From Candidatus Uhrbacteria bacterium (GTDB lineage: Bacteria > Patescibacteriota > Patescibacteriia > UBA9934 > GWF2-40-263), in contig JBAXQK010000001.1 of the NCBI GenBank assembly GCA_037131775.1, positions 76,708-140,707 on the forward strand: a stretch of DNA of 64,000 nt, in the 5' to 3' direction. Numbering within the stretch: position 1 is the stretch's first letter; the number at the start of each line of letters is the position of its first letter. A program made the position numbers and the translations under genes. Under the pieces are notes generated by a model. The model ran no database searches. It was not told the origin of the DNA and was given only the letters and a program-made list of their open reading frames with translations. Shown here piece by piece: positions 1 through 64,000 of the stretch.

Positions 1-524
1 GGAAGACGATCCTTGCCAGCTTCTCCGACGTGACGAACAATCCGAAGTTCGAGGATGTCCTGCCGGTCGGGAAGATGATCGTCGACGAGTATTCGAAAGG
101 GACGTACCAGAAGGTGATCGTCGCCTACACCGACTTCATCAGCGCCCTGACGCAGAACCCGGTCGTGCTCGACCTTCTGCCGCTCGACAGCGTTGCCAGC
201 GAGAAGTTCGAGGACGGGGTCGGCAAGAATCCGACGACGGCGGTCGCGCACGAGACATCGACCACCGAGTACGCCTTCGAGCCATCGGCCGGAGCCGTCC
301 TAGACAAGATTCTCCCGCGGCTCATCGAGACGATGGTCTACCAGGCCGTGCTCGAGTCCGCCGCCTCCGAGCACTCGGCGCGCATGATGGCCATGCGCAG
401 CGCCAGCGACTCGGCCGGCGAAATGATCGACGCGCTTACCTTCACCTTTAACCAAGCCAGACAGGCTGGAATTACCCAGGAGATTGCGGAGATTAGCAGC
501 GGTAAGGCGGCCCTTGAGAATTAA
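1..524 (+). CDS. atpG: ATP synthase F1 gamma subunit, C-terminal part (5' end outside window)
   Basis: ORF runs in from the window edge. C-terminal region ...RMMAMRSASDSAGEMIDALTFTFNQARQAGITQEIAEI... is typical of the gamma C-terminal helix. It is directly followed by atpD and atpC. Confidence 0.85.
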   Translation, partial: KTILASFSDVTNNPKFEDVLPVGKMIVDEYSKGTYQKVIVAYTDFISALTQNPVVLDLLPLDSVASEKFEDGVGKNPTTAVAHETSTTEYAFEPSAGAVLDKILPRLIETMVYQAVLESAASEHSARMMAMRSASDSAGEMIDALTFTFNQARQAGITQEIAEISSGKAALEN

Positions 525-1985
<1,461 letters not shown>

Positions 1986-1986
1986 A

Positions 1987-2060
1987 GGGTTTGTAGTGAG
2001 TAGTAGGTAGTGAGTAGTTTTACACAACTCACAACTCACGACTCACTACAAACTAAACCC
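1987..2060. repeat. Intercistronic hairpin GGGTTTGTAGTGAGTAG...CTCACTACAAACTAAACCC between atpD and atpC (same family)
   Basis: Near-perfect inverted repeat of about 30 nt arms. The 3' arm runs into ccCCTATG (atpC start). Confidence 0.65.
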
Positions 2061-2063
2061 CCT

Positions 2064-2480
2064 ATGAAAATCTCACTCAAAATCGTAACGCCAGAGCGCG
2101 TCGTCTACGAGGACGCCGCCATCGATTCGGTCACCGCCATGACGGACTCGGGCGAGGTGACGATCTTGCCGGGCCACGTCCCGCTCGTGTCGAACCTTCG
2201 TGCCGGCGAGATGCGGCTCATGAAGGACGGCGAGGAAATCCTCCTTGCGGCGTCCACGGGATTCCTCCAGGTGAACGCGGGATCGCAAGTCGTGATCCTC
2301 GCAGACACCGCCGAGCGCGTCGAGGAACTCGAGCTCGCCAAGATCGAGACCGCCAAGGAGCACGCCCAGAAGCTGATGCTCGAGAAACACGTCGATGACG
2401 TCTCGTTCGCCCACGCGGCCGCGATGTTGGAGAGGGAACTGGCGCGGTACAAGGTGGCGATGAAGAAGCGGAAGCACTAG
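2064..2480 (+). CDS. atpC: ATP synthase F1 epsilon subunit
   Basis: MKISLKIVTPERVVYEDAAIDSVTAMTDSGEVTILPGHVPL... matches the epsilon family. Sits after atpD. Confidence 0.85.
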   Translation: MKISLKIVTPERVVYEDAAIDSVTAMTDSGEVTILPGHVPLVSNLRAGEMRLMKDGEEILLAASTGFLQVNAGSQVVILADTAERVEELELAKIETAKEHAQKLMLEKHVDDVSFAHAAAMLERELARYKVAMKKRKH

Positions 2481-2496
2481 GCCAATAAACATTGAC

Positions 2497-2545
2497 GATC
2501 CCCGCCACTTAGTGACGGGGATCGTTTCGTTTATTAGTCTTTTCG
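2497..2545 (+). terminator. Rho-independent terminator after atpC
   Basis: GATCCCCG-(loop)-CGGGGATC stem followed by GTTTCGTTTATTAGTCTTTT. Confidence 0.6.
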
Positions 2546-2557
2546 CGCTTGAAAGAA

Positions 2558-2590
2558 AAAACCGACGCGAGGGGCGTCGGCGGAGGCTTA
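2558..2590 (-). terminator. Rho-independent terminator for the minus-strand 89-aa gene
   Basis: CCGACGCGAGGGGCGTCGG stem. On the minus strand it is followed by TTTTTTCTTTC. Confidence 0.55.
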
Positions 2591-2857
2591 GTCGAGCCCT
2601 TCCCGGATCTCGATCTGGGACGGGTCGACCTTGTTGATCGCCGCGAGGACGAGCGTGGCCGTCTCGCGGGTGATGGCGGGGGAAACGATGGCGTCGTACC
2701 CGCCGTCGTCACTCCGTTCGAAGACGAACTCGACGGGGCCCGTGCCGGGCGATGCGTCGATCGTTACGAATGGATGCCGCTTGTTCTTGGGAACAAAGTC
2801 TTCCCAAGTCATGTTGTCGTCGTTGAAACCGCCGGGGGCAGAATAGATGATCGGCAA
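2588..2857 (-). CDS. Hypothetical small protein (89 aa), TTG start
   Basis: ORF with balanced composition. GGAGAA lies 8 nt upstream of the start. Flanked by a terminator. No family recognised. Confidence 0.4.
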   Translation of the reverse strand: MPIIYSAPGGFNDDNMTWEDFVPKNKRHPFVTIDASPGTGPVEFVFERSDDGGYDAIVSPAITRETATLVLAAINKVDPSQIEIREGLD

Positions 2858-2945
2858 GGTTGATTCTCCATGGGTCGTTCAGACCCGCATTGAGTGACAC
2901 GAGCAAGGAACAGACGGATGGCGAGGATACAGGAAAAATGGCCGT

Positions 2946-2974
2946 CTGTCAAGATACGGAGGCAGTGCTATAAT
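2946..2974 (+). promoter_or_regulatory. Sigma70-like promoter (CTGTCA-17-TGcTATAAT) giving an essentially leaderless transcript for the helicase-nuclease gene
   Basis: Extended -10 TGnTATAAT at 2966-2974, only 9 nt before the ATG at 2984. A -35-like CTGTCA lies 17 nt upstream. Confidence 0.45.
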
Positions 2975-2983
2975 GCGCCCACT

Positions 2984-5896
2984 ATGTCCGACCTCCTCCA
3001 AAACCTCAACCCGGAACAATCCGCCGCCGTGACGCACCGCGACGGGCCGCTTATGATCGTCGCCGGGGCCGGGACGGGGAAGACGACCGTGATTACGAAG
3101 CGGATCGCGTACCTGATCGAACAGGGACTGGCGAAGCCGGAGAATATCCTCGCGCTCACGTTTACGGACAAGGCAGCGGGCGAGATGGAGGAGCGCGTCG
3201 ATTGTCTTTTGCCGTACGGGTATCTTGAATTATCGATTTCGACGTTCCACGCGTTTTGCGAGAAGCTGCTGCGCGAATACGGCGTTGAGATCGGCCTGTC
3301 GCGCGACTTCCACGTTTCGTCGGAGCTCGACGCGTGGCTGCTTGCGCGTCGAAACCTCGAGCGATTCGAGCTCGATTATTATCGTCCGCTCGGGAACCCG
3401 ACGAAGTACCTGCGCGGCTTGCTTACGCATTTCTCGCGCGCCAAGGACGCAGCGATCGACCCGGCGGGGTATCTGGCGCATGCGAATGCTCGAAACGAAG
3501 CTAGCGGGACTAAAGTCCCTGGGAATCTTGATGAGACGGACGATGAAGCCGTCTCGGACATTAAGAGACTGACCGAGCTCGCCAACGGTTACAACACCTA
3601 TCAGTCGATTCTCCTCGAGAACGACACGCTCGACTTCGGCGACTTGCTCATGTACACGCTGAAGCTCCTCCGCGAGCGTCCGCGAGTCCTCGAGGCGCTG
3701 CGACGGCGGTACACCTACGTCCTCGTCGACGAGTTCCAGGATACGAACCTCACGCAGTACGAGATCGTCAAGCTGATCGCGGCTCCGCGGAACAATATCA
3801 CGATCGTGGGCGACGACGACCAGGCGGTGTACTCGTGGCGCGGGGCGACGATTGAGAATATCCTGACGTTTCAGACGGACTATCCGGACGCGAAGAAGAT
3901 CGTTCTGACGCAGAACTACCGGTCCGTCCAGAAGATCCTCGACCACGCGCACTCGTTCATCCAGGCGAACAATCCGCACCGGCTCGAGTCGATTGGTAAT
4001 CTCGACAAGAAGCTACAGTCCAATCGTACCGACGAGGGAATCGTCGGTCACATCCACGTGCCGACGCTCGATGAGGAGACCGAGGCCGTCGCCCAAAAAA
4101 TACTCGACCTACGTGTCGCGCATCCCGACATGAGCTGGAGCGACGTGGCCATTTTGTCGCGCTCGAACGATGCGGCCGTGCCGTTCCTCTCGACGATGGA
4201 GCGCCACGGGATCCCGTACCAGTTCATGGCCCTTCGCGGCCTGTACGCCAAGCCGATCGTCCTCGACCTCATGGCCTACCTCCGCGCCGTCGCGACTCCT
4301 CACGACAGCCCGTCGTTCTATCGCGTCCTCGCGCACCCGATGCACAACCTCCCGCATCTCGCCATCGCCGAGCTGTCGCAGTTCGCCAACCGAAAAGGGA
4401 AGTCGTTGTTCGACGCGTGCAACATGATTTTGGAGTTGAATACGATAAGTGCTCAAGCCATCGAGACGGTCCAGAACCTCCTTGTTCAGATCGAATCCTT
4501 CCGCCAGTCCGCCGCACACGGAAAGGTCTCAGAGCACTTCGTCAAAGTCGCCCGCGACGCCGGGTTCGTCGCGTTCGCCAACGATCTTCCCGAGCAGGAC
4601 AAGATGGACAACTTCCGCTATCTCCAACAGTTCTACGAGCGCCTCAAGCGGTTCGAGGCCTCGCACGACCATCCGATCCTCCGCAACTTCCTCGACGAGT
4701 TCCAGCAGGAGCTCGACGCGGGCGAGGAGGGATCGCTCACGTTCGATCCGGACGTCGGCCCGGACATGGTTCGCGTCATGACCGTCCACGCCTCGAAGGG
4801 CCTCGAGTTCCGCTTCGTGTTCGTCATCTCGATGATCGATCAACGCTTTCCGTCCGTGTCGCGCGCGGAGGCGATCTCGCTTCCAGACGGACTGACCGGA
4901 CCGTCGAAGTCGACGGACGGCGAAGACGACAAGCTCGCGCATCTCGAGGAAGAGCGCCGGTTGTTTTACGTCGCGATTACGCGCGCGAAGGAACAGCTCT
5001 ACCTCACGTCCGCCGACGACTACGGCGGATCGCGCAAGCGCAAGCTGTCGCGGTTCCTCACCGAGCTCGGGTTCGACAAGCCGGCCGGCCGAGACGCGAC
5101 GAAGGCCGACCCGTTCACCGACGACCCGTCCGTCCCGCCGCCGACCGCCGAAGCCCCAATCATCCACCTCCCAAAACAATTCTCCTTCACCCAACTCTCC
5201 GCCTTCAAAACCTGCCCGCTCCAATATAAATTCGCCCACGTCCTCAAAATCCCCGTCTTCGGAAAAGCCTCGTTCTCGTTCGGAAAGACCATGCACGAGA
5301 CGCTTCATCGTTACTTCGTCGAGTGGATGGACCAAGAATCGCCCGTCCCCCTCGACGATCTCTACCGGCTCTTCGACGAGAACTGGCAGGACGACTGGTA
5401 CGAGGACGATCTCGAACGCGAGAAGTTCCGCACGCAAGGCCGCGATCAGCTCAAAGCATTCTTCGACTTTCTCAAGGACCATCCGCCGGCTCCGGTGTAC
5501 CTCGAGCAAGACTTCACACTCAAGTTCGGCGACACTATCCTCAAGGGCCGCATCGACCGCATCGATACGGTCGAGGGCGGCGTCGAGATCATCGACTACA
5601 AGACGGGAACTCCGAAGGTCGACGGCAAGATCGACGCGTCCGACAAGGAACAGCTGTACCTCTACCAGATGGCCGCCCGCGACATCCTCGGTCTGAACGT
5701 CGTGAAACTCACCTACCACTATCTCCAGGACAACTCGCAGGTTTCCTTCATCGGCGACCCGGACGACCTGCTCAACCTCCAGGAAAAAATCCTCGACCGC
5801 GTGGACGGGATCAAGAAGAGCTCGTTCATCGCGACCCCGGGATTCCACTGCCAGTTCTGCGACTTCAAGGATATTTGCGAATTTAGACAACGTTAG
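2984..5896 (+). CDS. UvrD/PcrA-family SF1 helicase fused to a C-terminal PD-(D/E)xK nuclease with a Cas4/AddB-like Fe-S cysteine cluster (AddA-like helicase-nuclease)
   Basis: Walker A AGAGTGKT; UvrD motifs (TFT, DEFQDTN, QNYRS); C-terminal ...FKTCPLQYKF...IDYKTG...FHCQFCDFKDIC. Start taken at MSDLLQNLNPEQ. Confidence 0.8.
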   Translation: MSDLLQNLNPEQSAAVTHRDGPLMIVAGAGTGKTTVITKRIAYLIEQGLAKPENILALTFTDKAAGEMEERVDCLLPYGYLELSISTFHAFCEKLLREYGVEIGLSRDFHVSSELDAWLLARRNLERFELDYYRPLGNPTKYLRGLLTHFSRAKDAAIDPAGYLAHANARNEASGTKVPGNLDETDDEAVSDIKRLTELANGYNTYQSILLENDTLDFGDLLMYTLKLLRERPRVLEALRRRYTYVLVDEFQDTNLTQYEIVKLIAAPRNNITIVGDDDQAVYSWRGATIENILTFQTDYPDAKKIVLTQNYRSVQKILDHAHSFIQANNPHRLESIGNLDKKLQSNRTDEGIVGHIHVPTLDEETEAVAQKILDLRVAHPDMSWSDVAILSRSNDAAVPFLSTMERHGIPYQFMALRGLYAKPIVLDLMAYLRAVATPHDSPSFYRVLAHPMHNLPHLAIAELSQFANRKGKSLFDACNMILELNTISAQAIETVQNLLVQIESFRQSAAHGKVSEHFVKVARDAGFVAFANDLPEQDKMDNFRYLQQFYERLKRFEASHDHPILRNFLDEFQQELDAGEEGSLTFDPDVGPDMVRVMTVHASKGLEFRFVFVISMIDQRFPSVSRAEAISLPDGLTGPSKSTDGEDDKLAHLEEERRLFYVAITRAKEQLYLTSADDYGGSRKRKLSRFLTELGFDKPAGRDATKADPFTDDPSVPPPTAEAPIIHLPKQFSFTQLSAFKTCPLQYKFAHVLKIPVFGKASFSFGKTMHETLHRYFVEWMDQESPVPLDDLYRLFDENWQDDWYEDDLEREKFRTQGRDQLKAFFDFLKDHPPAPVYLEQDFTLKFGDTILKGRIDRIDTVEGGVEIIDYKTGTPKVDGKIDASDKEQLYLYQMAARDILGLNVVKLTYHYLQDNSQVSFIGDPDDLLNLQEKILDRVDGIKKSSFIATPGFHCQFCDFKDICEFRQR
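3506..3526. repeat. Family-2 palindromic element half/short copy (GGGACTAAAGTCCCTGGGAAT) in-frame inside the helicase gene
   Basis: Identical 21-mer to one arm of the full palindrome at 49642-49690. Encodes SGTKVPGN in the host frame. Confidence 0.6.
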
Positions 5897-5973
5897 GCCG
5901 CAGGCACGAATGCCGAGAGGCCGTAGGGGAACGCGTCCACCTACGGCCTCTCATCCTACGGCCTTCAATCCTT

Positions 5974-6276
5974 ATGGACTCCCTCAAGGGCCTGCTCTCA
6001 AACATGCTCGCGCGGCATCAGATCACCAAGCAGGTGACCACCGCGCGGATTATCGAGGAGGCGAACGCCGCGATCGCGGCGTTGCTTCCGGCTGGGCGAG
6101 AGGGCGACGCGACGGCGGTATCGGTCCGCGAGGGGACCGTCGCCGTGAGTTGTCGCAATGCCGGGGCGGCGGCGTTTCTGCACGATCGCGAGGAACCGAT
6201 TCTCGTCTCGATCAAGAAGGCGCTGCCCGGCGCGCAGGTCGATCGGGTGCGGACCAGGGTGAGTGGTGGGTGGTAA
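5974..6276 (+). CDS. Small DUF721/DciA-like protein (hypothetical)
   Basis: About 100 aa, a conserved-looking pattern of hydrophobic and Gly positions with a cysteine; sits beside a replication/repair gene. Weak assignment. Confidence 0.35.
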   Translation: MDSLKGLLSNMLARHQITKQVTTARIIEEANAAIAALLPAGREGDATAVSVREGTVAVSCRNAGAAAFLHDREEPILVSIKKALPGAQVDRVRTRVSGGW

Positions 6277-6322
6277 GTGGTTAGTGGTATACTACTCACT
6301 ACAAACCACTCACTACTCACCT
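6263..6322. repeat. GTGAGT/ACTCAC leader hairpin preceding the membrane-protein start
   Basis: GGTGAGTGGTGGGTGGTAAGTGGTTAGTGGTA / TACTACTCACTACAAACCACTCACTACTCACC inverted repeat. Ends ...CACCTGTG with GTG as the putative start. Confidence 0.6.
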
Positions 6323-6706
6323 GTGACCTTCAAGCAGTTTCTCATCCTGATGTTGATCACCACCGGCGCCGCGTGGTTCGCGTTCGGCGCCGTCGTGTGG
6401 TCCATCGATCCGACGCGGTCGGGGACGCTTGGGTTCGCGTTCTTCTACGCGACGCTCTCGCTCGCGCTCATCGGGACGCTTACCATCTGCGGGACCGGGC
6501 TCCGGACGCTGACGCACCGCGACGAGATTATCTCGCGCCACGTCTCCAAGGCATTCCGCCAGGCGTTTCTCTTTACCGTCCTCGTGGATGTTTCGCTCGC
6601 CCTCTCCGCGGAGGACTTCTTTCGATGGTGGACCGCCACGATCCTGATCCTGCTACTTGCCGTGGTCGAACTCGTGTTCATGAGCGCACAACGTCCGAGA
6701 GGTTAG
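6323..6706 (+). CDS. Hypothetical small integral membrane protein (GTG start assumed)
   Basis: Three or four hydrophobic segments (FLILMLITTGAAWFAFGAVVW...). The start is ambiguous because of the upstream hairpin. Confidence 0.35.
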   Translation: MTFKQFLILMLITTGAAWFAFGAVVWSIDPTRSGTLGFAFFYATLSLALIGTLTICGTGLRTLTHRDEIISRHVSKAFRQAFLFTVLVDVSLALSAEDFFRWWTATILILLLAVVELVFMSAQRPRG

Positions 6707-6773
6707 CCATAATTTTCACCTTGCGAAACCGGGCGTGAACGGGTAAAGTAACGAGGCTAAACGCCTTGTTTTT

Positions 6774-7826
6774 ATGTTCAACAAACTGCTCGGAAAATTC
6801 TCGAAGGACCTGGGGATCGACCTTGGGACCGCCAATACGCGGGTATTCGTGCGCGAGAAGGGAATCATGGTCAACGAGCCGTCCGTCGTCGCAGTCAACA
6901 CGCGCACCGACCAGATTCTGGCCGTGGGCTCCGACGCCCGCGACATGATCGGCAAGACCCCGCCGCACATCATGACCACGCGGCCGCTGCACAAGGGCGT
7001 TATCTCGGACTTCGAGGTGGCGGAGAAAATGCTGAAGTACTTCATCGACCGCGTGCACAAGGAATCGTTCACCATCGTCCCGCGCCCGCGCATCGTCATC
7101 GGCGTTCCACTCGAGACGACGGAGGTCGAGCGCAAGGCCATCGAGGACGCCGCGCTTTCTGCCGGCGCCCGCGAGGTGTTTCTCGTGGAGACGCCGATGC
7201 TCTCGGCCATCGGCGCGCGCCTTCCCATCACGGAGTCCGTCGGCATGATGGTCGTGGACATCGGCGGGGGGACGACGGAGATCGCCGTGCTGTCGCTCGG
7301 CGGAGTCGTCACGTGGAAGTCGCTTCCGATCGCCGGCGACGAGCTGAACAAGAACATTGTTCAGTACGCGCGCGACGTGTTCAACCTGCTGCTCGGCGAG
7401 CGCGTGGCCGAGGCGGTGAAGATTCGCATCGGGTCCGTGATCGATCAGACCGAGCCGCTCTCGATGGAGATGCGCGGACGCGACCTTCTCTCGGGGCTTC
7501 CGAAAGAGATCATCGTCACGGATTCCCAGATTCGCGAAGCGATCCAGCGATCCGTCGCCACCATCGTCCAGAATATCAAGGCAACTCTCGAGGTTACCCC
7601 TCCGGAGCTGGTCGCGGACATCTATGAGCGGGGAATCGTCCTTACCGGCGGAGGTTCCATGCTGCGTGGCATCGAACAGCTCATCGCGCGCCAGGCCGAG
7701 ATCCCGGTGCGCGTCGCGGAAGATCCTCTCACCTGTGCCGTTCGCGGCGCCGGAGCCCTGCTTGAAAACGACGCGCTTCTCAAGGACCTTGCCCTCCCTT
7801 CGGCGAGCCACGGAAGCATCATCTAG
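6774..7826 (+). CDS. mreB: Rod shape-determining actin homolog MreB
   Basis: GIDLGTANTRV, EPSVVA, DIGGGTTE actin-fold motifs. Confidence 0.95.
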   Translation: MFNKLLGKFSKDLGIDLGTANTRVFVREKGIMVNEPSVVAVNTRTDQILAVGSDARDMIGKTPPHIMTTRPLHKGVISDFEVAEKMLKYFIDRVHKESFTIVPRPRIVIGVPLETTEVERKAIEDAALSAGAREVFLVETPMLSAIGARLPITESVGMMVVDIGGGTTEIAVLSLGGVVTWKSLPIAGDELNKNIVQYARDVFNLLLGERVAEAVKIRIGSVIDQTEPLSMEMRGRDLLSGLPKEIIVTDSQIREAIQRSVATIVQNIKATLEVTPPELVADIYERGIVLTGGGSMLRGIEQLIARQAEIPVRVAEDPLTCAVRGAGALLENDALLKDLALPSASHGSII

Positions 7827-7829
7827 CCC

Positions 7830-8621
7830 ATGAGACGCGATACCAGGCGCATGCTGTTTCCAGGAATGGCGATCGCTTCGATCGTCATTCTTGCGATATT
7901 CTTTCGGGGTTCGCTTTCGGACGCGCTCGCATTCGTACAGCGTCCCCTTGCCGCCTTTGGCACATGGATCGGAAACAAGACGGTCGGAGCGTTCGACGCG
8001 GCCACGGTGTCTCCCGAGCGCGTTGCCAATCTGGAGACCGAGCGGGATCAGGTCGTCGTCGACCACGCGGAACTCGAGCGTTTGCGCGTCGAGAACCAGG
8101 AGTTGCGTACCCAGCTTGGGTTTTTGGACCGACGAGGGGAACGGTCGGTCGCCTGTTCGATCGTGAGCCGATCGATTGGTCCGGACGCGTCGGCGTTCGT
8201 CATCGACCGCGGGACGGACGACGGCGTCATCGTCGGGGCTCCGGCCATTTCCGGGGATGGTATCCTGGTCGGGAAGGTCGTGTCCGCATACTCCGGGTCC
8301 GCGACGGTCCGCGTCATCTCCGACCGAGACTCGGCGACCGCGGTGACCATTCTAAACGGAACGCGCACGATCGGCATCGCGGAAGGGATGTCCGGCGCGC
8401 TTCTCTCGCTCCGATACATTCCCCAGGACGAGCGCATCCAGGTCAATGACATCGTCGTCACCTCCGGCCTCGAGTCGAACGTCCCGAGCGGACTTGTCGT
8501 CGGCATCGTCAACGCCGTGACGACGGACGCGACCGCGCCGTTCCAATCCGCGGTGCTCGAACCTCTTGGCGACGCGCGCCGACTAAGCGTCGTGTCCGTG
8601 CTCCTGCCGGAATCCCTATGA
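7830..8621 (+). CDS. mreC: Rod shape-determining protein MreC
   Basis: N-terminal TM, coiled-coil region, C-terminal beta domain. Lies between mreB and mreD. Confidence 0.7.
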   Translation: MRRDTRRMLFPGMAIASIVILAIFFRGSLSDALAFVQRPLAAFGTWIGNKTVGAFDAATVSPERVANLETERDQVVVDHAELERLRVENQELRTQLGFLDRRGERSVACSIVSRSIGPDASAFVIDRGTDDGVIVGAPAISGDGILVGKVVSAYSGSATVRVISDRDSATAVTILNGTRTIGIAEGMSGALLSLRYIPQDERIQVNDIVVTSGLESNVPSGLVVGIVNAVTTDATAPFQSAVLEPLGDARRLSVVSVLLPESL

Positions 8622-9151
8622 TGAAGGCGCTGGCCCTCTCGATTCTGTTTCTCCTGCTCGCCATCGTCCAGACGAGCTTCTTTTCGGCGCTTCCCGGAAT
8701 CCTCGCCTATGCGCCGCTCGTGATCGCGGCCGGCATCTATCTTCGCCAGCACGTCCAAGAACCTTCCGGGGCGTTCTGGATCGTTACGTTTGGGCTTTTT
8801 CTCGACATGCTCGCAATCCCGTCGTTTCCGCTTGAGACGATTTCGTATGGCGCGGCCGCCATCGCGGTTTCCCTCACGTCCCAGCATGTCTTTTCAAATC
8901 GTTCCTGGTACGGCCTGATCGCATGCGGGGGATCGGCGATCGTCGCGATGAACGTGACGCGCGCGGTCATCCTCGGCATCGTCGCGCTCCGTCATCCGGA
9001 GCGCGTCTCCTGGCACGCGTTCGGTGAAACGCTCCTCTGGAACCTGGTACTCCTATTCGTTTTCCTCGCGATTTTCTTCGCGTTTGCCGGCCAGATCCGT
9101 TCGTTCCTGAAAACGACCTTCATGATCTCCAAGGATCGTGACACGCTGTAA
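8618..9151 (+). CDS. mreD: Rod shape-determining protein MreD-like membrane protein
   Basis: Polytopic small membrane protein. Overlaps the mreC stop by 4 nt. Start sits in a CCTATG context. Confidence 0.6.
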   Translation: MMKALALSILFLLLAIVQTSFFSALPGILAYAPLVIAAGIYLRQHVQEPSGAFWIVTFGLFLDMLAIPSFPLETISYGAAAIAVSLTSQHVFSNRSWYGLIACGGSAIVAMNVTRAVILGIVALRHPERVSWHAFGETLLWNLVLLFVFLAIFFAFAGQIRSFLKTTFMISKDRDTL

Positions 9152-11072
9152 TCCTGTGGGAAACCCATTTTTTATCCAATCAAACCACCTTGGTTCCGTC
9201 CGGACGTCACGCGAGCTGACGGCGCTCGACGAGGGACCGGGATCCACGTTCGGCGCGGCGAGCGCCGAACGCCAGTTTTTGGGATCGACCATTCCCGCGA
9301 GGCGGTTCTGGCTCGCCGCGTTCGGGTTTTCCGTCGCGATCGGCATCCTGCTTGCCCGCGCCGTGGAGTTACAGATCGTCCGTGGCGCGCAGTACGCCTC
9401 GCTGGCCGAGTCGAATCGCGTTCGTTCCTACACCGTCGTTCCACCGCGCGGGATCGTCTCTGACCGGTTCGGCACGCCGCTCATCCAGAACGTCCCGGCG
9501 TTCGTGTTCTCAATGACCTTCGCGGACATGCCGAAGGACAAGACGGAACGCGACCAAGTCGTCGCGCGGGCGGCCGACCTCGCGGGAGTGTCCCGAACGG
9601 ACATTGACCTTCTCCTGACCGAGGCGCAAAAGAGCCCATACGACGCGTTTGCCGTTAAGAAGGGGATTCCTTACGAGGCGGCCATGCGGCTTGCCATCGA
9701 GGCGGCGTCGATCCCCGGGTTTGCACTCGACACGTCCACGATTCGCGCGTACCCCAAAAGCGCGCCGACCCTTTCACACGTGCTCGGATACACAGGAAAG
9801 ATCAGCGCCGACGACTACGAGGCGAGGAAGGCGGACGGCTATCGCGCCGTAGATGAGATCGGAAAAGCGGGATTGGAGCGGACAGAAGAGACCTTGTTGC
9901 GCGGAACCCCTGGAAAGCTGTCCGTTGAGGTCGACGCCCGCGGAAGGGAACTCTCGGTGGATGGAAAGACCGACCCTGTTCCCGGTCAGAACCTGACGCT
10001 GACGATCGACCTTCCACTCCAGCAGTTCATCGAGGCGCGCCTGACGGACGTTCTCCAAAGACTGAAGCTGCCGAAGGGGGTCGTTGTCGCCATCGATCCG
10101 CGCAACGGAGCGGTGCGCGCCCTGGTCAGCATGCCGACCTTCGACAGCAACGCGTTTTCGAACGGAATCGACTCTGACCTGTACCAACGGCTGATCACGG
10201 ACAAGGACCAGCCGCTGTTCTCGCGCGCGATCGCGGGCGAATATCCTCCTGGTTCGACCTTCAAGCCGTATGTGTCATACGCGGCGCTTTCGGAGGGTCT
10301 GGTTACCCCAAGCACATCGTTTCTTTCCACCGGAGGGCTCCGAGTGGGCGAATGGTTCTTTCCGGATTGGAAGGCCGGCGGACATGGGATTACCGACGTC
10401 CGGAAGGCCCTTGCCTGGTCGGTGAACACCTATTTTTACATCGTCGGTGGCGGATACGAGCAACAAACGGGTCTTGGCGTGGAACGAATCACAAAGAACG
10501 CCGCCCTGTTCGGATTCGGCGCGAAGACCGGGATCGCGCTTCCCGGCGAGGCGGACGGATTTCTTCCAAGCAAGGATTGGAAGCAGGAGGCGAAGGGCGA
10601 GCGATGGTACGTCGGCGACACCTATCACCTCGCCATCGGGCAGGGCGACGCGCTCGCCACGCCGCTCCAGGTCGCGGTCGCGGATGCCGCGATCGGAAAC
10701 GGAGGGACGCGTTTCGTCCCGCACCTGGTCGAAAAGATTGGCGACAAGCCCGTTGCGCCGGAACCGGTCGACGTGACGCTGAACAAGGATTCCGTCCAGG
10801 TCGTCCGCGAGGGGATGCGGGGCGCCGTGACGTACGGCAGCGCCCGCTTTCTCAATTCGCTGGCGCTTCCCGTCGCGGGAAAGACGGGCACCGCGCAGTC
10901 GTCCATCGACAAGCCGACGCACGCGTGGTTCGAGGGGTTCGGCCCGTACGACGATCCGACGCTCGCCGTCGTCGTCCTCGTGGAGAATGGCGGGGAAGGG
11001 TCGTCGGTCGCCGTCCCGCTCGCAAAGGACATCTTCGAGTGGTGGTTCGCAAATCGACAGGCAACGGAGTAA
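9138..11072 (+). CDS. mrdA: Penicillin-binding protein 2 (class B transpeptidase)
   Basis: STFKP (SxxK), SVN (SxN) and KTGTA motifs, plus an N-terminal TM and dimerisation domain. Exact start uncertain. Confidence 0.85.
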   Translation: MTRCNPVGNPFFIQSNHLGSVRTSRELTALDEGPGSTFGAASAERQFLGSTIPARRFWLAAFGFSVAIGILLARAVELQIVRGAQYASLAESNRVRSYTVVPPRGIVSDRFGTPLIQNVPAFVFSMTFADMPKDKTERDQVVARAADLAGVSRTDIDLLLTEAQKSPYDAFAVKKGIPYEAAMRLAIEAASIPGFALDTSTIRAYPKSAPTLSHVLGYTGKISADDYEARKADGYRAVDEIGKAGLERTEETLLRGTPGKLSVEVDARGRELSVDGKTDPVPGQNLTLTIDLPLQQFIEARLTDVLQRLKLPKGVVVAIDPRNGAVRALVSMPTFDSNAFSNGIDSDLYQRLITDKDQPLFSRAIAGEYPPGSTFKPYVSYAALSEGLVTPSTSFLSTGGLRVGEWFFPDWKAGGHGITDVRKALAWSVNTYFYIVGGGYEQQTGLGVERITKNAALFGFGAKTGIALPGEADGFLPSKDWKQEAKGERWYVGDTYHLAIGQGDALATPLQVAVADAAIGNGGTRFVPHLVEKIGDKPVAPEPVDVTLNKDSVQVVREGMRGAVTYGSARFLNSLALPVAGKTGTAQSSIDKPTHAWFEGFGPYDDPTLAVVVLVENGGEGSSVAVPLAKDIFEWWFANRQATE

Positions 11073-11090
11073 CGACTATACTAAGATCCT

Positions 11091-12197
11091 ATGAAGCGAC
11101 TGATTCTTGCGCTCGCCATCGTCGGGGTTTTCACCGCGCCGTTTTCCGTGCGCGCGGGGGACGCTCAGAATGACAACGTTCCGTTTCGCGCCGTCGTGCA
11201 GAGCGTCGACAAGGCGTATTCCGATGAAAACGGACGGCCCCAGACGTCGTTTACGGCGGAGGGGTACGACGGAAAGACCTATCGCATCGACACGTCCTCC
11301 TCCCTCGGTGCCGGGATCCATTATCCGCTCAATGTCGGTGACCGCGTGGTTTTGGAACGCCTCGACAATCCGGACGGGACGCAGACGGTTTACTTCAACG
11401 ACGTCGTGCGAACTGGCGGGCTCTGGATTATCTTTGCCGTGTTTTCCCTCGCCGTCGTCGCGGTCGGGCTGACGCGCGGGATCATGGCGCTTGTCGGCCT
11501 CGCCCTGACCGTTCTCCTTTTGTTCGGATACATCGTTCCGTCGATCCTGGCCGGAAAGGACGCGGTGCTCGTAACGGTCGAGTCCTCGCTGCTCATCCTG
11601 GCCGTGAACATGCACCTGACCCACGGATGGAAACGGCAGACGCTCGCCGCGTTCGCTTCCACGGCGATCGGCGTGCTGATCGCCTGGCTGTTCGGCGGCT
11701 GGTTCGTCCATCTCGCGGCCCTCTCCGGGCTGACATCCGAGGAGGGATCGCTCCTGTATCTGCAGAACCTCGACGCGACGGTGAACACGTCCGGGATTCT
11801 CCTCGCGGGAATCATCCTCGGCGCGACCGGCGCGCTCGACGACATCGCCATCGCGCAGAGCGAGGTCGTATCCGAGCTGCGCGAAGCGAACCCGTCACTC
11901 TCAAAGAAGGAGCTGTTCGTCCGAGCCATGCGGGTCGGACGGCACCACATCGCCTCCATTGCCAATACGCTCGTCCTGGCCTATGCGGGCGCGGCACTTC
12001 CGATGTTTCTTCTTTTCTGGGCAACGCGATCCCTGACGATCGCGGACTTCCTCAACACGGAGGCGGTCGCCGAGGAAGTGGTCCGCACGCTCGCTGGAAC
12101 GATCGCGCTCGTGCTGACGGTTCCTCTTTCCACGTGGTTTGCCACATCGCTTGACGCATCTAAGAAAAAGCCCTATGATGGCCATCACGTTCACTGA
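11091..12197 (+). CDS. YibE/F-family polytopic membrane protein with N-terminal secreted domain
   Basis: Signal peptide, a roughly 100-aa extracytoplasmic domain, then multiple TM segments. Family assignment from memory of the YibE/F pattern. Confidence 0.4.
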   Translation: MKRLILALAIVGVFTAPFSVRAGDAQNDNVPFRAVVQSVDKAYSDENGRPQTSFTAEGYDGKTYRIDTSSSLGAGIHYPLNVGDRVVLERLDNPDGTQTVYFNDVVRTGGLWIIFAVFSLAVVAVGLTRGIMALVGLALTVLLLFGYIVPSILAGKDAVLVTVESSLLILAVNMHLTHGWKRQTLAAFASTAIGVLIAWLFGGWFVHLAALSGLTSEEGSLLYLQNLDATVNTSGILLAGIILGATGALDDIAIAQSEVVSELREANPSLSKKELFVRAMRVGRHHIASIANTLVLAYAGAALPMFLLFWATRSLTIADFLNTEAVAEEVVRTLAGTIALVLTVPLSTWFATSLDASKKKPYDGHHVH

Positions 12198-12215
12198 ACA
12201 TTCCTGATTAAACGT

Positions 12216-12671
12216 ATGCCAACCTACATTTCGGCCGAGGGGCTGAAAAAACTGATCGAGGAGTCGGAGACGCGCCGAACCGTTACGCGCAAGGAGATTG
12301 CGCAGTGCATTTCGGACGCGAAGGAGCTCGGGGATCTCTCCGAGAACTTCGAGTACCAGGACGCGAAGGAACGCCAGGGATCGAATGAGGTTCGCATCTC
12401 CGAGCTTGAGAGCATGATCAAGGATGCAATCGTCGTCGAACAGCAGGCGGGCGGCGACACCATCGGCCTTGGCACCACGTTCAAGGCCGAGGCAAACGGC
12501 GTCCCGCGCACGTTCCAAATCGTCGGGTCGAACGAGGCCAAGCCGTTCGAGGGCAAGATCAGCAATGAGTCGCCCATCGGAATGGCATTCATCGGCGGCA
12601 AGGTCGGAGAAGATATCTCCGTGGAGATTCCCACCGGAACGATGGTTTACAGAATCACGGAAATCTCCTAA
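12216..12671 (+). CDS. greA: Transcription elongation factor GreA
   Basis: N-terminal coiled-coil with DLSENFEYQDAKE and the C-terminal FKBP-like domain. Confidence 0.85.
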   Translation: MPTYISAEGLKKLIEESETRRTVTRKEIAQCISDAKELGDLSENFEYQDAKERQGSNEVRISELESMIKDAIVVEQQAGGDTIGLGTTFKAEANGVPRTFQIVGSNEAKPFEGKISNESPIGMAFIGGKVGEDISVEIPTGTMVYRITEIS

Positions 12672-12704
12672 GATACGGGGGTAAAATCCCCGTATTTTCG
12701 TTAT

Positions 12705-14168
12705 ATGATCGAAGAGGAATCCGTTCGCCGATTGCGCCTGGAACGGCTGAAACTGGCGGGAAACGACCCCTATCCGGCTCGCGTCGAACGCACGCACACC
12801 GTGGCCAAGTTCGGCCAGCATTTTGATACGCTTCTTGCCGACATGACCGTCGTGACCATGGCCGGACGCATGCGCACCATCCGCAAGCACGGCGGGCTTA
12901 CGTTCGCGCAGCTTGAGGACGGATCAGGGACGATCCAGATCGCGCTTCGACGCGATCATCTTGGCGAGGAGACCTACGCGTTCTTCCATGACACGGCCGA
13001 CATGGGCGATTTCGTCGAGGCAAAAGGAGTCGCGTTCGTGACGAAGACGGGACAGCGGACGCTCGACGTCCAGTCGTATCGGATCATTACGAAGACGCTT
13101 TTGCCAATGCCGGAAAAGTGGCACGGCCTTTCCGATACCGAGATTCGCTATCGTCAGCGATACCTCGACCTGATCGCAAACGAGCAGGTCCGCTCGATCT
13201 TCAAGACGCGCGCAAAGATCGTCACGACCATTCGCGCGTATCTCGACCGCCACGGCTGCCTCGAGGTCGATACGCCGGTCCTGCAGATCGTCCCGGGCGG
13301 AGCGAGCGCCAGGCCGTTCCAGACGCATCACAACGCCCTCGACGCCGACATGTACCTCCGCGTCGCGCCGGAGCTGTATCTCAAGCGCTGCGTCGTCGGC
13401 GGATTCGAGCGCGTCTACGAGGTTGCCCGCTGCTTCCGCAACGAGGGGATCGACCACTCGCACAACCCGGAGTTCACGCAGGTGGAAGGCTACATCGCCT
13501 ACATGGATTACGAGCAGCTGATGGCCTTCCTCGAGGAAATGCTCCGCGAGGTGATCGTTGCCTGCGGGCTCGACCCGGCCGCGGTCCCGTTCAAGGGGAA
13601 CCTTTTGAACTTTGCCGACGCCTGGCCGCGCATCACCTTCCGCGACGCGATCCTTTCGCACGCGAAGATTGACATCGAGAACTATCCCGACCGCGATTCC
13701 ATCGCGAAGCAGGCCGCGAAGATGGGCGTGCCGGTCGCCACGACCGACGGACACGCGACGATCGTCGACAATATCTACAAGAACTTCGTCCGCCCGAACA
13801 TCGTCCAGCCGACGTATCTCATCGACTATCCGGTTGAGATCTCTCCGCTTGCCAAGCGCAAGACGGGCGATCCGCGATACGTCGAGATGTTCCAGCTTGT
13901 CTACGGCGGCGGCGTGGAAAACATCAAGGCGTTCTCCGAGCTGAACGACCCGCTCGACCAGGAGGAACGGTTCCGCCAGCAGCAGGCCGCGCGCGACGGC
14001 GGCGACGAGGAGGCGCAGTTCGGAGACGACGACTACGTGGTCGCGCTCAAGCACGGCATGCCGCCGACCGCCGGGTTCGGCATCGGCATCGACCGCCTTG
14101 CCGCCACGCTGACCGATTCGCACAACCTGAAGGAGGTCATCCTGTTCCCGACGCTCAAGCCGGTATGA
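12705..14168 (+). CDS. lysS: Lysyl-tRNA synthetase (class II)
   Basis: OB-fold N-domain. Class II motifs including FRNEG and the GxGxDR-like GIGIDR. Confidence 0.95.
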   Translation: MIEEESVRRLRLERLKLAGNDPYPARVERTHTVAKFGQHFDTLLADMTVVTMAGRMRTIRKHGGLTFAQLEDGSGTIQIALRRDHLGEETYAFFHDTADMGDFVEAKGVAFVTKTGQRTLDVQSYRIITKTLLPMPEKWHGLSDTEIRYRQRYLDLIANEQVRSIFKTRAKIVTTIRAYLDRHGCLEVDTPVLQIVPGGASARPFQTHHNALDADMYLRVAPELYLKRCVVGGFERVYEVARCFRNEGIDHSHNPEFTQVEGYIAYMDYEQLMAFLEEMLREVIVACGLDPAAVPFKGNLLNFADAWPRITFRDAILSHAKIDIENYPDRDSIAKQAAKMGVPVATTDGHATIVDNIYKNFVRPNIVQPTYLIDYPVEISPLAKRKTGDPRYVEMFQLVYGGGVENIKAFSELNDPLDQEERFRQQQAARDGGDEEAQFGDDDYVVALKHGMPPTAGFGIGIDRLAATLTDSHNLKEVILFPTLKPV

Positions 14169-14953
14169 GGACCGTCCTGACCTTCGGGACGTTCGACGCG
14201 TTCCATCCCGGTCATGAGTATGTCCTCGCCAAGGCGGCCGCGCTCGGCGACCGGCTTGTGGTCGGCGTCGCGCGCGATTCGCACGTCCGCGAGCTTAAGA
14301 ACAAGGAGCCGCGGGATGACGAGCGGGTCCGGCTCGACCGGATTCTCGCGCACCCGCTAGTATCCGACGCGCGTCTGAGCGACGAGAAGCTTGGATCGTA
14401 CGAGATTCTCGACGACTTGAAGCCCGACGTCGTCGCCATCGGCCATGACCAGCACGCGCTGCGCGAGAGTCTAGAGGCATGGATGTCGTCGACCGGCAAA
14501 GCCATCCCGCTGGTCCGGCTAGACCTGTCCGTCCCGCGCCCCATCAAGACCGTCCCCATCGCCGTGGCCCTCGCCATGCGCGACGGAAAGCTCTTGCTCC
14601 TCCAACGGCGCGACGAAAACCCGATGTGGAACCGCAAATGGGAATTCCCGGGCGGAAAGATCGAGAGCGGGGAAGACCCGGCCGACGCGATGCGTCGCGA
14701 GCTCCTTGAGGAGACCGGGCTTGCCGCGACAACCTGCGACTTTCTCGGAACGCATACCCACGACTGGGACCTCTCCGAACGAATCCTCCGCGTCGTGCTC
14801 CACTGCTTCCGCTGCGACCTCGCCGATGGCGACGTCCTCCGCGAGGACCGCGCCGCGTTCGACCACGCCTGGGCAACCCCCGCCGAAGCCCTGACCTACG
14901 ACCTCCTCGAAGCCAACGCCGACCTTATCCGCAAATTCGTAGGAAGTTCGTAA
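14165..14953 (+). CDS. Bifunctional nucleotidyltransferase (NadM/RibL-type, GTFDxFHxGH) fused to a Nudix hydrolase (possible NMN adenylyltransferase / ADP-ribose pyrophosphatase)
   Basis: N-terminal GTFDAFHPGHEYVL cytidylyltransferase-superfamily motif. C-terminal Nudix box GGKIESGEDPADAMRRELLEETG. Confidence 0.55.
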   Translation: MRTVLTFGTFDAFHPGHEYVLAKAAALGDRLVVGVARDSHVRELKNKEPRDDERVRLDRILAHPLVSDARLSDEKLGSYEILDDLKPDVVAIGHDQHALRESLEAWMSSTGKAIPLVRLDLSVPRPIKTVPIAVALAMRDGKLLLLQRRDENPMWNRKWEFPGGKIESGEDPADAMRRELLEETGLAATTCDFLGTHTHDWDLSERILRVVLHCFRCDLADGDVLREDRAAFDHAWATPAEALTYDLLEANADLIRKFVGSS

Positions 14954-14996
14954 TCAGAAAAAAGAATTCGTAATAAGCGAAGCGTATCCGTAAGCT

Positions 14997-16133
14997 GTGA
15001 ACTATAAGACCTGGATCGAACTCGACGAACGAGCCCTGACGCACAACATCGTTGCGCTGAAGGGTTTGCTTTCCGAAGGGGCCAAGTTCTGCGCGGTCCT
15101 GAAGGCGAACGCGTACGGCCACGGGTTCGTCGAGGTCGCGCGCATCGCGGCCCGGTGCAACGTGGACGCGTTCGCGGTCGACAATATCGACGAGGCACTC
15201 GTGCTCCGCGCAATGCTTCCGTCCGCCCTCGTGCTCGTGCTCGGATACACCCTCAAGGAGCGATACGCCGACGCAATCAACAATGAGATCCATCTGACCG
15301 TCTACGAAAAGGACCAGGTCGTCGCGCTCGAATACGCCGGGGCGGAGCACGCGAAGACCGCGTTCATCCACCTGAAGATCGAGACGGGAACGGCACGCCA
15401 GGGCGTTCTTCCGGACCACCTGTACGACGTGCTCGAGGTCGTCGGCGCCTCCTCGCACGTGGCGCTCGCCGGAGTTTCGACGCACTTCGCGAACGTGGAG
15501 GACACGACCGACACGTCGTTCGCAAACCGACAGTTCGCCCTGTTCCAGGAAGTCGTCGGGGCGATTCGGAACGCGGGATATCGGCCCGAGTGGGTCCATT
15601 GTTCCAACTCCGCGGCAACGATCCTGTATCCCGACACGCACGGGTCCCTCGTCCGCGTCGGCATCGCGATGTACGGGATCTGGCCGTCGGAAATCGTCGA
15701 GCAGACCGTGCGACGGCATAACGTGCCGCTCGAGCTCGAGCCTGTCCTCGCGTGGAAGACCCGCATCGCGCAGGTGAAGTCGCTTCCCGCCGGAACGCCG
15801 ATCAGCTACGGGATGACCGAGGTCCTTCGAAAGGCCAGTCGCATCGCCGTTCTTCCCGTCGGCTACTGGGACGGATTCGATCGCGGTCTCTCCTCCGTCG
15901 CGGAGGTTCTCGTGAACGGCATCCGGTGCAAGGTCATGGGACGCGTCTGCATGAACATGGTCATGGTGGACGTCTCGGCGGTCCCCCAGGTCGAGCCCGA
16001 GCAGGAGGTCGTCCTCATCGGACGCTCGGGACGGTTCGTCGTCGCGGCGGAGGAAATGGCCGCCCATGCCGGGACGATCAGCTACGAGACGCTGACTCGC
16101 ATCAACCCGCTGTTGCCGCGGATCGTGATATAA
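14997..16133 (+). CDS. alr: Alanine racemase (GTG start)
   Basis: AVLKANAYGHG PLP-lysine motif. Full-length family match. Confidence 0.9.
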   Translation: MNYKTWIELDERALTHNIVALKGLLSEGAKFCAVLKANAYGHGFVEVARIAARCNVDAFAVDNIDEALVLRAMLPSALVLVLGYTLKERYADAINNEIHLTVYEKDQVVALEYAGAEHAKTAFIHLKIETGTARQGVLPDHLYDVLEVVGASSHVALAGVSTHFANVEDTTDTSFANRQFALFQEVVGAIRNAGYRPEWVHCSNSAATILYPDTHGSLVRVGIAMYGIWPSEIVEQTVRRHNVPLELEPVLAWKTRIAQVKSLPAGTPISYGMTEVLRKASRIAVLPVGYWDGFDRGLSSVAEVLVNGIRCKVMGRVCMNMVMVDVSAVPQVEPEQEVVLIGRSGRFVVAAEEMAAHAGTISYETLTRINPLLPRIVI

Positions 16134-16142
16134 TTCAACGGT

Positions 16143-17069
16143 ATGCGACCCCGCGACCAATTTCGACTGCTGCAGAAAAAACGGTACGATGCCAAGCGTT
16201 TTTCAAATCCGTACTTCCAAACGAAGCCGAAGCGAAACTGGCGCGGAATCGTGATCGCCACCGGCGTCGGCCTGGGCTTGTTCTGCCTCGTGGCCGTCAT
16301 CTTCGCCTCGCCATTCTTTGCCATCCAGCGCGTCGACGTGACGGGAACGGACACAATCTCTCCAACGGAGATCGTCCAAAAGGCATGGGAACAGCTCCGT
16401 ACGCGCCGCCTTGTTTTTTTCAACGGGACGAACCGATTCCTTTACGACGAATCGCGGCTGCGCGCCGCCCTTGGCTCGGCATACGCGTTTGAAACTCTTG
16501 CGATTCGCGAAGTTTGCGATTGGAAAGGCGGGGGATGCGGACTGACGATTGCCGTACACGAGAAGACGTCCCAGCTGCTCTGGATGTCCGGCGACCGACT
16601 CTACCTCGCCGACCTTCAGGGCGTCGTCATCCGAGAGCTGGCGCCCGAGGAGGTCGCGGCATGGAAGGCCCCGGAGCCGCCGCCCCAGAACCCGCTTCCG
16701 GACGGATCGCTCCCCATCTCGGTGCCGATCGACCCGCTTCGAAAGCTTCCGCTGTTCGTCGATGTCAACGCCTCTCCGACAAGCGTCGGATCTGCCGTAC
16801 TGACGAAGGACGAGGTCGCGAACCTCTTCGCCTTCGAGCAACGGCTCGGCGACATGAGGATTCTTTTCTCGCAGGTAAACATCGACCGTCTCGCGGGAAA
16901 GTGGATGGCCGTGAAAACCCTGGCCGGGTTCAACATCCTCATCGACGCCTCCGGCGATATCCCGGCCCAGATTCTCAACCTCCAGGTTCTGCTGCGCGAC
17001 ACGCTGAAGGACACGTCGAATCTGCAGTATATCGACCTGAGGTTCGGCGACCACGTATATTATAAATAG
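16143..17069 (+). CDS. Cell-division protein FtsQ/DivIB-like (TM + POTRA)
   Basis: Cytoplasmic basic N-terminus, single TM, then FAIQRVDVTGTDTISPTEI, a POTRA-like start. Confidence 0.55.
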   Translation: MRPRDQFRLLQKKRYDAKRFSNPYFQTKPKRNWRGIVIATGVGLGLFCLVAVIFASPFFAIQRVDVTGTDTISPTEIVQKAWEQLRTRRLVFFNGTNRFLYDESRLRAALGSAYAFETLAIREVCDWKGGGCGLTIAVHEKTSQLLWMSGDRLYLADLQGVVIRELAPEEVAAWKAPEPPPQNPLPDGSLPISVPIDPLRKLPLFVDVNASPTSVGSAVLTKDEVANLFAFEQRLGDMRILFSQVNIDRLAGKWMAVKTLAGFNILIDASGDIPAQILNLQVLLRDTLKDTSNLQYIDLRFGDHVYYK

Positions 17070-17078
17070 ACGAACCCT

Positions 17079-18377
17079 ATGACCCCGCTCATTTCCTACG
17101 ACGACAGCCACATGCTCATTTCGGCCAAGGATCGCAAATCCGTTCAGAAACGACTCATCGCCGCTCACAAGCAACTGGAGATTCTGCGTGTCAGCGACGA
17201 ACAAGGCTTCTTTGGACTGCCGGACGATTCGGGGACGGTAAGAATCGTCGAGAGGCTCGCGAAGAAAGTCCAGGCGAAGTTCGACCGCCTGATCGTCATC
17301 GGGATCGGCGGGTCCGACCTTGGGGCGCGTACGATCTGGCACGCGCTTGGCGAGAGGAAGATGTCGTTGGAGTTCGTGAGCAACCCGGACCCTGAGACGA
17401 TCTACCACGTGCTCGCCACCACGGACTGGTCGAAGACGGCCATCAACGTCATCTCAAAGTCCGGAACGACGCTCGAGACCATGGCGGTATTCATGACGCT
17501 TCGCCAGGGCCTTATTAACGCAGTCGGAATCGCGGCACACCGAGAACACATTGTCGCCACGACGGATCCGTCGGAAGCCAGCACGCTGTATCGGATTGCC
17601 ATGGAAGAGGGCTATGCGATCCTTCCGCACCCGCTGAACGTCGGAGGACGCTTTTCCGTCCTCTCCGTCGTCGGGTTGTTCCCGGCGGCTGCAAGCGGCG
17701 TGAACGTTCGCAAGCTGCTTGCCGGAGCCGCGACGGTCGAAACCGAACGGCGCGTCAAGATCGCGGATAGTCTTCCTGCGCGACTAGCGACAAACCAATA
17801 CCTTGCCATGACGCAGCATGGACGCGATATCCACGTCCTGATGCCGTACGCGGACCTGTTGCACGAGTTCGGATTCTGGTACCGCCAGATTTGGGCAGAA
17901 TCGCTTGGGAAGGTCCGCGACGGGGAATCCGTCGGTCCGACCCCGATCGCCGCGTTCGGCGCCATCGACCAGCACTCGCAGATCCAGCTGTACAACGAGG
18001 GTCCAGACAACAAGACTGTTACGTTCATCGAAGTTGAATCGTTTCGACGCTCGTTGCGCGTTCCGAAGGTCTGGGGCGACAAACAGGGGATCGGATACGT
18101 CGGCGGACTTTCGTTCGCGGACATCCTGCATGCCGAGCGCGCCGGAACGGAACACGCCCTCGCAAGTCACGGACGACCGAGCGGGACGATTACGATCCCG
18201 AAGATCTCGGAGGAATCGCTTGGAGCGCTGTTTATGCTATTTGAGACGGCGACGGCCTACATGGGGGAACTGCTGCAAGTGAACGCTTTCAACCAGCCGG
18301 GCGTCGAGGCGGGGAAGAAGGAGGCGAAGAAAATTCTCGAGACGGCGGGGAAGAAATCCGCGAAGACGAAGGGTTAG
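17079..18377 (+). CDS. pgi: Glucose-6-phosphate isomerase (short bacterial/archaeal type)
   Basis: IGIGGSDLGARTIWHAL and SKSGTTLET SIS-domain motifs. Confidence 0.85.
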   Translation: MTPLISYDDSHMLISAKDRKSVQKRLIAAHKQLEILRVSDEQGFFGLPDDSGTVRIVERLAKKVQAKFDRLIVIGIGGSDLGARTIWHALGERKMSLEFVSNPDPETIYHVLATTDWSKTAINVISKSGTTLETMAVFMTLRQGLINAVGIAAHREHIVATTDPSEASTLYRIAMEEGYAILPHPLNVGGRFSVLSVVGLFPAAASGVNVRKLLAGAATVETERRVKIADSLPARLATNQYLAMTQHGRDIHVLMPYADLLHEFGFWYRQIWAESLGKVRDGESVGPTPIAAFGAIDQHSQIQLYNEGPDNKTVTFIEVESFRRSLRVPKVWGDKQGIGYVGGLSFADILHAERAGTEHALASHGRPSGTITIPKISEESLGALFMLFETATAYMGELLQVNAFNQPGVEAGKKEAKKILETAGKKSAKTKG

Positions 18378-18476
18378 GACTTGTTGTGTCGTAAAATATC
18401 GATAGGTTGAGTGATGGATTGAAGGGGACCGAGGTTCGAAGAGTCTCGGGGATGCGGATTGAATTTTGGCCAGGGA

Positions 18477-18508
18477 CGGATCCGCGTATCGATTCGGATC
18501 CGTTTTGG
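18477..18508 (+). terminator. Rho-independent terminator after pgi
   Basis: Two copies of the self-complementary CGGATCCG form an 8-bp stem, followed by TTTTGG. Confidence 0.5.
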
Positions 18509-18963
18509 TCTCTACGGCGACGACAACGCGAACAAAATAAAAATGCCAAAAATGTAAAGGCCTCTAATTTGATTTTGGGGGTATGTAGGTACGTCTCGTT
18601 TTAAAACTCCATTTTGAGAAAACGATACGGAGCGTCAGAGACGACGTGAGACCCGTACTGAGACACCTGGAAATCGTCCTGGAGGCGTTTATGTCGTCTA
18701 AGGCGACCTGGGATAGATCATGCCGTCGAAACCACAAGCGCGATCCGATTGAATCGCAAGTACCGCAGAAGAACAATTCTGAAGGATCTCGATCAGCATG
18801 GTTCTAACGACAGGTTCTGCACATATCGCAAAACACGGGCAAACAGCGTAAAACACCGAATATCCCGTGTCTTATTTTCTGCTCTATTTAGCCCACTTCT
18901 GACACTATGCGCCGTCTAAGTTACAGAAGACGACGCTTAAGATCACCTTCTCGGAAGGTCATT

Positions 18964-19185
18964 CTACCTCATGAACCAAGCCGTTGAGAACCCCGCGAAG
19001 TACGTCATTGCAAGCAATGCCGCCCCAACAACGAATATGCCGACTCCAAGCATCATGATCCCTTTGATCGAGTCGTCATCCTCGGCGGCGCCTAGCATCA
19101 TGTACGCGCTGATGACGACGAAGACCGTCAACGGCGTAACCGCCATCGCCCATGCGACAACCTTCAGTGCGAGATCGAGATCCAT
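18964..19185 (-). CDS. Hypothetical small membrane protein (73 aa)
   Basis: Two hydrophobic helices; GC-rich third codon positions; isolated at the edge of a low-GC non-coding island. Confidence 0.3.
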   Translation of the reverse strand: MDLDLALKVVAWAMAVTPLTVFVVISAYMMLGAAEDDDSIKGIMMLGVGIFVVGAALLAMTYFAGFSTAWFMR

Positions 19186-19191
19186 AGCAAT

Positions 19192-20448
19192 TTATTCAAG
19201 CGGTGTGTGATCAAGATAGTTGAGCGGATTCACCGGGATGCCGTTTAACCGAACTTCGTAGTGCAGGTGCGCTCCGGTCGAAAGTCCCGCGCCCTGCATT
19301 CCAGGGACTCCGCCGGAAAGTCCGATCACCGTTCCGCGTCCGACGTACTCGTCCTGCTTTACGGCAAACTTCGATAGGTGGGCGTAGAGCGTCGCGATGC
19401 CGTCGGAGTGGATCACCATCACATAGTTGCCATACTGCGTTCCGGTCTTCGTCCAAGCCACGTATCCCGGCGCGGATGATTTTACCGGAGTGCCGAGCGG
19501 CGTCGGTATATCGATTCCCGGATGCTCGAACAGATGTCGGAACGGATAGGTCGGATCATGATAAAGCGTCGAGAGCCCCTTGTTCGGAGCCAACGGCCAT
19601 GAGATGACACTGCTCCCCTGCCCCGTATTGTCCAGAGTCGACAATTTGCGCTCAACCTCGCCCTGGAGGGCACCAATCTCCTGGCTGACGGACTGCTGTT
19701 CCGCGTGAATGCTTGATAAAAAACCCTGAAATGCGCTTTCCGTGCGCAGCGTTTGAGCGAGAAGAAACTGCTTTGCCTCCTTTTCCTCGTCGAGCTGACC
19801 CTTTTGGCGCAATTGGTCGGCCTGGAGATCGGCAAGGCGCGTGCGTTTTCCAACCTGCGCGGCACGGTCATTTATCACGGACGTACGCTCGGCCTCCGCG
19901 CGCGTCAGCGCGTTCTTCAGGTCTCCCGTGACGCTTGAAAGCTGCTGCAGTCGGTCGAACAGCTCGCCAAACGAATCCGAGCCGAACAGGAGCTGCAGCG
20001 TCATGTCGTTGTCATACGTGTCCATCTTGCGGAGAATGTCGCCAAGGGATGCACGGTCGAGTTCAAGCTGATGCTCGATCGCGTCGGCGCGGATCTGCAG
20101 AAGCTGGATCTCGTCGTTCGTGGCCGAGATGTCCTCGTCGGTAGCCGAGATGTCCAGTTCGGTCTTTGCCACGCGGTTGTCGAGCAATTCCATCTCGCTT
20201 ACGAGCGTCGCGCTCTGCGCCTCCGCATCGGCGATCTTTTTCTTGTACGTGGCCACGCTCCCGTTCAGCTTATCCACCTCCGCCTTCTTCTGCGCGATCT
20301 GATCGTTCAGGTCCGTGATCGTTCCTGCCGCCTTGGAATCGCTTACGGCGACGGTCGACGCCGAATCCGTCGTATCCGCGAACGCAAACCGCACGGCGAC
20401 AAACGTCGTGACCATCAGCACGGGGATGACGAAGAACAATTTTTTCAT
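19192..20448 (-). CDS. M23 (LytM) family peptidase with N-terminal signal peptide and long coiled-coil (EnvC-like)
   Basis: C-terminal ...GIDIPTPLGTPVKSSAPGYV...AHLHYEV matches the M23 HxH metal site. N-terminal heptad-rich region. Start taken at MKKLFFVIPVLMV. Confidence 0.8.
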   Translation of the reverse strand: MKKLFFVIPVLMVTTFVAVRFAFADTTDSASTVAVSDSKAAGTITDLNDQIAQKKAEVDKLNGSVATYKKKIADAEAQSATLVSEMELLDNRVAKTELDISATDEDISATNDEIQLLQIRADAIEHQLELDRASLGDILRKMDTYDNDMTLQLLFGSDSFGELFDRLQQLSSVTGDLKNALTRAEAERTSVINDRAAQVGKRTRLADLQADQLRQKGQLDEEKEAKQFLLAQTLRTESAFQGFLSSIHAEQQSVSQEIGALQGEVERKLSTLDNTGQGSSVISWPLAPNKGLSTLYHDPTYPFRHLFEHPGIDIPTPLGTPVKSSAPGYVAWTKTGTQYGNYVMVIHSDGIATLYAHLSKFAVKQDEYVGRGTVIGLSGGVPGMQGAGLSTGAHLHYEVRLNGIPVNPLNYLDHTPLE

Positions 20449-20460
20449 GTTGTCGATCTC

Positions 20461-20502
20461 GTTCCCCCTCCTCATAGGGAGGAGGGGTCAGGGGTAGTCG
20501 TC
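20461..20502. repeat. Family-1 palindromic element copy A, intergenic (between gltX stop and peptidase start)
   Basis: GTTCCCCCTCCTCATAGGGAGGAGGGGTCAGGGGTAGTCGTC. The core CCCCTCCTC-ATAGG-GAGGAGGGG is a perfect palindrome. Confidence 0.85.
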
Positions 20503-20509
20503 GCGCTTC

Positions 20510-21973
20510 CTAGAGCAACCCAATCGCACTTGCGAGCCTGCGCATCGTCTCATCCTTGCCAAGCGCCCACGCGAGCTCGAACGGGCTCGGGGATGCGGCA
20601 CGGCCGGACAATGCCACGCGGGTCGGCCAAAGGACATTTCCATTCGACAAGCCCTTTGCCTCAATATACGCCTTTATCGACGTTTCGACCATGGAGATCT
20701 CGTTCCAGACGCTCTCGTCGGCTATCGCGAGATGGTCGCGTACGCCCGCGAGGTTCGCCTTGCTGTCCGCCGCGTCCGCCTTCTTCCAAACGAGTATCGC
20801 CGGATCGTACGCGGGGACCGAGACGTATGCGTCGACGATCTCGACGATATCCGTAAGTCGCTCCATCCGCGTCTTCTCAATTGCGCAGATCTTTTCGAGC
20901 AGCGCCGCGTCGACCGTCTTCCCGGAAGCGTCGAGAAACGGACGGACGAGTGCGACGAGCTCCGACGCCGTTTTCTTCATGATGTACTGTCCGTTCATCC
21001 AGTTGAGCTTCGCCTGGTCGAATACCGCCCCAGACTTGTTGATCTTCGCCAGGTCGAACAGCTCGATCAGCTCGTCGATCGCATAGATCTCCTGGTCCGC
21101 CTTCGGGTTGAACCCGAGCAGCGCGACGAAATTGACGAGTGCTTCCGGAAGATATCCCTTCGCGAGATAGTCCTCGACCGCGACATCTCCCTGGCGCTTC
21201 GACAGCTTCGACTTGTCCGGATTGAGGAGGAGCGGCAGGTGAGCGAACAACGGCGCGTCCCAGCCGAACAGACGGTATAGGATGACGTGCTTCGGCGTGG
21301 ACGAGATCCATTCCTCGCCGCGAATGACGTGGGTGATCTTCATCAGGTGGTCGTCGACGACGACGGCCATGTGGTACGTCGGAAACCCGTCGGACTTGAT
21401 CAGAACCTGGTCGTCGACCTCCGCGTTGTTAATCGTAATCGTTCCCCGGATCACGTCCTCGAAGGAAGTCTCTCCTTCCGGGACTCGGAGGCGGAGAACA
21501 TGCGATTCTCCGGCGCCCAAGCGTCGTAAAACTTCCTCAGATGACAAGGATGCGCAGTGGCGATCGTACTTCGTCGACAGCTTGGCAATCTCCTGCTGCT
21601 TGCGAAGACCGTCGAGCCGCTCCGACGAGCAGAAACAGACGTACGCGACACCAGCGTCGAGAAGCTGTTTCGCGTATTGCGCGTAGATCGGAAGTCGCTC
21701 CGACTGGATGTACGGCCCAACGTCGCCGGTTTGCGCGATCACTCCGTCGACGAGCTTCGGACCCTCGTCCGGCAACAGGTTCACACGCTCGAACATCCGC
21801 AGAAGCGACTCGACAGCCCCAGGAACGAACCGCTCGCGGTCCGTGTCTTCTATGCGAAGGATATACGTCCCGGTTTGCTGACGAGCAAGCAAATAGTTGT
21901 ACAGCGCCGTGCGAAGACCGCCGACATGGAGAAAGCCTGTTGGAGACGGGGCGAAGCGGGTTCGAACGGACAT
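20510..21973 (-). CDS. gltX: Glutamyl-tRNA synthetase
   Basis: MSVRTRFAPSPTGFLHVGG (HIGH region) and KLSKR (KMSKS). Start taken at the internal Met. Confidence 0.95.
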   Translation of the reverse strand: MSVRTRFAPSPTGFLHVGGLRTALYNYLLARQQTGTYILRIEDTDRERFVPGAVESLLRMFERVNLLPDEGPKLVDGVIAQTGDVGPYIQSERLPIYAQYAKQLLDAGVAYVCFCSSERLDGLRKQQEIAKLSTKYDRHCASLSSEEVLRRLGAGESHVLRLRVPEGETSFEDVIRGTITINNAEVDDQVLIKSDGFPTYHMAVVVDDHLMKITHVIRGEEWISSTPKHVILYRLFGWDAPLFAHLPLLLNPDKSKLSKRQGDVAVEDYLAKGYLPEALVNFVALLGFNPKADQEIYAIDELIELFDLAKINKSGAVFDQAKLNWMNGQYIMKKTASELVALVRPFLDASGKTVDAALLEKICAIEKTRMERLTDIVEIVDAYVSVPAYDPAILVWKKADAADSKANLAGVRDHLAIADESVWNEISMVETSIKAYIEAKGLSNGNVLWPTRVALSGRAASPSPFELAWALGKDETMRRLASAIGLL

Positions 21974-21978
21974 AATTT

Positions 21979-22821
21979 CTATTTTCCCTTGAGTTGATTG
22001 ATAATTTCCGGAACCGTCGCGCGACACGCGGCGACGAACCGATGCCGCCTCAGTGTATCCCAGACGACGACCGCTGGGAAGACGATCGCGGCGTTGAAAA
22101 TCCGCTTGAATCGGCGCGGTTCGATGACGAGTCGCCAGACCCATTCGAGCCCGACGCGACGGACGAACAAGGGCGCGCGTCGCTTCGTCCCGGCAATCAT
22201 GTCGAAGGCGCCGCCGACGCCGATGTAGATGCGGGGTTGGTTAATTGGTAAATTGGCCAAATGGTCATGTGACGAACGAAGCGCCTCGATGAAACGTTCC
22301 TGCTTGCCCATGCCAAGCGCGACGGCGACGACGTCTGCATTTTCGAAGCTGGTGAGTTTCGTGCGGTCGCACGAAAGTGACCCGGTATGAGTTTTTTCGT
22401 TCGAGACGATTCCTACGTCGACGACCGTGACGTCGAGTCCCGCGAACTGCCGGCGCATCGATTCCGCCGCTGCTTCCGCGACGCCCGGGCCGCCGCCGAC
22501 GAGGACGAGGCGCTTCCCCTGCCCCGCGCAGAGCTTTGCGAGCAGCAAGAGAGTGTCGACGCCGGTATGACGGTTCGACAAACGGTTTCCCGTCAGCGCC
22601 GGAATCGCAAATCGGAGTCCCACGCCATCGGGCAAGGACAGATCCGCGCGATTCAACAGGTCGACGAACGACGGATCGCGTCGCGCGGCGAGGACGAACT
22701 CGGGGTTCGGGGTGACGATCGTATTCGACGAATCCGACGACAGCCACCCGGACAGAAGGTCCGTCAGCTCGCCTGTGGACAAGTCGGAAATACGCACGCC
22801 GAACAGTTCAAAAACTCTCAT
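21979..22821 (-). CDS. WecB/TagA/CpsF-family glycosyltransferase (GT26)
   Basis: The pattern ...TPNPEFV...DG.GL...G(x)nLVGG... resembles UDP-ManNAc(A) transferases. Start taken at MRVFELFGVRI. Confidence 0.7.
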   Translation of the reverse strand: MRVFELFGVRISDLSTGELTDLLSGWLSSDSSNTIVTPNPEFVLAARRDPSFVDLLNRADLSLPDGVGLRFAIPALTGNRLSNRHTGVDTLLLLAKLCAGQGKRLVLVGGGPGVAEAAAESMRRQFAGLDVTVVDVGIVSNEKTHTGSLSCDRTKLTSFENADVVAVALGMGKQERFIEALRSSHDHLANLPINQPRIYIGVGGAFDMIAGTKRRAPLFVRRVGLEWVWRLVIEPRRFKRIFNAAIVFPAVVVWDTLRRHRFVAACRATVPEIINQLKGK

Positions 22822-22947
22822 ATTCAGCAAAAATACTAGCATTTCTACTTGACTTTTGCAAATTAGCACTCTATACTACCGAGTGCCAACTTGTTGCTTT
22901 CGTCATCCTCCAAACTACAAACAACCAAGTACCCAAAACCCCCCCCT

Positions 22948-25578
22948 ATGTTGCCAAACAACTTTACCCTCAAATCCCAAGAGGCGCTTCAGACGGCGAA
23001 CAACCTGGCCGTACAGGGTGGGCAGCCGGCGCTCGAACCGATCCACCTGGTCGCTTCCCTTTTGTCGCAGGACGAGGGGGTCGTGCCGGCGATCATGAAC
23101 AAGATTGTCGGGAATCCTTCCGACCTCCGGGCCGAGGTCGAGAAGATTATCGACGCGCTGCCGAAGCAGAAGGCGCAGGGCGGCGGGATCGGGCAGATTT
23201 TTTTGGCGCCTGAGATGGCGACCGTGCTTTCGGAGTCCGCGACGATCGCGAAGCAGTTCAAGGACGATTATATTTCTACCGAGCACCTCCTGCTTGGGCT
23301 ATTGAAAAACAAGAACGTCGCGCGGTTCCTTGGCAAATACAAGATGACCGACGAGACAGTGCTCCAGGCGCTCAAGGACATTCGCGGGACCCAGCGCGTC
23401 GACAGCCAGGAGCCCGAGACGAAATACCAGGCGATCAAAAAGTACAGCCGCAACCTGACGGACGCCGCGCGCGTCGGCGAGCTCGACCCGGTGATCGGAC
23501 GCGACGCCGAAATTCGTCGCGTCATGCAAGTCCTGTCGCGTCGCACAAAAAACAACCCGGTGCTCATCGGCGAGGCGGGCGTGGGAAAGACGGCGATCAT
23601 CGAGGGGCTTGCCCAGCGCATCGTGGACGGGGACGTTCCCGAGATGCTGAAGGAAAAGGAAATCATTGCGCTCGACGTGGGGTCGATGGTAGCCGGGACG
23701 AAGTATCGCGGCGAGTTTGAGGACCGTCTCAAGGCCGTGCTCAAGGAGATCGAAGGATCGGGCGGAAAGATCATCCTGTTCATCGACGAGCTCCACACGC
23801 TCGTCGGCGCGGGCACGACCGAGGGGAGCTCGCTCGACGCGGCCAACATGCTGAAGCCCGCGCTTGCTCGCGGAAAGCTCCGCGCGGTCGGAGCGACGAC
23901 GCTCAAGGAGTACCAGCGCTATATCGAAAAGGACCCCGCGCTCGAACGCCGGTTCCAACCGGTGATCGTCGACGAGCCGAGCGTCGAGGATAGCATCGCG
24001 ATCTTGCGCGGCATCAAGGAAAAATATGAGCTCCATCACGGCGTGCGCGTCTCGGACCCGAGCATCGTCGCCGCCGCCGAGCTGTCGCACCGCTATATCA
24101 CCGACCGCCAGCTGCCCGACAAGGCCGTCGACCTGATGGACGAGGCCGCCGCCGCGCTGCGCATGCAGATTGACTCGATGCCGGAGGAGCTCGACATGCT
24201 GAAGCGCGACCTGATCCGCCACGAGATCGAGAGGAAGGCTCTCGAGAAGGAGGAGGACAAGGACTCAAAGGCGCGACTCGGCGAGATCGAGCGTCAGATC
24301 GCGGATTTGCGCGAGAAGACCGACGCGCTTGAGGGAAAGTGGCGGAACGAGAAGGACAAGATCGGCGAGATTCAGTCGGCAAAGAGCGCCGTCGAGAAAC
24401 TGCGCGCCGAGGCCGAGATCGCCGAGCGCCGCGGGGACCTCGAGACGGTTGCGAAGATCCGCTACGGGACGATTCCCGCCGAGGAGCGTCGTTTGAAAGA
24501 GGCGGAGGTCGCGCTGACCCAGCTCCAGCAAGATCGCGGATTGCTCAAACAGGTCGTCACGGAGGAAGACATCGCCGCGGTCGTGAGCCGATGGACGTCG
24601 ATCCCCGTTTCAAAGATGCTCGAGTCCGAGCTGAAGAAGCTGGCTCGCATGGAGGACGAGCTGACCAAACGCGTCGTCGGCCAGAAGGAGGCCATCGCCG
24701 CCGTGTCGAACGCGCTGCGACGGTCGCGCGCCGGAATCTCGGAATCGAACCGGCCGATCGGGTCGTTCATCTTCCTCGGCCCGACGGGCGTGGGAAAGAC
24801 CGAGCTCGCCCGCGCCCTCGCCGGGTTCATGTTCAACGACGAGTCCGCGCTGGTTCGCCTCGACATGAGCGAGTACATGGAAAAGCACGCCGTCTCCAAG
24901 ATCCTCGGTTCCCCGCCGGGATACGTCGGCCACGAGGAGGGCGGCCAGCTCACGGAGATCGTGCGTCGCAAGCCGTACTCGGTGCTGCTGTTCGACGAGA
25001 TCGAGAAGGCGCACCCGGACACGTTCAACGTCCTCCTCCAGATTCTCGACGAGGGGCATCTCACCGACGCGAAGGGCCGCAAGGTCAACTTCAAGAACAC
25101 GGTGATCATCATGACGTCGAACATCGGGTCCGACGTGATCCTCGACATGGGAAAGACGCGCGGAACCATCGGGTTCAGCGAAGACGAGACCGGCGCGGGC
25201 GAAGAGGGCGAGATCCAGGAACGCGTCATGGGGATGCTCCGCGACCACTTCCGCCCGGAGTTCCTGAACCGCGTCGACGAGATCATCATGTTCCACGCGC
25301 TGACCGAGGCGCAGATTGGCGAGATCGTGAACCTCCAGCTCACCCGGACGTTCGAGCGCCTTGAGAAGGAACGCGGAATCGTCCTCTCCGTCTCGCCCGC
25401 CGCGAAGAAACTGTTGGCACGGAAGGGGTACGATCCGGCGTACGGCGCGCGCCCGCTGAAGCGCGTCATCCAGCGTCTGATTCTCGACCCGCTGGCGATG
25501 CGAATCGTCGAGGGAAGCCTGAAGGAAGGACAGTCCGTGGCCATCGGGGCAAAGGCAGACGAGATCGTGATCTCGTAG
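22948..25578 (+). CDS. clpB: Chaperone ClpB (AAA+ disaggregase)
   Basis: Two Walker A sites ([16 protein letters not shown]), a middle coiled-coil, and the Clp N-domain. Start at [14 protein letters not shown] in a ccCCTATG context. Confidence 0.95.
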
Positions 25579-25593
25579 TATAATGGCGCCGTT

Positions 25594-27003
25594 ATGAAAC
25601 GGCGCCTTTTGCTTTGCTCCCTCATCGGTCTCGTGGCATTTTCCTCAATGCCGGCGCCCGTTTTCGCGTACGACTTCGTGCCGAACTACGTCATTTCCGA
25701 CGCGGAGATGACCGATGTCTCCAGCATGACCCAGGCACAAATCCAGGCATTCCTCGACGCGTACGGCACGCTCGGCTCACGTTCGTTCGAGGACGTAGAC
25801 GGTTCCGTTCGAACCTCCGCGGAAATCATCTATAACGCGGCCAATCGCAATCGAATAAGTCCGCGGGTGATCCTTGTCACGCTTCAGAAGGAACAGAGCC
25901 TGATCGACGACACGAGCCCGAAGCAGAGCCAACTCGACTGGGCGATGGGATACGGGATCTGCGACAGTTGCAACCACGAGACGGAAGCGGCCCAGCGTTT
26001 TCGAGGATTCGCAAAGCAGGTGAACTCCGCGACGCTTCAGTTCGGCGAAGGCTACATGGCCGACCTCGCCGCGTTCGGAAAGACGCTCGCGGGATACGGC
26101 CCCGGCGTGACCGTCGCCGTCGACGACATCCTCCTCACTCCCGCGAACAACGCCACCGCCGCGCTCTACACCTACACTCCGCACACGCACGGCAACGAGA
26201 ATTTCTCCAAGCTCTGGCAACGCTGGTTCACGCACGACTATCCGGATGGAACGCTTCTCCAAAACACGGAGGACGGCGGCGTCTGGCTCATCCAGTACGG
26301 CATGCGCCGACCCATCACGTCCCGTGCCGCGCTCCTCACGCGCTTCAACGAGAAGGCGATCGTCCCGGTCACGTCCACGTCGCTCGCCGTATTCCCCATG
26401 GGGCGTGCAATTTCGCTGCCGAACTATTCCCTGCTCCAGTCCCCAAAGGGAACGGTCTACCTCCTCGTGGACGACTCGATCCGAGGGTTCGTTTCCCGCG
26501 AGGCGATGCGCGCCACCGGACTGAACCCTGAGGATGCGATCGACGTCTCGTTCGACGATCTTGCCACGTACAGGGAAGGCTCGCCGATCACGAGCGACAG
26601 CGTTTATCCGCAGGGCGCGCTCCTTCAGGACACGAGGACCGGCGGCGTCTACTTCGTTGAGAATGGGTCGAAGTCGGCGATCATGTCCCGCGAGATCATG
26701 AGCACAAAATTTAAAAGCCTCGCGATCCAACCGGCGGAAGCGGGCGAGCTCGACGCGTATCCGACGGTCGACCCCGTCCCGTTCCCGGACGGCACCCTGA
26801 TCAGTCCAAACGGCAGGTCGGATATCTACGTAGTTTCCGGTGGAAAGCGCCTCCCGATCCCCAACGGCGAGACGTTCCTGTCCTACGGGTGGAACTGGGA
26901 CCAGGTCATCAAGACGAACGACCGATCGATCGACATTCTCCCGCTTGGTGATCCGATCGAGCCAATTCAGGCGATCGAGCCCAATGACACGCAATCCCTA
27001 TGA
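25594..27003 (+). CDS. Secreted hypothetical protein with four tandem ~45-aa repeats (GxVYLV..G.R..I.S.E...)
   Basis: Signal peptide. Four degenerate repeats: GGVWLIQYGMRRPITSRAAL, GTVYLLVDDSIRGFVSREAM, GGVYFVENGSKSAIMSREIM, SDIYVVSGGKRLPIPNGETF. Confidence 0.4.
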   Translation: MKRRLLLCSLIGLVAFSSMPAPVFAYDFVPNYVISDAEMTDVSSMTQAQIQAFLDAYGTLGSRSFEDVDGSVRTSAEIIYNAANRNRISPRVILVTLQKEQSLIDDTSPKQSQLDWAMGYGICDSCNHETEAAQRFRGFAKQVNSATLQFGEGYMADLAAFGKTLAGYGPGVTVAVDDILLTPANNATAALYTYTPHTHGNENFSKLWQRWFTHDYPDGTLLQNTEDGGVWLIQYGMRRPITSRAALLTRFNEKAIVPVTSTSLAVFPMGRAISLPNYSLLQSPKGTVYLLVDDSIRGFVSREAMRATGLNPEDAIDVSFDDLATYREGSPITSDSVYPQGALLQDTRTGGVYFVENGSKSAIMSREIMSTKFKSLAIQPAEAGELDAYPTVDPVPFPDGTLISPNGRSDIYVVSGGKRLPIPNGETFLSYGWNWDQVIKTNDRSIDILPLGDPIEPIQAIEPNDTQSL

Positions 27004-27785
27004 TCGTCTTCGCCGCATTCACGCCGCATACACCGCTACTCCTTCCGCCAATCGGCAAGGATGCCCTTCAAAAATTGTCGTCAACGACCGATGCCATGGA
27101 TCGGCTCGGCGACGAGCTTCGCGAGGCGCGGCCAGACACGATCGTGATTATCTCCGCCCATGCCACCCAGCATGACGGCGCCTTTTCGGCGAACCTGCAC
27201 GACTCGTATCTCGTCGACCTCCGCGACTTCGGCGACCTGACGACTACCGCCGAGTTCGAGCCGAACCTTTCGCTCATCGACGCGATCCAGCGCGCGGTTC
27301 GTCGCGCGCAAATCCCCTTCACCCTCGACTCGGACTCGACGCTCGACTACGGTACCGCCGTTCCCCTCGTCGCGATCGGCGCCAGGGCGCAGATCGTCCC
27401 GATCTCCTTCAGCAATCTTCCTGCGAAGGATCACTTCTCGTTCGGCAAGGCGCTCAAGGACGTGCTTGCGAATCGCAAGGAACGCATCGCGATCGTCGCG
27501 TCCGGCGACCTGTCGCACGCGCTTACTTCAGACGCTCCGGCCGGCTATCGACCGGAGGGCGAGACGTTCGACTCGGCCGTCCGCCAGGCGGTCGTCCAGG
27601 CGAGCGCCTCCCAGCTGCTAACACTCGACGAGGAAACCGTCGAGAAGGCCGAGGAGTGCGCCTATCGCCCCCTGCTCGTCCTGTTTGGAATCCTCGACCA
27701 AGTTCCGACGGTTCCGGAGGTACTCTCCTACGAGCACCCGTTCGGCGTCGGCTACCTCGTGGCCCAGTTCCATCTTGGAAGTTAA
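27000..27785 (+). CDS. LigB-family (class III extradiol dioxygenase / YgiD-DODA-like) protein
   Basis: Conserved blocks resemble YgiD: ...TIVIISAHA..., ...ASGDLSHAL..., ...YRPLLVLFGIL.... Confidence 0.6.
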   Translation: MIVFAAFTPHTPLLLPPIGKDALQKLSSTTDAMDRLGDELREARPDTIVIISAHATQHDGAFSANLHDSYLVDLRDFGDLTTTAEFEPNLSLIDAIQRAVRRAQIPFTLDSDSTLDYGTAVPLVAIGARAQIVPISFSNLPAKDHFSFGKALKDVLANRKERIAIVASGDLSHALTSDAPAGYRPEGETFDSAVRQAVVQASASQLLTLDEETVEKAEECAYRPLLVLFGILDQVPTVPEVLSYEHPFGVGYLVAQFHLGS

Positions 27786-27880
27786 TTTTTATTTTGTCAT
27801 TGCGGGGGCATCAGACCAAAGCAATCTATCCGGGATTGCTTCGTCGGCTGAGGCTTTCTCAATGAGAGACGATTTGAACC

Positions 27881-29803
27881 GTGATTGCCGAAGTTTATCC
27901 AATCAAGCGGATGCCGCGCCGGTTCGACGTCTTCGACTATGAGATCCCGACCGGCATGAATCTCGCACGAGGATCCGGCGTCCGGATCCCGTTTCGGTTC
28001 GGAGAGATGCGCGGAATCGTCGCGCGAGTCACGGACGGTGCGGGACGTGGAAAGACGATCAAGCCCGTCTCGGCGATCCTGCCGGACCTTTCGATGACCG
28101 ACGACGAGCTCTCCTGCTTCGAGGACGTCGCGTTCGATACCGCGCAAAGCGTCTCGGCCGTCCTCCACGCGACGATCCCGATTCCGGGGAAACGCGACGT
28201 TTCGTCCGCCCGTCGATCCCTCAGCGTTCCCCCTCCTCATAGGGAGGAGGGGTCAGGGGTGGTCGTCTCGCCCCTCACGATCTCCGCCCGCGAGGCCCCG
28301 CAAATCTCTCAGATTGTCGCGGAACTCTCCGAGCGATCCGAGGCATTCGTCGCCATCCCCGACCTCAAGCGCGCCGCCGTCCTCATCGCGACCTACCGCC
28401 GCGACCACCCGACCGAACCCGTCCTCGTCCTCGCGCCGAACGTTCGCGATGCACGCCTCATCGCGTCCCGACTCTCTTACGTTTCCCCTCCTCATAGGGA
28501 GGAGGGGTCAGGGGTGGTCGTCGTGACCGGCGAGGAGTCTCCGGCCGAGCGTTTTCGCCGCTGGAAGCTCTGGCGCGGCCGAAGGACCGGCCTCCTCGTC
28601 GGCTCCCGCGTCGCGGCTCTCTGGACCCATCCGACGCTCGGCGCGGTATTCCTCGTACGCTCGGGACACCCCAACCATAAGCAGGACGACCGAAACCCAC
28701 GCTTCGACGCGCGATTCGTGGGACAGGTTCTCCATGGGCGACTTTCCGCCAAGCGCTTTCACCTAGACGTCATGCCAAGCACCGAGGACCTCGTTGGATT
28801 CGGCGCGGCAAATCTCCTCGGCCCGACCGCCCGTCCCGAAACGATCATCGCCGACATGACGATCGAGCGCGCCGGTTCCCCGCACCCGTGCCTCGGCAAC
28901 AGCCTTGTCATCGAGATCGCCCAGACACTCGCCGAGAACCGGCGCGTCATCTGCGCGTACAATCTCAAGGGCGTGTCGCGACGATTGCAATGCGCCGACT
29001 GCGGACACCGGTTTCCGTGCGAGAACTGCGGCGGAGTGCTCGCACCGTACGTGACGACGGTCCAATGCCACCGATGCGGTCGGACCGAGCCGCTGCCGGC
29101 CTCTTGTCCCGCATGCCATAAGAACAAGCTCACGCCGAAGGGATTTGGAAACCGCGCGGTCGCCGCGGCATTGCAGTCGGCGTTTCCCGAGGCGACCGTC
29201 GCATGCCTCGATCGCGATACGGACGTGGACGGCGCGAAGGACGCGGACATTCTCGTCGTCACGCGCCATTACGTCGAGAACGTCTTCGACCCCTTTCACC
29301 CACCGGACGTCGGTCTCGTCGCTGAGCTTGATGGGGACCGGTCCTTGTTCGAGCCGTCCTACCGTGCCCTCGAGAAATCCCTCCTTAACGCCGAGGAGTG
29401 GCGCGGAATTGCCCACGCCTGCCGCGCCAAGTTCCTCATCCAGACCGAGATGCCCGATTTGTTCCGCAACGCCCTCTCGCAGCCGGAAAAAGCCCTTCTC
29501 GACGACCTCGCCATCCGCAAGTCCTACGCCCAGCCCCCGTATGTCCGCGCCATGACCGTCGAATTCAAGCCCGACGAGCCAGGCGAACAGGCCCAAGGAA
29601 TCGCCAAGGCCATCGAAGCGATCCGCGCCGTCTCCACGTCGACCGAGATTTCGAAGCTCCCCTCTCCTTCCAAAGGAGAGGGTCAGGGTGAGGTCTACGC
29701 CCGTATCCGCCTCGCCGTCCCCCCGTCCGACGAGCTTGCCGTTCTCCAGGCCTTTTCCCCGTTCGACGACTCGTATATCATTGACACAAGGCCGTTAGAA
29801 TGA
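27881..29803 (+). CDS. priA: Primosomal protein N' (PriA)-like, with Cys4 zinc-binding domain but no recognisable Walker A/B motifs (GTG start)
   Basis: N-terminal 3'-DNA-binding-like domain. PriA-like blocks (VLVLAPNV..., RRWKLWRGRRTGLLVGSRVAAL) and CADCGH...CENCGG...CHRCG...CPAC. The positions where GxGKT and DEEH are expected read IPDLKRAA and RSGH. Confidence 0.65.
   Translation: MIAEVYPIKRMPRRFDVFDYEIPTGMNLARGSGVRIPFRFGEMRGIVARVTDGAGRGKTIKPVSAILPDLSMTDDELSCFEDVAFDTAQSVSAVLHATIPIPGKRDVSSARRSLSVPPPHREEGSGVVVSPLTISAREAPQISQIVAELSERSEAFVAIPDLKRAAVLIATYRRDHPTEPVLVLAPNVRDARLIASRLSYVSPPHREEGSGVVVVTGEESPAERFRRWKLWRGRRTGLLVGSRVAALWTHPTLGAVFLVRSGHPNHKQDDRNPRFDARFVGQVLHGRLSAKRFHLDVMPSTEDLVGFGAANLLGPTARPETIIADMTIERAGSPHPCLGNSLVIEIAQTLAENRRVICAYNLKGVSRRLQCADCGHRFPCENCGGVLAPYVTTVQCHRCGRTEPLPASCPACHKNKLTPKGFGNRAVAAALQSAFPEATVACLDRDTDVDGAKDADILVVTRHYVENVFDPFHPPDVGLVAELDGDRSLFEPSYRALEKSLLNAEEWRGIAHACRAKFLIQTEMPDLFRNALSQPEKALLDDLAIRKSYAQPPYVRAMTVEFKPDEPGEQAQGIAKAIEAIRAVSTSTEISKLPSPSKGEGQGEVYARIRLAVPPSDELAVLQAFSPFDDSYIIDTRPLE
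28226..28267. repeat. Family-1 palindromic element copy B, in-frame in priA-like gene
   Basis: GTTCCCCCTCCTCATAGGGAGGAGGGGTCAGGGGTGGTCGTC encodes VPPPHREEGSGVVV. Confidence 0.9.
28481..28522. repeat. Family-1 palindromic element copy C, in-frame in priA-like gene
   Basis: GTTTCCCCTCCTCATAGGGAGGAGGGGTCAGGGGTGGTCGTC encodes VSPPHREEGSGVVV. Confidence 0.9.
29659..29695. repeat. Diverged family-1-like palindromic element (variant 3) in-frame near priA C-terminus
   Basis: CCCCTCTCCTT-CCA-AAGGAGAGGG-TCAGGGTGAGGTC: same architecture (palindrome plus TCAGGG(G)TG(R)GGTC tail) and same frame, encoding PSPSKGEGQGEV. Confidence 0.6.
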
Positions 29804-29822
29804 TATTATTTCCGCCAATCCT

Positions 29823-30296
29823 ATGATCGTCCTCACGAATCCAAACCCCGAACTTCGCGTCCGATCCGTCGAGATTCCCTCGTCGGACATTGCTTCGGAT
29901 CGTCTCAAGGAGATGATCGTCGAACTGAAGAGGACGATGAGGGAGGAAAACGGCTGCGGGATCGCCGCGCCGCAAGTTGGGATCCACGAGCGCGTGATCA
30001 TCGTCGACGACGGTTCGGGCCCGAAGGCATACATCAACCCGGAGATCGTCTCAAAATCGTTCGCCACGTTCCTGTTCGAGGAGGGATGCCTGTCCGTACC
30101 GGGCGTCTGGGGCATGGTCAAGCGGCACAAGTCCGTGAAGGTCACGGCGATCGGAGAGGACGGCAAGCCCGTAAAGATCTCCGGGAAGGGACTCCTATCC
30201 GTCATCTTCCAGCACGAGATCGACCACCTCAACGGCGTCCTGTTCATTGACTCGGTCCAGAAGATCACCCGCATGCCGAACAACTCCATCCTATGA
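29823..30296 (+). CDS. def: Peptide deformylase
   Basis: GIAAPQVG, EGCLSVPG and QHEIDHLNG metal-site motifs. Confidence 0.9.
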   Translation: MIVLTNPNPELRVRSVEIPSSDIASDRLKEMIVELKRTMREENGCGIAAPQVGIHERVIIVDDGSGPKAYINPEIVSKSFATFLFEEGCLSVPGVWGMVKRHKSVKVTAIGEDGKPVKISGKGLLSVIFQHEIDHLNGVLFIDSVQKITRMPNNSIL

Positions 30297-31237
30297 TTCG
30301 CATTGCGTTCTTTGGAACCCCGGAGTTTTCCGTCCCATTCCTAACGGCCCTCGTCGACGACCCCGCATTCGAGGTCGTCGCTGTCGTTTCGCAGCCCGAT
30401 CGACCGCAGGGCCGCAACCACGAGATTGTCCCGACCCCGGTCAAATCCGTCGCGCTCGACCATCAAATCCCGGTCCTTCAGCCGACGACGCTGCGCGACG
30501 AGTCCGTCCTTGCGACCCTTCTGGCGCTCAATGCCGACTATTTCGTCGTCGTCGCCTACGGAAAAATCATCCCGCAGGCCGTCCTCGACGTCCCGCGCCT
30601 CGGCTGCGTCAACGTCCATCCTTCCCTTCTGCCGAAGTATCGCGGCCCGTCCCCTATGAACTGGGCGATCGCGGAGGGCGACGCGAAGACCGGGGTGACA
30701 ATCATGCTGCTTGACGCGGGAATGGACACCGGCCCGATCCTGTCGCAGACGAGCATCGGCTTGGACTCGGACGAGACAATGGATACGCTCATGGCCAAGG
30801 CACACGAACAGGGCGTCCCGCTCCTGATCGATACGCTCAAGCGGTTCGCGACCGGCGAGATCGTCCCCGTCGCGCAAAACGACGAGGCCGCGACGATGAC
30901 GAAGCTGCTCGACCGCGAAGACGGCCGCATCGACTGGACGCTTCCCATGGAGGTGATCGAACGGCGCTTGCGAGCCTACCAGCCCTGGCCCGGACTCTGG
31001 ACCGTGTGGATGCGAAACGGCGTCGAGACGCGCATCAAGATCCATTCCCTCCAACCGTCCGACTTCCGCGCCGACCTTCCGCCCGGAACCGTCTCAACGA
31101 AAAACAGCCGACTGCACGTCGACTGTTCGGACGGGACGATCGAAATACTGGAACTGCAGCCGGAGGGAAAGCCGCGCATGTCCGCGGAAGCATTCCTCCT
31201 CGGCTATTCCGACGTGAACGGTGCCATGCTTGGCTGA
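30293..31237 (+). CDS. fmt: Methionyl-tRNA formyltransferase
   Basis: Formyltransferase N-domain (FFGTPEFS...HPSLLPKYRG) and C-terminal domain. Overlaps def by 4 nt. Confidence 0.9.
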   Translation: MIRIAFFGTPEFSVPFLTALVDDPAFEVVAVVSQPDRPQGRNHEIVPTPVKSVALDHQIPVLQPTTLRDESVLATLLALNADYFVVVAYGKIIPQAVLDVPRLGCVNVHPSLLPKYRGPSPMNWAIAEGDAKTGVTIMLLDAGMDTGPILSQTSIGLDSDETMDTLMAKAHEQGVPLLIDTLKRFATGEIVPVAQNDEAATMTKLLDREDGRIDWTLPMEVIERRLRAYQPWPGLWTVWMRNGVETRIKIHSLQPSDFRADLPPGTVSTKNSRLHVDCSDGTIEILELQPEGKPRMSAEAFLLGYSDVNGAMLG

Positions 31238-32754
31238 AGCGCGCCGGACGCGGCGACAACCGAATCTGAAACGGGAACCTTCTGCGTCGTCGCGGAAGGT
31301 TTTTGGTTGAGGAACGGAACGACGAAAAGAAGCAGTCCGAGGCCAAGCGGGTGGTTGAGATATGGCGAGGTAACGTGCGTCGCATACAGCATGGCAAGGC
31401 ACGAGATCAGCGCGACGGCAAGCCAGGACTGACTCGTCCGCAACGTCGGCCAGAGCCCGCGAACGAGGCCGACGAACAGGAATGCGAAGGCGAGCGGGCC
31501 AAGCAGTCCCATCTTCAGCCATAGCTCCAGCCAGCCCCACTCGAGGGCATACGTCGTCCAGGTCCCGTCCGGATGGATGGCACGGGCGCGCGGATCGTCC
31601 GTCTTGAACGTGATCTCCTGCCCGAACCCGCTGCCAAGCGCGATATGTTCCTTGATCTGGGCCATCAGCGGCGGAAGCAGGTTCCAACGGCTGGATATGG
31701 CCACGTCGGAGACATCCGTCGTTCGGCTCGAGACAAGACCGGTGAGATCGCTGACCCGGCCGACGCGATATGGCAACGGAAACAGGACGATCCCCACGAG
31801 CAGGATGCCTGCCCCGAGCGTCGCGATGACGACAGAGCCAACCGCCTTCCCCGCGACCTTCGTTCCCGGCCACCCGTCGACGAACTTCAACGCGACGAAC
31901 GCGAACGCGCCGGCGATGATACCGACCCAGAAGCTGCGCGAAAGGCTGATGATGACGACCGAGCCGATGCCGACGAGCAAAAGCGTCACGGTACGGTACG
32001 CGCGCTTCGGGACGTCGCGGAGAAACAGGAACGGCGTCAGGAAGAACGCGAACGCGATCACGGAAAACTGCGCCTGGAGAAAGACGCGGAAGATGTTCCC
32101 CGCCATCTTGGTCAGCTCGCCCGTTCGCGTGTCGCGGATGAAGAGATAGACGGCGCCGAGCATCCATTCCGGGAAGTGCGTAAAGACGTATAGGAGTCCG
32201 AGCGTCAGAATCGTCACCCAGGCGGCGGAGGCTGCGAGAACCTGGAGAAGAAGCCGCTTCTTGGTCGCGTCCCAGTCGACGCAGAGGACTGGGAAAAGGT
32301 AGCCGAGGTAAAGATAGGCGTTTCCGTCCTTGAATGCCGTCGTCGGGTCGTGCAACATGAAGCCGATGGCAAATCCGATGGCGACGGCGACGAAGAGCGG
32401 GACGAACGGAGTCAGGCGCGGGTCTCGCAGCGACAATTTCACGCGTCGGGTCACGTTCGCTAGCGCCCACGCGGCCATAACGCCGACGAAGACGGCCATG
32501 CGGGACGAGAGGGAGAATCCGTGGATGTCGAAGGCGACCAGGTGGCCGTGCGAGTTCGCGAACAGCTCGGCGAAGGCGACGAGGAGGCCGAGGTCGAGGC
32601 GCTTCCAGGTAATCGCGAAGATGGCGACCATCGAGACGGCAAGCGCGACGGCGGAGGCGATCGGGAACGGAAAGACTGCGATCGAGACCGCAAAGATGCC
32701 GGCGAGGGCGCCGAGCGTGATCCAGAACGGTTTCCCAAAGAATTGGTCGAACAT
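31204..32754 (-). CDS. O-antigen ligase / Wzy-like polytopic membrane protein
   Basis: At least 10 TM segments and a large loop with ...SRSFWVG...ALGSGFG... (Wzy_C-like). First gene of the minus-strand glycan cluster. Confidence 0.55.
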   Translation of the reverse strand: MFDQFFGKPFWITLGALAGIFAVSIAVFPFPIASAVALAVSMVAIFAITWKRLDLGLLVAFAELFANSHGHLVAFDIHGFSLSSRMAVFVGVMAAWALANVTRRVKLSLRDPRLTPFVPLFVAVAIGFAIGFMLHDPTTAFKDGNAYLYLGYLFPVLCVDWDATKKRLLLQVLAASAAWVTILTLGLLYVFTHFPEWMLGAVYLFIRDTRTGELTKMAGNIFRVFLQAQFSVIAFAFFLTPFLFLRDVPKRAYRTVTLLLVGIGSVVIISLSRSFWVGIIAGAFAFVALKFVDGWPGTKVAGKAVGSVVIATLGAGILLVGIVLFPLPYRVGRVSDLTGLVSSRTTDVSDVAISSRWNLLPPLMAQIKEHIALGSGFGQEITFKTDDPRARAIHPDGTWTTYALEWGWLELWLKMGLLGPLAFAFLFVGLVRGLWPTLRTSQSWLAVALISCLAMLYATHVTSPYLNHPLGLGLLLFVVPFLNQKPSATTQKVPVSDSVVAASGALQPSMAPFTSE

Positions 32755-32757
32755 AGT

Positions 32758-33603
32758 CTAGGTAGGTTTGATGATGGACGCGATGACCGACAAGACGACA
32801 AAGACCGGATCAAGGACAACGAAGAGAAGCCAGACGGGCCGCCCGTAATGCTTCCGCATATAGCGCCGCAGACTTCGACGGACCATCCCCTGTTTCTTCA
32901 GCGTCCCGACGCGGCTAAACGATCCGCCCTTGCGGTGCAGCATCGAAACGTCGCCATAGTAGCGAACCTTCCAGCCCGCGTCGACCGTCCGCTTGCAGAA
33001 GTCGACCTCCTCGTACCAGAGAAAAAATCCGTCGTCGAGCAGGCCGATCTTGTCGAGCACCTCGCGACGAATGCAGAAGAACGCGCCCATCACCTGGTCC
33101 ACGTCCTGCGTCCGACGGTAGTCAAAATCCTTCATCAGGTAGCGTCGAATCGGTCCGAGGTTCGGAAGGACGTGCGGGAGCTTCGAGAGCAGAAGGAGCT
33201 GGTCGACCGGCGTTGGAAAATGCCAGACGCAATCCTGCTGGGTCCCGTCGAGGTTCTTGAGCGAGATCCCGCCGATTCCGACGTTCGCGTCACGCCGCAT
33301 CCGCTCCTCGATCGCGGAGATCGCGTCGGATGTGAAGATCGTGTCCGGGTTCAAGAGGACGACGAACTCGCCGGCGGACTGTCGAATCGCAAGATTGCAT
33401 CCGCCCGCAAAGCCGAGGTTTCGCTCGCTGATGATGAATCGCACGTTGGGGTACGTTCGTTGCAGTGCCGATGGATCCGTCCCGTCGCCGTTGATCACGA
33501 CGAAGATCTCGAGGTCGTCCCGGTGGACGAATTCGAAGAGCGACGCGAGCATTGTTTCGACGTAATCGAGGGACTTGTAGGAGACGGTGACGATACTGAT
33601 CAT
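32758..33603 (-). CDS. Family 2 glycosyltransferase
   Basis: MISIVTVSYKS...NGDGTD...NLGFAGGCN...NPD... GT-A fold with DxD. ATGA overlap with the upstream gene. Confidence 0.75.
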   Translation of the reverse strand: MISIVTVSYKSLDYVETMLASLFEFVHRDDLEIFVVINGDGTDPSALQRTYPNVRFIISERNLGFAGGCNLAIRQSAGEFVVLLNPDTIFTSDAISAIEERMRRDANVGIGGISLKNLDGTQQDCVWHFPTPVDQLLLLSKLPHVLPNLGPIRRYLMKDFDYRRTQDVDQVMGAFFCIRREVLDKIGLLDDGFFLWYEEVDFCKRTVDAGWKVRYYGDVSMLHRKGGSFSRVGTLKKQGMVRRSLRRYMRKHYGRPVWLLFVVLDPVFVVLSVIASIIKPT

Positions 33604-34301
33604 AGGCGGTGCTTCGTCGCGATAATCGTTCTGGCCTCGTCGTAGCGTCGAACCGAAGACGGCCTCCAGCCAAGCCGGTGCCATGGAATCCGATAGATGA
33701 ACGACGGGCGCCACTGGGAGATGCCCGGGCGGTCGGAGCGGTCGATGACCTGGAAGAGCTCTCGATCGACGAACGTGCCGACATGGCCCTGTTCGAGCAT
33801 CGTGAGCCAGACATCCCAATCCTGGAAACGCCTGATCGACGGGTCGAACCCGGGGAAATGCTCGCGGCGGACGAGCGACGTCGTGTGGACGAAGTTCATG
33901 CGGCGGAGTCGGTTCGCGTCGAACGAAAAGGACGAAAATGACTTCCAACCGAATCGAAACCCGCTGTACGCGTAGCTTGCCTCCGGATGGTCGACAAGCG
34001 CCCGTTCCATCGTCGCGAGCATGTCTGGCGCCATGACCACGTCCGCGTCGCAGAAGATCACGAGGTCGCCGGTCGCCCGCGCGAACCCATTGTTCCGCGC
34101 GACGTTCCCGCCCTGGTTCGACTGCGTCACGATCGTGATGCGATCGGCAAACGCGGCAAGGACGCGTCCGGTCTCGTCCGTGCTGCCGTCGTTCACGACG
34201 ATGATCTCGTCGGGCTTCCGCGTCTGAACGAAAAGAGAGTTCAGACACTCCGAGAGCGTCTTCGCGTGCTGGTAGGACGGGATGATGACGGAGATCGTCA
34301 C
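33600..34301 (-). CDS. Family 2 glycosyltransferase
   Basis: MTISVIIPSYQHAKTL...VNDGSTDET...DADV... GT-A fold. Confidence 0.75.
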   Translation of the reverse strand: MTISVIIPSYQHAKTLSECLNSLFVQTRKPDEIIVVNDGSTDETGRVLAAFADRITIVTQSNQGGNVARNNGFARATGDLVIFCDADVVMAPDMLATMERALVDHPEASYAYSGFRFGWKSFSSFSFDANRLRRMNFVHTTSLVRREHFPGFDPSIRRFQDWDVWLTMLEQGHVGTFVDRELFQVIDRSDRPGISQWRPSFIYRIPWHRLGWRPSSVRRYDEARTIIATKHRL

Positions 34302-35347
34302 AGATATTCCTTCAATTTCTCAAGCTGTACTTCGTTCGTAAACTCGTCGGCAGCCCGCCGATAGGCCGCTTCGCCCAGCCGCCGCCGTTCCTCGTCGCTC
34401 ATGGCCAAACGATACACCGCGTCCGCGAGCGCCGCAATGTCCCCGTCCTTGACGAGAAGGCCTGTCATTCCGTTGAGAACAGCCTCGTCGACGCCCCGCA
34501 TGTCCGTCGCAACCGACGGGACGCCATGCAGCGCGGCCTCGAGATACACCATGCCGAATCCTTCGCGGTCGACGGAATCCGCCACGACCGGCTCGACGAA
34601 TATGTCGGCGGCGGCGTAATGGTCGGAGAGCTGATCGTCGGCCACGTCGCGAGCGATCGTCACTCGGTCGTCGAGACCAAGCTCGGCGATGCGTCGCGCG
34701 ATCGTCTCGAGACAAGGGCCGTCGCCGACGATGTCGTATTGAACGGATAGGTCGGGATGGTCGCGCCGAAGCAGCGACATCGCGTCGAGAACGCGAAGGT
34801 GGCCTTTGCGAGGGACGAGCCGAGCAACGGTAAGCAAACGAAAGACGTGCGCGACGACCACCCCTGACCCCTCCTCCCTATGAGGAGGGGGAACATGTTT
34901 GGATATCGTCGGGTATACGACGACCGTCCTCTCAACCCCAAACTCATTCTTCACTTCCCTCTCCAACGCCTTCGAGTTCGCCACGACCACCTCCGCACCG
35001 CGCAGGACCATCCCAGCGACGATTCGCTTTGCCCAGCGCGTCTTAGCGAGCCCAATGTCCATCCCGTGAACGATCACGACGTACGACGTTCCCGTCATCC
35101 ACTTGAACGCAAGCGCCGCCGTCCCGATCGGCAAGACGTGGCTGACGACAATCGTCGTGTCAACACCGAGTGTCGACGCTTGGCGATCGTGAAAGAATTG
35201 TCGAAGCGCCTGCCACCACCGCGTCGACGGATCCAAGACGGCCACTTCCATCGAATCTGAAAAGTACGCCGCGAGATTCCCGAGGTATCTGGCCACTCCG
35301 CCCCGCGACGGCGCGTAATCAGTCGTGTATAGCCGTGTCTTCGGCAT
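34298..35347 (-). CDS. Family 4 (GT-B) glycosyltransferase carrying an in-frame family-1 element
   Basis: N-terminal ...YAPSRGGVARYL... and C-terminal EGFGMVYLEAALHGVPSVATD (E-x7-E-like). Start at MPKTRLYT. Confidence 0.75.
   Translation of the reverse strand: MPKTRLYTTDYAPSRGGVARYLGNLAAYFSDSMEVAVLDPSTRWWQALRQFFHDRQASTLGVDTTIVVSHVLPIGTAALAFKWMTGTSYVVIVHGMDIGLAKTRWAKRIVAGMVLRGAEVVVANSKALEREVKNEFGVERTVVVYPTISKHVPPPHREEGSGVVVAHVFRLLTVARLVPRKGHLRVLDAMSLLRRDHPDLSVQYDIVGDGPCLETIARRIAELGLDDRVTIARDVADDQLSDHYAAADIFVEPVVADSVDREGFGMVYLEAALHGVPSVATDMRGVDEAVLNGMTGLLVKDGDIAALADAVYRLAMSDEERRRLGEAAYRRAADEFTNEVQLEKLKEYL
34853..34894. repeat. Family-1 palindromic element copy D (reverse orientation on + strand, same orientation relative to host gene), in-frame in GT4 gene
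   Basis: Reverse complement equals copy B exactly. Encodes VPPPHREEGSGVVV between the two Rossmann-like halves. Confidence 0.9.
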
Positions 35348-36791
35348 AGGCGGTCTTTCGACGGATAAGCTGGATGATTCCAGTGAGATGATGCTTTTGG
35401 ACCGATCGGGACAACACGAGCATGACGGCATAGACGAACGCGGCAAACGGAAGGGCGAGGTAGAATCCGGTCTCGGGACGAACGAGGCGCGTAGCGAACC
35501 CCATCACGGCGGCGGAACAGATGATCGGGACGATCGTTTTCAGCAGACGCGCGAACCCGTATTCCGGGATCACCTGCGGGACAAACCAGAAGCCGGAGAC
35601 GAACAGGAACGTGAAGCTGATCACGCCGGAATAGGCCGCTCCGAGGATGCCGAACGTCGGAATCAGGAACAGGTTGCTTATCACGTTGATGACCATCGTA
35701 ACGCCCATCACCGCGGTCTTCGTTGCCTGCCGATTCGCGGCATTAAGGAGCGAGCCGACGGGAAAGTCGAGGAAGATGGGAATGAGGACGAAGATGAGGA
35801 CCGCGAGTACCGGCGCGGCGTTCGCATATCCGTCCCCGGCGAGAGCAATCGCGTCCCCGGCAACGGCCCAGAGACCGAACGCGATCGGGGCCGCGAGAAT
35901 CGTCACGTACCAAACAGCCTCGTCGAACAGTCTCGTCAGGGCGTCCGAGTCCTTCTTCCCCACCATCGCGCTCATTCCCGGATACAGCGCGGCGACGAAC
36001 GCCATCGGGAGGAACTGAAACGCGTACGTGAACTTATAGGCCACGGCATAGACGCCGACCGCGGCGGTTCCGACGACCTTGGAGATGATGAGCGAATCGA
36101 CGTACGAGTAAACCTTCACGAACATCCCGGCGAGCGCGAACGGAAGGGCGGCGGCGAGCAACGCCTTGATAGCCTGTTTGTCGAAGTGAGGCCGCAGAAC
36201 CGACCAGCCGTAGATCGAAACGACGTGGCGCGCGGAATAGATCGCGTTGAAGGTCGAACCGACGAGAAGCGCAAGAACGAGAAGGTGAAGCGACGGGTGC
36301 GTCAAAAGGACGATTCCGCCGAACAGGAGCGTGCACGTCTGTCCCACGAAGATCCCGAGCGACTCGAACCGCAGCGTGTGGTGTCCGCGGAGGACGCCGT
36401 AAAACAACAGGCTCATCGCGTCCGCCAGCATCACGAGGGACGCCACGAGGACGAGCTCGCGGACGGTCGCATCGTATCCCAGCGCCCATGACATCGCCAC
36501 CGCGCCGACCGTCGCCAGCGCCATGAACGGAATCTTGAGCCAGACGGCGCGTCGGATCAGGTCCGCGGCGCGCTCCGGAACCTTCGCGACGTCGCGGATC
36601 ACCACCGGCGTCACGCCAAGGTCCGTGATCGTCGAAAAGATCGTCGTAATCGACAGCGCGAGGAAATAATCCCCCGTCGCCTCGGGCCGCATGACGCGCG
36701 CGAGCAACAAGAAATAGAAGAACGCGAGGATCTTCTGCGCGATGGACGCGGCGGTGAGATAGAGGGTATTTTTTGCCACGGGAGAGGACAT
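35319..36791 (-). CDS. Polysaccharide/oligosaccharide flippase (MOP superfamily, Wzx-like)
   Basis: Polytopic, 12-14 TM segments. N-terminal MSSPVAKNTLYLTAASIAQKILAFFYFLLLAR typical of Wzx/PST. Confidence 0.65.
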   Translation of the reverse strand: MSSPVAKNTLYLTAASIAQKILAFFYFLLLARVMRPEATGDYFLALSITTIFSTITDLGVTPVVIRDVAKVPERAADLIRRAVWLKIPFMALATVGAVAMSWALGYDATVRELVLVASLVMLADAMSLLFYGVLRGHHTLRFESLGIFVGQTCTLLFGGIVLLTHPSLHLLVLALLVGSTFNAIYSARHVVSIYGWSVLRPHFDKQAIKALLAAALPFALAGMFVKVYSYVDSLIISKVVGTAAVGVYAVAYKFTYAFQFLPMAFVAALYPGMSAMVGKKDSDALTRLFDEAVWYVTILAAPIAFGLWAVAGDAIALAGDGYANAAPVLAVLIFVLIPIFLDFPVGSLLNAANRQATKTAVMGVTMVINVISNLFLIPTFGILGAAYSGVISFTFLFVSGFWFVPQVIPEYGFARLLKTIVPIICSAAVMGFATRLVRPETGFYLALPFAAFVYAVMLVLSRSVQKHHLTGIIQLIRRKTAYAEDTAIHD

Positions 36792-36794
36792 AGG

Positions 36795-38540
36795 CTAGGA
36801 CTTGAAGACCTGTTCGGCGCGCTCGGGCTTGCCGTGAATCAGGAATCGAAAGACGACCTTGTGGATCGGATCGAGGTGAGGAAACATGGCTTCGACCTTG
36901 AGATAAACGAATGCCCTGCCCGTTGAATATTCCCCATCCTGGCGCGAAACGGCGGTATTCTCCGACCCGCGGGCAAGGAGAGGCCTCACGATCGCGTCTC
37001 CGACGCCGTCGTTGAGCGCGTCGCTGAACGCAGGATCTTTCCCCGCGTGCGCACGTTGGACGAACGTCGTTCGCTCGGACGTCGAAAGTCTCGTGAGCCT
37101 CGTCAAAATTTCTTGTGACAATTCCCTTGCGGCGATCTCGATCTTCCGCGTCGTAACCTCGTGCGTCTTGTTCGGATCCACGAAGCGATAGTTGCCCGAC
37201 GGGACGACGACGCCGCTCGTCTTCATGGATTCCAAGTCTCGTGCGACGACGGCACGCTTGACCCGAAGATCGGCAAGGATCGCCTCGACCGCGCCGGGAG
37301 CGGAGAGATAAACGGCATCGATCGCCTGGCGCCTGACGCGCTCGTAGGCAAGAACGGCCTGGTCTAGGCGCAGACGATACGTCGCAAATTCCGGAGAGGT
37401 CGCGTCCTTCTGCGAGATCATGTCGGTCGGAGGCGCAATCTCGTCGATACGACGTAACTTTTCCTGATAGTAGCCTGCGATGACCGGCATCCAATCGGGA
37501 ATTTTGACAAACGGAATGTCGATCAGCTGAATTGCCATTGCCCTGCGGCTCGCCGGGTCGGAAAAGACCGCGTCCTTGCCCATGCTGGTCGTGATACTCG
37601 AAAGGACCCCATGGAGCAGCTCGACTTCCTTCGGAGACGAGTTCTCAAACAGATTCCTGTACGTCTCTTCTTTCAGATTCGCATCAATCTCCGCGCCCGT
37701 CGATCCGTCTCTCAGATACGCGATCACCTCGTCCTTTATGAAGCGAGCGGCAGTCTCAATGTCCGTCTTTGCCTCGTGCCTTCTCGGATTCTCGCTTTCC
37801 GCGAAGACCTTCATCAGACGATGGTTTAGGAAATGCTGGCGCTCGTGCGTCATGATTACGTCAAACCCGTATGCGTCCGGAACCGTCTTTAGGACGATAA
37901 AGCTGCTGCTTATATCTCCGAGGTCCCAATGGGACGTCCCGTGCTTTCGATCCAGGGTAATCGACGTGTGCATGGATCCGCCATGGCGGTTTAAAATTTC
38001 GACCTGCTTGGTAAAGTCATCCGCCTTGCGATCCTCCAGGGCCGGGTCATAAAAAACATTGTAGTCCGCAGGGTTCGGGCAGGTCATGATGAAGTATCCC
38101 TCGCGGCGAACCAGAGACACAAGGCCAACGGGATGCTTCCCCGTCCGGGCGGTGAACAGCATCGCGGCGACGGTTTCCGGCGAGTCATCCCCGAATTTTT
38201 CCAATGCCTTTTTTTTCAAAAAATTCTCCTCATGGATCGCTGCCCTTAAAAGCGTCCCGTACTCGTTGACCGCCTCGCGGGCAGCATGTCGAATGGAAAA
38301 TCTGGTGGCGGGAGAATCCGGCGGAAGCCGCGCGATGAGCCGGTTGACCATCGCCGAATCAACGCCCGAGTCGGACGCCGAAAGGACGCGGTCCAATTCC
38401 AAAAGGGTCGCGACCGTCGACTGGCGACGGTCCATTGTGGCATGCTCCAGGGACTCGCGTCGCTCGGTCTGCGAAACCGTGTCCGGAACAAAGCGCCCTC
38501 CTTCGGGCGGAAATGATCGCTCTGCCATAGTTGAATCCAT
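36795..38540 (-). CDS. Large hypothetical cytoplasmic protein with an HExxH (HERQH) motif; no family recognised
   Basis: A 580-aa ORF of normal composition inside the glycan cluster. Contains ...VIMTHERQHFLNH.... Start (M1 or M10) uncertain. Confidence 0.4.
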   Translation of the reverse strand: MDSTMAERSFPPEGGRFVPDTVSQTERRESLEHATMDRRQSTVATLLELDRVLSASDSGVDSAMVNRLIARLPPDSPATRFSIRHAAREAVNEYGTLLRAAIHEENFLKKKALEKFGDDSPETVAAMLFTARTGKHPVGLVSLVRREGYFIMTCPNPADYNVFYDPALEDRKADDFTKQVEILNRHGGSMHTSITLDRKHGTSHWDLGDISSSFIVLKTVPDAYGFDVIMTHERQHFLNHRLMKVFAESENPRRHEAKTDIETAARFIKDEVIAYLRDGSTGAEIDANLKEETYRNLFENSSPKEVELLHGVLSSITTSMGKDAVFSDPASRRAMAIQLIDIPFVKIPDWMPVIAGYYQEKLRRIDEIAPPTDMISQKDATSPEFATYRLRLDQAVLAYERVRRQAIDAVYLSAPGAVEAILADLRVKRAVVARDLESMKTSGVVVPSGNYRFVDPNKTHEVTTRKIEIAARELSQEILTRLTRLSTSERTTFVQRAHAGKDPAFSDALNDGVGDAIVRPLLARGSENTAVSRQDGEYSTGRAFVYLKVEAMFPHLDPIHKVVFRFLIHGKPERAEQVFKS

Positions 38541-38613
38541 TTTACCCTCTTTCTCCCCTTCCCACAAACCAAAAACCGGTCCGACACGTCGTCGGACCGG
38601 TTCGAAATTCTTT

Positions 38614-39018
38614 CTAACGCTTCGCCCACTGCGGAGAGCGGCGCGCTCCGGTGTGGCCGTACTTCTTGCGCTCGCGCACGCGCGCGTCGCGGGAGAGGTA
38701 GCCGAGCTTTTTGAGCGTCGGGCGGAAGTCGATGCTGATGGTGATCAGCGCGCGGGCGATGCCGAGGCGAACCGCGTCGGCCTGGCCGTGCACGCCGCCT
38801 CCGGCGACGACGACGGAGACGTCAAACTTGTTCTCCGTTCCGGTCGCGACGAATGGGGCGTTGACCGCCTGCTGCAGCGTGAAGAGCGGGAAATATTCCG
38901 CCATCTCACGGCCGTTGACCGTGATCTTGCCCGAACCTTCCGGCGAGAGACGAACCTGGGCCGTAGCCTCCTTGCGGCGGCCGAGTCCCGGGATGTATTT
39001 TGCAGTCGTTTCGCTCAT
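38614..39018 (-). CDS. rpsI: 30S ribosomal protein S9
   Basis: C-terminal ...[17 protein letters not shown]. Confidence 0.95.
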
Positions 39019-39019
39019 A

Positions 39020-39379
39020 TTAGTTCGAGATAGTCAGACGGCGCATGCGAGGCGTGCGGTGCGTGTTCTTCGGAAGCATGCGGTCCACGGCGCGACGGAG
39101 AACGTCGGCCGGATCCTTGGCCCAAACGGTCTTCATCAGCGTGGCCGAAAGTCCGCGCGGACCGCCGGTGTGCGCATAGTACGTCTTCTGTTCCAGCTTG
39201 TTGCCAGAGATCTTCATCTTAGAGGCGTTCTTCACCTCGACCGCGTCGCCGTCGTCGACGTTCGGCGTCCAGCTGGCCTTGGTCTTTCCGATGAGGGTCA
39301 TGGCAATCTGGGTCGCGAGGCGTCCCGGAGCCATTCCTGCGGCGTCAAACGTTTGAATTGTGCGTGTGCTCTTCGTCAT
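39020..39379 (-). CDS. rplM: 50S ribosomal protein L13
   Basis: L13 family match. Start taken at [11 protein letters not shown]. Confidence 0.9.
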
Positions 39380-39383
39380 AGGA

Positions 39384-39734
39384 TTAGACAAGCTCAATCT
39401 GAACCACGTCCGCGGCGTCGCTCACGCGGTGTCCGAGCTTGACGATACGGGTGTAGCCGCCCATGCGCGTAGCATAGCGGGGACCAAGCACCTCCAAGAT
39501 CTTCTTCACCGGATGCTCGGTGTAGAAGAACTTCATGAGGTTGCGGCGCGTGGCGAGCGACGGGACCTTTCCCGACGTAATCGCGCGCTCCACGAGCGGA
39601 CGGACCGCCTTGGCCTTGGCCTCCGTGGTCTGCACCTTTTCGTACAGGATCACGCTTGCCGCAAGGTTGCGAAGCAAGGCTTCGCGCGGAGCTTTTTCAC
39701 GGCCGAGTTTTACGCTCTTTTTCCGATGACGCAT
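39384..39734 (-). CDS. rplQ: 50S ribosomal protein L17
   Basis: MRHRKKSVKLGREKAPREALLRNLAAS... L17 signature. Confidence 0.9.
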   Translation of the reverse strand: MRHRKKSVKLGREKAPREALLRNLAASVILYEKVQTTEAKAKAVRPLVERAITSGKVPSLATRRNLMKFFYTEHPVKKILEVLGPRYATRMGGYTRIVKLGHRVSDAADVVQIELV

Positions 39735-39742
39735 ACAAGTGT

Positions 39743-40456
39743 TTAAGCCGCGCTTTCCTCCGAAGCGATCGGATTTTGCAACAGAATGGAGAAATAATCG
39801 ATGAGAATCTTGGCGGACTCCTTCACGGCGTCCTCGGGGGTGATCGTGCCGTCGGTCTCGATGTTCATGACGAGCTTGTCGTAGTTGGTGATCTCGCCGA
39901 CGCGCGTGTTTTCGACGCGGTAGCCGACGTTTCGCACCGGCGAGTAGAGCGCGTCGATGGCGATCGTTCCGATGTCGTTGATTTCTCCCGTTCGTTCATC
40001 CGTCGGGATGTATCCGCGACCGCGGCCCACCGTGAGCTCAAGCTCGAACGTTCCGCCGTCGTCGGTGATCGTGGCGATCTTCATGTCCGGGTTGACGATC
40101 TCGACGTCGGCGTTCGCGTCAATGTCGCCGGCCGTCACCACGCGGGAGCCCTTGACCTTCAGGCTGAGCTTGACCGGCTCCTCGCTGAAGCACTTCAGGC
40201 GGAGGCCCTTGAGGTTCAGGATGATCTCCAGCATGTCTTCCTTGACATTCGGGATCGCCTGGAACTCATGGGTGCCGCCCTTGATCTTTACCGCCGTCAC
40301 GGCCGATCCCGGCAGCGACGACAGCATCACGCGGCGGAGCGCGTTTCCGAGGGTTGTTCCGTAACCGTGAAAGCACGGCTCAACGACCAAGACGCCCTCG
40401 TTGGAACGAGCGCCTGGTTCAAATTTGATCGTTGATGGGAGAAGGATGTTCTCCAT
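39743..40456 (-). CDS. rpoA: DNA-directed RNA polymerase alpha subunit, N-terminal domain only (no alpha-CTD)
   Basis: 237 aa covering the alpha-NTD dimerisation/assembly domain. Ends where the linker and CTD would begin. Confidence 0.9.
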   Translation of the reverse strand: MENILLPSTIKFEPGARSNEGVLVVEPCFHGYGTTLGNALRRVMLSSLPGSAVTAVKIKGGTHEFQAIPNVKEDMLEIILNLKGLRLKCFSEEPVKLSLKVKGSRVVTAGDIDANADVEIVNPDMKIATITDDGGTFELELTVGRGRGYIPTDERTGEINDIGTIAIDALYSPVRNVGYRVENTRVGEITNYDKLVMNIETDGTITPEDAVKESAKILIDYFSILLQNPIASEESAA

Positions 40457-40470
40457 AGGCTCGCAAAAAA

Positions 40471-41091
40471 TTAGCGAGAATAAAATTCAACGATGAGGGT
40501 CGGGTCGAAAATGGTCTTCAGGTCCTCTCCGGCCGGGAGCGATGTGACCTTTCCAATCAGTGTCGCGGAATCAACCGTCAGCCAGCGCGGGGCTTCTTTC
40601 TTCTGGACGCGCTCGTTCATTCCCACAAGCAGGCCCTTTGCCTTCTTGTTCTCCTTGAAGGTGATGACCTCTCCGACGTTTACGGAGTAAGACGGGATGT
40701 CCACGAGCTTGCCATTGATCATGATGAATCCGTGTCCGACCATCTGGCGGGCCTGGCGACGGGTCTTTCCGAAGCCGAGGCGGTAGATGACGTTGTCGAG
40801 ACGGCGCTCCAGGGTCTGGATCAGGTTGTCAGCCGTGTTCCCCTCCTTGGCCGTGGCGGCCTCGAAGTACTTGCGGAACTGGCGCTCCATGACGTTGTAC
40901 AGACGCTTGGCCTTCTGCTTCTCGCGAAGCTGAATGCCATACGAGGAGAGGCGAGGCTTTTTCATCGCCTGTGCCGGACCGTGGACGCCCGGGGGGAAAT
41001 TACGGCGCGTGAGCGCGCACTTTTCCTTGCCACAAAGCGAAACGCCCTCGCGTCGGCACATCTTGCAGGTTGTCATCAATGTCTTTCCCAT
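40471..41091 (-). CDS. rpsD: 30S ribosomal protein S4 (zinc-ribbon type)
   Basis: MGKTLMTTCKMCRREGVSLCGKEKC... resembles zinc-finger S4 N-termini, followed by the S4 RNA-binding domain. Confidence 0.9.
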   Translation of the reverse strand: MGKTLMTTCKMCRREGVSLCGKEKCALTRRNFPPGVHGPAQAMKKPRLSSYGIQLREKQKAKRLYNVMERQFRKYFEAATAKEGNTADNLIQTLERRLDNVIYRLGFGKTRRQARQMVGHGFIMINGKLVDIPSYSVNVGEVITFKENKKAKGLLVGMNERVQKKEAPRWLTVDSATLIGKVTSLPAGEDLKTIFDPTLIVEFYSR

Positions 41092-41099
41092 AGCAGAGA

Positions 41100-41501
41100 T
41101 TAGACGCGACGCGCTTTGCGCGCTCGGCATCCGTTGTGTGGAAGCGGGGTAAGGTCCTTAATGCTGGTGATGCTGAATCCATTTGCGTTCAGCGCGCGGA
41201 CGGCCGAGTCGCGGCCGGATCCGACACCCGTGACGAACACCGCGACGTCGCGAAGTCCGCTCTCCTTCACCTTGTCCGCAATGGTCTTGATGATCATGCT
41301 CGCGGCGTACGGAGTGGCTTTCTTCGGACCGCGGAACCCACAGGCTCCCGCGCTCGACCAGGCGAGCGTGTTGCCGTTCAGGTCGGTCACGGTGACGATG
41401 GTGTTGTTGTAGGTCGCCTGGATGAACGCACATCCCGTGGAAACCTGACGCATCACCTTGGCCTTGGCTTTTTTGTTGGTGGAAACTTTTACGGTTGCCA
41501 T
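41100..41501 (-). CDS. rpsK: 30S ribosomal protein S11
   Basis: ...AFIQATYNNTIVTVTD... S11 signature. Confidence 0.95.
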   Translation of the reverse strand: MATVKVSTNKKAKAKVMRQVSTGCAFIQATYNNTIVTVTDLNGNTLAWSSAGACGFRGPKKATPYAASMIIKTIADKVKESGLRDVAVFVTGVGSGRDSAVRALNANGFSITSIKDLTPLPHNGCRARKARRV

Positions 41502-41507
41502 AGGGGA

Positions 41508-41894
41508 TTATGTCTTGGTAAGTGCGCGACGTCCGGATCCCATCGTCTTGCGCACGTTGCCGCGCACGGTGCGGGAGTTGGTCTTGGTGCGCTGGCCGCG
41601 AACCGGCAGCTTGCGCATGTGGCGCGTGCCGCGGTAGCTGCCCGTGTCCTTCAGACGCTTGATGTTGGACATGATGTCGCGGCGAAGGTCTCCCTCAAGG
41701 CGATGGCTCTTCTCGAGCGCCTCGCGGATGAGGGTCACCTGCTCCTCGGTCATGTCCTTCACGCGAAGGGATGCGTCGAGACCGACCTGCTTCAGGATGG
41801 CAGCCGAGGTGGTATCGCCGACGCCGAACACGTAGGTGAGGGCGATGACGATGCGTTTGTTGTTGGGGAGTGTAACTCCAGCAATGCGAGCCAT
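41508..41894 (-). CDS. rpsM: 30S ribosomal protein S13
   Basis: [26 protein letters not shown]... S13 signature. Confidence 0.95.
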
Positions 41895-41897
41895 ATA

Positions 41898-42011
41898 TTA
41901 TCCCTGGCGCTGCTTATGGCGCGGGTTCTTACAAATAACACGGACCCGACCTTCACGGCGGATCACCTTACAATCGCGGCAGATAGCTTTTGCGGAGGCG
42001 CGAACTTTCAT
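41898..42011 (-). CDS. rpmJ: 50S ribosomal protein L36 (38 aa; too short for the ORF track)
   Basis: Manual translation of the minus strand gives [37 protein letters not shown] (Cx2Cx12Cx4-like zinc ribbon). Lies between rpsM and infA as in the canonical cluster. Confidence 0.85.
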
Positions 42012-42014
42012 AGA

Positions 42015-42248
42015 CTAGAAGCGATAAACTATTCTTCCTTTCGTAAGGTCGTAAGGACTCATTTCAATCTTCACGTCATCCCCAGGCAGAATGCGAATGC
42101 GGTTCATGCGCATCTTTCCGGACAGATGTCCCGTGATATACTGTCCATTTTCCAACTTGATTTTAAATTGGGCTCCAGGAAAAAGTTCTTCAACCTTTCC
42201 CCGCATCTCAATAAAATCTTTTGCCCCTTGTTCGCTCATAATCGTCAA
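42015..42248 (-). CDS. infA: Translation initiation factor IF-1
   Basis: S1-like OB fold: ...[38 protein letters not shown]. Confidence 0.9.
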
Positions 42249-42305
42249 GATTCTATCAGTTGAGCGAAAAAATGCAAGAGGGTGTGGATAGCTGAACGCG
42301 CCGGT

Positions 42306-42334
42306 ATTGTACGTTTTTGTGGCATAGGTGTCAA
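42306..42334 (-). promoter_or_regulatory. Sigma70-like promoter (TTGACA-17-TACAAT on minus strand) upstream of the infA-rpmJ-rpsM-rpsK-rpsD-rpoA-rplQ-rplM-rpsI cluster
   Basis: Reverse complement reads cccTTGACAcctatgccacaaaaacgTACAATacc. The -35 overlaps the alaS stop codon. About 50-nt leader to infA. Confidence 0.45.
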
Positions 42335-44232
42335 GGGTTTGACGGTTGGTCGTCTAAGGTCGCCTTAATTCTTCGGATTCCCGCGGCAACCGCCTCCTCC
42401 TTTGCAATGCGGAAAGCGCCTAGTTCCTTAGTGTTTTCAACATGCGGACCGCCGCAGACCTCCCGCGAATAGTAGTCCCCCGTGGCCTCGTTTCCAATAA
42501 AGTACACCTTGATCTTTCCGCCGAGCGACGCGTACTTATCCTCAAATACGCCGATGGCTCCGCGCTTCTTGGCCTCGTCGAGCTCCAGGATTTCGAAATG
42601 GACCGGGAGGGCGAGCCGAATGTTCTCGTTGACGATGTCCTCGACCCGCTGGATCTGCTCCGGCGTCATCTTGTCCGGATGGGAGAAGTCGAACCGGGCT
42701 CGCTCCGCAGTGATGTTCGATCCGCGCTGGAACACATGGTCGCCGAGGACGGTCCGCAGCGCCTGGTGCAGCATGTGCGTCGCCGTGTGCAGCCGAACGA
42801 CCGCGGCCGAGTGATCGGCCAGCCCGCCCGCGAACTTCTGCTCGGATCCGGACCGTGACAGGTCCTGGTGCTTTTTGAATTCGCCCTGGAATACTTCGCG
42901 GTCCACAATCTGCCCCTTTTCCCGTGCCAGCTCTTCGGTCAGCTCCCAGGGAAAGCCGTAGGACTGATACAGATTGAACGCGTCCACGCCCGACACGGCG
43001 GACGAATTCACGAAGATCTTCTCGAATTCCCTCAGTCCCTTTTCAAGCGACGTCTTGAACTTAGCCTCTTCCTTCACGATCTCGGCGACGACAAGATCGC
43101 GTTTCCCTCCAAGCTCCGGATACGCGTCCTTGTACGTTTCGACGTACGCGGATACCACGGATCCGCAAAACGCGTCGTTCGCCCCGAGCTTATGCGCGAA
43201 CCGGATCGCGCGACGGACGAGGCGTCGAACGAAGTATCCCTGGTCCTTGTTGGACGGAACCACGCCGTCCGCGATAAGGAAGGTCGCGGCGCGCAAGTGG
43301 TCGAGTGCGACGCGAAACGCGTAGGTCTCGGCGCCATTCGCCCCGTACGTCTTCCCCGTGACCTTCTCAATCGAGGCGCGAGCCCCGTCGAACAGGCTGA
43401 TGCGAAAGATGTCCGGGTCGTCGCTCACTGCCATTGCCATGCGTTCCAATCCCCCGCCGAAATCAACGTTCCTCTTCGGCAGCTCGACGAACCCCGCGTC
43501 CGTCTTCACAAACTGCATGAACACGTTGTTTCCGATCTCCACGAAACGCCCGCAGTCGCAGTTCACGTGGCACGGCAGCTTCGCGAACTCCGACGCCTCG
43601 TGCAGCCCGCGCTCGATCCCGAAGTCCCAGAACATCTCCGTATCCGGCCCTCCCGGCTCGCCCACCGGCATCTTGTCGGGCGTTCCCGAGCGCGACCACC
43701 AGTTTTTCTTCTCCGGGTAAAAGAAGATGCGCCCGCCGTTCATCCCATACGAGTCGGAGTGGTCGATCGCCTTCGCCTCGACGCCGACCGACGCGAACGC
43801 CTCCTGCCAGTAGCCAACCGTCTCGTCGTCCTTCGGAATCCCGATCGCGTCGTTTCCGCGGAAGACGGTCACGTACAGGCGCTTCGGATCAATTCCAAGC
43901 TCCTTCGTCAGGAAGCCGAACATCCAGTCCACCTGATCCTTCTTGAAATAATCCCCGAGCGACCAGTTCCCGAGCATCTCGAAGAACGTCGTGTGGCGGT
44001 TGTCGCCCACCTCCTCGATGTCTCCCGACCGAAAGCACTTCTGCGAGTCGGCGATGCGCGTCCCTTCCGGGTGCGTCTCCCCGAGCAGATATGGGACCAT
44101 CGGCTGCATGCCGGATCCGGTAAACAGGGTGGTCGGGTCGTTCTCCGGAAGCAACGACGCGGACGAGACCACTTTGTGGCCGCGCGCGGCGAAATAGTCG
44201 AGATAGGCCTTGCGAATGTCGGATGCGTTCAT
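42331..44232 (-). CDS. alaS: Alanyl-tRNA synthetase, short form (catalytic + editing domains, no C-Ala domain)
   Basis: Class II AlaRS N-terminus. Editing-site [37 protein letters not shown] and CGGPHV. Ends after the editing domain (633 aa). Confidence 0.9.
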
Positions 44233-44279
44233 AGTGCGCGTATTCTGCCCGTTTCTAAATGAATCGACAAGCTTAACCG

Positions 44280-45893
44280 TCAGGCTCCTTCCGTCGCGAT
44301 CGTTTCTTCCGGCTGAGCCTTCTTCAGAACGCGGCGTTTCAGACCGGCAAGCACGTCGACCAATTCCCTGCTCTTGAGCGCGTGGGAAATAGCGACGTAC
44401 ACGACCAGACCGGCGCCCCCCGCGACAAGTCCCTGGGTCAAAACCCCCATGAATGTCTCAAGCGGAATCACGCGAACGATGAGCGGCTTCAGGGACTGGA
44501 TCGTCACGGCGCATCCGATGCCGGCGGTTGCGGTAACGTAGAGCGACCGCAGGATAATGCTCTCATGAAGCGTTCCCATGCGCTGGCGGAGCGAGACCCA
44601 GAGCAGCACCACGTCCGCGAACGCGCCGATCGTGAATCCCATCGCCATGCCGGTGACGCCGAACTCCCGAGCGAAGTACAGTCCGCTGACGAACGAGAGG
44701 ACGGTGGAGACGACCGCCATCGTAAGCGGCGTGGCCGTGTCGCGAATCGCGTAGAAAGCGCGCGCCAGGATCAGGGCCACGCACTGCGGGGCGAACCCGA
44801 GCGTGAAGAACGCAAGCGTGTCGGCAACGCGGATCGTGTCCCCCCAGCCGAACAGCCCGGCGCCGGCAACCACGCGGACGATCTGAGCGCGGAGGATGAG
44901 GAAGACGAGCATGAGCGGCACGGAAAGAAAGAGCACGTGACGGACGGCGTGATCGAAGGAATCCAGAAAGCGTCTCGTATCGCGCGCCTCGATTGCCTCC
45001 GCCATCGCCGGGAACGACGCGATCGCATAGGAGACGCCGACGATGCCGACGACGAAGAACTGGATGTTATATGCCACCTGGAAGACGGTCACGCTTCCCG
45101 CCGCAAGCGTCGTGGCAAGGACGGTCAGAATCACGAAGTCGATTTGGTTCACGGCGACTCCGAGCATGCGCGGCCCGGTCAGCCTGGCCAGGTCGCGGAG
45201 ATCCGGATCCTTCCGAGACAAAAGCGGCTTGTACCGGTATCCCGCGTCGAGTACTCCGTAAAGCTGCACGAGAAAATGAAGAAAGGCGCCGATGACCACG
45301 CCCCAGGCGAGCCCGATGGGTCCGAGGAGCGGGGTAAGCCAGAGCGCGCCCGCGATGATTCCGACGTTATAGAAGATCGGCGCGAGCGAGAATAACAGGA
45401 AGCGCTTTGTTCCCTGAAGGATGCTGCCGTATACGACGGAGAGCGCGAGGATGAACTGAGCGAGCACCATGACGCGCGTGTTGTCAGCGACGGCTCCCCG
45501 CTGGACTGCGTCGAACCCCGGGGCCATCAGCTCCGACAGCGGGCCGGCAAACACGAACAGAAATACGCACGCGACCGCCATGATCGCGGCAATCGCGTTC
45601 AACGCGTTGTTTGCAAACTCCCAGGCGCGCTTCTTCTGAAGCGGGTTGCTCCAATACCGCGTAAAGATGGGAATAAACCCGGCGGAAAGCGAGCCGACCA
45701 CAAGGAGGCTGAACACCAGGTCCGGCAGCTTGAACGCGGCATAATACGCGTCGAGCGTGGCTCCCGCGCCAAAATGACCGAGAAGGATACGATCGCGAAT
45801 CAGCCCGATGATTCGGCTTGCGAACGAGAGGGCTCCAACGATCGCGGCCGCGCCGACCACGGACTTGGACTCTGTGTTGAGAAACTTAAGCAC
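44280..45893 (-). CDS. murJ: Lipid II flippase MurJ (MviN)
   Basis: 14-TM MOP-family protein with a MurJ-like N-terminus (...IIGLIRDRILLGHFGAGATLDAYYAAFKLPD...). Confidence 0.85.
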   Translation of the reverse strand: MLKFLNTESKSVVGAAAIVGALSFASRIIGLIRDRILLGHFGAGATLDAYYAAFKLPDLVFSLLVVGSLSAGFIPIFTRYWSNPLQKKRAWEFANNALNAIAAIMAVACVFLFVFAGPLSELMAPGFDAVQRGAVADNTRVMVLAQFILALSVVYGSILQGTKRFLLFSLAPIFYNVGIIAGALWLTPLLGPIGLAWGVVIGAFLHFLVQLYGVLDAGYRYKPLLSRKDPDLRDLARLTGPRMLGVAVNQIDFVILTVLATTLAAGSVTVFQVAYNIQFFVVGIVGVSYAIASFPAMAEAIEARDTRRFLDSFDHAVRHVLFLSVPLMLVFLILRAQIVRVVAGAGLFGWGDTIRVADTLAFFTLGFAPQCVALILARAFYAIRDTATPLTMAVVSTVLSFVSGLYFAREFGVTGMAMGFTIGAFADVVLLWVSLRQRMGTLHESIILRSLYVTATAGIGCAVTIQSLKPLIVRVIPLETFMGVLTQGLVAGGAGLVVYVAISHALKSRELVDVLAGLKRRVLKKAQPEETIATEGA

Positions 45894-45896
45894 AGA

Positions 45897-47258
45897 TTAT
45901 TCGTCGAGGTTTCGAACGCTCACCCGCTTTGCCTTCGGACGGTCGAGTGCCTCGTCGTCCTCCCCGACGGTATTCTCATGAACGATTCCATGCGTCCCCG
46001 ACGGCATCGACGATACGGCCCTCGCGACAAGCTTCGACAGGCGCGACAGGCGCAAGACCATCCCAACCCCGATCAGCAACAGGAACGAGAGGAACGCGAT
46101 GATCACCTCCACCACCGTGTTTTGGATCGTCCAAAACGGAACGTGCGCGACGATCGAATCGGACGACGTGACGCCGGAAGGATCGATGACCGTAAAAGCG
46201 ACCGTAAATTCGCCGCTTGTGGTATAGGTGTGCTGAACCTCCGACCGGGACGACGTAACGCCGTCGCCAAAATCCCACTGGTACTGGTAACCGTCTGCCT
46301 CCGGAACGATCGCCTTGAAGGAATAGGCGTTCCAGGCCGTACGGGTCGTCAGGAAGATCGCCTTCGGGGAGATTTGCGTCCCGGCGGTCGTCGGCTCCGG
46401 AATGGACGTCGGGACAAGCTCAGCGACGGGAACGGTTTCCGCCTGCGCTTCCGTTGACGTCGAGGCGGACGCGGGATCCGTCGACGATGGCGTCGCAACG
46501 TCTGTCTTTCCGACAGGCGTCGTGACGGCAGGATTCGTCGTCGCGACCGGCTTCGGGGCGGTCGTCGTGACGGCCGGAGAAGCTTCCGGTAGCGGCGCGG
46601 CCGCAGGCGCGGCGACAACGACCGGCTCGACCTTCGAGCGCGTCTTGTCCGTCGGGTACGCGTCCTTCGCGTCCGAGACCCCGTCCTTGTCGGTGTCCGC
46701 CACGAGCGGATTGGACCCGTTTTCCTTCTCGACGTCGTCCGTCACGCCGTCGTTGTCGTCATCGTCGTCGCACGCGTTTCCGAGCCCGTCGCCGTCCGTG
46801 TCCAGCTGGCTGGCATTTTTCGTCGAAACGCAGTTGTCCTTTGAATCCGCGACCCCGTCGCCGTCCTGGTCCGGAACGGGCGTCGTCAGCTTCGTCATCG
46901 CCTCGTCGTTCGAAGCGTTCGTGTCCGTCGGTTCCGTTCCGCCGATGATCGCGCGAACATTGAACGCCGTATTGGGAACGACGAAATCGACGTACACCTC
47001 TTCCGGCGAGCCGTCGGCCCGGACGGAAATGACCTGGGACTGTCCGATCGCCCCGGTTCCCTGATAAAAAGTGACGTACCCATCCACGTCCACGTCTCCG
47101 ACGTTTTTGACCTGGGCGTAGACGCGCACGGTACTCCCGGCAATCAGGTCGCCGGAAAAGCTGATCGACGACTGGTCGATCGAAAGATCCGCGGACGACG
47201 ACGCGAATGCCGTCGACGCGGAGAAAAGTAATTGAAAAATGGAAAGAAGAAACATCAT
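45897..47258 (-). CDS. Cell-surface protein: signal peptide, CARDB-like domain, thrombospondin type-3 (Ca-binding DxDxDG) repeats, Thr/Pro-rich linker, PKD-like domain, C-terminal TM anchor
   Basis: [49 protein letters not shown] repeats; ...[12 protein letters not shown]... PKD-like; C-terminal hydrophobic helix. Confidence 0.55.
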
Positions 47259-47824
47259 AGAAGCACGACTTCGTCGCCGTTTTCAACCCAAAACTCACTC
47301 GCCTCGTCATGCGTCAGGTGCAGCGCGAGCGCAAACGTCGGGTGGACGCGAACGCTCACGAGTTCGATCCTGGTCTCCGGATGGCCGACGGGAACGACCG
47401 TCACCAGCTGGTGTTGCTCGACGCCAAGCTTCGCCGCGTCGCGCTCGTTGCAATGCAGGTGGCGTGCCGGGATAATGACGCCTGACTTCACCGCGACGGA
47501 CCCCTCCGGCCCCACGAGCTCGCAGGACCCCGTTCGGCTCAGGTCGCCCGAAAGACGAACCGGCGCGTCAATCCCAAGCGCGAACGCCTCGGTCGGCGAC
47601 AATTCTACCTGCGTCGCGTCGCGTTCCGGCCCAAGAACGCGCACCTCTTCCAACTCGACGTCGTTTGCCCCGATGACGCGTACGGTCTGATCCGAAGAAA
47701 ACTGCCCGCGATGGGCCAAATCAGAGCGTTTCGTCAGTTTTTCGGATCCAAAAAGTGCTTCCCTGTCCGCAACGGACAGGTGAACGTGACGGTATTGCAC
47801 GTGGACGGGAATGACGGTTTTCAT
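47255..47824 (-). CDS. PduL/EutD-type phosphotransacylase (phosphate propanoyl/acetyltransferase)
   Basis: Two tandem PduL-type half-domains, each with an (I/V)xxRHxHL motif ([22 protein letters not shown]). Confidence 0.6.
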
Positions 47825-48546
47825 GCGATATGCTTTTTTTCGCGCTTCTTCGCGTGTCCGAACGTGTACTTGAACTTGTCGTGACGGATCGGGCCGAGCA
47901 TCGCCAGATGCATTTCCGCGAGGGTATATTTGATGGCGATGTTAATGCGCCCGTCGCGGTCGAGACGACGGATCGAGACCGGGATCTTCGTCGAGCGCAG
48001 AAACCCGAACGAGCCGATCTTTGCCGCGCGGCCCGCGTACTCGTGGTCCTCGCAGAACGTGATGCTCTCGTCGAACCCGTTGATCTTGTCGTGCGTGTCC
48101 TTCCGGACGAACATGCAGAATCCCGGTGCGTGCGGAAACACGTCGCCCCACGCCCGAACATACACATTGTACGCCTTGTGAATCACATGGTCGATCCACT
48201 GGTCGGACAGAGGAAACACGTCCACCGTGGCGATGTCGAACTTCTTTTCCAGCATCTCCCCCACCGACCGCTCCAAAAACTGGGGGTCGCGCAGTTCCAC
48301 GTCCGCGTCAAGAAACAACAGGATGTCCGTCTTCGCCGCCGACGCCCCGCGATTGCGCCCCGGCCCAGGCATTCCGCCCTCGACGACACGACAGCCGAAC
48401 GATTCGGCGATCTCTCGCGTTCGATCTTTCGATCCGGCATCCGCGACGATAATCTCCTTCGGCTGCATGGTCTGCCGTCGGATCGATTCCAACAGCCGAG
48501 GCAGGCTTGCCTCCTCATCCTTTGTCGGAATGACAATCGTGAGCAT
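47821..48546 (-). CDS. Family 2 glycosyltransferase (DPM1/GtrB-like)
   Basis: MLTIVIPTKDEEASL...ADAGSKD...DADV... GT-A fold. Confidence 0.7.
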   Translation of the reverse strand: MLTIVIPTKDEEASLPRLLESIRRQTMQPKEIIVADAGSKDRTREIAESFGCRVVEGGMPGPGRNRGASAAKTDILLFLDADVELRDPQFLERSVGEMLEKKFDIATVDVFPLSDQWIDHVIHKAYNVYVRAWGDVFPHAPGFCMFVRKDTHDKINGFDESITFCEDHEYAGRAAKIGSFGFLRSTKIPVSIRRLDRDGRINIAIKYTLAEMHLAMLGPIRHDKFKYTFGHAKKREKKHIA

Positions 48547-48551
48547 AACGT

Positions 48552-48998
48552 TTATATTTTACCTGATCCTGTCGATAACACAAACAACGCGATTCCGGTC
48601 GCGACGGCGACGTTCAAGGAGCGCTTGCGTCCCGGCATCAGAATCTCGACCGTCGTGTCACAGAGCGCGAGCACGGACGGTTCGACCCCCTCGACCTCGT
48701 TCCCAAGCAGCAGGGCAACCTTCCCGTCCATCGGCCCGATCGGCACCGCACCGGGCCTGTTGTCGAGCGCGACGACTCGATACCCTTCCCCCTTGAGCCC
48801 CTTGATCACCTCGACAACCTCGCCATCCCTCCAGGGCACCCGGTCCTCCGCCCCGAGCGCCACCTTCGCGATCTCCGGCCGTGGCGGAGTTCCCGTGATT
48901 CCGGTAAGGTATACGCGTTCCACCGCAAAGCAGTCCGCAGATCGAAAGATCGCGCCGACGTTGTGGAGACTTCGAATGTTGTGAGCAATAATGACCAT
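48552..48998 (-). CDS. SpoU/TrmH-family RNA 2'-O-methyltransferase (TrmL-like)
   Basis: About 150-aa SPOUT fold: ...HNVGAIFRSA...LLGNEVEGV...LNVAVATGI.... Confidence 0.65.
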   Translation of the reverse strand: MVIIAHNIRSLHNVGAIFRSADCFAVERVYLTGITGTPPRPEIAKVALGAEDRVPWRDGEVVEVIKGLKGEGYRVVALDNRPGAVPIGPMDGKVALLLGNEVEGVEPSVLALCDTTVEILMPGRKRSLNVAVATGIALFVLSTGSGKI

Positions 48999-49000
48999 AT

Positions 49001-50392
49001 ATGAAGCTTCTCCAGCCCATCTCAGGCACCGTCGACCGGCTTGCGCCGGACGGCAGCGGCGTGATCAATCGTCCCGAGGGCAAACCTTTTTTGATTTATA
49101 ACGTGATTCCGGGCGAGGAGGTGACCGCGACGGTCGTGAAGCGCGGGCCGGACGGCGTACGGGCGAAGCTCGACTCGATCGTCGTCGCGTCGCCGGACCG
49201 CGTCGCGCCGCGCTGCCCGTACGCCGGAACGTGCGGGGGGTGCAAGTGGCAACACATGGATTATACACGACAGCGGCAGGAGAAGCTCAATCGGCTGCGG
49301 TCGACCTTCGCGGAGGCGGCGACTGAGTGTCCCGTCGAGTCCGTCGTCGCAAGCCCCGACCAGTTCTACTATCGCAACCGCATGGATTTCACCTTCGGGC
49401 GCGACGGCGAACTTGGCTTGAAGATGCCGGACAAATGGTGGGCCGCGCTCAACCTGGAGACATGCTACCTGCTCTCCCCCGAATCCGTAGAAATCGTCAA
49501 CGCCGTCCGCGAGTGGGCACGATCGACGGGATTGCCCTTCTGGGACGGAAAGACGCACGCGGGATTCTTTCGGTATCTCGTGATCCGCGAAGGAAAGTTT
49601 ACGGGCGAGCGCATGGTCACGCTCGTGACGACCGACCCAACGGGACTAAAGTCCCTGGGAATCGATGGAATTCCCAGGGACTTTAGTCCCGCGGGTTTCG
49701 TCGCCGCGATCGGCGACCGCGCGACCTCGATCATCCACGGCATCAACGACGGAATCACCGACCTCTCGATCTCCGACGTTCTCGTCCCGCTCAAAGGCGA
49801 CCCGTTCATTCACGAGGAGATCAACGGCGTCCGGTTCAAGATCACGCCGAACGCATTCTTCCAGACCAACTCTGCCATGGCCGCGAAACTCCAGGACGAG
49901 GTCGTCCGTCACTGCGAGGCTGCCGTCACGGGCAAGACGAACGCGACCGTCCTCGACCTTTACTGCGGATCCGGATTCTTCTCCCTCGCCCTCGCAAAAC
50001 GGTCGCCAACGATGAACGTCGTTGGAATCGAGGAAAACGCCGAGGCGATCGCCTGCGCCAAAGAGAACGTCGCGACGAACGGCGTCTCGGCCGAATACTT
50101 CGTCTCCAAGGCCGAGGAGTTCGACTGGAAGAGCTACGCCCCCGACGTCGTCATCGTCGACCCGCCGCGCGCCGGAATGCACCCGAAGGTCATCGAGACC
50201 CTTCTTGAGGCCGCGCCCCCGACGATTATCTATATCTCCTGTAAATACGAGCGTTTCCTCATGGAATGGAACGGAACCGCCAACAGCGCCCCGGCGCTTT
50301 CGACCAAATACCGCCTCGCCGACGCGGCCGCCCTCGACCTCTTCCCGCACACCCCGCACATCGAGTTCGTCGCGCGGCTCGAGCTACGTTAG
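49001..50392 (+). CDS. rlmD: 23S rRNA (uracil-5-)-methyltransferase RlmD/RumA-type (TRAM domain + 4Fe-4S + SAM MTase) carrying an in-frame family-2 palindrome
   Basis: TRAM N-domain. Cysteine cluster CPYAGTCGGCKWQ. SAM-binding VLDLYCGSGFFS. Catalytic region ...DPPRAG.... Confidence 0.8.
   Translation: MKLLQPISGTVDRLAPDGSGVINRPEGKPFLIYNVIPGEEVTATVVKRGPDGVRAKLDSIVVASPDRVAPRCPYAGTCGGCKWQHMDYTRQRQEKLNRLRSTFAEAATECPVESVVASPDQFYYRNRMDFTFGRDGELGLKMPDKWWAALNLETCYLLSPESVEIVNAVREWARSTGLPFWDGKTHAGFFRYLVIREGKFTGERMVTLVTTDPTGLKSLGIDGIPRDFSPAGFVAAIGDRATSIIHGINDGITDLSISDVLVPLKGDPFIHEEINGVRFKITPNAFFQTNSAMAAKLQDEVVRHCEAAVTGKTNATVLDLYCGSGFFSLALAKRSPTMNVVGIEENAEAIACAKENVATNGVSAEYFVSKAEEFDWKSYAPDVVIVDPPRAGMHPKVIETLLEAAPPTIIYISCKYERFLMEWNGTANSAPALSTKYRLADAAALDLFPHTPHIEFVARLELR
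49642..49690. repeat. Family-2 palindromic element, full copy (GGGACTAAAGTCCCTGGGAAT-cgatgg-AATTCCCAGGGACTTTAGTCCC), in-frame in rlmD
   Basis: Perfect 21/22-nt inverted repeat with a 6-nt loop. Encodes TGLKSLGIDGIPRDFSPAG in the host frame. Confidence 0.85.
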
Positions 50393-50467
50393 GCTTAAGG
50401 CATAAGGCCAAAAGGCGCAAGGTTTTCCCTTAGGCCTTCTGCCTTTCAGCCCTCTGCCCCTTGATCG

Positions 50468-50496
50468 TTGACGGTTTAGGATTTTCCTGATATTCT
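50468..50496 (+). promoter_or_regulatory. Sigma70-like promoter (TTGACG-17-TATTCT) placing the transcription start at or next to the era ATG (leaderless)
   Basis: The -10 hexamer ends 6 nt before the ATG at 50503. There is no SD sequence. Confidence 0.4.
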
Positions 50497-50502
50497 CCCG
50501 CC

Positions 50503-51387
50503 ATGTCTACTTCATCTACCCCAATCCCAGCCGTCCCGCAGAAGTCCGGCTTTGCCGTGCTCATCGGCCGCAGCAACGTGGGAAAGTCCACGCTGCTTAA
50601 CACGATGGTCGGAACGAAGGTGGCCATCACCACCCCGAAGCCGCAGACCACCCGCCTTCCGGTGCAGGGCATCTTGTCGCGCCCGGACGGCCAGGTGGTG
50701 TTCGTGGACACGCCTGGGCTCATGAAGAAATCCAAGGACGCGCTCACGAAGAAGCTCGCGGAGTTCGTGAAGGAGTCGCTCAAGGACGTGGACGTGATCG
50801 TCTACGTCGTGGACCCGACCCGCGCGATCGGCGACGAGGAAAAGTCGGCGCTGGCGCTCATCCGCAACATTGAGAAGCCGAAAATCCTGGTTCTCAACAA
50901 GTGCGACCTCCGCGACCGCGCGTTCCTCGACCACTACAAGGATCTCTCCGATCAGTTTACGACCGTGATCGACGTGTCCGCCATGACCGGGACAAACGTG
51001 AACACGCTCATCGACGAGATCTTCTCCTACGCGAAGGAAGGCGACGCGTATTATCCGGAAGGCCAGGTCACGAGCATGAAGAGCGAGCTGTGGCTTGCCG
51101 AGCTCGTCCGCGAAAAGCTGTTCCTGCGCCTGCGCGAGGAGGTCCCGTACACGACTCACGTCGAGGTCGAGGACATGCAGAGCCGCGAGGACGGGACGCT
51201 GTACGTCGCCGCGACCATCTACACCACCGACGAGCGCTATAAGCGCATGATCATCGGCAAGGGCGGCCAGGGCGTAAAGGAAATCGGCCAGTCCACGCGC
51301 AACGAGCTGGAGGCCGTGATGATGCGCAAGGTATTCCTCGACCTGACGGTAGAGGTCGACTCGCACTGGGTCGACCGGCTCGGCTAA
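50503..51387 (+). CDS. era: GTPase Era
   Basis: G1 GRSNVGKST, G3 DTPG, G4 NKCD, and a C-terminal KH domain. Confidence 0.95.
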   Translation: MSTSSTPIPAVPQKSGFAVLIGRSNVGKSTLLNTMVGTKVAITTPKPQTTRLPVQGILSRPDGQVVFVDTPGLMKKSKDALTKKLAEFVKESLKDVDVIVYVVDPTRAIGDEEKSALALIRNIEKPKILVLNKCDLRDRAFLDHYKDLSDQFTTVIDVSAMTGTNVNTLIDEIFSYAKEGDAYYPEGQVTSMKSELWLAELVREKLFLRLREEVPYTTHVEVEDMQSREDGTLYVAATIYTTDERYKRMIIGKGGQGVKEIGQSTRNELEAVMMRKVFLDLTVEVDSHWVDRLG

Positions 51388-51413
51388 TCGAACCGAACGA
51401 AAAACGACTTCGC

Positions 51414-52100
51414 TCACGGCGAGGTCGTTTTGATTTCCGAGACTTCGAAGCCTCGTAGCACGCTGTCGAACGACGCGTCCGCAGCCGGTTTCAGCGTGAC
51501 GGAGAGGATGAGCGGATTATCGACGTTCTTGAGGACGAGATACTCCGCGAACCAGTTGGACGCCTTGAGCGCGTCGACCTTTTGGAGTGTCCCATCGACG
51601 CGAATCCAGGCGGAGCTCGACAGTTCGTCCGTCTTGATCGTGAGCACGTCAGTCGCAGTTGGCAGGTCAGGCGCCGTCTGGTTCACGCTCGACAGGAATG
51701 ATTTCACCGAGTCCGTCCACGCAAGCGCGCCAGAGATCGTCGTGTCGAGAAGGCCAAGGCTCAGGGTCGTGCTTCCGCCCGTCACAAGCCCGTCGTACTG
51801 CGCGGACGACAGGACGAACTGTGACTTCGACGTGTCCACGACCATCGCGCCCGTCTGCCAGTCGTCCGCCTTCTTCCAAGATAATGCCGCATCCGTCGTC
51901 GCAACCCGTTCGCTGAGCACGACCGTCTGCGCCTCCGTCCCCGCCCCGAACCACTCCGCGATCTTCCCGCCGATCCCAAGGACGGTCTCACGCAGCGTCA
52001 GCGTGTCGCCCGCGCCAACGGTCAGCGCCGTCGACGGACCGGACGAACAGCCTGCGCCGACGAGAACAATCATCGCGACGATCGCGGCAAGCCGTCTCAT
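51414..52100 (-). CDS. Hypothetical lipoprotein
   Basis: Signal peptide with lipobox LVGAGC, then a Thr/Ser-rich beta-type domain. Start at MRRLAAIV. Confidence 0.45.
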   Translation of the reverse strand: MRRLAAIVAMIVLVGAGCSSGPSTALTVGAGDTLTLRETVLGIGGKIAEWFGAGTEAQTVVLSERVATTDAALSWKKADDWQTGAMVVDTSKSQFVLSSAQYDGLVTGGSTTLSLGLLDTTISGALAWTDSVKSFLSSVNQTAPDLPTATDVLTIKTDELSSSAWIRVDGTLQKVDALKASNWFAEYLVLKNVDNPLILSVTLKPAADASFDSVLRGFEVSEIKTTSP

Positions 52101-52360
52101 ACCTTGTCGCCGTTGGCCCACTTGCGGAGTGTCTCCTCGTCGGCTTCCCCGCAGATGAACTGCTTCGATTCGGTGTTATAGAAAAACGGCACCCCGCCAC
52201 ACAGCCCGCGGTCATACTCCGCCAGCTTGGCCGCGTTCTTTTCGTTATGCCAGGTTTCCAGCTTCTCGATCGCGATTCCCTCCTTGATCAGCCTGTCGAT
52301 CATCGGCATCATCTTCAGGCAGTGGCCGCATTCGGAGCCGTAAAATTCGTATAATGCCAT
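52097..52360 (-). CDS. Small thioredoxin-fold protein with CGHC active-site motif (glutaredoxin/thioredoxin-like)
   Basis: MALYEFYGSECGHCLKMMP... about 88 aa. ATGA overlap with the lipoprotein gene. Confidence 0.55.
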   Translation of the reverse strand: MALYEFYGSECGHCLKMMPMIDRLIKEGIAIEKLETWHNEKNAAKLAEYDRGLCGGVPFFYNTESKQFICGEADEETLRKWANGDKV

Positions 52361-52413
52361 AGGATAGTGAGTAGTGAGTGGTGAGTAGTTTGTGGTTAGT
52401 ATATAGTATTCCC
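52361..52413. repeat. GTGAGTAGT-repeat leader element immediately upstream of the thioredoxin-like gene (minus strand)
   Basis: Minus strand reads ...CACAAACTACTCACCACTCACTACTCACTATCCTATG(gca). Same ACTCAC motif and CCTATG start context as the atp hairpins. Confidence 0.55.
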
Positions 52414-53064
52414 ATGAAAACGTCCCATCGGGCAACCATCGTCCTGTTCGTCCTCATGGTCACGACGCTGCTCGTCGGCCAGCGCTTTGGATTCGCTTGG
52501 GCCGGGGGATCAGGATACGTCCCTTCGCAACTCGCTGGAATCGTCGCGATGGTTGGGACGCCTACCGTCGATCATGCCGGGACCATTCGGGATGCCGTTC
52601 TATGGAAATCCGTCGCACGCGGGGAAACCGTCCGAACCATCGCCGGACAGCGCGTCAAGCTTCAAATCGCCCTTGGGCATTCCGTCTCGCTCGATGAGAA
52701 CACGGACGTGACCGTCGAGGAAAACGACGCGGACGGAATCCGGCTCAAGCTCCTTCGCGGCCGCGTCTACGCCGACGCGACGCCAATCGACGGACTCGCC
52801 AAGACGCTGTCCATCGACACGCTCGCTTCGCGGTCGACGATTACGACCGGCGCGATCACGGTCGTCAATTACGATTTCCTCTGGAAGGTTTCCATCGCGC
52901 CCATCGACACGGAGGCGGACGTGGTGGTCGGCGGCGACATGGATTTTCCGACGCGTTCCCCTATGAACGTAAACGACGCGACGGCCAACGTGATTGGCGG
53001 CGCCGCGTCGTTCAACATGTCTGCGCCGGACGTGGCGGACTTTTACGCGTGGGTCAAACGATAA
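52414..53064 (+). CDS. Secreted hypothetical protein, possibly FecR-like beta-sandwich
   Basis: Signal/TM start MKTSHRATIVLFVLMV. The pattern GETVRTIAGQRVKLQIALGHSVSL...TDVTV...GRVY... resembles FecR-domain proteins. Weak. Confidence 0.35.
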   Translation: MKTSHRATIVLFVLMVTTLLVGQRFGFAWAGGSGYVPSQLAGIVAMVGTPTVDHAGTIRDAVLWKSVARGETVRTIAGQRVKLQIALGHSVSLDENTDVTVEENDADGIRLKLLRGRVYADATPIDGLAKTLSIDTLASRSTITTGAITVVNYDFLWKVSIAPIDTEADVVVGGDMDFPTRSPMNVNDATANVIGGAASFNMSAPDVADFYAWVKR

Positions 53065-54169
53065 TCCCGCCGCCGATCATCTCCTCGCCGTCGTAGATCA
53101 CGATCGACTGTCCGGACGTGACGGCGCGGACAGGGTCGTCGAACTCGACGGTGATCTGCTCCGTGTCGACCACCCCTGACCCCTCCTGCCTATCAGGAGG
53201 GGAAACTTGGGTGGGGGGGACTTGGGTGATGGAGACGATCGTGCACGCTTGCAGCGGTTGGCGATAGCGGACGCGGGCGGAGAGCTTTTCTCCGACGACG
53301 GGGCGACGGAACCAGTTCGTAGACGTCGCGACGAGTTTCTTTTCAAACAACGCCGGATGAAAATTGCTCGAGACGATGAGCTGCTTCGTCTCGGGTTTTT
53401 TGTCGACCACGTAATACGGCGTTCCTCCCCCGACGTTCAGGCCGTGGCGCTGACCGATCGTATAGAACGCGACCCCCTCGTGCGTACCCACCACTTCCCC
53501 GCCCGTCGTGACGATCTCGCCCGGATCCTCCGGAATCCGTTCCTTCAAGAACTCACGGATGTCGACTTCCCCAACGAAACAAATCCCCGTCGAATCCTTC
53601 TTCTCCGCCGTCGACAACCCAAGCTCGCGCGCCTTCTCGCGAACCTCAGGCTTCGTCATCGCGCCGACCGGAAACAACAAGCGCGGCAGCACGGCCTTTG
53701 GGATCGCCCAGAGAAAGTACGTCTGGTCCTTGTTATCGTCGGAACCGGCGAGGATCCGGCCGTCGACGATCCGCGCATAATGCCCAGTCGCGACGAACGC
53801 GCAGCCGAGACGGTCCGCCTCTTTGACGAACAGGTCGAACTTTACGTACTTATTGCACAGCACGTCGGGATTCGGCGTCCGTCCCGCCGCGTACTCCTGA
53901 TACAGATTCTCGACGACGAGGTCGCGATACTGCTTCTCGAAGTCGAACGTGACGAACGGAATCCCAAGCTTCGCCGCCACCCGCATCGCGTCACGCCGCT
54001 CGGTGCGCCAGCCGCACTCCTTCGTCTCTCCATCGCACTTGATCTCCGTCCAGTTCTTCATGAACGCCCCGATCACCTCGTACCCCTGCTCCAACAGCAA
54101 CGCCGCGGCCACGGACGAATCCACGCCGCCGGACATGCCGAGAAGAACTTTCTTGGGAGCTTCTTCCAT
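53054..54169 (-). CDS. mnmA: tRNA-specific 2-thiouridylase MnmA, with an in-frame family-1 element near the C-terminus
   Basis: PP-loop VLLGMSGGVDSSVAA. Catalytic cysteines. Start taken at MEEAPKKVLLG. Confidence 0.9.
   Translation of the reverse strand: MEEAPKKVLLGMSGGVDSSVAAALLLEQGYEVIGAFMKNWTEIKCDGETKECGWRTERRDAMRVAAKLGIPFVTFDFEKQYRDLVVENLYQEYAAGRTPNPDVLCNKYVKFDLFVKEADRLGCAFVATGHYARIVDGRILAGSDDNKDQTYFLWAIPKAVLPRLLFPVGAMTKPEVREKARELGLSTAEKKDSTGICFVGEVDIREFLKERIPEDPGEIVTTGGEVVGTHEGVAFYTIGQRHGLNVGGGTPYYVVDKKPETKQLIVSSNFHPALFEKKLVATSTNWFRRPVVGEKLSARVRYRQPLQACTIVSITQVPPTQVSPPDRQEGSGVVDTEQITVEFDDPVRAVTSGQSIVIYDGEEMIGGGIIV
53168..53206. repeat. Family-1 palindromic element copy E (variant 2: CCCCTCCTG-CCTAT-CAGGAGGGG), in-frame in mnmA
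   Basis: GACCACCCCTGACCCCTCCTGCCTATCAGGAGGGGAAAC encodes (minus strand) VSPPDRQEGSGVV. Confidence 0.9.
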
Positions 54170-54249
54170 ATGATTTCCGGAGTTTGCCACAGATTTGGCC
54201 AATTGACAATCCTCCGATCCCATTGGATACTTACCGGAGAGGTCGAACC

Positions 54250-54660
54250 ATGGAACCAAAGCTCATTCTGATCGTCTGTCCAAAGACCCACCAGACCTTC
54301 TTCGAACGGTCGCTTCGCGAGGCGCTCGACAAGGAGCGCATCTGCTACGTCTTCGTCCACTGCGACACCGTCGCCGATGCCGCCGCGAGCATGGACCAGG
54401 CCGGATACCCGGACTTCGTCGTGTGCGACAAGGACGCCGGAGCCGAAGACGCGTACTTCGACCTCCTGCGCAAGGTCCGCCACGCCGGCGAGTCGATGCC
54501 GTTCGTCGTCTGGAGCACGTCGTTCCATCCGGATACGGCCGGGCTGATCACCAGACTGAACGCACTCACCGTCTCGTGGGGCACCCCCGGCGGCCTCGCC
54601 CGCCTCAACCGCTACGCCGTCACCCTCCTCCACGGCCAGCGCCGCGCGCTCGTGTCCTGA
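54250..54660 (+). CDS. Hypothetical protein, possibly a degenerate CheY-like receiver fold
   Basis: Alternating beta/alpha pattern (LILIVCPK..., DFVVCDKD, PFVVWSTS). No canonical acidic pocket. Weak. Confidence 0.3.
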   Translation: MEPKLILIVCPKTHQTFFERSLREALDKERICYVFVHCDTVADAAASMDQAGYPDFVVCDKDAGAEDAYFDLLRKVRHAGESMPFVVWSTSFHPDTAGLITRLNALTVSWGTPGGLARLNRYAVTLLHGQRRALVS

Positions 54661-54663
54661 TCT

Positions 54664-54690
54664 CGATTCGTCGAGGTCTTTTTTGTTCGA
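54664..54690 (+). terminator. Rho-independent terminator
   Basis: GATCTCGA-ttcg-TCGAGGTC stem followed by TTTTTTG. Confidence 0.5.
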
Positions 54691-54741
54691 TCCGTTGACA
54701 TCGGGAATTTTTTATGATAGCCTTTCGCCAGGAGAAATTCA

Positions 54742-55347
54742 ATGGAAACAGCAATTCAACACGCCGTCCTTTTGCCAAGGTCAGCCGAGATTCTCAGGCT
54801 CGAACAAAATTTCTCACGTTCTGGCCTGGGAAACCCATTTCTCGCATGGGCATGCCCAGTCGTTTGCGCGGCGGCCATCCTCCTGTTCTGCCGGGGCATC
54901 TGGGTCGAGATCGGTATGGCATTCGTTACTACGGCGTTCGCCTACCTGATGCTTCGAGATCTGCGAATCCTGTACTCTGCCATCAGGTACAGGCAGAACC
55001 CGTTCCTCAGCCTCGCAGAAGACGCGAACGAGAGGTTCCAGATCTTCAATCGGACGGCAGACGTCCTCTCCGCCTACGCGAAGAACGTCTCCTCCGGCAT
55101 TATCCGCGCAACGGCCACCGAGGACGCGATCGTTGCGGACCTCATCGCGGAAGGCGAGGCGCTTCGGGCCTACGCCCTGCGGCTCGAGAAGCTGTTCGAG
55201 GACGAAAGCGTCTCGCCGCTGATCGCCCAGAGGATCGTCTCGGAATACGCGCGAGACCTCCGCGAGATCGAGCAAAGACCTCGGGCGAACTTCAACAGGG
55301 TCCTGGACGAGATGAAACTCGCATCGGTACATCCCACGAACGGCTAA
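54742..55347 (+). CDS. Hypothetical membrane-anchored helical protein (paralog 1)
   Basis: Two N-terminal TM segments, then a helical/charged domain. AGGAGA RBS 7 nt upstream. C-terminus ...SVHPTNG shared with paralog 2. Confidence 0.35.
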   Translation: METAIQHAVLLPRSAEILRLEQNFSRSGLGNPFLAWACPVVCAAAILLFCRGIWVEIGMAFVTTAFAYLMLRDLRILYSAIRYRQNPFLSLAEDANERFQIFNRTADVLSAYAKNVSSGIIRATATEDAIVADLIAEGEALRAYALRLEKLFEDESVSPLIAQRIVSEYARDLREIEQRPRANFNRVLDEMKLASVHPTNG

Positions 55348-55362
55348 TTGGCCGTTCTTTTT
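55328..55362 (+). terminator. Stop-codon-containing terminator hairpin AACGGC-taattg-GCCGTT + T-run (shared cassette)
   Basis: CACGAACGGCTAATTGGCCGTTCTTTTTC. Nearly identical to the 3' end of paralog 2. Confidence 0.55.
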
Positions 55363-55400
55363 CTTGCGCAAAATAAAACGACCCAACGCTCGGCGTCGGG

Positions 55401-55931
55401 TCAGTCGGGAAGGTCGGGCCATTCCTCGAGGGAGATCTCTTCCTCGTAAAGGACGTTGAACACGAGGTAGAACAGGAACTGTTCGCAGAAGGCGCGGCTT
55501 CGCGGATCGTACGTCGGGAAGAGGCATCGGCTGCTCTCCGGCCTCGTGATCGCCCTTCCGCGACAGACGGTCGGCGTTCCGTTTGCCGCGTCCACGCGCA
55601 GCTCGATTCTCGCGTCAAAGAAACACTCGCGACGACGAAAGGAACGCACGTCCAGTCCGCGCGCGACCGGAAACCGTTCCAGCCTCGGCAAAACGTATCC
55701 GCGGGGCAGGGCCATCCGCCGAAGCGCAGCACACCCGCTTGAAAAATCAGTGGGACGCGCCCGATGCGTCGAGACCATCCGATAGTACGCGGGAAACTCG
55801 GCGTTCGCCCAGTCGAGCAAAAGGGCCTTGGTAACCCTCGAGGAAACGGTTGGAAGGAACATGAGGGACAGGATGCCAGAAAGAGAGGCGGATGTCCACG
55901 GATTGACAATCAACCAAATTATTGATAGCAT
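55401..55931 (-). CDS. Hypothetical protein encoded between and antisense to the two paralogs
   Basis: The minus-strand frame has protein-like composition (F, Y, W, C present), unlike the Arg-rich plus-strand frames. No RBS seen and no family recognised. Confidence 0.3.
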   Translation of the reverse strand: MLSIIWLIVNPWTSASLSGILSLMFLPTVSSRVTKALLLDWANAEFPAYYRMVSTHRARPTDFSSGCAALRRMALPRGYVLPRLERFPVARGLDVRSFRRRECFFDARIELRVDAANGTPTVCRGRAITRPESSRCLFPTYDPRSRAFCEQFLFYLVFNVLYEEEISLEEWPDLPD

Positions 55932-55949
55932 CCGCGCAGGAGAATTTCC

Positions 55950-56720
55950 ATGCAGAAGCATTTTCCGAGCATCAGAACGCCATACGAGGCCAGGTCTGCG
56001 TCCGATGACGCGCGAAGAAACGCGAAAGGGATCGCGTTCAGCATTGGACTCGTGGTTGCCAACACGGCCAACATCGGATGGGTTGCAAACACGTGGTTCC
56101 ACATCCTGAGCTCCCATCCGACCGTCGGACTGTTCCTTGGGTCCTCTGCCGCCGGGACGTTCCTTCTCGCCTACCACGGCTGGCTTCTCGTCAGTCTCCG
56201 ACGCTCGTTCCATGCGCGGAAGATCGTCAAGAGCGTCGACGGCGGCACGGCATGCGATCCGAAGATCGCCGACGCGCTGACAATCGTCGGCATCTCGCTC
56301 GTCACGGCGGTCGAGCGGTACGACGCGATGGTCAAGCGGTGGAGGGCATACGAGGACGGCGTCGGGCTCGAGCTCATCGATCGCCTTCCCGACGAGGATA
56401 CGATCCGCGACGCGATGGTCACGGCGGGAGAGGAGCTGGAGGCGTACGCAAAGGGGATCGACCTTCTCTTCAGGCGCCGGGCCCTCATCAAGGAGCTGTC
56501 CGCGTCGGCCGTCACCAATCCGCTCCCGACGTTCTCATCGACCCTCGACAATCTCCGCCTCGCCGACGAGCGTCTCAAGAACGCGTTCGCCCTGCGCGAA
56601 AACCTCCCCGCCGTCGACCCCGAGCGCCTCCTCGCCGAGCCGCTCAACCTCGCCAAGCTCAACGCGCTGGACAAGGACATGGCAAGGATCCCCGTCCCTG
56701 CGCAACTCACGAACGGCTAA
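55950..56720 (+). CDS. Hypothetical membrane-anchored helical protein (paralog 2)
   Basis: Same architecture as 54742-55347. GGAG RBS upstream. C-terminus ...AQLTNG followed by the same terminator cassette. Confidence 0.35.
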   Translation: MQKHFPSIRTPYEARSASDDARRNAKGIAFSIGLVVANTANIGWVANTWFHILSSHPTVGLFLGSSAAGTFLLAYHGWLLVSLRRSFHARKIVKSVDGGTACDPKIADALTIVGISLVTAVERYDAMVKRWRAYEDGVGLELIDRLPDEDTIRDAMVTAGEELEAYAKGIDLLFRRRALIKELSASAVTNPLPTFSSTLDNLRLADERLKNAFALRENLPAVDPERLLAEPLNLAKLNALDKDMARIPVPAQLTNG

Positions 56721-56776
56721 ATGGCCGTTCTTTTTTTCGAAATCGAAAATCCGCCGCATTTGCGGCGGATTATTGT
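56703..56776. terminator. Bidirectional terminator region: + strand AACGGC-taaatg-GCCGTT + T7; - strand TCCGCCGC-attt-GCGGCGGA followed by a T-rich run
   Basis: Two adjacent perfect stems between the convergent paralog-2 and T4CP-like genes. Confidence 0.55.
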
Positions 56777-56778
56777 AT

Positions 56779-59013
56779 CTAGTCGAACTTGATCGTCTGG
56801 CCCGAGTAGACCGTACCGGTCTTCAGCGGAACCCAGCCGTCGTTGTCGTCGGATGGCGACGGGGCGATCGGCGCGGGTGGTTTCGGGGTTGGGGCGGGCG
56901 TCGTGACGGGAGTCGGAACCGGAGCCGGATTACTACCAACGCTCGGTGTTGGCAGTTGCGGTTTGGGAGCGACGGGTTGTTGTAGGTGTGGGTTTGAGTT
57001 GTTTGTAGTTTGTGGCGCTACGGGCGGCCGAGGCTTCGGATTCTGCAGGAACGCCTGTGGGGAATTCGGGCCGCCGGTGCCCTTGTTAGGGCGCTTGCGT
57101 CGCGTGTCCTTGCCTGGGACGAAGGGGCGCGGTCCTGTCGCGGCCGGGGTTGGCTGCGGTTGTCGCGGAGTCGACGGAGAGCCGTGCGTCGCGGCAACCG
57201 CGATCGGCGCGGCTGACGTGACCGTCGGGGGGCTGTTCAGCGGGGATGAGAGCATTTGGGACATGAAGTCGGTCGCGGGCGCTGGCGTCGAGACGACGGG
57301 CTTCGGCGCGACGACCACCCCTGACCCCTCCTGCCTATCAGGAGGGGAAACGTGCTTGATGACCGGGGCTGCCGGGGGCCTGGCGACTGGGGCCAATGCG
57401 GTGAGCGATACGGACGACACGGGACGGGCCGCCGCGACGGGCGGACGATCGACGGGCGCGCTGTCCAACGAGCGCAATGGCGGCGGAGGCGGGGACGGCG
57501 GGCGCCTCGTGTCCTTGCGATCCTTCCCTTTCGCGCGTTCCTCCTTCACAATCTCGATGCACTCCTCGCAATAGATCGGACGGCTCGTGTCGAGCTGCAC
57601 CGCGAGCGCGATATCCTTGTTGCAGCGCGAACACTTATAGTCGAACCTTGGCTTCTTCGATCCTTTCGCATCTTTCTTCTTTGCTTCCATCTCCGCGACC
57701 ATCTTCCCGATGGACTCGTCGTCGCCCATCCCGGTCCACTTCATGATCTTGTCGGCGATCTCCTCGCGCGGCGTCGTGTACCGCTCGCGGCTCACCTTGA
57801 TCACCTTTTCCTCCGACCCGGTGCGCTTGGCAATCGGCGGAAGCGTCATTGCGGAGAACGGCTGGCTCGTGACGCCGTCGATGAGCAGCTTGAGATAAAT
57901 GTTGTACTTCGGCAGGTTGATAATGTCCTCCGGCAAAAAGCGCGGGGCAAACTCCGTTTCCATGTACGCGGCGTCCGGCGAACCGACGCGGAAGGTGACG
58001 ATCGTTCCGACGTTTCCAAACACCGCCTCGCGTACCTCGTCGGAGAGCTGGGCGATGTACTGGTGGGCCATCGTCAGGCAGAGGCGGTACTTGCGCGCCT
58101 CGGACAGGATGCCGGCGAACGATTCCGTCGCGAAGTTCTGGAACTCGTCCACGTACATGTAAAAGTCCTTGCGCTCGTGCTCCGGCTGGTCCACGCGTTC
58201 CATGGCCGACAGCTGCAGCTTCGTGATCAGAAGCCCTCCGAGAAGGCGCATGTTGTCCTCGCCGATGCGGCCCTTCGACAGGTTGATGATCAGGATCTTC
58301 TGCTCGTCCATCAGCTGGCGGATGTTGATGGTCGACTTTACCTGGGCGACGATGTTGCGAATGACCGAGGCGGACAAAAACTGACCGATCTTGTTCTGGA
58401 TCGGGGCCACGGCCTCCTGCGCGTACTTCTCCTGGTAGCTGGCGAATTCCACCAGCCAGAACTGCTTCACCACCGGATCCTGCACGTTCGCGACGATCTT
58501 GCGTCGGAAGTCCGCGTCGGACAGCATGCGATTGATCCCAAGCAGCGTCGACCCCGGGTTGTCGAGCAGCGCGAGGATCGCGTTGTTCAAAATGTACTCC
58601 ATGCGCGCGCTCCAGAGGTTCTCCCAGAGCTTCTTGAACACGCCCATCATTCCGGACGCGACCAGGTGCTTCGTCTTCTCGCTGACCGTCTCCAAGATGT
58701 TGAATCCGATCGGAAAATCAAGGTCGGCCGGATTGAAGTAGATGACGTCGTTTATGCGCCAGCTCGGGATATAGTCGATAAGCCGCTCGGCCGTGTCGCC
58801 GTGCGGGTCGATGTACGCGCATCCGTGACCGGCATAGATGTCGGTAAGGATGAGATTTTCGAGCAGAACCGTCTTGCCCATGCCCGTCTTTCCGATCACG
58901 TACACGTGGCGGCGGCGGTCATCGGTCTTAACGCCAAATTTCCGCATCTGATTGCGGAAATTGGTGCGCGCGAAATAGTTTACCTCGTTCTCGTGATCGT
59001 GGGCGTAGCTCAT
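56779..59013 (-). CDS. Type IV secretion coupling-protein-like P-loop ATPase (TraD/TraG/VirD4 family), soluble, with C-terminal zinc ribbon and Pro-rich tail
   Basis: Walker A GKTGMGKT; DPHGD; Walker B YVDEFQNF; ...ARKYRLCLTMAHQYIAQL... like the T4CP C-terminal motif; CSRCN...CEEC ribbon. The tail contains family-1 copy F. Confidence 0.5.
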   Translation of the reverse strand: MSYAHDHENEVNYFARTNFRNQMRKFGVKTDDRRRHVYVIGKTGMGKTVLLENLILTDIYAGHGCAYIDPHGDTAERLIDYIPSWRINDVIYFNPADLDFPIGFNILETVSEKTKHLVASGMMGVFKKLWENLWSARMEYILNNAILALLDNPGSTLLGINRMLSDADFRRKIVANVQDPVVKQFWLVEFASYQEKYAQEAVAPIQNKIGQFLSASVIRNIVAQVKSTINIRQLMDEQKILIINLSKGRIGEDNMRLLGGLLITKLQLSAMERVDQPEHERKDFYMYVDEFQNFATESFAGILSEARKYRLCLTMAHQYIAQLSDEVREAVFGNVGTIVTFRVGSPDAAYMETEFAPRFLPEDIINLPKYNIYLKLLIDGVTSQPFSAMTLPPIAKRTGSEEKVIKVSRERYTTPREEIADKIMKWTGMGDDESIGKMVAEMEAKKKDAKGSKKPRFDYKCSRCNKDIALAVQLDTSRPIYCEECIEIVKEERAKGKDRKDTRRPPSPPPPPLRSLDSAPVDRPPVAAARPVSSVSLTALAPVARPPAAPVIKHVSPPDRQEGSGVVVAPKPVVSTPAPATDFMSQMLSSPLNSPPTVTSAAPIAVAATHGSPSTPRQPQPTPAATGPRPFVPGKDTRRKRPNKGTGGPNSPQAFLQNPKPRPPVAPQTTNNSNPHLQQPVAPKPQLPTPSVGSNPAPVPTPVTTPAPTPKPPAPIAPSPSDDNDGWVPLKTGTVYSGQTIKFD
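57313..57351. repeat. Family-1 palindromic element copy F (variant 2), in-frame in the T4CP-like gene tail
   Basis: GACCACCCCTGACCCCTCCTGCCTATCAGGAGGGGAAAC encodes (minus strand) VSPPDRQEGSGVVV. Confidence 0.9.
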
Positions 59014-60668
59014 ACGGGAAGGTTCGGGGGAATACCGTCGTCGACCCATCCTGGCGGCGGTCCGGGGAGCTCAACGTCGGCGGGAGGACCCATGTCAACC
59101 GCGTCGAGCCCGTCCTCGCCTTCCTCGTCAGGAGTAAACTGATGCGCGGATGCGGGAGCCTCGGACGGTTCCATTCCAGGCAGCCGGATTTCCGGCTCCT
59201 GCGCCGTTTCATGCGATTGAACGTGCGAACCATGGTCCTCATGCGCACCGCCCCCATGCGACTCCGCCACTCCACCCTGGTGCGCGGACAAAACCGGGGC
59301 ATGCGCGGAAACCGGCATGCGGGTCGGCATCGAGTGATGGTCGACGTCGTCGGATCCAATCGGCAGGCCAACCGGCGGCTCGGCGCGCTTGGCGTCGGCC
59401 TTCTTCACGAGCGGCGCCTTCACCGTGATCGACGGGAAATGCCACAGCGTGGCAAGCTCCTCGATGTTGAGCGTCCATGCTTCCGCGCCAATTCCCCATG
59501 ATCGGTTGCGGAACGCGCGAACGAGTCTCCCTTGCCTGGTGGCATACGTCCATGCCTGCCAGAAATAGTCGTCCTTCGGCGTTGCATCGCCGTGCAATCC
59601 GAGCGAGTTCATGTTCAGGTGCGCGAACTGGTTGAACATCCCCTTTACGAACGCGGTGCGGGCCTGCTTGTCGTACACGCCCTTCTTTCCAATGTACACC
59701 AGTCGCATCTTGGTCTTGAATCCCACCTTGCCGATCTTCTTGAGAACGCCCTCAACCTGCTCTTTCTCGGCCATGGTAATCTTGAACGCCTTCCACATGT
59801 CTGGATCCTGCGCCGGCTTCGCATGTGGGTCCGCCGCCGTGGAAAACCCAAACGCTTCCATCGCGATGTCCGCCGGAATCGAGAGCGTGTTGCTGATCAA
59901 GTTTTCAAACATCCCCGGCTTGTGCTTTGCCTCGTTGCCGAACACTTTGTTGATAAAGTCCTCGCCCGCCTTCTTCCAGTCGTTCCCGTTCGGCTTGATA
60001 ATGATTTGAATCCAAAAGTGCTCGCCGACCTTCATTTTTGCCAATTGTTCCAAAATCGGTCCGAGCGGATCCTTCAGCTCGCCGGAAATCTTGTCCTCGA
60101 AGTCGGTATACGTGCGCAACGGAAAAATTTCCGGTTTCTTCAGGATAAGCTCGCTTCCCCACGTATCCCAGGTATCGTTCGGATATTCTCCCGGAGCCCA
60201 GGATGCATAGTCCTCGACTTCGGTTATTTCCGCTTCCGGATATGCCGCGTAGATGCCCGCCTCAACGACGTCGCGATACCGGGTTTGCACTCGCACGTAA
60301 TACTGGACATAGCCCTCGGTCGACACGATCTCGAACGAGAACGGAGACTGAAACTTTCCAATGATCCACTTTTCCTTCCAGGTCAGGTTCGAATACGATC
60401 CCCAAAGCGAGGAGAACATGTTCTCGAGCGCCTTCGGGGTCTGCTCCGTCATGGGAGGAACGTCGATCGCCAGCAGAGCGAATTTGAGCGAGGCCGCGTA
60501 CTTTTCCTGACGGGTGACCTCCCAAACTTTAGTGATTCCCCACAATATCGTAATAACGATTGGGACCCATCCAAACCAAACGAGTATATCGTAGAGAACC
60601 ACGTCGATGGGTTGGTTCCAGAACAGCGGCGACGAAAGGGACGCAATGATGGATGCGGCGAAGAACAT
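59010..60668 (-). CDS. Hypothetical membrane protein (N-terminal TM helices, large extracytoplasmic domain, His-rich acidic C-terminal tail), translationally coupled to the T4CP-like gene
   Basis: Start at MFFAASIIASLSS... The only strong AAAGGAGGT seen in the window lies upstream. ATGA overlap with the downstream gene. C-terminus HGGGAHEDHGSHVQSHE. Confidence 0.4.
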   Translation of the reverse strand: MFFAASIIASLSSPLFWNQPIDVVLYDILVWFGWVPIVITILWGITKVWEVTRQEKYAASLKFALLAIDVPPMTEQTPKALENMFSSLWGSYSNLTWKEKWIIGKFQSPFSFEIVSTEGYVQYYVRVQTRYRDVVEAGIYAAYPEAEITEVEDYASWAPGEYPNDTWDTWGSELILKKPEIFPLRTYTDFEDKISGELKDPLGPILEQLAKMKVGEHFWIQIIIKPNGNDWKKAGEDFINKVFGNEAKHKPGMFENLISNTLSIPADIAMEAFGFSTAADPHAKPAQDPDMWKAFKITMAEKEQVEGVLKKIGKVGFKTKMRLVYIGKKGVYDKQARTAFVKGMFNQFAHLNMNSLGLHGDATPKDDYFWQAWTYATRQGRLVRAFRNRSWGIGAEAWTLNIEELATLWHFPSITVKAPLVKKADAKRAEPPVGLPIGSDDVDHHSMPTRMPVSAHAPVLSAHQGGVAESHGGGAHEDHGSHVQSHETAQEPEIRLPGMEPSEAPASAHQFTPDEEGEDGLDAVDMGPPADVELPGPPPGWVDDGIPPNLPV

Positions 60669-60739
60669 AGTAACGGAAGTATAGCATACCTCCTTTAAAG
60701 AAAAAAACGCCGGTGACCGACGTTTGAGACAAGAACCAA

Positions 60740-61657
60740 TCAATGGTTCGGAGCGCACTTGGGCTGACAGTATCCGGGGTGGCAGTTCGGCCTGCAAATT
60801 TCTTTCGGGTCGCAGGAATCGTCGTCGACCTTCGGCTGGCGCGCGATCATCTCGGCGCTGAAGGATGAGAGCGGGAGACCCTCCAGGATCGGTCGCAGGC
60901 CGGCGTGCACGTTGCCGGTCGGGAACGCGCGGCCGAAGACGCAGGGAAATGAGTCGCCGTTGATGTCCACGGCCAGGCGACCCTTGTAGCACTGGCCACA
61001 GAGGGCGGCCATCGGGTCTTCCTTCCACCCCGTGCTGCCATCGCGCTCGCCGCGACCGACCGCGCGAACGTGGTCGACGCCGACCTCCGTGACGCCAAGC
61101 GAACGAACGTACGCCAGCGCCTGGTCGATCCGGTCCGCGTTCTCGCCCTGTTCAATGACGCCCACGCGCACTTTGACGCCGCGGTCGACGAGATTGCGGA
61201 TCCCCTTCTCCGTGGCCGCGTGGCTCCCCGAGCGCATCGTGACGCGGTCGTGGGTATCGGCATCCTCGGCGTAGACGGAGACGGCGACGCGGGTTCCGAG
61301 CTCGCGGAAGAGGTCGGCCACGTCCTCCTTGAGGAATGTCGCGTTGGTGAACACCTCCACGTCCATCCCCGAGGCGTGCGCGGCGCGCAGCAGGGTCTGG
61401 AAGGACGGGTGGAGGAGCGGCTCTCCGCCGATGAACTGCACCCCCTTGCATCCGACGTCTCGTGCCTCGCCGATGAGGCCGATCCAGTCCTGCTCGGTCA
61501 TCGTGCCGGTCAGCTCCGCACTGGGGCTCGACTGGACATAGCAGTGCTGACAGGCGAGGTTGCACCGCTTGGTGACCTCCAGCCAGAGAAACTCGAGCAG
61601 CGGGACGGTCTGGAGCGGGAGAGGCGCGGAACAGTCTTGGGTCTGCGGGGTTTGCAT
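60740..61657 (-). CDS. Radical SAM enzyme with C-terminal Cys-rich auxiliary-cluster (SPASM/twitch-like) domain
   Basis: CNLACQHC (CxxxCxxC). C-terminal CGQCYKG...SFPCVF...CDPKEICRPNCHPGYCQPKCAPNH. Confidence 0.75.
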   Translation of the reverse strand: MQTPQTQDCSAPLPLQTVPLLEFLWLEVTKRCNLACQHCYVQSSPSAELTGTMTEQDWIGLIGEARDVGCKGVQFIGGEPLLHPSFQTLLRAAHASGMDVEVFTNATFLKEDVADLFRELGTRVAVSVYAEDADTHDRVTMRSGSHAATEKGIRNLVDRGVKVRVGVIEQGENADRIDQALAYVRSLGVTEVGVDHVRAVGRGERDGSTGWKEDPMAALCGQCYKGRLAVDINGDSFPCVFGRAFPTGNVHAGLRPILEGLPLSSFSAEMIARQPKVDDDSCDPKEICRPNCHPGYCQPKCAPNH

Positions 61658-61740
61658 GGTCGCACTTTGTCCAAAGCTCTGCTATTTCATACGGTTTTGC
61701 CTCAAGAAATTCGATGCATTACCGCATAAACTCTATAGAA

Positions 61741-61775
61741 AGCAAAGAACGCACCGATTGCAACACAATCAGTGC
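61741..61775 (-). terminator. Rho-independent terminator after secF (minus strand)
   Basis: GAACGCAC-(17-nt loop)-GTGCGTTC stem. On the minus strand it is followed by TTTGCTTTCT. Confidence 0.5.
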
Positions 61776-61796
61776 GTTCTGTAAATACCTCATGAC

Positions 61797-62693
61797 CTAT
61801 TTTTTCTTCATCATCTCCCACTCCACGAGCGCCGGGCTCGCGAAGAAGATCGACGAGTACGTTCCCACGAGAACGCCGATGAGCAGCGCCAGGGCGAACG
61901 GGCGGGTCGTTTCGCCGCCGATCACGAGGATCGAGGAGAGCGCGAGAAGCACGGTCACCGACGTGTTGATCGAACGAATGTACGTCTGCTGGATCGACTT
62001 TTCCACGATGTCCTCGAACGGCTCGCCGGTGTGGCGGGACAGGTTCTCGCGGGTCCGGTCGAACACGACGACCGTGTCGGAGATCGAGTAACCGAGGATG
62101 GTCAGCATGGCCGCGATGAACGCCGTGCCCACTTCCCAGTGCCAGTAATGGCCGATGACCGCGAAGACGCCGAGCGGAATGATGACGTCATGCGCCGCGC
62201 AGAGCACGGTGAGGATGCCGTACTTCCAGGAGGCGATCGGCTCGGAAACCTTTCGGAACGCCCAGGAGATGTAGAGGCCGATCAGCACGAGCGTGGTGAC
62301 GAGGCCGAGCAGCGCGGACTTGCGGAGCTCGTTGCCGATCACCGGGCCGATGGAATCGAACTTGTCCTCGGTAAAGTCGCCGAACTTCGCGTGAAGCGTC
62401 GTCAGAACGGCCTGGTGCTGTTCCTCGGTGAGCGACTGCAGGCGGACGAGCGCGCGATTGTCGGACGAGGACTGGACCGTCACGCTCTGCTCGCCGGAAT
62501 CGGTCAGGGCCGAGGTGATGTCCGCGGAAGACGGAGCGGCGTTCGCGAAGGAAAGCTCCATGAGCGATCCTCCCTTGAAGTCGATGGAGAACTGGAGGCC
62601 GAACACGGCGAGGGCGACGAAGCTGGCGACGATCGAGAGACCGGACAGGGCGAACCACCAGCGGCGCAGCCCGACGAAAGAGAATTTTTTCAT
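61797..62693 (-). CDS. secF: Protein translocase subunit SecF
   Basis: Six-TM SecF with periplasmic domain: ...IDFKGGS..., ...GYSISDTVVVFDRTREN.... Confidence 0.9.
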   Translation of the reverse strand: MKKFSFVGLRRWWFALSGLSIVASFVALAVFGLQFSIDFKGGSLMELSFANAAPSSADITSALTDSGEQSVTVQSSSDNRALVRLQSLTEEQHQAVLTTLHAKFGDFTEDKFDSIGPVIGNELRKSALLGLVTTLVLIGLYISWAFRKVSEPIASWKYGILTVLCAAHDVIIPLGVFAVIGHYWHWEVGTAFIAAMLTILGYSISDTVVVFDRTRENLSRHTGEPFEDIVEKSIQQTYIRSINTSVTVLLALSSILVIGGETTRPFALALLIGVLVGTYSSIFFASPALVEWEMMKKK

Positions 62694-62694
62694 A

Positions 62695-64000
<1,306 letters not shown>

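Follow-up and report, generated by a model that had tools for sequence, protein, structure and literature searches.

The mnmA gene of a Candidatus Uhrbacteria (Patescibacteria) genome contains a short perfect palindrome that recurs in other genes of the 64,000-nucleotide stretch analysed here (the window). The copies fall into two variants that differ on both arms of the stem. A sequence-only reading took these paired changes as a sign that a hairpin, either a DNA cruciform or an RNA stem-loop, is under selection and not only the encoded peptide. The locus raises the questions of whether paired changes of this kind speak for selection on structure and, if so, which structure is selected.

Results

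Copies of the element in the window

Exact matches to the family-1 pattern CCCCTCCTS-N5-SAGGAGGGG start at 20465, 28230, 28485, 34868, 53180 and 57325, giving six perfect 9-5-9 palindromes where shuffled sequence predicts 0.01 (Table 1). As the sequence-only reading had described, the ninth pair changes from C:G to G:C on both arms at 53180 and 57325, the remaining four copies having C:G, and positions 53168-53206 span exactly the flank GACCACCCC, TGA, the hairpin and AAAC. An accompanying change in the loop was also described. Placed in a common orientation, however, all six copies have the loop CCTAT (reverse complement ATAGG), and the ninth pair is the sole difference; for the two variants the + strand had been used, and for the rest the gene-sense strand. 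A covariance-model search of the window added a single copy, CCCTCTCCTT-CCA-AAGGAGAGGG-TCA-GGGTGAGGTC, at 29660; the same variant is also present at locus L142. This seventh copy (29660-29695) and the mirror relation of flank to stem described below were absent from the earlier reading.

The element is 46-48 bp long (15-16 codons), and the hairpin makes up two thirds of it. Each window copy stands alone, without an inverted partner, and most lie within genes. Six of the seven lie in frame inside Pfam-supported housekeeping genes, with the five family-1 copies among them in PriA (twice), a GT4 glycosyltransferase, MnmA and a coupling-protein-like (T4CP-like) ATPase. Relative to E. coli MnmA (2DER) the mnmA copy amounts to a 20-residue insertion, and in the AlphaFold model of the protein residues 320-334, which lie between two beta strands, have pLDDT values under 50. 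In the GT4 protein, with Pfam domains Glyco_transf_4 at residues 117-200 and Glycos_transf_1 at 223-383, the insert occupies approximately residues 204-218. The second PriA copy is placed 255 nt (85 codons) after the first, and the spacer copy at 20460 has one flank substitution (GACTACCCC). Orientation along the window, three - then three +, simply follows the strand of the host gene; a replication-strand cause was ruled out, as a GC-skew switch was not found. At gathering scores the element matches no Rfam family in the window or in 14 loci. Literature searches with its sequence strings gave chance matches only, and none of the papers searched connects Uhrbacteria with palindromic repeats.

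Table 1. Coordinates of the element copies, their parts and the neighbouring or host genes in the window.
Feature	Position	Strand	Remarks
gltX-M23 spacer copy, C:G variant	20460-20506	-	Occupies whole spacer; orientation same as both genes
M23 peptidase gene	19192-20448	-	Spacer neighbour
gltX	20510-22144	-	Spacer neighbour
PriA copy 1, C:G variant	28225-28271	-	In frame, after 3'BD domain; palindrome 28230-28252
PriA copy 1, TCA	28253-28255		Read on + strand
PriA copy 1, third-strand segment GGGGTGGTC	28256-28264		Read on + strand
PriA copy 2, C:G variant	28480-28526	-	In frame; palindrome 28485-28507; third-strand segment 28511-28519
Seventh, sister copy, BoxC type	29660-29695	+	In frame (PSPSKGEGQGEVYA), C-terminal part of PriA
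PriA gene	27881-29803	+	
GT4 copy, C:G variant	34849-34897	+	In frame (VPPPHREEGSGVVVA); palindrome 34868-34890
GT4 glycosyltransferase ORF	34298-35503	-	Copy in linker joining two domains
mnmA copy, G:C variant	53162-53209	+	In frame
mnmA copy, flank GACCACCCC	53168-53176		
mnmA copy, TGA	53177-53179		
mnmA copy, 5' arm	53180-53188		
mnmA copy, loop CCTAT	53189-53193		
mnmA copy, 3' arm	53194-53202		
mnmA copy, AAAC	53203-53206		
mnmA gene	53054-54169	-	
T4CP-like copy, second G:C variant	57306-57354	+	In frame (VSPPDRQEGSGVVVA); palindrome 57325-57347
T4CP-like ATPase gene	56779-59049	-	Copy in C-terminal tail

The encoded peptide

The in-frame location allows that the encoded peptide, V-S/P-P-P-H/D-R-E/Q-E-G-S-G-V-V-V, is itself the selected unit and serves as a functional linker or motif. 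PPHREEGSG and SPPDRQEGSG, the two forms originally reported, are true in-frame translations in the PriA, GT4, MnmA and T4CP-like genes. The same hydrophilic frame is used by all five in-gene family-1 window copies and by most copies elsewhere, and variants in L174 and L175 preserve it through compensating indels. However, some copies lie in non-coding spacers, both orientations are found, and at least two reading frames are used, the copy in the GT4 gene of L161 being read in another frame (RRPPLTPPPYEEGKR). Non-synonymous differences separate the two variants, the host proteins are unrelated, and the inserts lie in loops or linkers modelled as disordered. Tolerance accounts for the frame bias, since the other open frame, FPLLIGRRGQGWSS, is hydrophobic. 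A search for further host proteins with a concatenated 54-residue query of the peptide gave no match at E <= 10. A peptide as the selected unit is scarcely credible.

A flank that mirrors the stem

The flank GACCACCCC is the mirror image of the 5' arm. The order on the G-rich strand is CCCCTCCTC (pyrimidine arm)-ATAGG-GAGGAGGGG (purine arm)-TCA-GGGGTGGTC (G/T third strand), such that, past a 3-nt linker, the third segment GGGGTGGTC mirrors the purine arm GAGGAGGGG. The candidate triplex-forming strand reads 5'-CCCCTCCTCATAGGGAGGAGGGGTCAGGGGTGGTC-3'. The window was scanned with ITxF-like criteria (PMC4666352: stem of at least 8, at most one bad triad, loops of 3-6 and 1-6) for class II purine motifs, in which a pyrimidine stem and a complementary purine stem are joined by a third segment giving G.G:C, A.A:T or T.A:T. 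Six such motifs were found, at element copies, compared with none in 20 shuffles. The copy at 20465 misses these criteria through one extra third-strand mismatch, while position 9 has an imperfect triad in every copy.

We propose that whenever replication, repair or a transcription bubble leaves this strand single-stranded, the arms would pair as a 9-bp Watson-Crick hairpin. The third segment would then fold into its major groove, where positions 1-8 would be occupied by G.G:C and T.A:T triads. Pair 9 is the sole stem position without a canonical triad, which would leave it free to change while the Watson-Crick pair is kept and may be why it could flip from C:G to G:C.

Such an arrangement is known from the BoxC, PIT and TMECO repeats (Hoyne et al. 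2000; Holder et al. 2015, PMC4666352). Like the element, these consist of a 9-nt C-rich stem, a 3-6 nt loop, a 9-nt G-rich stem, a 3-nt loop and a second G-rich segment, with G.G:C, T.A:T and A.A:T triads. Their copies are likewise much alike within a genome, include some inverted pairs, have no linked transposase and differ sharply in presence among close relatives at unstable loci. The TMECO triplex has been demonstrated in vitro by CD and NMR (PMC4666352). E. coli TMECO no. 2 reads CCCTCTCCC-TTGA-GGGAGAGGG-TTA-GGGTGAGGG (PMC4666352), and the 29660 copy is nearly identical to E. coli TMECO, agreeing at 8 of 9 positions per segment with its three departures in one triad; against E. coli BoxC, each of the three strands is changed at a single triad, C:G.G becoming T:A.T. 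Family 1 itself misses the literal TMECO pattern (CCCTCNCCC-N3-6-GGGNGAGGG-N3-GGGNGAGGG; PMC4666352), reading CCCCTCCTC...GAGGAGGGG...GGGGTGGTC with the stem CCCCTCCTC rather than CCCTCNCCC. TMECO repeats are reported from Proteobacteria and are always intergenic in E. coli MG1655, whereas the host here is a Patescibacteria genome, with six of seven window copies read in frame as part of housekeeping genes.

Covariation of three segments

Over 35 distinct cores the hairpin is paired in 97% of cells, with pair 8 occurring as CG, UA or UG and pair 9 as CG, GC or UA, and its covariation lies above all 500 shuffles. The changes extend to the flank. Among 23 stem classes, which need not represent as many independent evolutionary events, 42 of 62 interruptions of the C-run are shared by flank and 5' arm; in 20,000 permutations this overlap averaged 20.3 and never exceeded 34. 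Matched examples are CCCCTCCTTT with CCCCACCAAA, CCCCTCCCTT with CCCCACCCAA and CCCTCTCC.. with CCCACTCC.., and A in one stands opposite T in the other in 29 of 46 flank-to-arm cases. Arm, partner arm and flank co-vary in lineages of several phyla, with the qualification that part of the cross-lineage set was gathered with a pattern in which the seven outer pairs and the five initial bases of the flank were fixed, and in that part only flank positions 6-10 and stem positions 8-9 are free of bias. The linker over all copies is YRA (TGA, TAA, CGA, CAA); the CGA and CAA forms rule out a stop codon as its selected feature. Single mismatches (n = 13) include three T.G and five C.A and carry no strand signal of the G:U asymmetry type by which RNA and DNA might be told apart.

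Since changes in the 5' flank follow those in the stem in mirror fashion, a reading based on the hairpin alone is insufficient. The initial proposal that structure is selected, and not only peptide, holds in that double changes keep the pairing, while the hairpin it invoked is incomplete given the mirror flank and triplex design. Our results support a DNA structure exceeding a simple hairpin as the selected object. Literature cited in PMC4666352 is reported there as indicating that purine-motif triplexes do not form in RNA, and a DNA structure is therefore favoured over the RNA stem-loop.

In its C-rich orientation the element could also be read as an RNA translation module, consisting of a TGA stop, a hairpin sequestering a strong Shine-Dalgarno sequence (GGAGG), AAAC and often GTG or ATG. 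This would make it a portable junction of stop codon, ribosome-binding site and start codon that couples the translation of neighbouring genes. Copies between same-strand genes do occupy the whole spacer, with a start codon 4-16 nt further on, and at the ValRS-ArgRS junction of L120 and L029 a three-codon mini-ORF overlapping the ArgRS start is kept in both. Treated as a Watson-Crick hairpin only (ViennaRNA), the stem has a stability of -18 to -19 kcal/mol as RNA and -10.6 to -10.8 kcal/mol as DNA. The intergenic copies may resemble mycobacterial interspersed repetitive units, which also fill operon spacers in one orientation with stop and start signals joining the genes; those units, attributed to Supply and colleagues (1997), are reportedly tandem, 40-100 bp long and non-palindromic. 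A translation module is nevertheless very unlikely. Five of the six family-1 window copies and most other classified copies are intragenic with the C-rich strand antisense to the gene, spacer copies come in both orientations, and the YRA linker is not specifically a stop. Upstream genes use their own stop codons, with which the TGA of the element is not always in frame, and the mirror flank is left unexplained.

Presence and conservation among relatives

In a larger set of approximately 45 family copies from related contigs, an unpaired stem substitution is found in only three or four. A single duplication as the origin of the two variants is refuted by the G:C form, which occurs at at least seven loci in at least five contigs or genomes. 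The initial claim is thus not overturned by the refuting case that came with it, frequent unpaired stem changes and one duplication behind both variants. Across 39 copies the proportion of variable sites is 2.6% in the flank, 2.0% and 2.9% in the arms, 6.2% in the loop and 11-25% in the outer flanks. Where genomes share a filled site, their copies have diverged far less than the synonymous sites of the flanking genes. In the ValRS-ArgRS spacer, 2 of 47 sites distinguish the L120 copy from that of L029, whereas 17 of 50 adjoining third codon positions do so (P ~1e-6). For MnmA, 1 of 39 sites distinguishes the window copy from that of L173, the figure for third positions being 25.6% (P ~1e-4). 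The element is thus unlike decaying junk. This is a better argument for selection than the paired changes, which are insufficient as proof, given that mutation templated by a hairpin can likewise rebuild a palindrome. Some of the shared-site conservation could stem from repeated insertion at one permissive site rather than from orthology. Different variants occupy the MnmA site in different lineages.

Presence of the element is patchy and polymorphic, close relatives having sites without it at positions filled in the window. The mnmA site is empty in L168 and most close homologues, and the T4CP-like copy is missing from the orthologous genes in L173, L168 and L169. Empty and filled sites, nested insertions and duplications occur at MnmA, T4CP and ValRS. 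No target-site duplication was seen at these filled and empty pairs, which are too diverged at their junctions or carry other insertions. Inverted doublets are found in MnmA of L169 and in the alphaproteobacterial loci L040, L046 and L069. Base composition does not explain the core, since it also occurs in a Patescibacteria contig of 32% GC. Contigs labelled Bacteroidota, Chloroflexota and Bacillota contain the core as well, and among plasmids the alphaproteobacterial version has one match, whose annotation is uninformative.

The palindromes might instead be maintained by mutation, with intrastrand template switching (quasipalindrome correction) carrying a change from one arm to the other or gene conversion homogenising the copies, near-identity reflecting recent spread, and no selection on structure. 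Consistent with this, the copies are near-identical overall, the single-mismatch intermediate at pair 9 was not found, and indels and nested insertions gather at copies as expected of slippage-prone hairpins. Loss of pair 9 would cost approximately 2.5 kcal/mol in DNA, so selection on that pair should be weak. Template switching, however, yields inverted rather than mirror repeats, leaving the flank-stem covariation unexplained. Same-locus copies retain the G:C variant in both genomes, which speaks against homogenisation by the commoner C:G copies. The unpaired flank is also as conserved as the arms and more so than synonymous sites, which requires more than hairpin correction. A purely mutational origin is distinctly improbable.

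Discussion

An element with this architecture, three-way covariation, insertion polymorphism, in-frame location and shared-site conservation above the synonymous level is, with a probability that we put at roughly 0.6, a G/C-rich intrastrand-triplex repeat of the BoxC, PIT and TMECO kind. Judging from the sequence, we infer that the strand may actually fold as a triplex and that this folding may have a role in spread or retention. Counting against the triplex, an in vivo DMS footprint of E. coli TMECO showed no protection (PMC4666352). For the alphaproteobacterial version a G-quadruplex is likewise compatible with the mirrored G-runs, which also counts against a triplex, as do the imperfect triads noted above.

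In a gene-dense genome, such a triplex-type element would persist mainly where it is harmless, namely in surface loops, in linkers or as a whole intergenic spacer, and in-gene copies would be kept in the one hydrophilic stop-free frame. Its location mostly in frame within housekeeping genes is unusual for a repeat of this kind. Rickettsia palindromic elements (RPE; Ogata et al. 2000), in the account given by the review PMC10969869, show similar behaviour: short palindromes in frame in unrelated housekeeping genes of a small genome, adding peptide where fold and function tolerate it, with copies in non-coding DNA too. As described there, RPE are long hairpins of about 100-150 bp with no mirror flank and are found in Rickettsia, compared with 46-48 bp and a triplex-type design here. 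The likeness is one of behaviour only; there is no sequence relation and the element is not a member of that family.

The element might spread through a transposase of the HUH/Y1 (RAYT-like) type or through a polymerase that switches template at the structure. The former can also be cast as a full explanation that dispenses with a triplex, in which a REP/REPIN-like element, a hairpin only, is moved by a RAYT-like Y1 (HUH) transposase recognising the single-stranded DNA hairpin and the conserved 5' flank. Intact hairpins alone would then propagate and give rise to compensated variants, with the flank mirror being incidental or serving protein or guide recognition. REP/REPIN repeats with RAYT (PMC5581495) share with the element short GC-rich palindromes, a conserved asymmetric flank, many dispersed copies and occasional inverted doublets, the last seen here in L169 and the alphaproteobacterial loci. 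RAYT-like Y1_Tnp (PF01797) genes stand singly amid housekeeping genes of related Uhrbacteria, one of them in a locus syntenic with the window end, and have flanking palindromes as RAYT genes do (PMC5581495). The patchy filled and empty sites, with no target-site duplication seen, would fit peel-and-paste transposition. However, the sole NCBIfam match of these genes, REP_Tyr_transpos, scores 26-42 bits, far under the 80-bit cut-off, and the palindromes beside them (L170, L171) are other sequence families. REPs are extragenic and flank their own RAYT gene (PMC5581495), whereas the element is mostly intragenic and no copy lies beside such a gene in the 64 kb window or the element loci. A Y1 gene is absent from the window and from every element-bearing locus examined, and ten Y1 transposases, compared by tblastn with the window and with every locus, matched only their loci of origin. 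Holder et al. likewise describe TMECO without transposase association (PMC4666352), and the flank-stem mirror covariation is not accounted for. We consider this explanation rather unlikely on its own; it is mutually compatible with the intrastrand-triplex repeat that we favour.

Comparative covariation is routine evidence for RNA helices, and we know of no report of it for any DNA triplex. To our knowledge, some 30 years after BoxC/TMECO repeats became known, neither a function nor a means of spread has been assigned to them. A flank, purine arm and pyrimidine arm that change together bear on the thin evidence for a triplex role in cells. Rickettsia palindromic elements have long been regarded as peculiar to their genus. 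The reduced Patescibacteria genome studied here offers a parallel, with in-frame repeats in tRNA-modification, replication-restart and cell-envelope genes and, in relatives, in aminoacyl-tRNA synthetase genes. It is possible, though short of probable, that BoxC-type repeats form one superfamily of structure-defined mobile DNA (core ACCCCYRA-CCCCTCC...GGAGGGG) across at least Pseudomonadota and Patescibacteria. Its three strands would co-evolve, it might be moved by RAYT-like Y1 enzymes, and together with other mini-palindromes it would be a main source of peptide insertions in housekeeping proteins of the Candidate Phyla Radiation. If true, this would be the first comparative evidence of in vivo selection on an intrastrand DNA triplex. 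If general, it would give a simple origin for some of the insertions in Candidate Phyla Radiation proteins that have lacked an explanation, and the genomes of these bacteria would supply many natural filled and empty sites from which to work out how the element moves.

Results

Read in one orientation, all six family-1 copies in the window conform to (c)gcgacgaccACCCCTGA-CCCCTCCT[C/G]-CCTAT-[G/C]AGGAGGGG-RAAC, and a window scan with CCCCTCCTS-N5-SAGGAGGGG gave six matches against 0.01 expected (Table). The variants differ only in the ninth, loop-closing pair, which the sequence-only reading rightly had as C:G in four copies and G:C in two; its peptides (PPHREEGSG and SPPDRQEGSG) were also correct. 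That observation is real except for a claimed change of loop, which is identical in all six copies and had seemed to vary because the two variant copies were read on the other strand.

Five copies lie in frame within genes backed by Pfam or PDB matches, always as V-S/P-P-P-H/D-R-E/Q-E-G-S-G-V-V-V: PriA has two beyond the 3'BD domain, a GT4 glycosyltransferase carries one in its interdomain linker, MnmA one in its C-terminal barrel and a T4CP-like ATPase one in its tail. The sixth occupies the whole spacer that separates gltX from an M23 peptidase gene. One orientation of the element offers two stop-free frames and the hydrophilic one alone is used inside genes, a choice of frame and orientation attributable to tolerance. 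The intragenic habit probably reflects the coding density of the source genome, roughly 95%; window G+C is 60.8%. The window MnmA is 75–91% identical to Candidatus Uhrbacteria proteins, which places the source genome in the Patescibacteria, and its copy forms a 20-residue insertion relative to E. coli MnmA (2DER), modelled by AlphaFold as a low-confidence loop between two beta strands (pLDDT <50, residues 320–334).

Table. Coordinates of repeats and neighbouring features, in the window unless a collected locus from another genome or contig (L handle) is named
Feature	Position	Host or neighbour	Detail
Family-1, pair 9 C:G	20465, 28230, 28485, 34868		
Family-1, pair 9 G:C	53180, 57325		
Seventh copy	29660-29695	PriA, C-terminal part	CCCTCTCCTT-CCA-AAGGAGAGGG-TCA-GGGTGAGGTC
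15-nt tandem duplication	53204-53232	adjoins mnmA copy	gene-sense ACCCAAGTCCCCCCC / ACCCAAGTTTCCCCT, encodes TQVPP-TQVSPP
In-frame 30-nt insertion	L173:10990-11019	MnmA copy	AYAKASVDKS
Second palindromic family, (A)CGGGACTAAAGTCCCTGGGAAT	49620-49712	tRNA U5-methyltransferase-like gene (49001-50392)	inverted doublet, in frame (DPTGLKSLGIDGIPRDFSPAG)
Second palindromic family, (A)CGGGACTAAAGTCCCTGGGAAT	3495-3526	UvrD/PD-(D/E)XK helicase-nuclease gene (2894-5896)	single copy (EASGTKVPGNL)
Hairpin	2484-2522 (- strand)		GATCCCCGTCACTAAGTGGCGGGGAT, then CGTCAATGTTTATT
Inverted repeats of GTAGTGAGTAGT-like words	525-596, 1988-2053, 6277-6321, 52367-52396	intergenic, at gene ends	
Y1_Tnp (RAYT-like) gene, 230 residues	L169:1-430, L170:1178-1870	adjoins DUF1294-SecD	bounded by 26-nt inverted repeat ACCAAGCTACGTCGCTAAGTGGCGTA
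Three-codon mini-ORF	L120:7016-7035; L029 (reverse strand) 2253-2272	between element and ArgRS start	ATG-AGA/AAC-ATA-TGA; stop overlaps ArgRS ATG in both genomes

Scanning species-representative genomes and metagenome contigs once each, and then running nhmmer on the loci retrieved, yielded about 45 family-1 copies in Uhrbacteria-like contigs. Some are in frame in ValRS, a class II aminoacyl-tRNA synthetase, KsgA, a FemAB protein and GT4 enzymes (one GT4 gene carries two copies that both lie in the opposite orientation, translated as RRPPLTPPPYEEGKR), and others fill entire spacers separating same-strand genes. An unpaired stem substitution occurs in only three or four of the copies and the G:C variant at no fewer than seven loci, on several contigs and genomes; this larger set therefore shows neither frequent unpaired change nor variants traceable to a single duplication.

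Most close MnmA homologues, including P0003 (91% identical) and that of L168, have no insert. L173 holds the same G:C copy, split by the 30-nt insertion, which falls between purine arm and third-strand segment and would disrupt the proposed triplex, not the hairpin; the 15-nt duplication is absent there. L169 carries a TT:AA variant as an inverted doublet, and L174 and L175 carry TT:AA with a 3-nt loop. Columns 50–75 and 160–185 of the MnmA homologue alignment A1 contain short lineage-specific inserts at other sites (for example RFERKDRFDRSE, RTFEPSNLRPCEP and PSTGSGQA), which resemble additional mini-palindromes translated in differing frames. The T4CP copy is missing from L173, L168 and L169, and T4CP relatives show repeated IPQNRPE inserts. 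The ValRS linker site holds the family-1 element in L029 and a different palindrome, of the second family, in L120. No target-site duplication was established at these filled and empty sites, the junctions being too diverged.

Covariation was assessed on 35 distinct cores anchored solely on the 5' flank. Paired cells make up 97%, pair 8 is CG, UA or UG, pair 9 is CG, GC or UA, and the covariation score is reached by none of 500 shuffles and by no slid control. The outer seven pairs are invariant, in part because one search pattern had fixed them.

Paired changes could nonetheless arise from hairpin-templated mutation alone, and loss of pair 9 would cost only ~2.5 kcal/mol. Three results weigh more than the paired changes as evidence of selection. 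The flank, at 2.6% variable sites in 39 copies, varies as little as the arms (2.0% and 2.9%), whereas the loop (6.2%) and outer flanks (11–25%) vary more. The other two concern copies at shared sites, which diverge less than third codon positions nearby: the ValRS–ArgRS spacer copy differs at 2/47 sites between L120 and L029, compared with 17/50 neighbouring third positions (P ~1e-6), and the MnmA copy at 1/39 sites between window and L173, compared with 25.6% of third positions (P ~1e-4). In both pairs it is the rarer variant, G:C, that has been retained, and this speaks against homogenisation by commoner copies. A caveat is that one permissive site may have received the element more than once, as different lineages hold different variants in the MnmA loop. 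Selection on structure is thus supported by conservation and covariation, as the sequence-only reading proposed, although the structure appears to be a three-strand motif rather than a hairpin alone.

The proposed third strand emerged when every perfect C-rich hairpin in the collected sequence was listed. Read outward from the 3-nt linker, the flank repeats the 5' arm with A replacing its T (CCCCTCCTC with CCCCACCAG, CCCCTCCCC with CCCCACCCC, CCCCTCCTTT with CCCCACCAAA, CCCCTCCCTT with CCCCACCCAA, CCCTCCCT with CCCACCCA, CCCTCTCCCC with CCCACTCCCC). Across 23 stem classes, flank and arm interruptions coincide at 42/62 positions; permuting flanks among classes gave 20.3 on average and never more than 34 in 20,000 trials. 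Along the G-rich strand, a pyrimidine arm is followed by the loop and a purine arm, and beyond the 3-nt linker comes a G/T segment mirroring the purine arm, G facing G and T facing A. This is the textbook layout of an intramolecular purine-motif triplex. Triads 1–8 are canonical and position 9 non-canonical in both family-1 variants; a C:G to G:C flip at the sole Watson-Crick-only stem position would explain both the variation there and its compensation.

The core ACCCCTGA-CCCCTCC...GGAGGGG recurs in many Alphaproteobacteria (genome scan). A Patescibacteria contig of 32% GC has it too, as do contigs labelled Prevotella, Chloroflexota and Propionispora, with inner stem and loop varying by lineage. 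The alphaproteobacterial relatives (L001–L119) are mostly intergenic (68/92 classifiable copies, ~74%). Their linker is YRA (TGA, TAA, CGA, CAA) in 211 of 243 oriented copies, and their G-rich strand, GGGGGAGGGGTCAGGGGTGGGGG, at the same time fits a canonical four-tract G-quadruplex motif.

Related Uhrbacteria have single RAYT-like Y1 genes amid housekeeping genes, flanked by palindromes other than the family-1 element, and no Y1 gene was found in the window or element-bearing loci. One such gene, in a relative syntenic with window 53–64 kb, corresponds in position to just past the window's end. The minus-strand hairpin (Table) shares its 3' tail CGTCAATGTTTACAG with palindromes flanking the RAYT-like gene in L171 and L172, and this family may be the REP family of that enzyme. 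The GTAGTGAGTAGT-like repeats may be terminator-like hairpins of another family.

Discussion

Holder et al. (2015) named this layout the class II intrastrand triplex motif (PMC4666352), and by the criteria of that study the window holds six, against none in 20 shuffles. Its frequent G/C-rich example, TMECO, previously BoxC and PIT, has the pattern CCCTCNCCC-N3-6-GGGNGAGGG-N3-GGGNGAGGG, has 3610 occurrences across 262 proteobacterial genomes, forms a triplex in vitro and marks variable loci without a transposase link; in E. coli MG1655 it is intergenic without exception, at times in inverted pairs (PMC4666352). The seventh copy, found by covariance-model search, has almost the same sequence as E. 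coli BoxC, departing from BoxC no. 2 on the three strands of one triad (C:G.G to T:A.T). Judged by its sequence, the family-1 structure is a three-strand motif of this known kind. Work cited in PMC4666352 shows that RNA does not adopt purine-motif triplexes, which suggests that what folds is single-stranded DNA and not mRNA. Rickettsia palindromic elements are likewise translated in frame inside housekeeping genes (PMC10969869). The present case places a motif of the BoxC/PIT/TMECO kind in a new phylum and, unusually, has it translated in frame within housekeeping genes.

Follow-up and report, generated by a model that had tools for sequence, protein, structure and literature searches.

Patescibacteria have tiny genomes, and yet thousands of VirD4-like genes are kept in them away from any T4SS. 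Indeed, 5,713 VirD4-like t4cp homologues have been counted in 2,918 Patescibacterial genomes, mostly distant from virB4, and the role of these genes is openly debated (Quinonero-Coronel et al., 2025; PMC12102498). In one Patescibacterium analyzed by Tn-seq, the t4cp homologue was reported not to be essential while the T4SS genes were essential (PMC12102498), which argues against an obligatory role of the homologue in that T4SS. The ATPase gene described here, located on the chromosome of a Candidatus Uhrbacteria bacterium (Patescibacteria/CPR), almost certainly belongs to the same class of orphan t4cp genes. Neither a DUF8128 partner nor synteny with secDF, the two features that we describe below, is mentioned in that paper, where the name "SecD" does not occur.

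Layout of the locus

Our window, that is, the whole stretch of DNA analyzed, comprises 64,000 nucleotides. A sequence-only reading had described three co-oriented genes on its minus strand as one cluster, and their coordinates were borne out: a radical SAM (rSAM) gene of 305 aa (60740–61657), the gene of a 552-aa membrane protein (59010–60668), and the gene of a 744-aa ATPase (56779–59013). Terminators had been placed on both sides, and we indeed find, upstream of the rSAM gene, the hairpin that terminates secF (61746–61780, minus strand; folding z-score -5.3) and a bidirectional hairpin terminator at the 3' end of the ATPase gene (56748–56771; z-score -5.4). Overlooked, however, was a third, terminator-like hairpin with a 9-bp stem followed by U7, directly 3' of the rSAM stop codon (60705–60725, minus strand). 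Because this hairpin lies between them, the rSAM gene and the two-gene operon downstream are separate units, and what had been taken for one cluster is divided in two.

The two genes of the operon are coupled as proposed, the TGA of the 552-aa reading frame overlapping the ATG of the ATPase gene (GTATGAGC, 59010–59013). The operon had also been said to be preceded by the only strong Shine-Dalgarno-type sequence in the window, but AAGGAGG is found 17 times there. We rejected the candidate in question, AAAGGAGGT, as a Shine-Dalgarno sequence, since 20 nt separate its GGAGG (60693–60689) from the ATG at 60668, which is too long a spacing, and since close relatives have no such box. Nine nucleotides 5' of the same ATG there is an extended -10-like box, TGCTATACT (60678–60686, minus strand). 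Three relatives without a GGAGG have kept the position of this box, which suggests that the operon may be transcribed from a promoter of its own, into an mRNA that is leaderless or has a very short leader.

The radical SAM gene

The product of the reading frame at 60740–61657 is, as had been read from its sequence, a radical SAM protein (PF04055, E 3e-23), and the three cysteines of its CX3CX2C motif (C32, C36, C39) are invariant in an alignment with relatives. A twitch/partial-SPASM CGxC...PC motif is conserved as well, and is followed by a C-terminal tail of CxP repeats that vary in number. The proposed SPASM-like C-terminal domain did not hold up, PF13186 being undetected in the window protein and weak in relatives. 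No NCBIfam family cut-off was reached (e.g., 102 bits where 625 are required), the best sub-threshold matches being SPASM/twitch peptide maturases. With maturases of this kind (StsB, ScmF, AlbA, PqqE) the protein shares the CX3CX2C core and the auxiliary-cluster-like CGxC...PC motif; it differs from them in the variable number of CxP repeats and in lacking a detectable Pfam SPASM domain and a conserved precursor or partner gene. No reading frame for a precursor peptide fits into the flanks of 71 and 139 bp, and no neighbor is common to six genomic contexts of homologues. A PADLOC match to prokaryotic viperin (pVip) was discarded, as it covers the generic core only (aa 27–159, aligned to positions 5–131 of the 257 in the profile).

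The sequence-only reading had suggested that the rSAM protein, the membrane protein and the ATPase could form one module for modification or secretion of a peptide or protein, and had named conservation of the neighborhood as a test. The three genes are indeed co-oriented and closely spaced, and with no precursor gene nearby a protein substrate would be conceivable. However, across 80 species-level loci no homologue of the rSAM gene lies within 10 kb of DUF8128, and the gene is also missing from the closest relatives: where the membrane protein is 94, 83, or 80% identical, the spacer between secF and the DUF8128 gene measures just 135–165 bp and holds no rSAM gene. Furthermore, the hairpin at 60705–60725 separates the rSAM gene from the DUF8128 gene, and rSAM homologues in other genomes are never found beside DUF8128 or a T4CP. 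Instead they adjoin integrases, IS elements and conflict-system genes, in mobile or defense-island contexts, and the closest homologue in another Patescibacterium has a different gene context. The module is thus unsupported, and we give it hardly any credence. The absence from 80 loci and from the closest relatives, the hairpin of its own and the unrelated contexts of its homologues make the rSAM gene a strain-specific, monocistronic insertion between secF and the DUF8128 gene, unrelated to the conserved pair. It would be a horizontally acquired accessory gene that entered the spacer in this one Uhrbacteria lineage and presumably has no functional link to its neighbors. Since the gene is a stray insertion, a false lead is removed, and there is no rSAM-modified secretion substrate to seek here.

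A conserved gene pair

The genes of the membrane protein (DUF8128, see below) and of the ATPase form a real and strongly conserved pair. They are adjacent in 70 of 72 loci, both misses being contig ends, and hence in all 70 evaluable loci, in agreement with the suggestion that the ATPase has a dedicated membrane-anchored partner. The intergenic distance is usually -4 to +8 nt across related loci. In dozens of species the pair keeps its chromosomal position (secDF ... mnmA ... era), and the flanking genes examined are housekeeping genes. When six syntenic proteins were compared, the ATPase core ranked first in conservation at 39 of 39 loci, ahead of SecD, SecF, MnmA, and Era. The ten largest genes of the window do not include a VirB4, VirB6, or relaxase gene, and no integrase, relaxase, or VirB4-type T4SS was seen in the flanks.

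The DUF8128 protein

By the annotation of its homologues, the 552-aa protein belongs to the DUF8128 family: PF26449 is the precomputed annotation of 116 of the 120 homologues listed, including one that is 94% identical to the window protein, and UniRef names one homologue a "DUF8128 domain" protein. A Pfam search with the window protein itself gave no match, probably because the copy of Pfam that was used lacks this model. It consists of an N-terminal transmembrane (TM) anchor, an alpha/beta domain (aa 60–440), a disordered tail rich in His, acidic residues and Pro, and a C-terminal PPNLPV motif. The anchor is a single TM helix (aa ~20–48; 60525–60611, minus strand), present in 116 of 118 family members. 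It is preceded by acidic residues and followed by K/R-rich sequence, from which an N-out/C-in topology is predicted. The protein had been read as a large membrane protein with an extracytoplasmic domain. With one N-terminal helix followed by K/R-rich sequence it is not polytopic, and in other organisms the DUF8128 domain is fused straight to cytoplasmic ATPases, which places the domain, judged from these fusions, in the cytoplasm. Of the His-rich tail that had been noted, the His stretch is present but differs from lineage to lineage; what is conserved is an acidic/Pro motif and, at the C-terminus, PPNLPV (59013–59030, minus strand), the latter running into the ATGA at which the ATPase gene begins. 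Most family members carry an xNLP[VIMT] motif at or near the extreme C-terminus.

The predicted fold of the DUF8128 domain best matches VirB4/TrwK. All 13 of the best PDB matches of the model found with Foldseek are TrwK/VirB4 chains, at TM-scores of ~0.3 that signify similarity at the level of the fold only. A sequence search of the PDB gave no match. As a homologue of TrsD the domain was rejected (hhalign probability 0.6% against pSK41 TrsD). Searches with DUF8128 of phage records by tblastn, and of IMG/VR, were likewise negative; the relationship is too distant for tblastn, and it was profiles and structure that revealed the phage fusions described below. In the literature searched there was no mention of DUF8128, nor any paper on the phage homologues.

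The ATPase

The second protein of the pair is a coupling ATPase of the TrwB/VirD4 type, which is soluble and carries a zinc ribbon. It had been read as T4CP-like, with FtsK/HerA as the alternative, and three T4CP families are indeed above their gathering scores: TrwB_AAD_bind (41.2 bits, cut-off 20.5), T4SS-DNA_transf (27.7, cut-off 20.1), and TraG-D_C (25.8, cut-off 22). DUF87/HerA, with 20.8 bits, stays below its cut-off of 23.2. The closest solved structures by sequence are TrwB and DotL. In a Foldseek search with the ATPase model, which is of moderate confidence (pLDDT 67.5), the top 34 matches were TrwB (E 4.5e-10, TM-scores 0.47–0.55), followed by DotL and Cag-beta; the top 37 thus rank ahead of HerA, and FtsK was not among the structural matches. 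None of the NCBIfam equivalogs for TraD, CD1115 VirD4-like proteins, TrbC, CedB, or CedD was reached (best 41.6 bits against a cut-off of 366), and pairwise BLASTP against TrsK and TrsE of pSK41 was uninformative. PADLOC returned a weak match to mad8.

The nucleotide-binding domain, into which a helical domain is inserted, spans aa ~30–430. Its Walker A motif, GKTGMGKT (aa 41–48; 58870–58893, minus strand), is invariant in the family alignment, as is the VDEF of a Walker B-like YVDEF (aa 287–291). The zinc ribbon and Pro-rich tail that had been noted are both there: the ribbon is a CxxC-x17-CxxC (C461, C464, C482, C485; 57559–57633, minus strand) with a weak match to zf_Tbcl_2, and a ribbon of this type occurs in 64 of 70 orthologues. 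After the ribbon and the tail, the protein ends in a conserved G-x-x-x-x-GQ-x-I-x-FD motif. No hydrophobic segment that could serve as a TM segment was found in the 744 aa. We also observed a small palindromic element inserted in the tail.

Fused and split relatives

In the phage family phrog_5156 one profile covers DUF8128 and the ATPase in the same order, and its member gp156 of Bacillus phage G is a single-protein fusion of both modules. HMM comparison gave E-values of 6.8e-16 for the DUF8128 part and 6.6e-54 for the ATPase part, hhalign gave a probability of 97% for the DUF8128 part, and the Foldseek E-value was 2e-16. The gene adjoins gp153 (TrbL/VirB6-like) and gp155 (matches to TraG P-loop and AAA_10, annotated as VirB-like). 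An 812-aa protein on a plasmid of the actinomycete Embleya combines a TM segment, a weak DUF8128-like segment and a T4CP; here the DUF8128 profile matches a short segment only (E 0.0036). The surrounding cluster encodes PrgI/VirB3, a 643-aa ATP-binding protein, a replication-relaxation protein, and NlpC/P60. The 643-aa protein, which we take to be a likely VirB4-type ATPase, did not match DUF8128 (hhalign probability 0.2%). Finally, a plasmid of the haloarchaeon Halorussus carries the pair as split genes.

Discussion

Because of the adjacency of the two genes, their short intergenic distances, the fusions, the TrwB- and VirB4-type folds and the core conservation, we consider it likely that the region consists of two independent units and that DUF8128 and the ATPase are a two-polypeptide ("split") type IV coupling protein encoded by a conserved bicistronic operon. 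The DUF8128 subunit would supply the membrane anchor that in canonical T4CPs is part of the N-terminus, and would add a cytoplasmic domain of predicted VirB4/TrwK-like fold. The second subunit would supply a TrwB-type ATPase, probably hexameric, with a zinc ribbon and a long flexible tail. We infer that DUF8128 holds the ATPase ring at the membrane in a physical complex, possibly via its conserved C-terminal NLPV peptide, and that ATP hydrolysis would serve to recruit a macromolecular substrate, either DNA or protein, and push it to a membrane channel. The most probable channel would be a Patescibacterial T4SS of VirB4/VirB6 type encoded elsewhere, although we put this at somewhat less than an even chance; the pair might alternatively be an exapted stand-alone translocase, a minority view that we take seriously. 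For the earlier suggestion of a type IV-like apparatus, support is confined to homology and to the gene contexts of the fused relatives.

Other explanations of the pair were considered. It could serve the Sec export pathway instead of a T4SS, acting alongside SecDF as an accessory motor or receptor, and secD-secF is indeed found immediately upstream and co-oriented in ~64–65 of 74 evaluable loci. However, secF is set apart from the pair by its strong terminator and by a -10-like box that belongs to the pair, and since synteny extends over the whole region, mnmA and era included, the adjacency may reflect inherited gene order. In more distant lineages (loci L069–L078) the pair persists without secDF, and the fused homologues have VirB4-like and VirB6-like genes, not Sec genes, as neighbors, so that we regard this explanation as improbable. 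More improbable still is that the pair has no cellular role and is what is left of a prophage or integrated conjugative element in decay. The location of relatives outside the CPR on plasmids and in phages, and the palindromic element in the ATPase tail, would fit such an origin, but the constant chromosomal position in dozens of species, the top rank of the ATPase core in conservation, the intact Walker motifs, and the lack of a nearby integrase or relaxase and of an IMG/VR match all speak against it.

A stronger competitor, which we nevertheless consider unlikely, is an exapted, T4SS-independent translocase of nucleic acid, acting in DNA uptake, in DNA export to the host cell, or at the membrane in the handling of chromosomes or plasmids. 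T4CPs are related to the FtsK/HerA DNA pumps (PMC12857230), the ATPase carries, besides its zinc ribbon, a basic patch in the tail, and its conservation is very high. In addition, just 148 of the 5,713 Patescibacterial t4cp genes are near virB4, relaxases are rare, and exaptation was raised by the authors themselves (PMC12102498). On the other hand, t4cp is often far from virB4 in real T4SSs too (PMC12102498), and the fused relatives of the pair occur in T4SS-like clusters.

Returning to the split coupling protein, we tentatively propose, with doubts outweighing our confidence, that DUF8128 could be an unrecognized, obligatory anchor subunit of a distinct T4CP lineage, with fused forms in Bacillus phages and on an actinomycete plasmid and a split form on a haloarchaeal plasmid. 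In Uhrbacteria and other Patescibacteria this lineage would have been domesticated as a core chromosomal motor of very high conservation, driving a non-conjugative transport process of importance to episymbiosis. If this were true, the domesticated lineage would explain thousands of orphan t4cp genes in the phylum. Independently of this proposal, the fixed DUF8128 partner with its membrane anchor and predicted VirB4-like fold, the fusions in phage and plasmid T4SS-like clusters and a conservation exceeding that of Era, SecD, and MnmA make a defined machine of two proteins out of what was an orphan annotation.

Comparison with known systems

An analogous arrangement, in which a small protein is encoded just upstream of its ATPase, is known from the split TrsD and TrsE of pGO1/pSK41 (PMC12102498). 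In contrast to these, DUF8128 has no sequence similarity to TrsD or to the likely VirB4-type ATPase of the Embleya plasmid, and its partner ATPase is of the TrwB type, with no VirB4 chain among its top 50 structural matches. The fused forms (phrog_5156 with phage G gp156, the SPO1-group homologues, and the 812-aa Embleya protein) combine the two modules in identical order, but they are single polypeptides on mobile elements, and identity is low (~20–33%). They also differ in their membrane segments: phage G gp156 lacks an N-terminal TM helix and has only internal hydrophobic windows, whereas the Embleya protein has one N-terminal helix.

With the T4CPs VirD4, TrwB, and TraD (PF10412, PF02534, PF12696; PDB 1E9R/1E9S, 6SZ9, 8DOL), the ATPase has in common the Walker A and B motifs, the TraG-D_C region and a P-loop domain with an inserted helical domain, TrwB being the best match by both sequence and structure. 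Unlike them, it lacks an N-terminal TM domain, the anchor residing on the separate DUF8128 protein, and it has an additional zinc ribbon and a Pro-rich tail of ~250 aa. DUF8128 and the ATPase are probably a two-part variant of the T4CP, fixed as a core chromosomal operon, in which the ATPase is encoded not beside a relaxase or virB4 but by a highly conserved core gene of the chromosome.

Gene layout of the three-ORF region

The window belongs to a Candidatus Uhrbacteria (Patescibacteria/CPR) genome: this name is attached to homologues of each of the three proteins, and an NCBI "Candidatus Uhrbacteria bacterium" entry is 100% identical to the radical SAM protein. Three minus-strand ORFs make up the region, as the sequence-only reading had described: a radical SAM (rSAM) gene (60740-61657, 305 aa), whose identity was borne out by a Pfam match to Radical_SAM (E 3e-23); the ORF of a 552-aa membrane protein (59010-60668); and that of a 744-aa ATPase (56779-59013), the ATG of which overlaps the TGA of the upstream ORF. 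The region is indeed bounded on both flanks by strong hairpin terminators. It is not an uninterrupted three-gene cluster, however, since a terminator-like hairpin followed by U7 (60725-60705) splits the rSAM gene off from the gene of the membrane protein. We refer to the latter as the DUF8128 protein, as PF26449 (DUF8128) is annotated on 116 of its 120 listed homologues.

The DUF8128 gene had been credited with the only strong AAAGGAGGT in the window, which we could not uphold: its GGAGG lies 20 nt from the ATG, this box is missing from the aligned upstream regions of close relatives, and AAGGAGG is found 17 times within the window. A TG-n-TA[TC]A[AC]T box 9 nt 5' of the DUF8128 ATG (window 60666-60690) is kept in 4/4 aligned genomes, namely the window and the close relatives L001-L003. 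This conserved box at 9 nt, together with the absence of a Shine-Dalgarno sequence upstream of DUF8128 in the alignment of L001-L003, suggests that the transcript may be leaderless or near-leaderless.

DUF8128 and the ATPase as a proposed two-part coupling protein

In a scan of 1.84 billion representative proteins, the DUF8128 family comprised 2,670 clusters at 50% identity (E<=1e-3). The ATPase gene lies immediately 3' of the DUF8128 gene in 70 of 72 evaluable loci, both exceptions being contig ends, with an intergenic distance of mostly -4 to +8 nt, and the earlier suggestion that the ATPase has a dedicated membrane partner thus holds.

Fused forms also exist. The 824-position profile phrog_5156 covers both proteins, with aa 93-353 of DUF8128 corresponding to positions 62-309 and aa 30-425 of the ATPase to positions 406-806. 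Such a fusion, of DUF8128 to a type IV coupling protein (T4CP), is gp156 of Bacillus phage G (825 aa), as judged from an hhalign probability of 97%, HMM E-values of 6.8e-16 and 6.6e-54 for the two halves, and a Foldseek E-value of 2e-16. In an 812-aa Embleya plasmid protein, encoded near genes for PrgI/VirB3, an ATP-binding protein, a replication-relaxation protein and NlpC/P60, the T4CP-like ATPase comes after a TM helix and then a short segment with a weak match to the DUF8128 profile (E 0.0036). The split form occurs on a Halorussus plasmid, where the gene of a 376-aa DUF8128-like protein (hhalign probability 95%, 263 aligned columns) overlaps the start of that of a 1007-aa ATPase. A bitopic DUF8128 subunit and a soluble TrwB-type ATPase are encoded by obligately paired genes and fused elsewhere. 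Our main finding is that the pair represents a T4CP variant in two parts that is conserved.

In phage G, gp156 adjoins gp153 (TrbL/VirB6-like) and gp155 (TraG P-loop and AAA_10 matches, annotated as VirB-like), and the three genes, close together in locus L085 (86999-98198), provide this jumbo phage with a minimal set of T4SS-like genes. Homologues of gp156 are carried by SPO1-group and B. cereus phages.

Topology and conserved features of the two subunits

The AlphaFold model of the DUF8128 protein, built from an alignment of 118 sequences, is confident (mean pLDDT 80, core >90) and begins with one long helix, which leads into an alpha/beta domain (aa 60-440) and a disordered tail. Of 118 family members, 116 have a single hydrophobic segment, located at the N-terminus, and because it is preceded by acidic residues and followed by a K/R-rich stretch, an N-out/C-in topology is predicted. 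In gp156 the domain stands right at the protein start and the N-terminal TM helix is absent, and the Embleya protein has the order TM helix, RRRR, weak DUF8128-like segment, ATPase. Given the predicted topology and the fusions to a cytoplasmic ATPase, the large DUF8128 domain is placed in the cytoplasm, contrary to the extracytoplasmic position first assigned to it. Of the His-rich/acidic tail noted earlier, the acidic/Pro motif is conserved in close relatives, while the His-rich stretch differs among lineages; most loci also have xNLP[VIMT] as the very last residues or close to them.

The ATPase matches Pfam TrwB_AAD_bind, T4SS-DNA_transf and TraG-D_C, each exceeding the gathering score, and has no TM segment. 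Its Walker motifs are invariant in the family alignment, a CxxC...CxxC ribbon is found in 64 of 70 orthologues, and the tail, Pro-rich and otherwise variable, closes with ...GQxIxFD, a motif that is conserved. In seven related genomes (L009:5509-6924; also L011, L023, L024, L029, L041 and L063) a second, shorter T4CP-like paralogue (~470 aa), lacking both the zinc ribbon and the Pro-rich tail, lies directly 3' of the first ATPase; it is not present in the window.

Core status and surroundings of the pair

In 39/39 loci with all orthologues, conservation is highest for the ATPase core, its median identity being 79% versus 51-63% for DUF8128, SecF, MnmA, SecD and Era. Housekeeping functions account for the ten largest genes in the window, which include those for an AddA-like helicase-nuclease, PBP, ClpB, PriA, AlaRS, MurJ and GluRS; neither VirB4 nor VirB6 is among these ten. 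There is no integrase or relaxase in the flanks of the pair, and an IMG/VR scan for DUF8128 gave no match. The DUF8128-ATPase pair is core, not mobile.

The usual gene order is secD-secF-DUF8128-ATPase, with mnmA and era further along. There may be a functional link between the pair and SecDF, but the case for it is weak: secF and the DUF8128 gene are separated by a terminator and by a -10-like box distinct from it, and more distant lineages keep the pair without secDF.

A repeat of ~42 nt, GTT[CT]CCCCTCCT[CG]ATAGG[GC]AGGAGGGGTCAGGGGTGGTCGTCG, forming a palindromic hairpin plus tail, occurs six times in the window against none expected (20465, 28230 and 28485 on the plus strand; 34868, 53180 and 57325 on the minus strand). 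Two exact copies lie in frame within coding regions, a MnmA-like ORF and the Pro-rich tail of the ATPase, adding the identical peptide VSPPDRQEGSGVV to each. One copy is found in L002 (5891-5921), a relative at 80% identity, and none in L001 (94%). The repeat resembles a mobile element, small and palindromic, that genes tolerate within their coding sequence. Convergent to the ATPase gene are two weakly similar ORFs (54742-55347 and 55950-56720, both on the plus strand; BLASTP E 1e-4), each ending in ...TNG and followed by a near-identical terminator, GAACGGCTAA[T/A]TGGCCGTTC. They have no Pfam match on record, and neither could be detected in the relative at 94% identity, where genes of 130 aa and 136 aa take their place.

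The rSAM gene is probably a mobile accessory gene

The proposed link of the rSAM gene to the pair fails on neighbourhood conservation. Searching the ORFs of 80 species-level loci encoding a relative of the 552-aa protein, with the proteins of the window as queries, gave no rSAM homologue at E<=1e-5 within 10 kb of DUF8128 (0/80). The secF-DUF8128 spacer is 135-165 bp in relatives with DUF8128 proteins 94, 83 and 80% identical; in the window it contains the entire rSAM gene, together with a terminator-like hairpin that belongs to this gene. Scoring of 1,909 word-sharing candidates yielded a small, scattered family of 256 proteins at E<=0.001, in which three relatives at 62-68% identity are followed by hits at <=48%, including proteins from Streptomyces, Pseudomonas and Nitrosomonas. 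Neighbour genes differ in each context inspected: in Streptomyces an AAA_23 ATPase and a protein of unknown function, a transposase being close by, and elsewhere a TCAD9-domain protein, a phage integrase at an island edge, or an IS110 transposase. The closest homologue, in another Patescibacterium (L082:1-9762, which also encodes YqeY), is divergent to the genes of two proteins, one with T4SS_pilin/Big_5 (616 aa) and the other a surface protein of >3,400 aa; this adjacency may be coincidence. Every NCBIfam match of the rSAM protein is well under its cut-off, and the SPASM-like label did not hold up, as Pfam SPASM was not detected in the window protein. The alignment has CX3CX2C, a CGxC...PC motif that is conserved, and a tail in which CxP repeats vary in number. 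Taken together, the absence at 80 loci, the insertion into the spacer, the scattered family, the differing contexts, the sub-cut-off NCBIfam matches and the alignment point to a mobile accessory gene unrelated to its neighbours.

The CxP...CxP... tail (window 60740-60830) has 0 to ~10 repeats among homologues, and this variation does not fit a fixed Fe-S binding site. It is conceivable that the tail is a fused, self-modified substrate, which, if true, would account for the missing rSAM precursor gene. Overall, the observations of the sequence-only reading are partly confirmed, and its interpretation is partly supported: the T4CP-like ATPase with its dedicated membrane partner stands, and the link to the rSAM gene and the extracytoplasmic domain fall away.

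Proposed role and comparison with known systems

We propose that DUF8128 tethers a hexameric ATPase ring at the membrane, possibly through its conserved C-terminal peptide, and would stand in for the transmembrane domain of canonical T4CPs; the ring would then recruit and drive a DNA or protein substrate. The substrate could be passed to a Patescibacterial VirB4/VirB6 T4SS encoded elsewhere or, only slightly less likely, take a route independent of a T4SS; we give each of the two less than even odds. A previous survey found 5,713 VirD4-like homologues distributed over 2,918 Patescibacteria genomes, of which no more than 148 are close to virB4, and relaxases turned up very rarely (Quinonero-Coronel et al., 2025; PMC12102498). 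In S. epibionticum the t4cp homologue is not essential and the T4SS genes are, and exaptation, in the authors' words, "cannot be ruled out" (PMC12102498). A DUF8128 partner of t4cp is not mentioned there, and "DUF8128" had no match in the searchable literature.

No sequence similarity of DUF8128 to TrsD, the Embleya ATP-binding protein or any PDB chain was found. The best PDB structural matches of its model are 13 TrwK/VirB4 chains (R388; probability 0.96-1.0), with TM-scores of only ~0.3. The earlier reading of the ATPase as T4CP-like, for which a better fit to FtsK/HerA would have counted as refutation, is upheld by the comparisons: TrwB and DotL are its nearest solved proteins by sequence, no VirB4 chain is among the top 50 structural matches of its model (pLDDT 67.5), and the 34 best PDB matches are all chains of TrwB (lowest E 4.5e-10, TM ~0.5), with DotL and Cag-beta ranking after TrwB and HerA only behind those.
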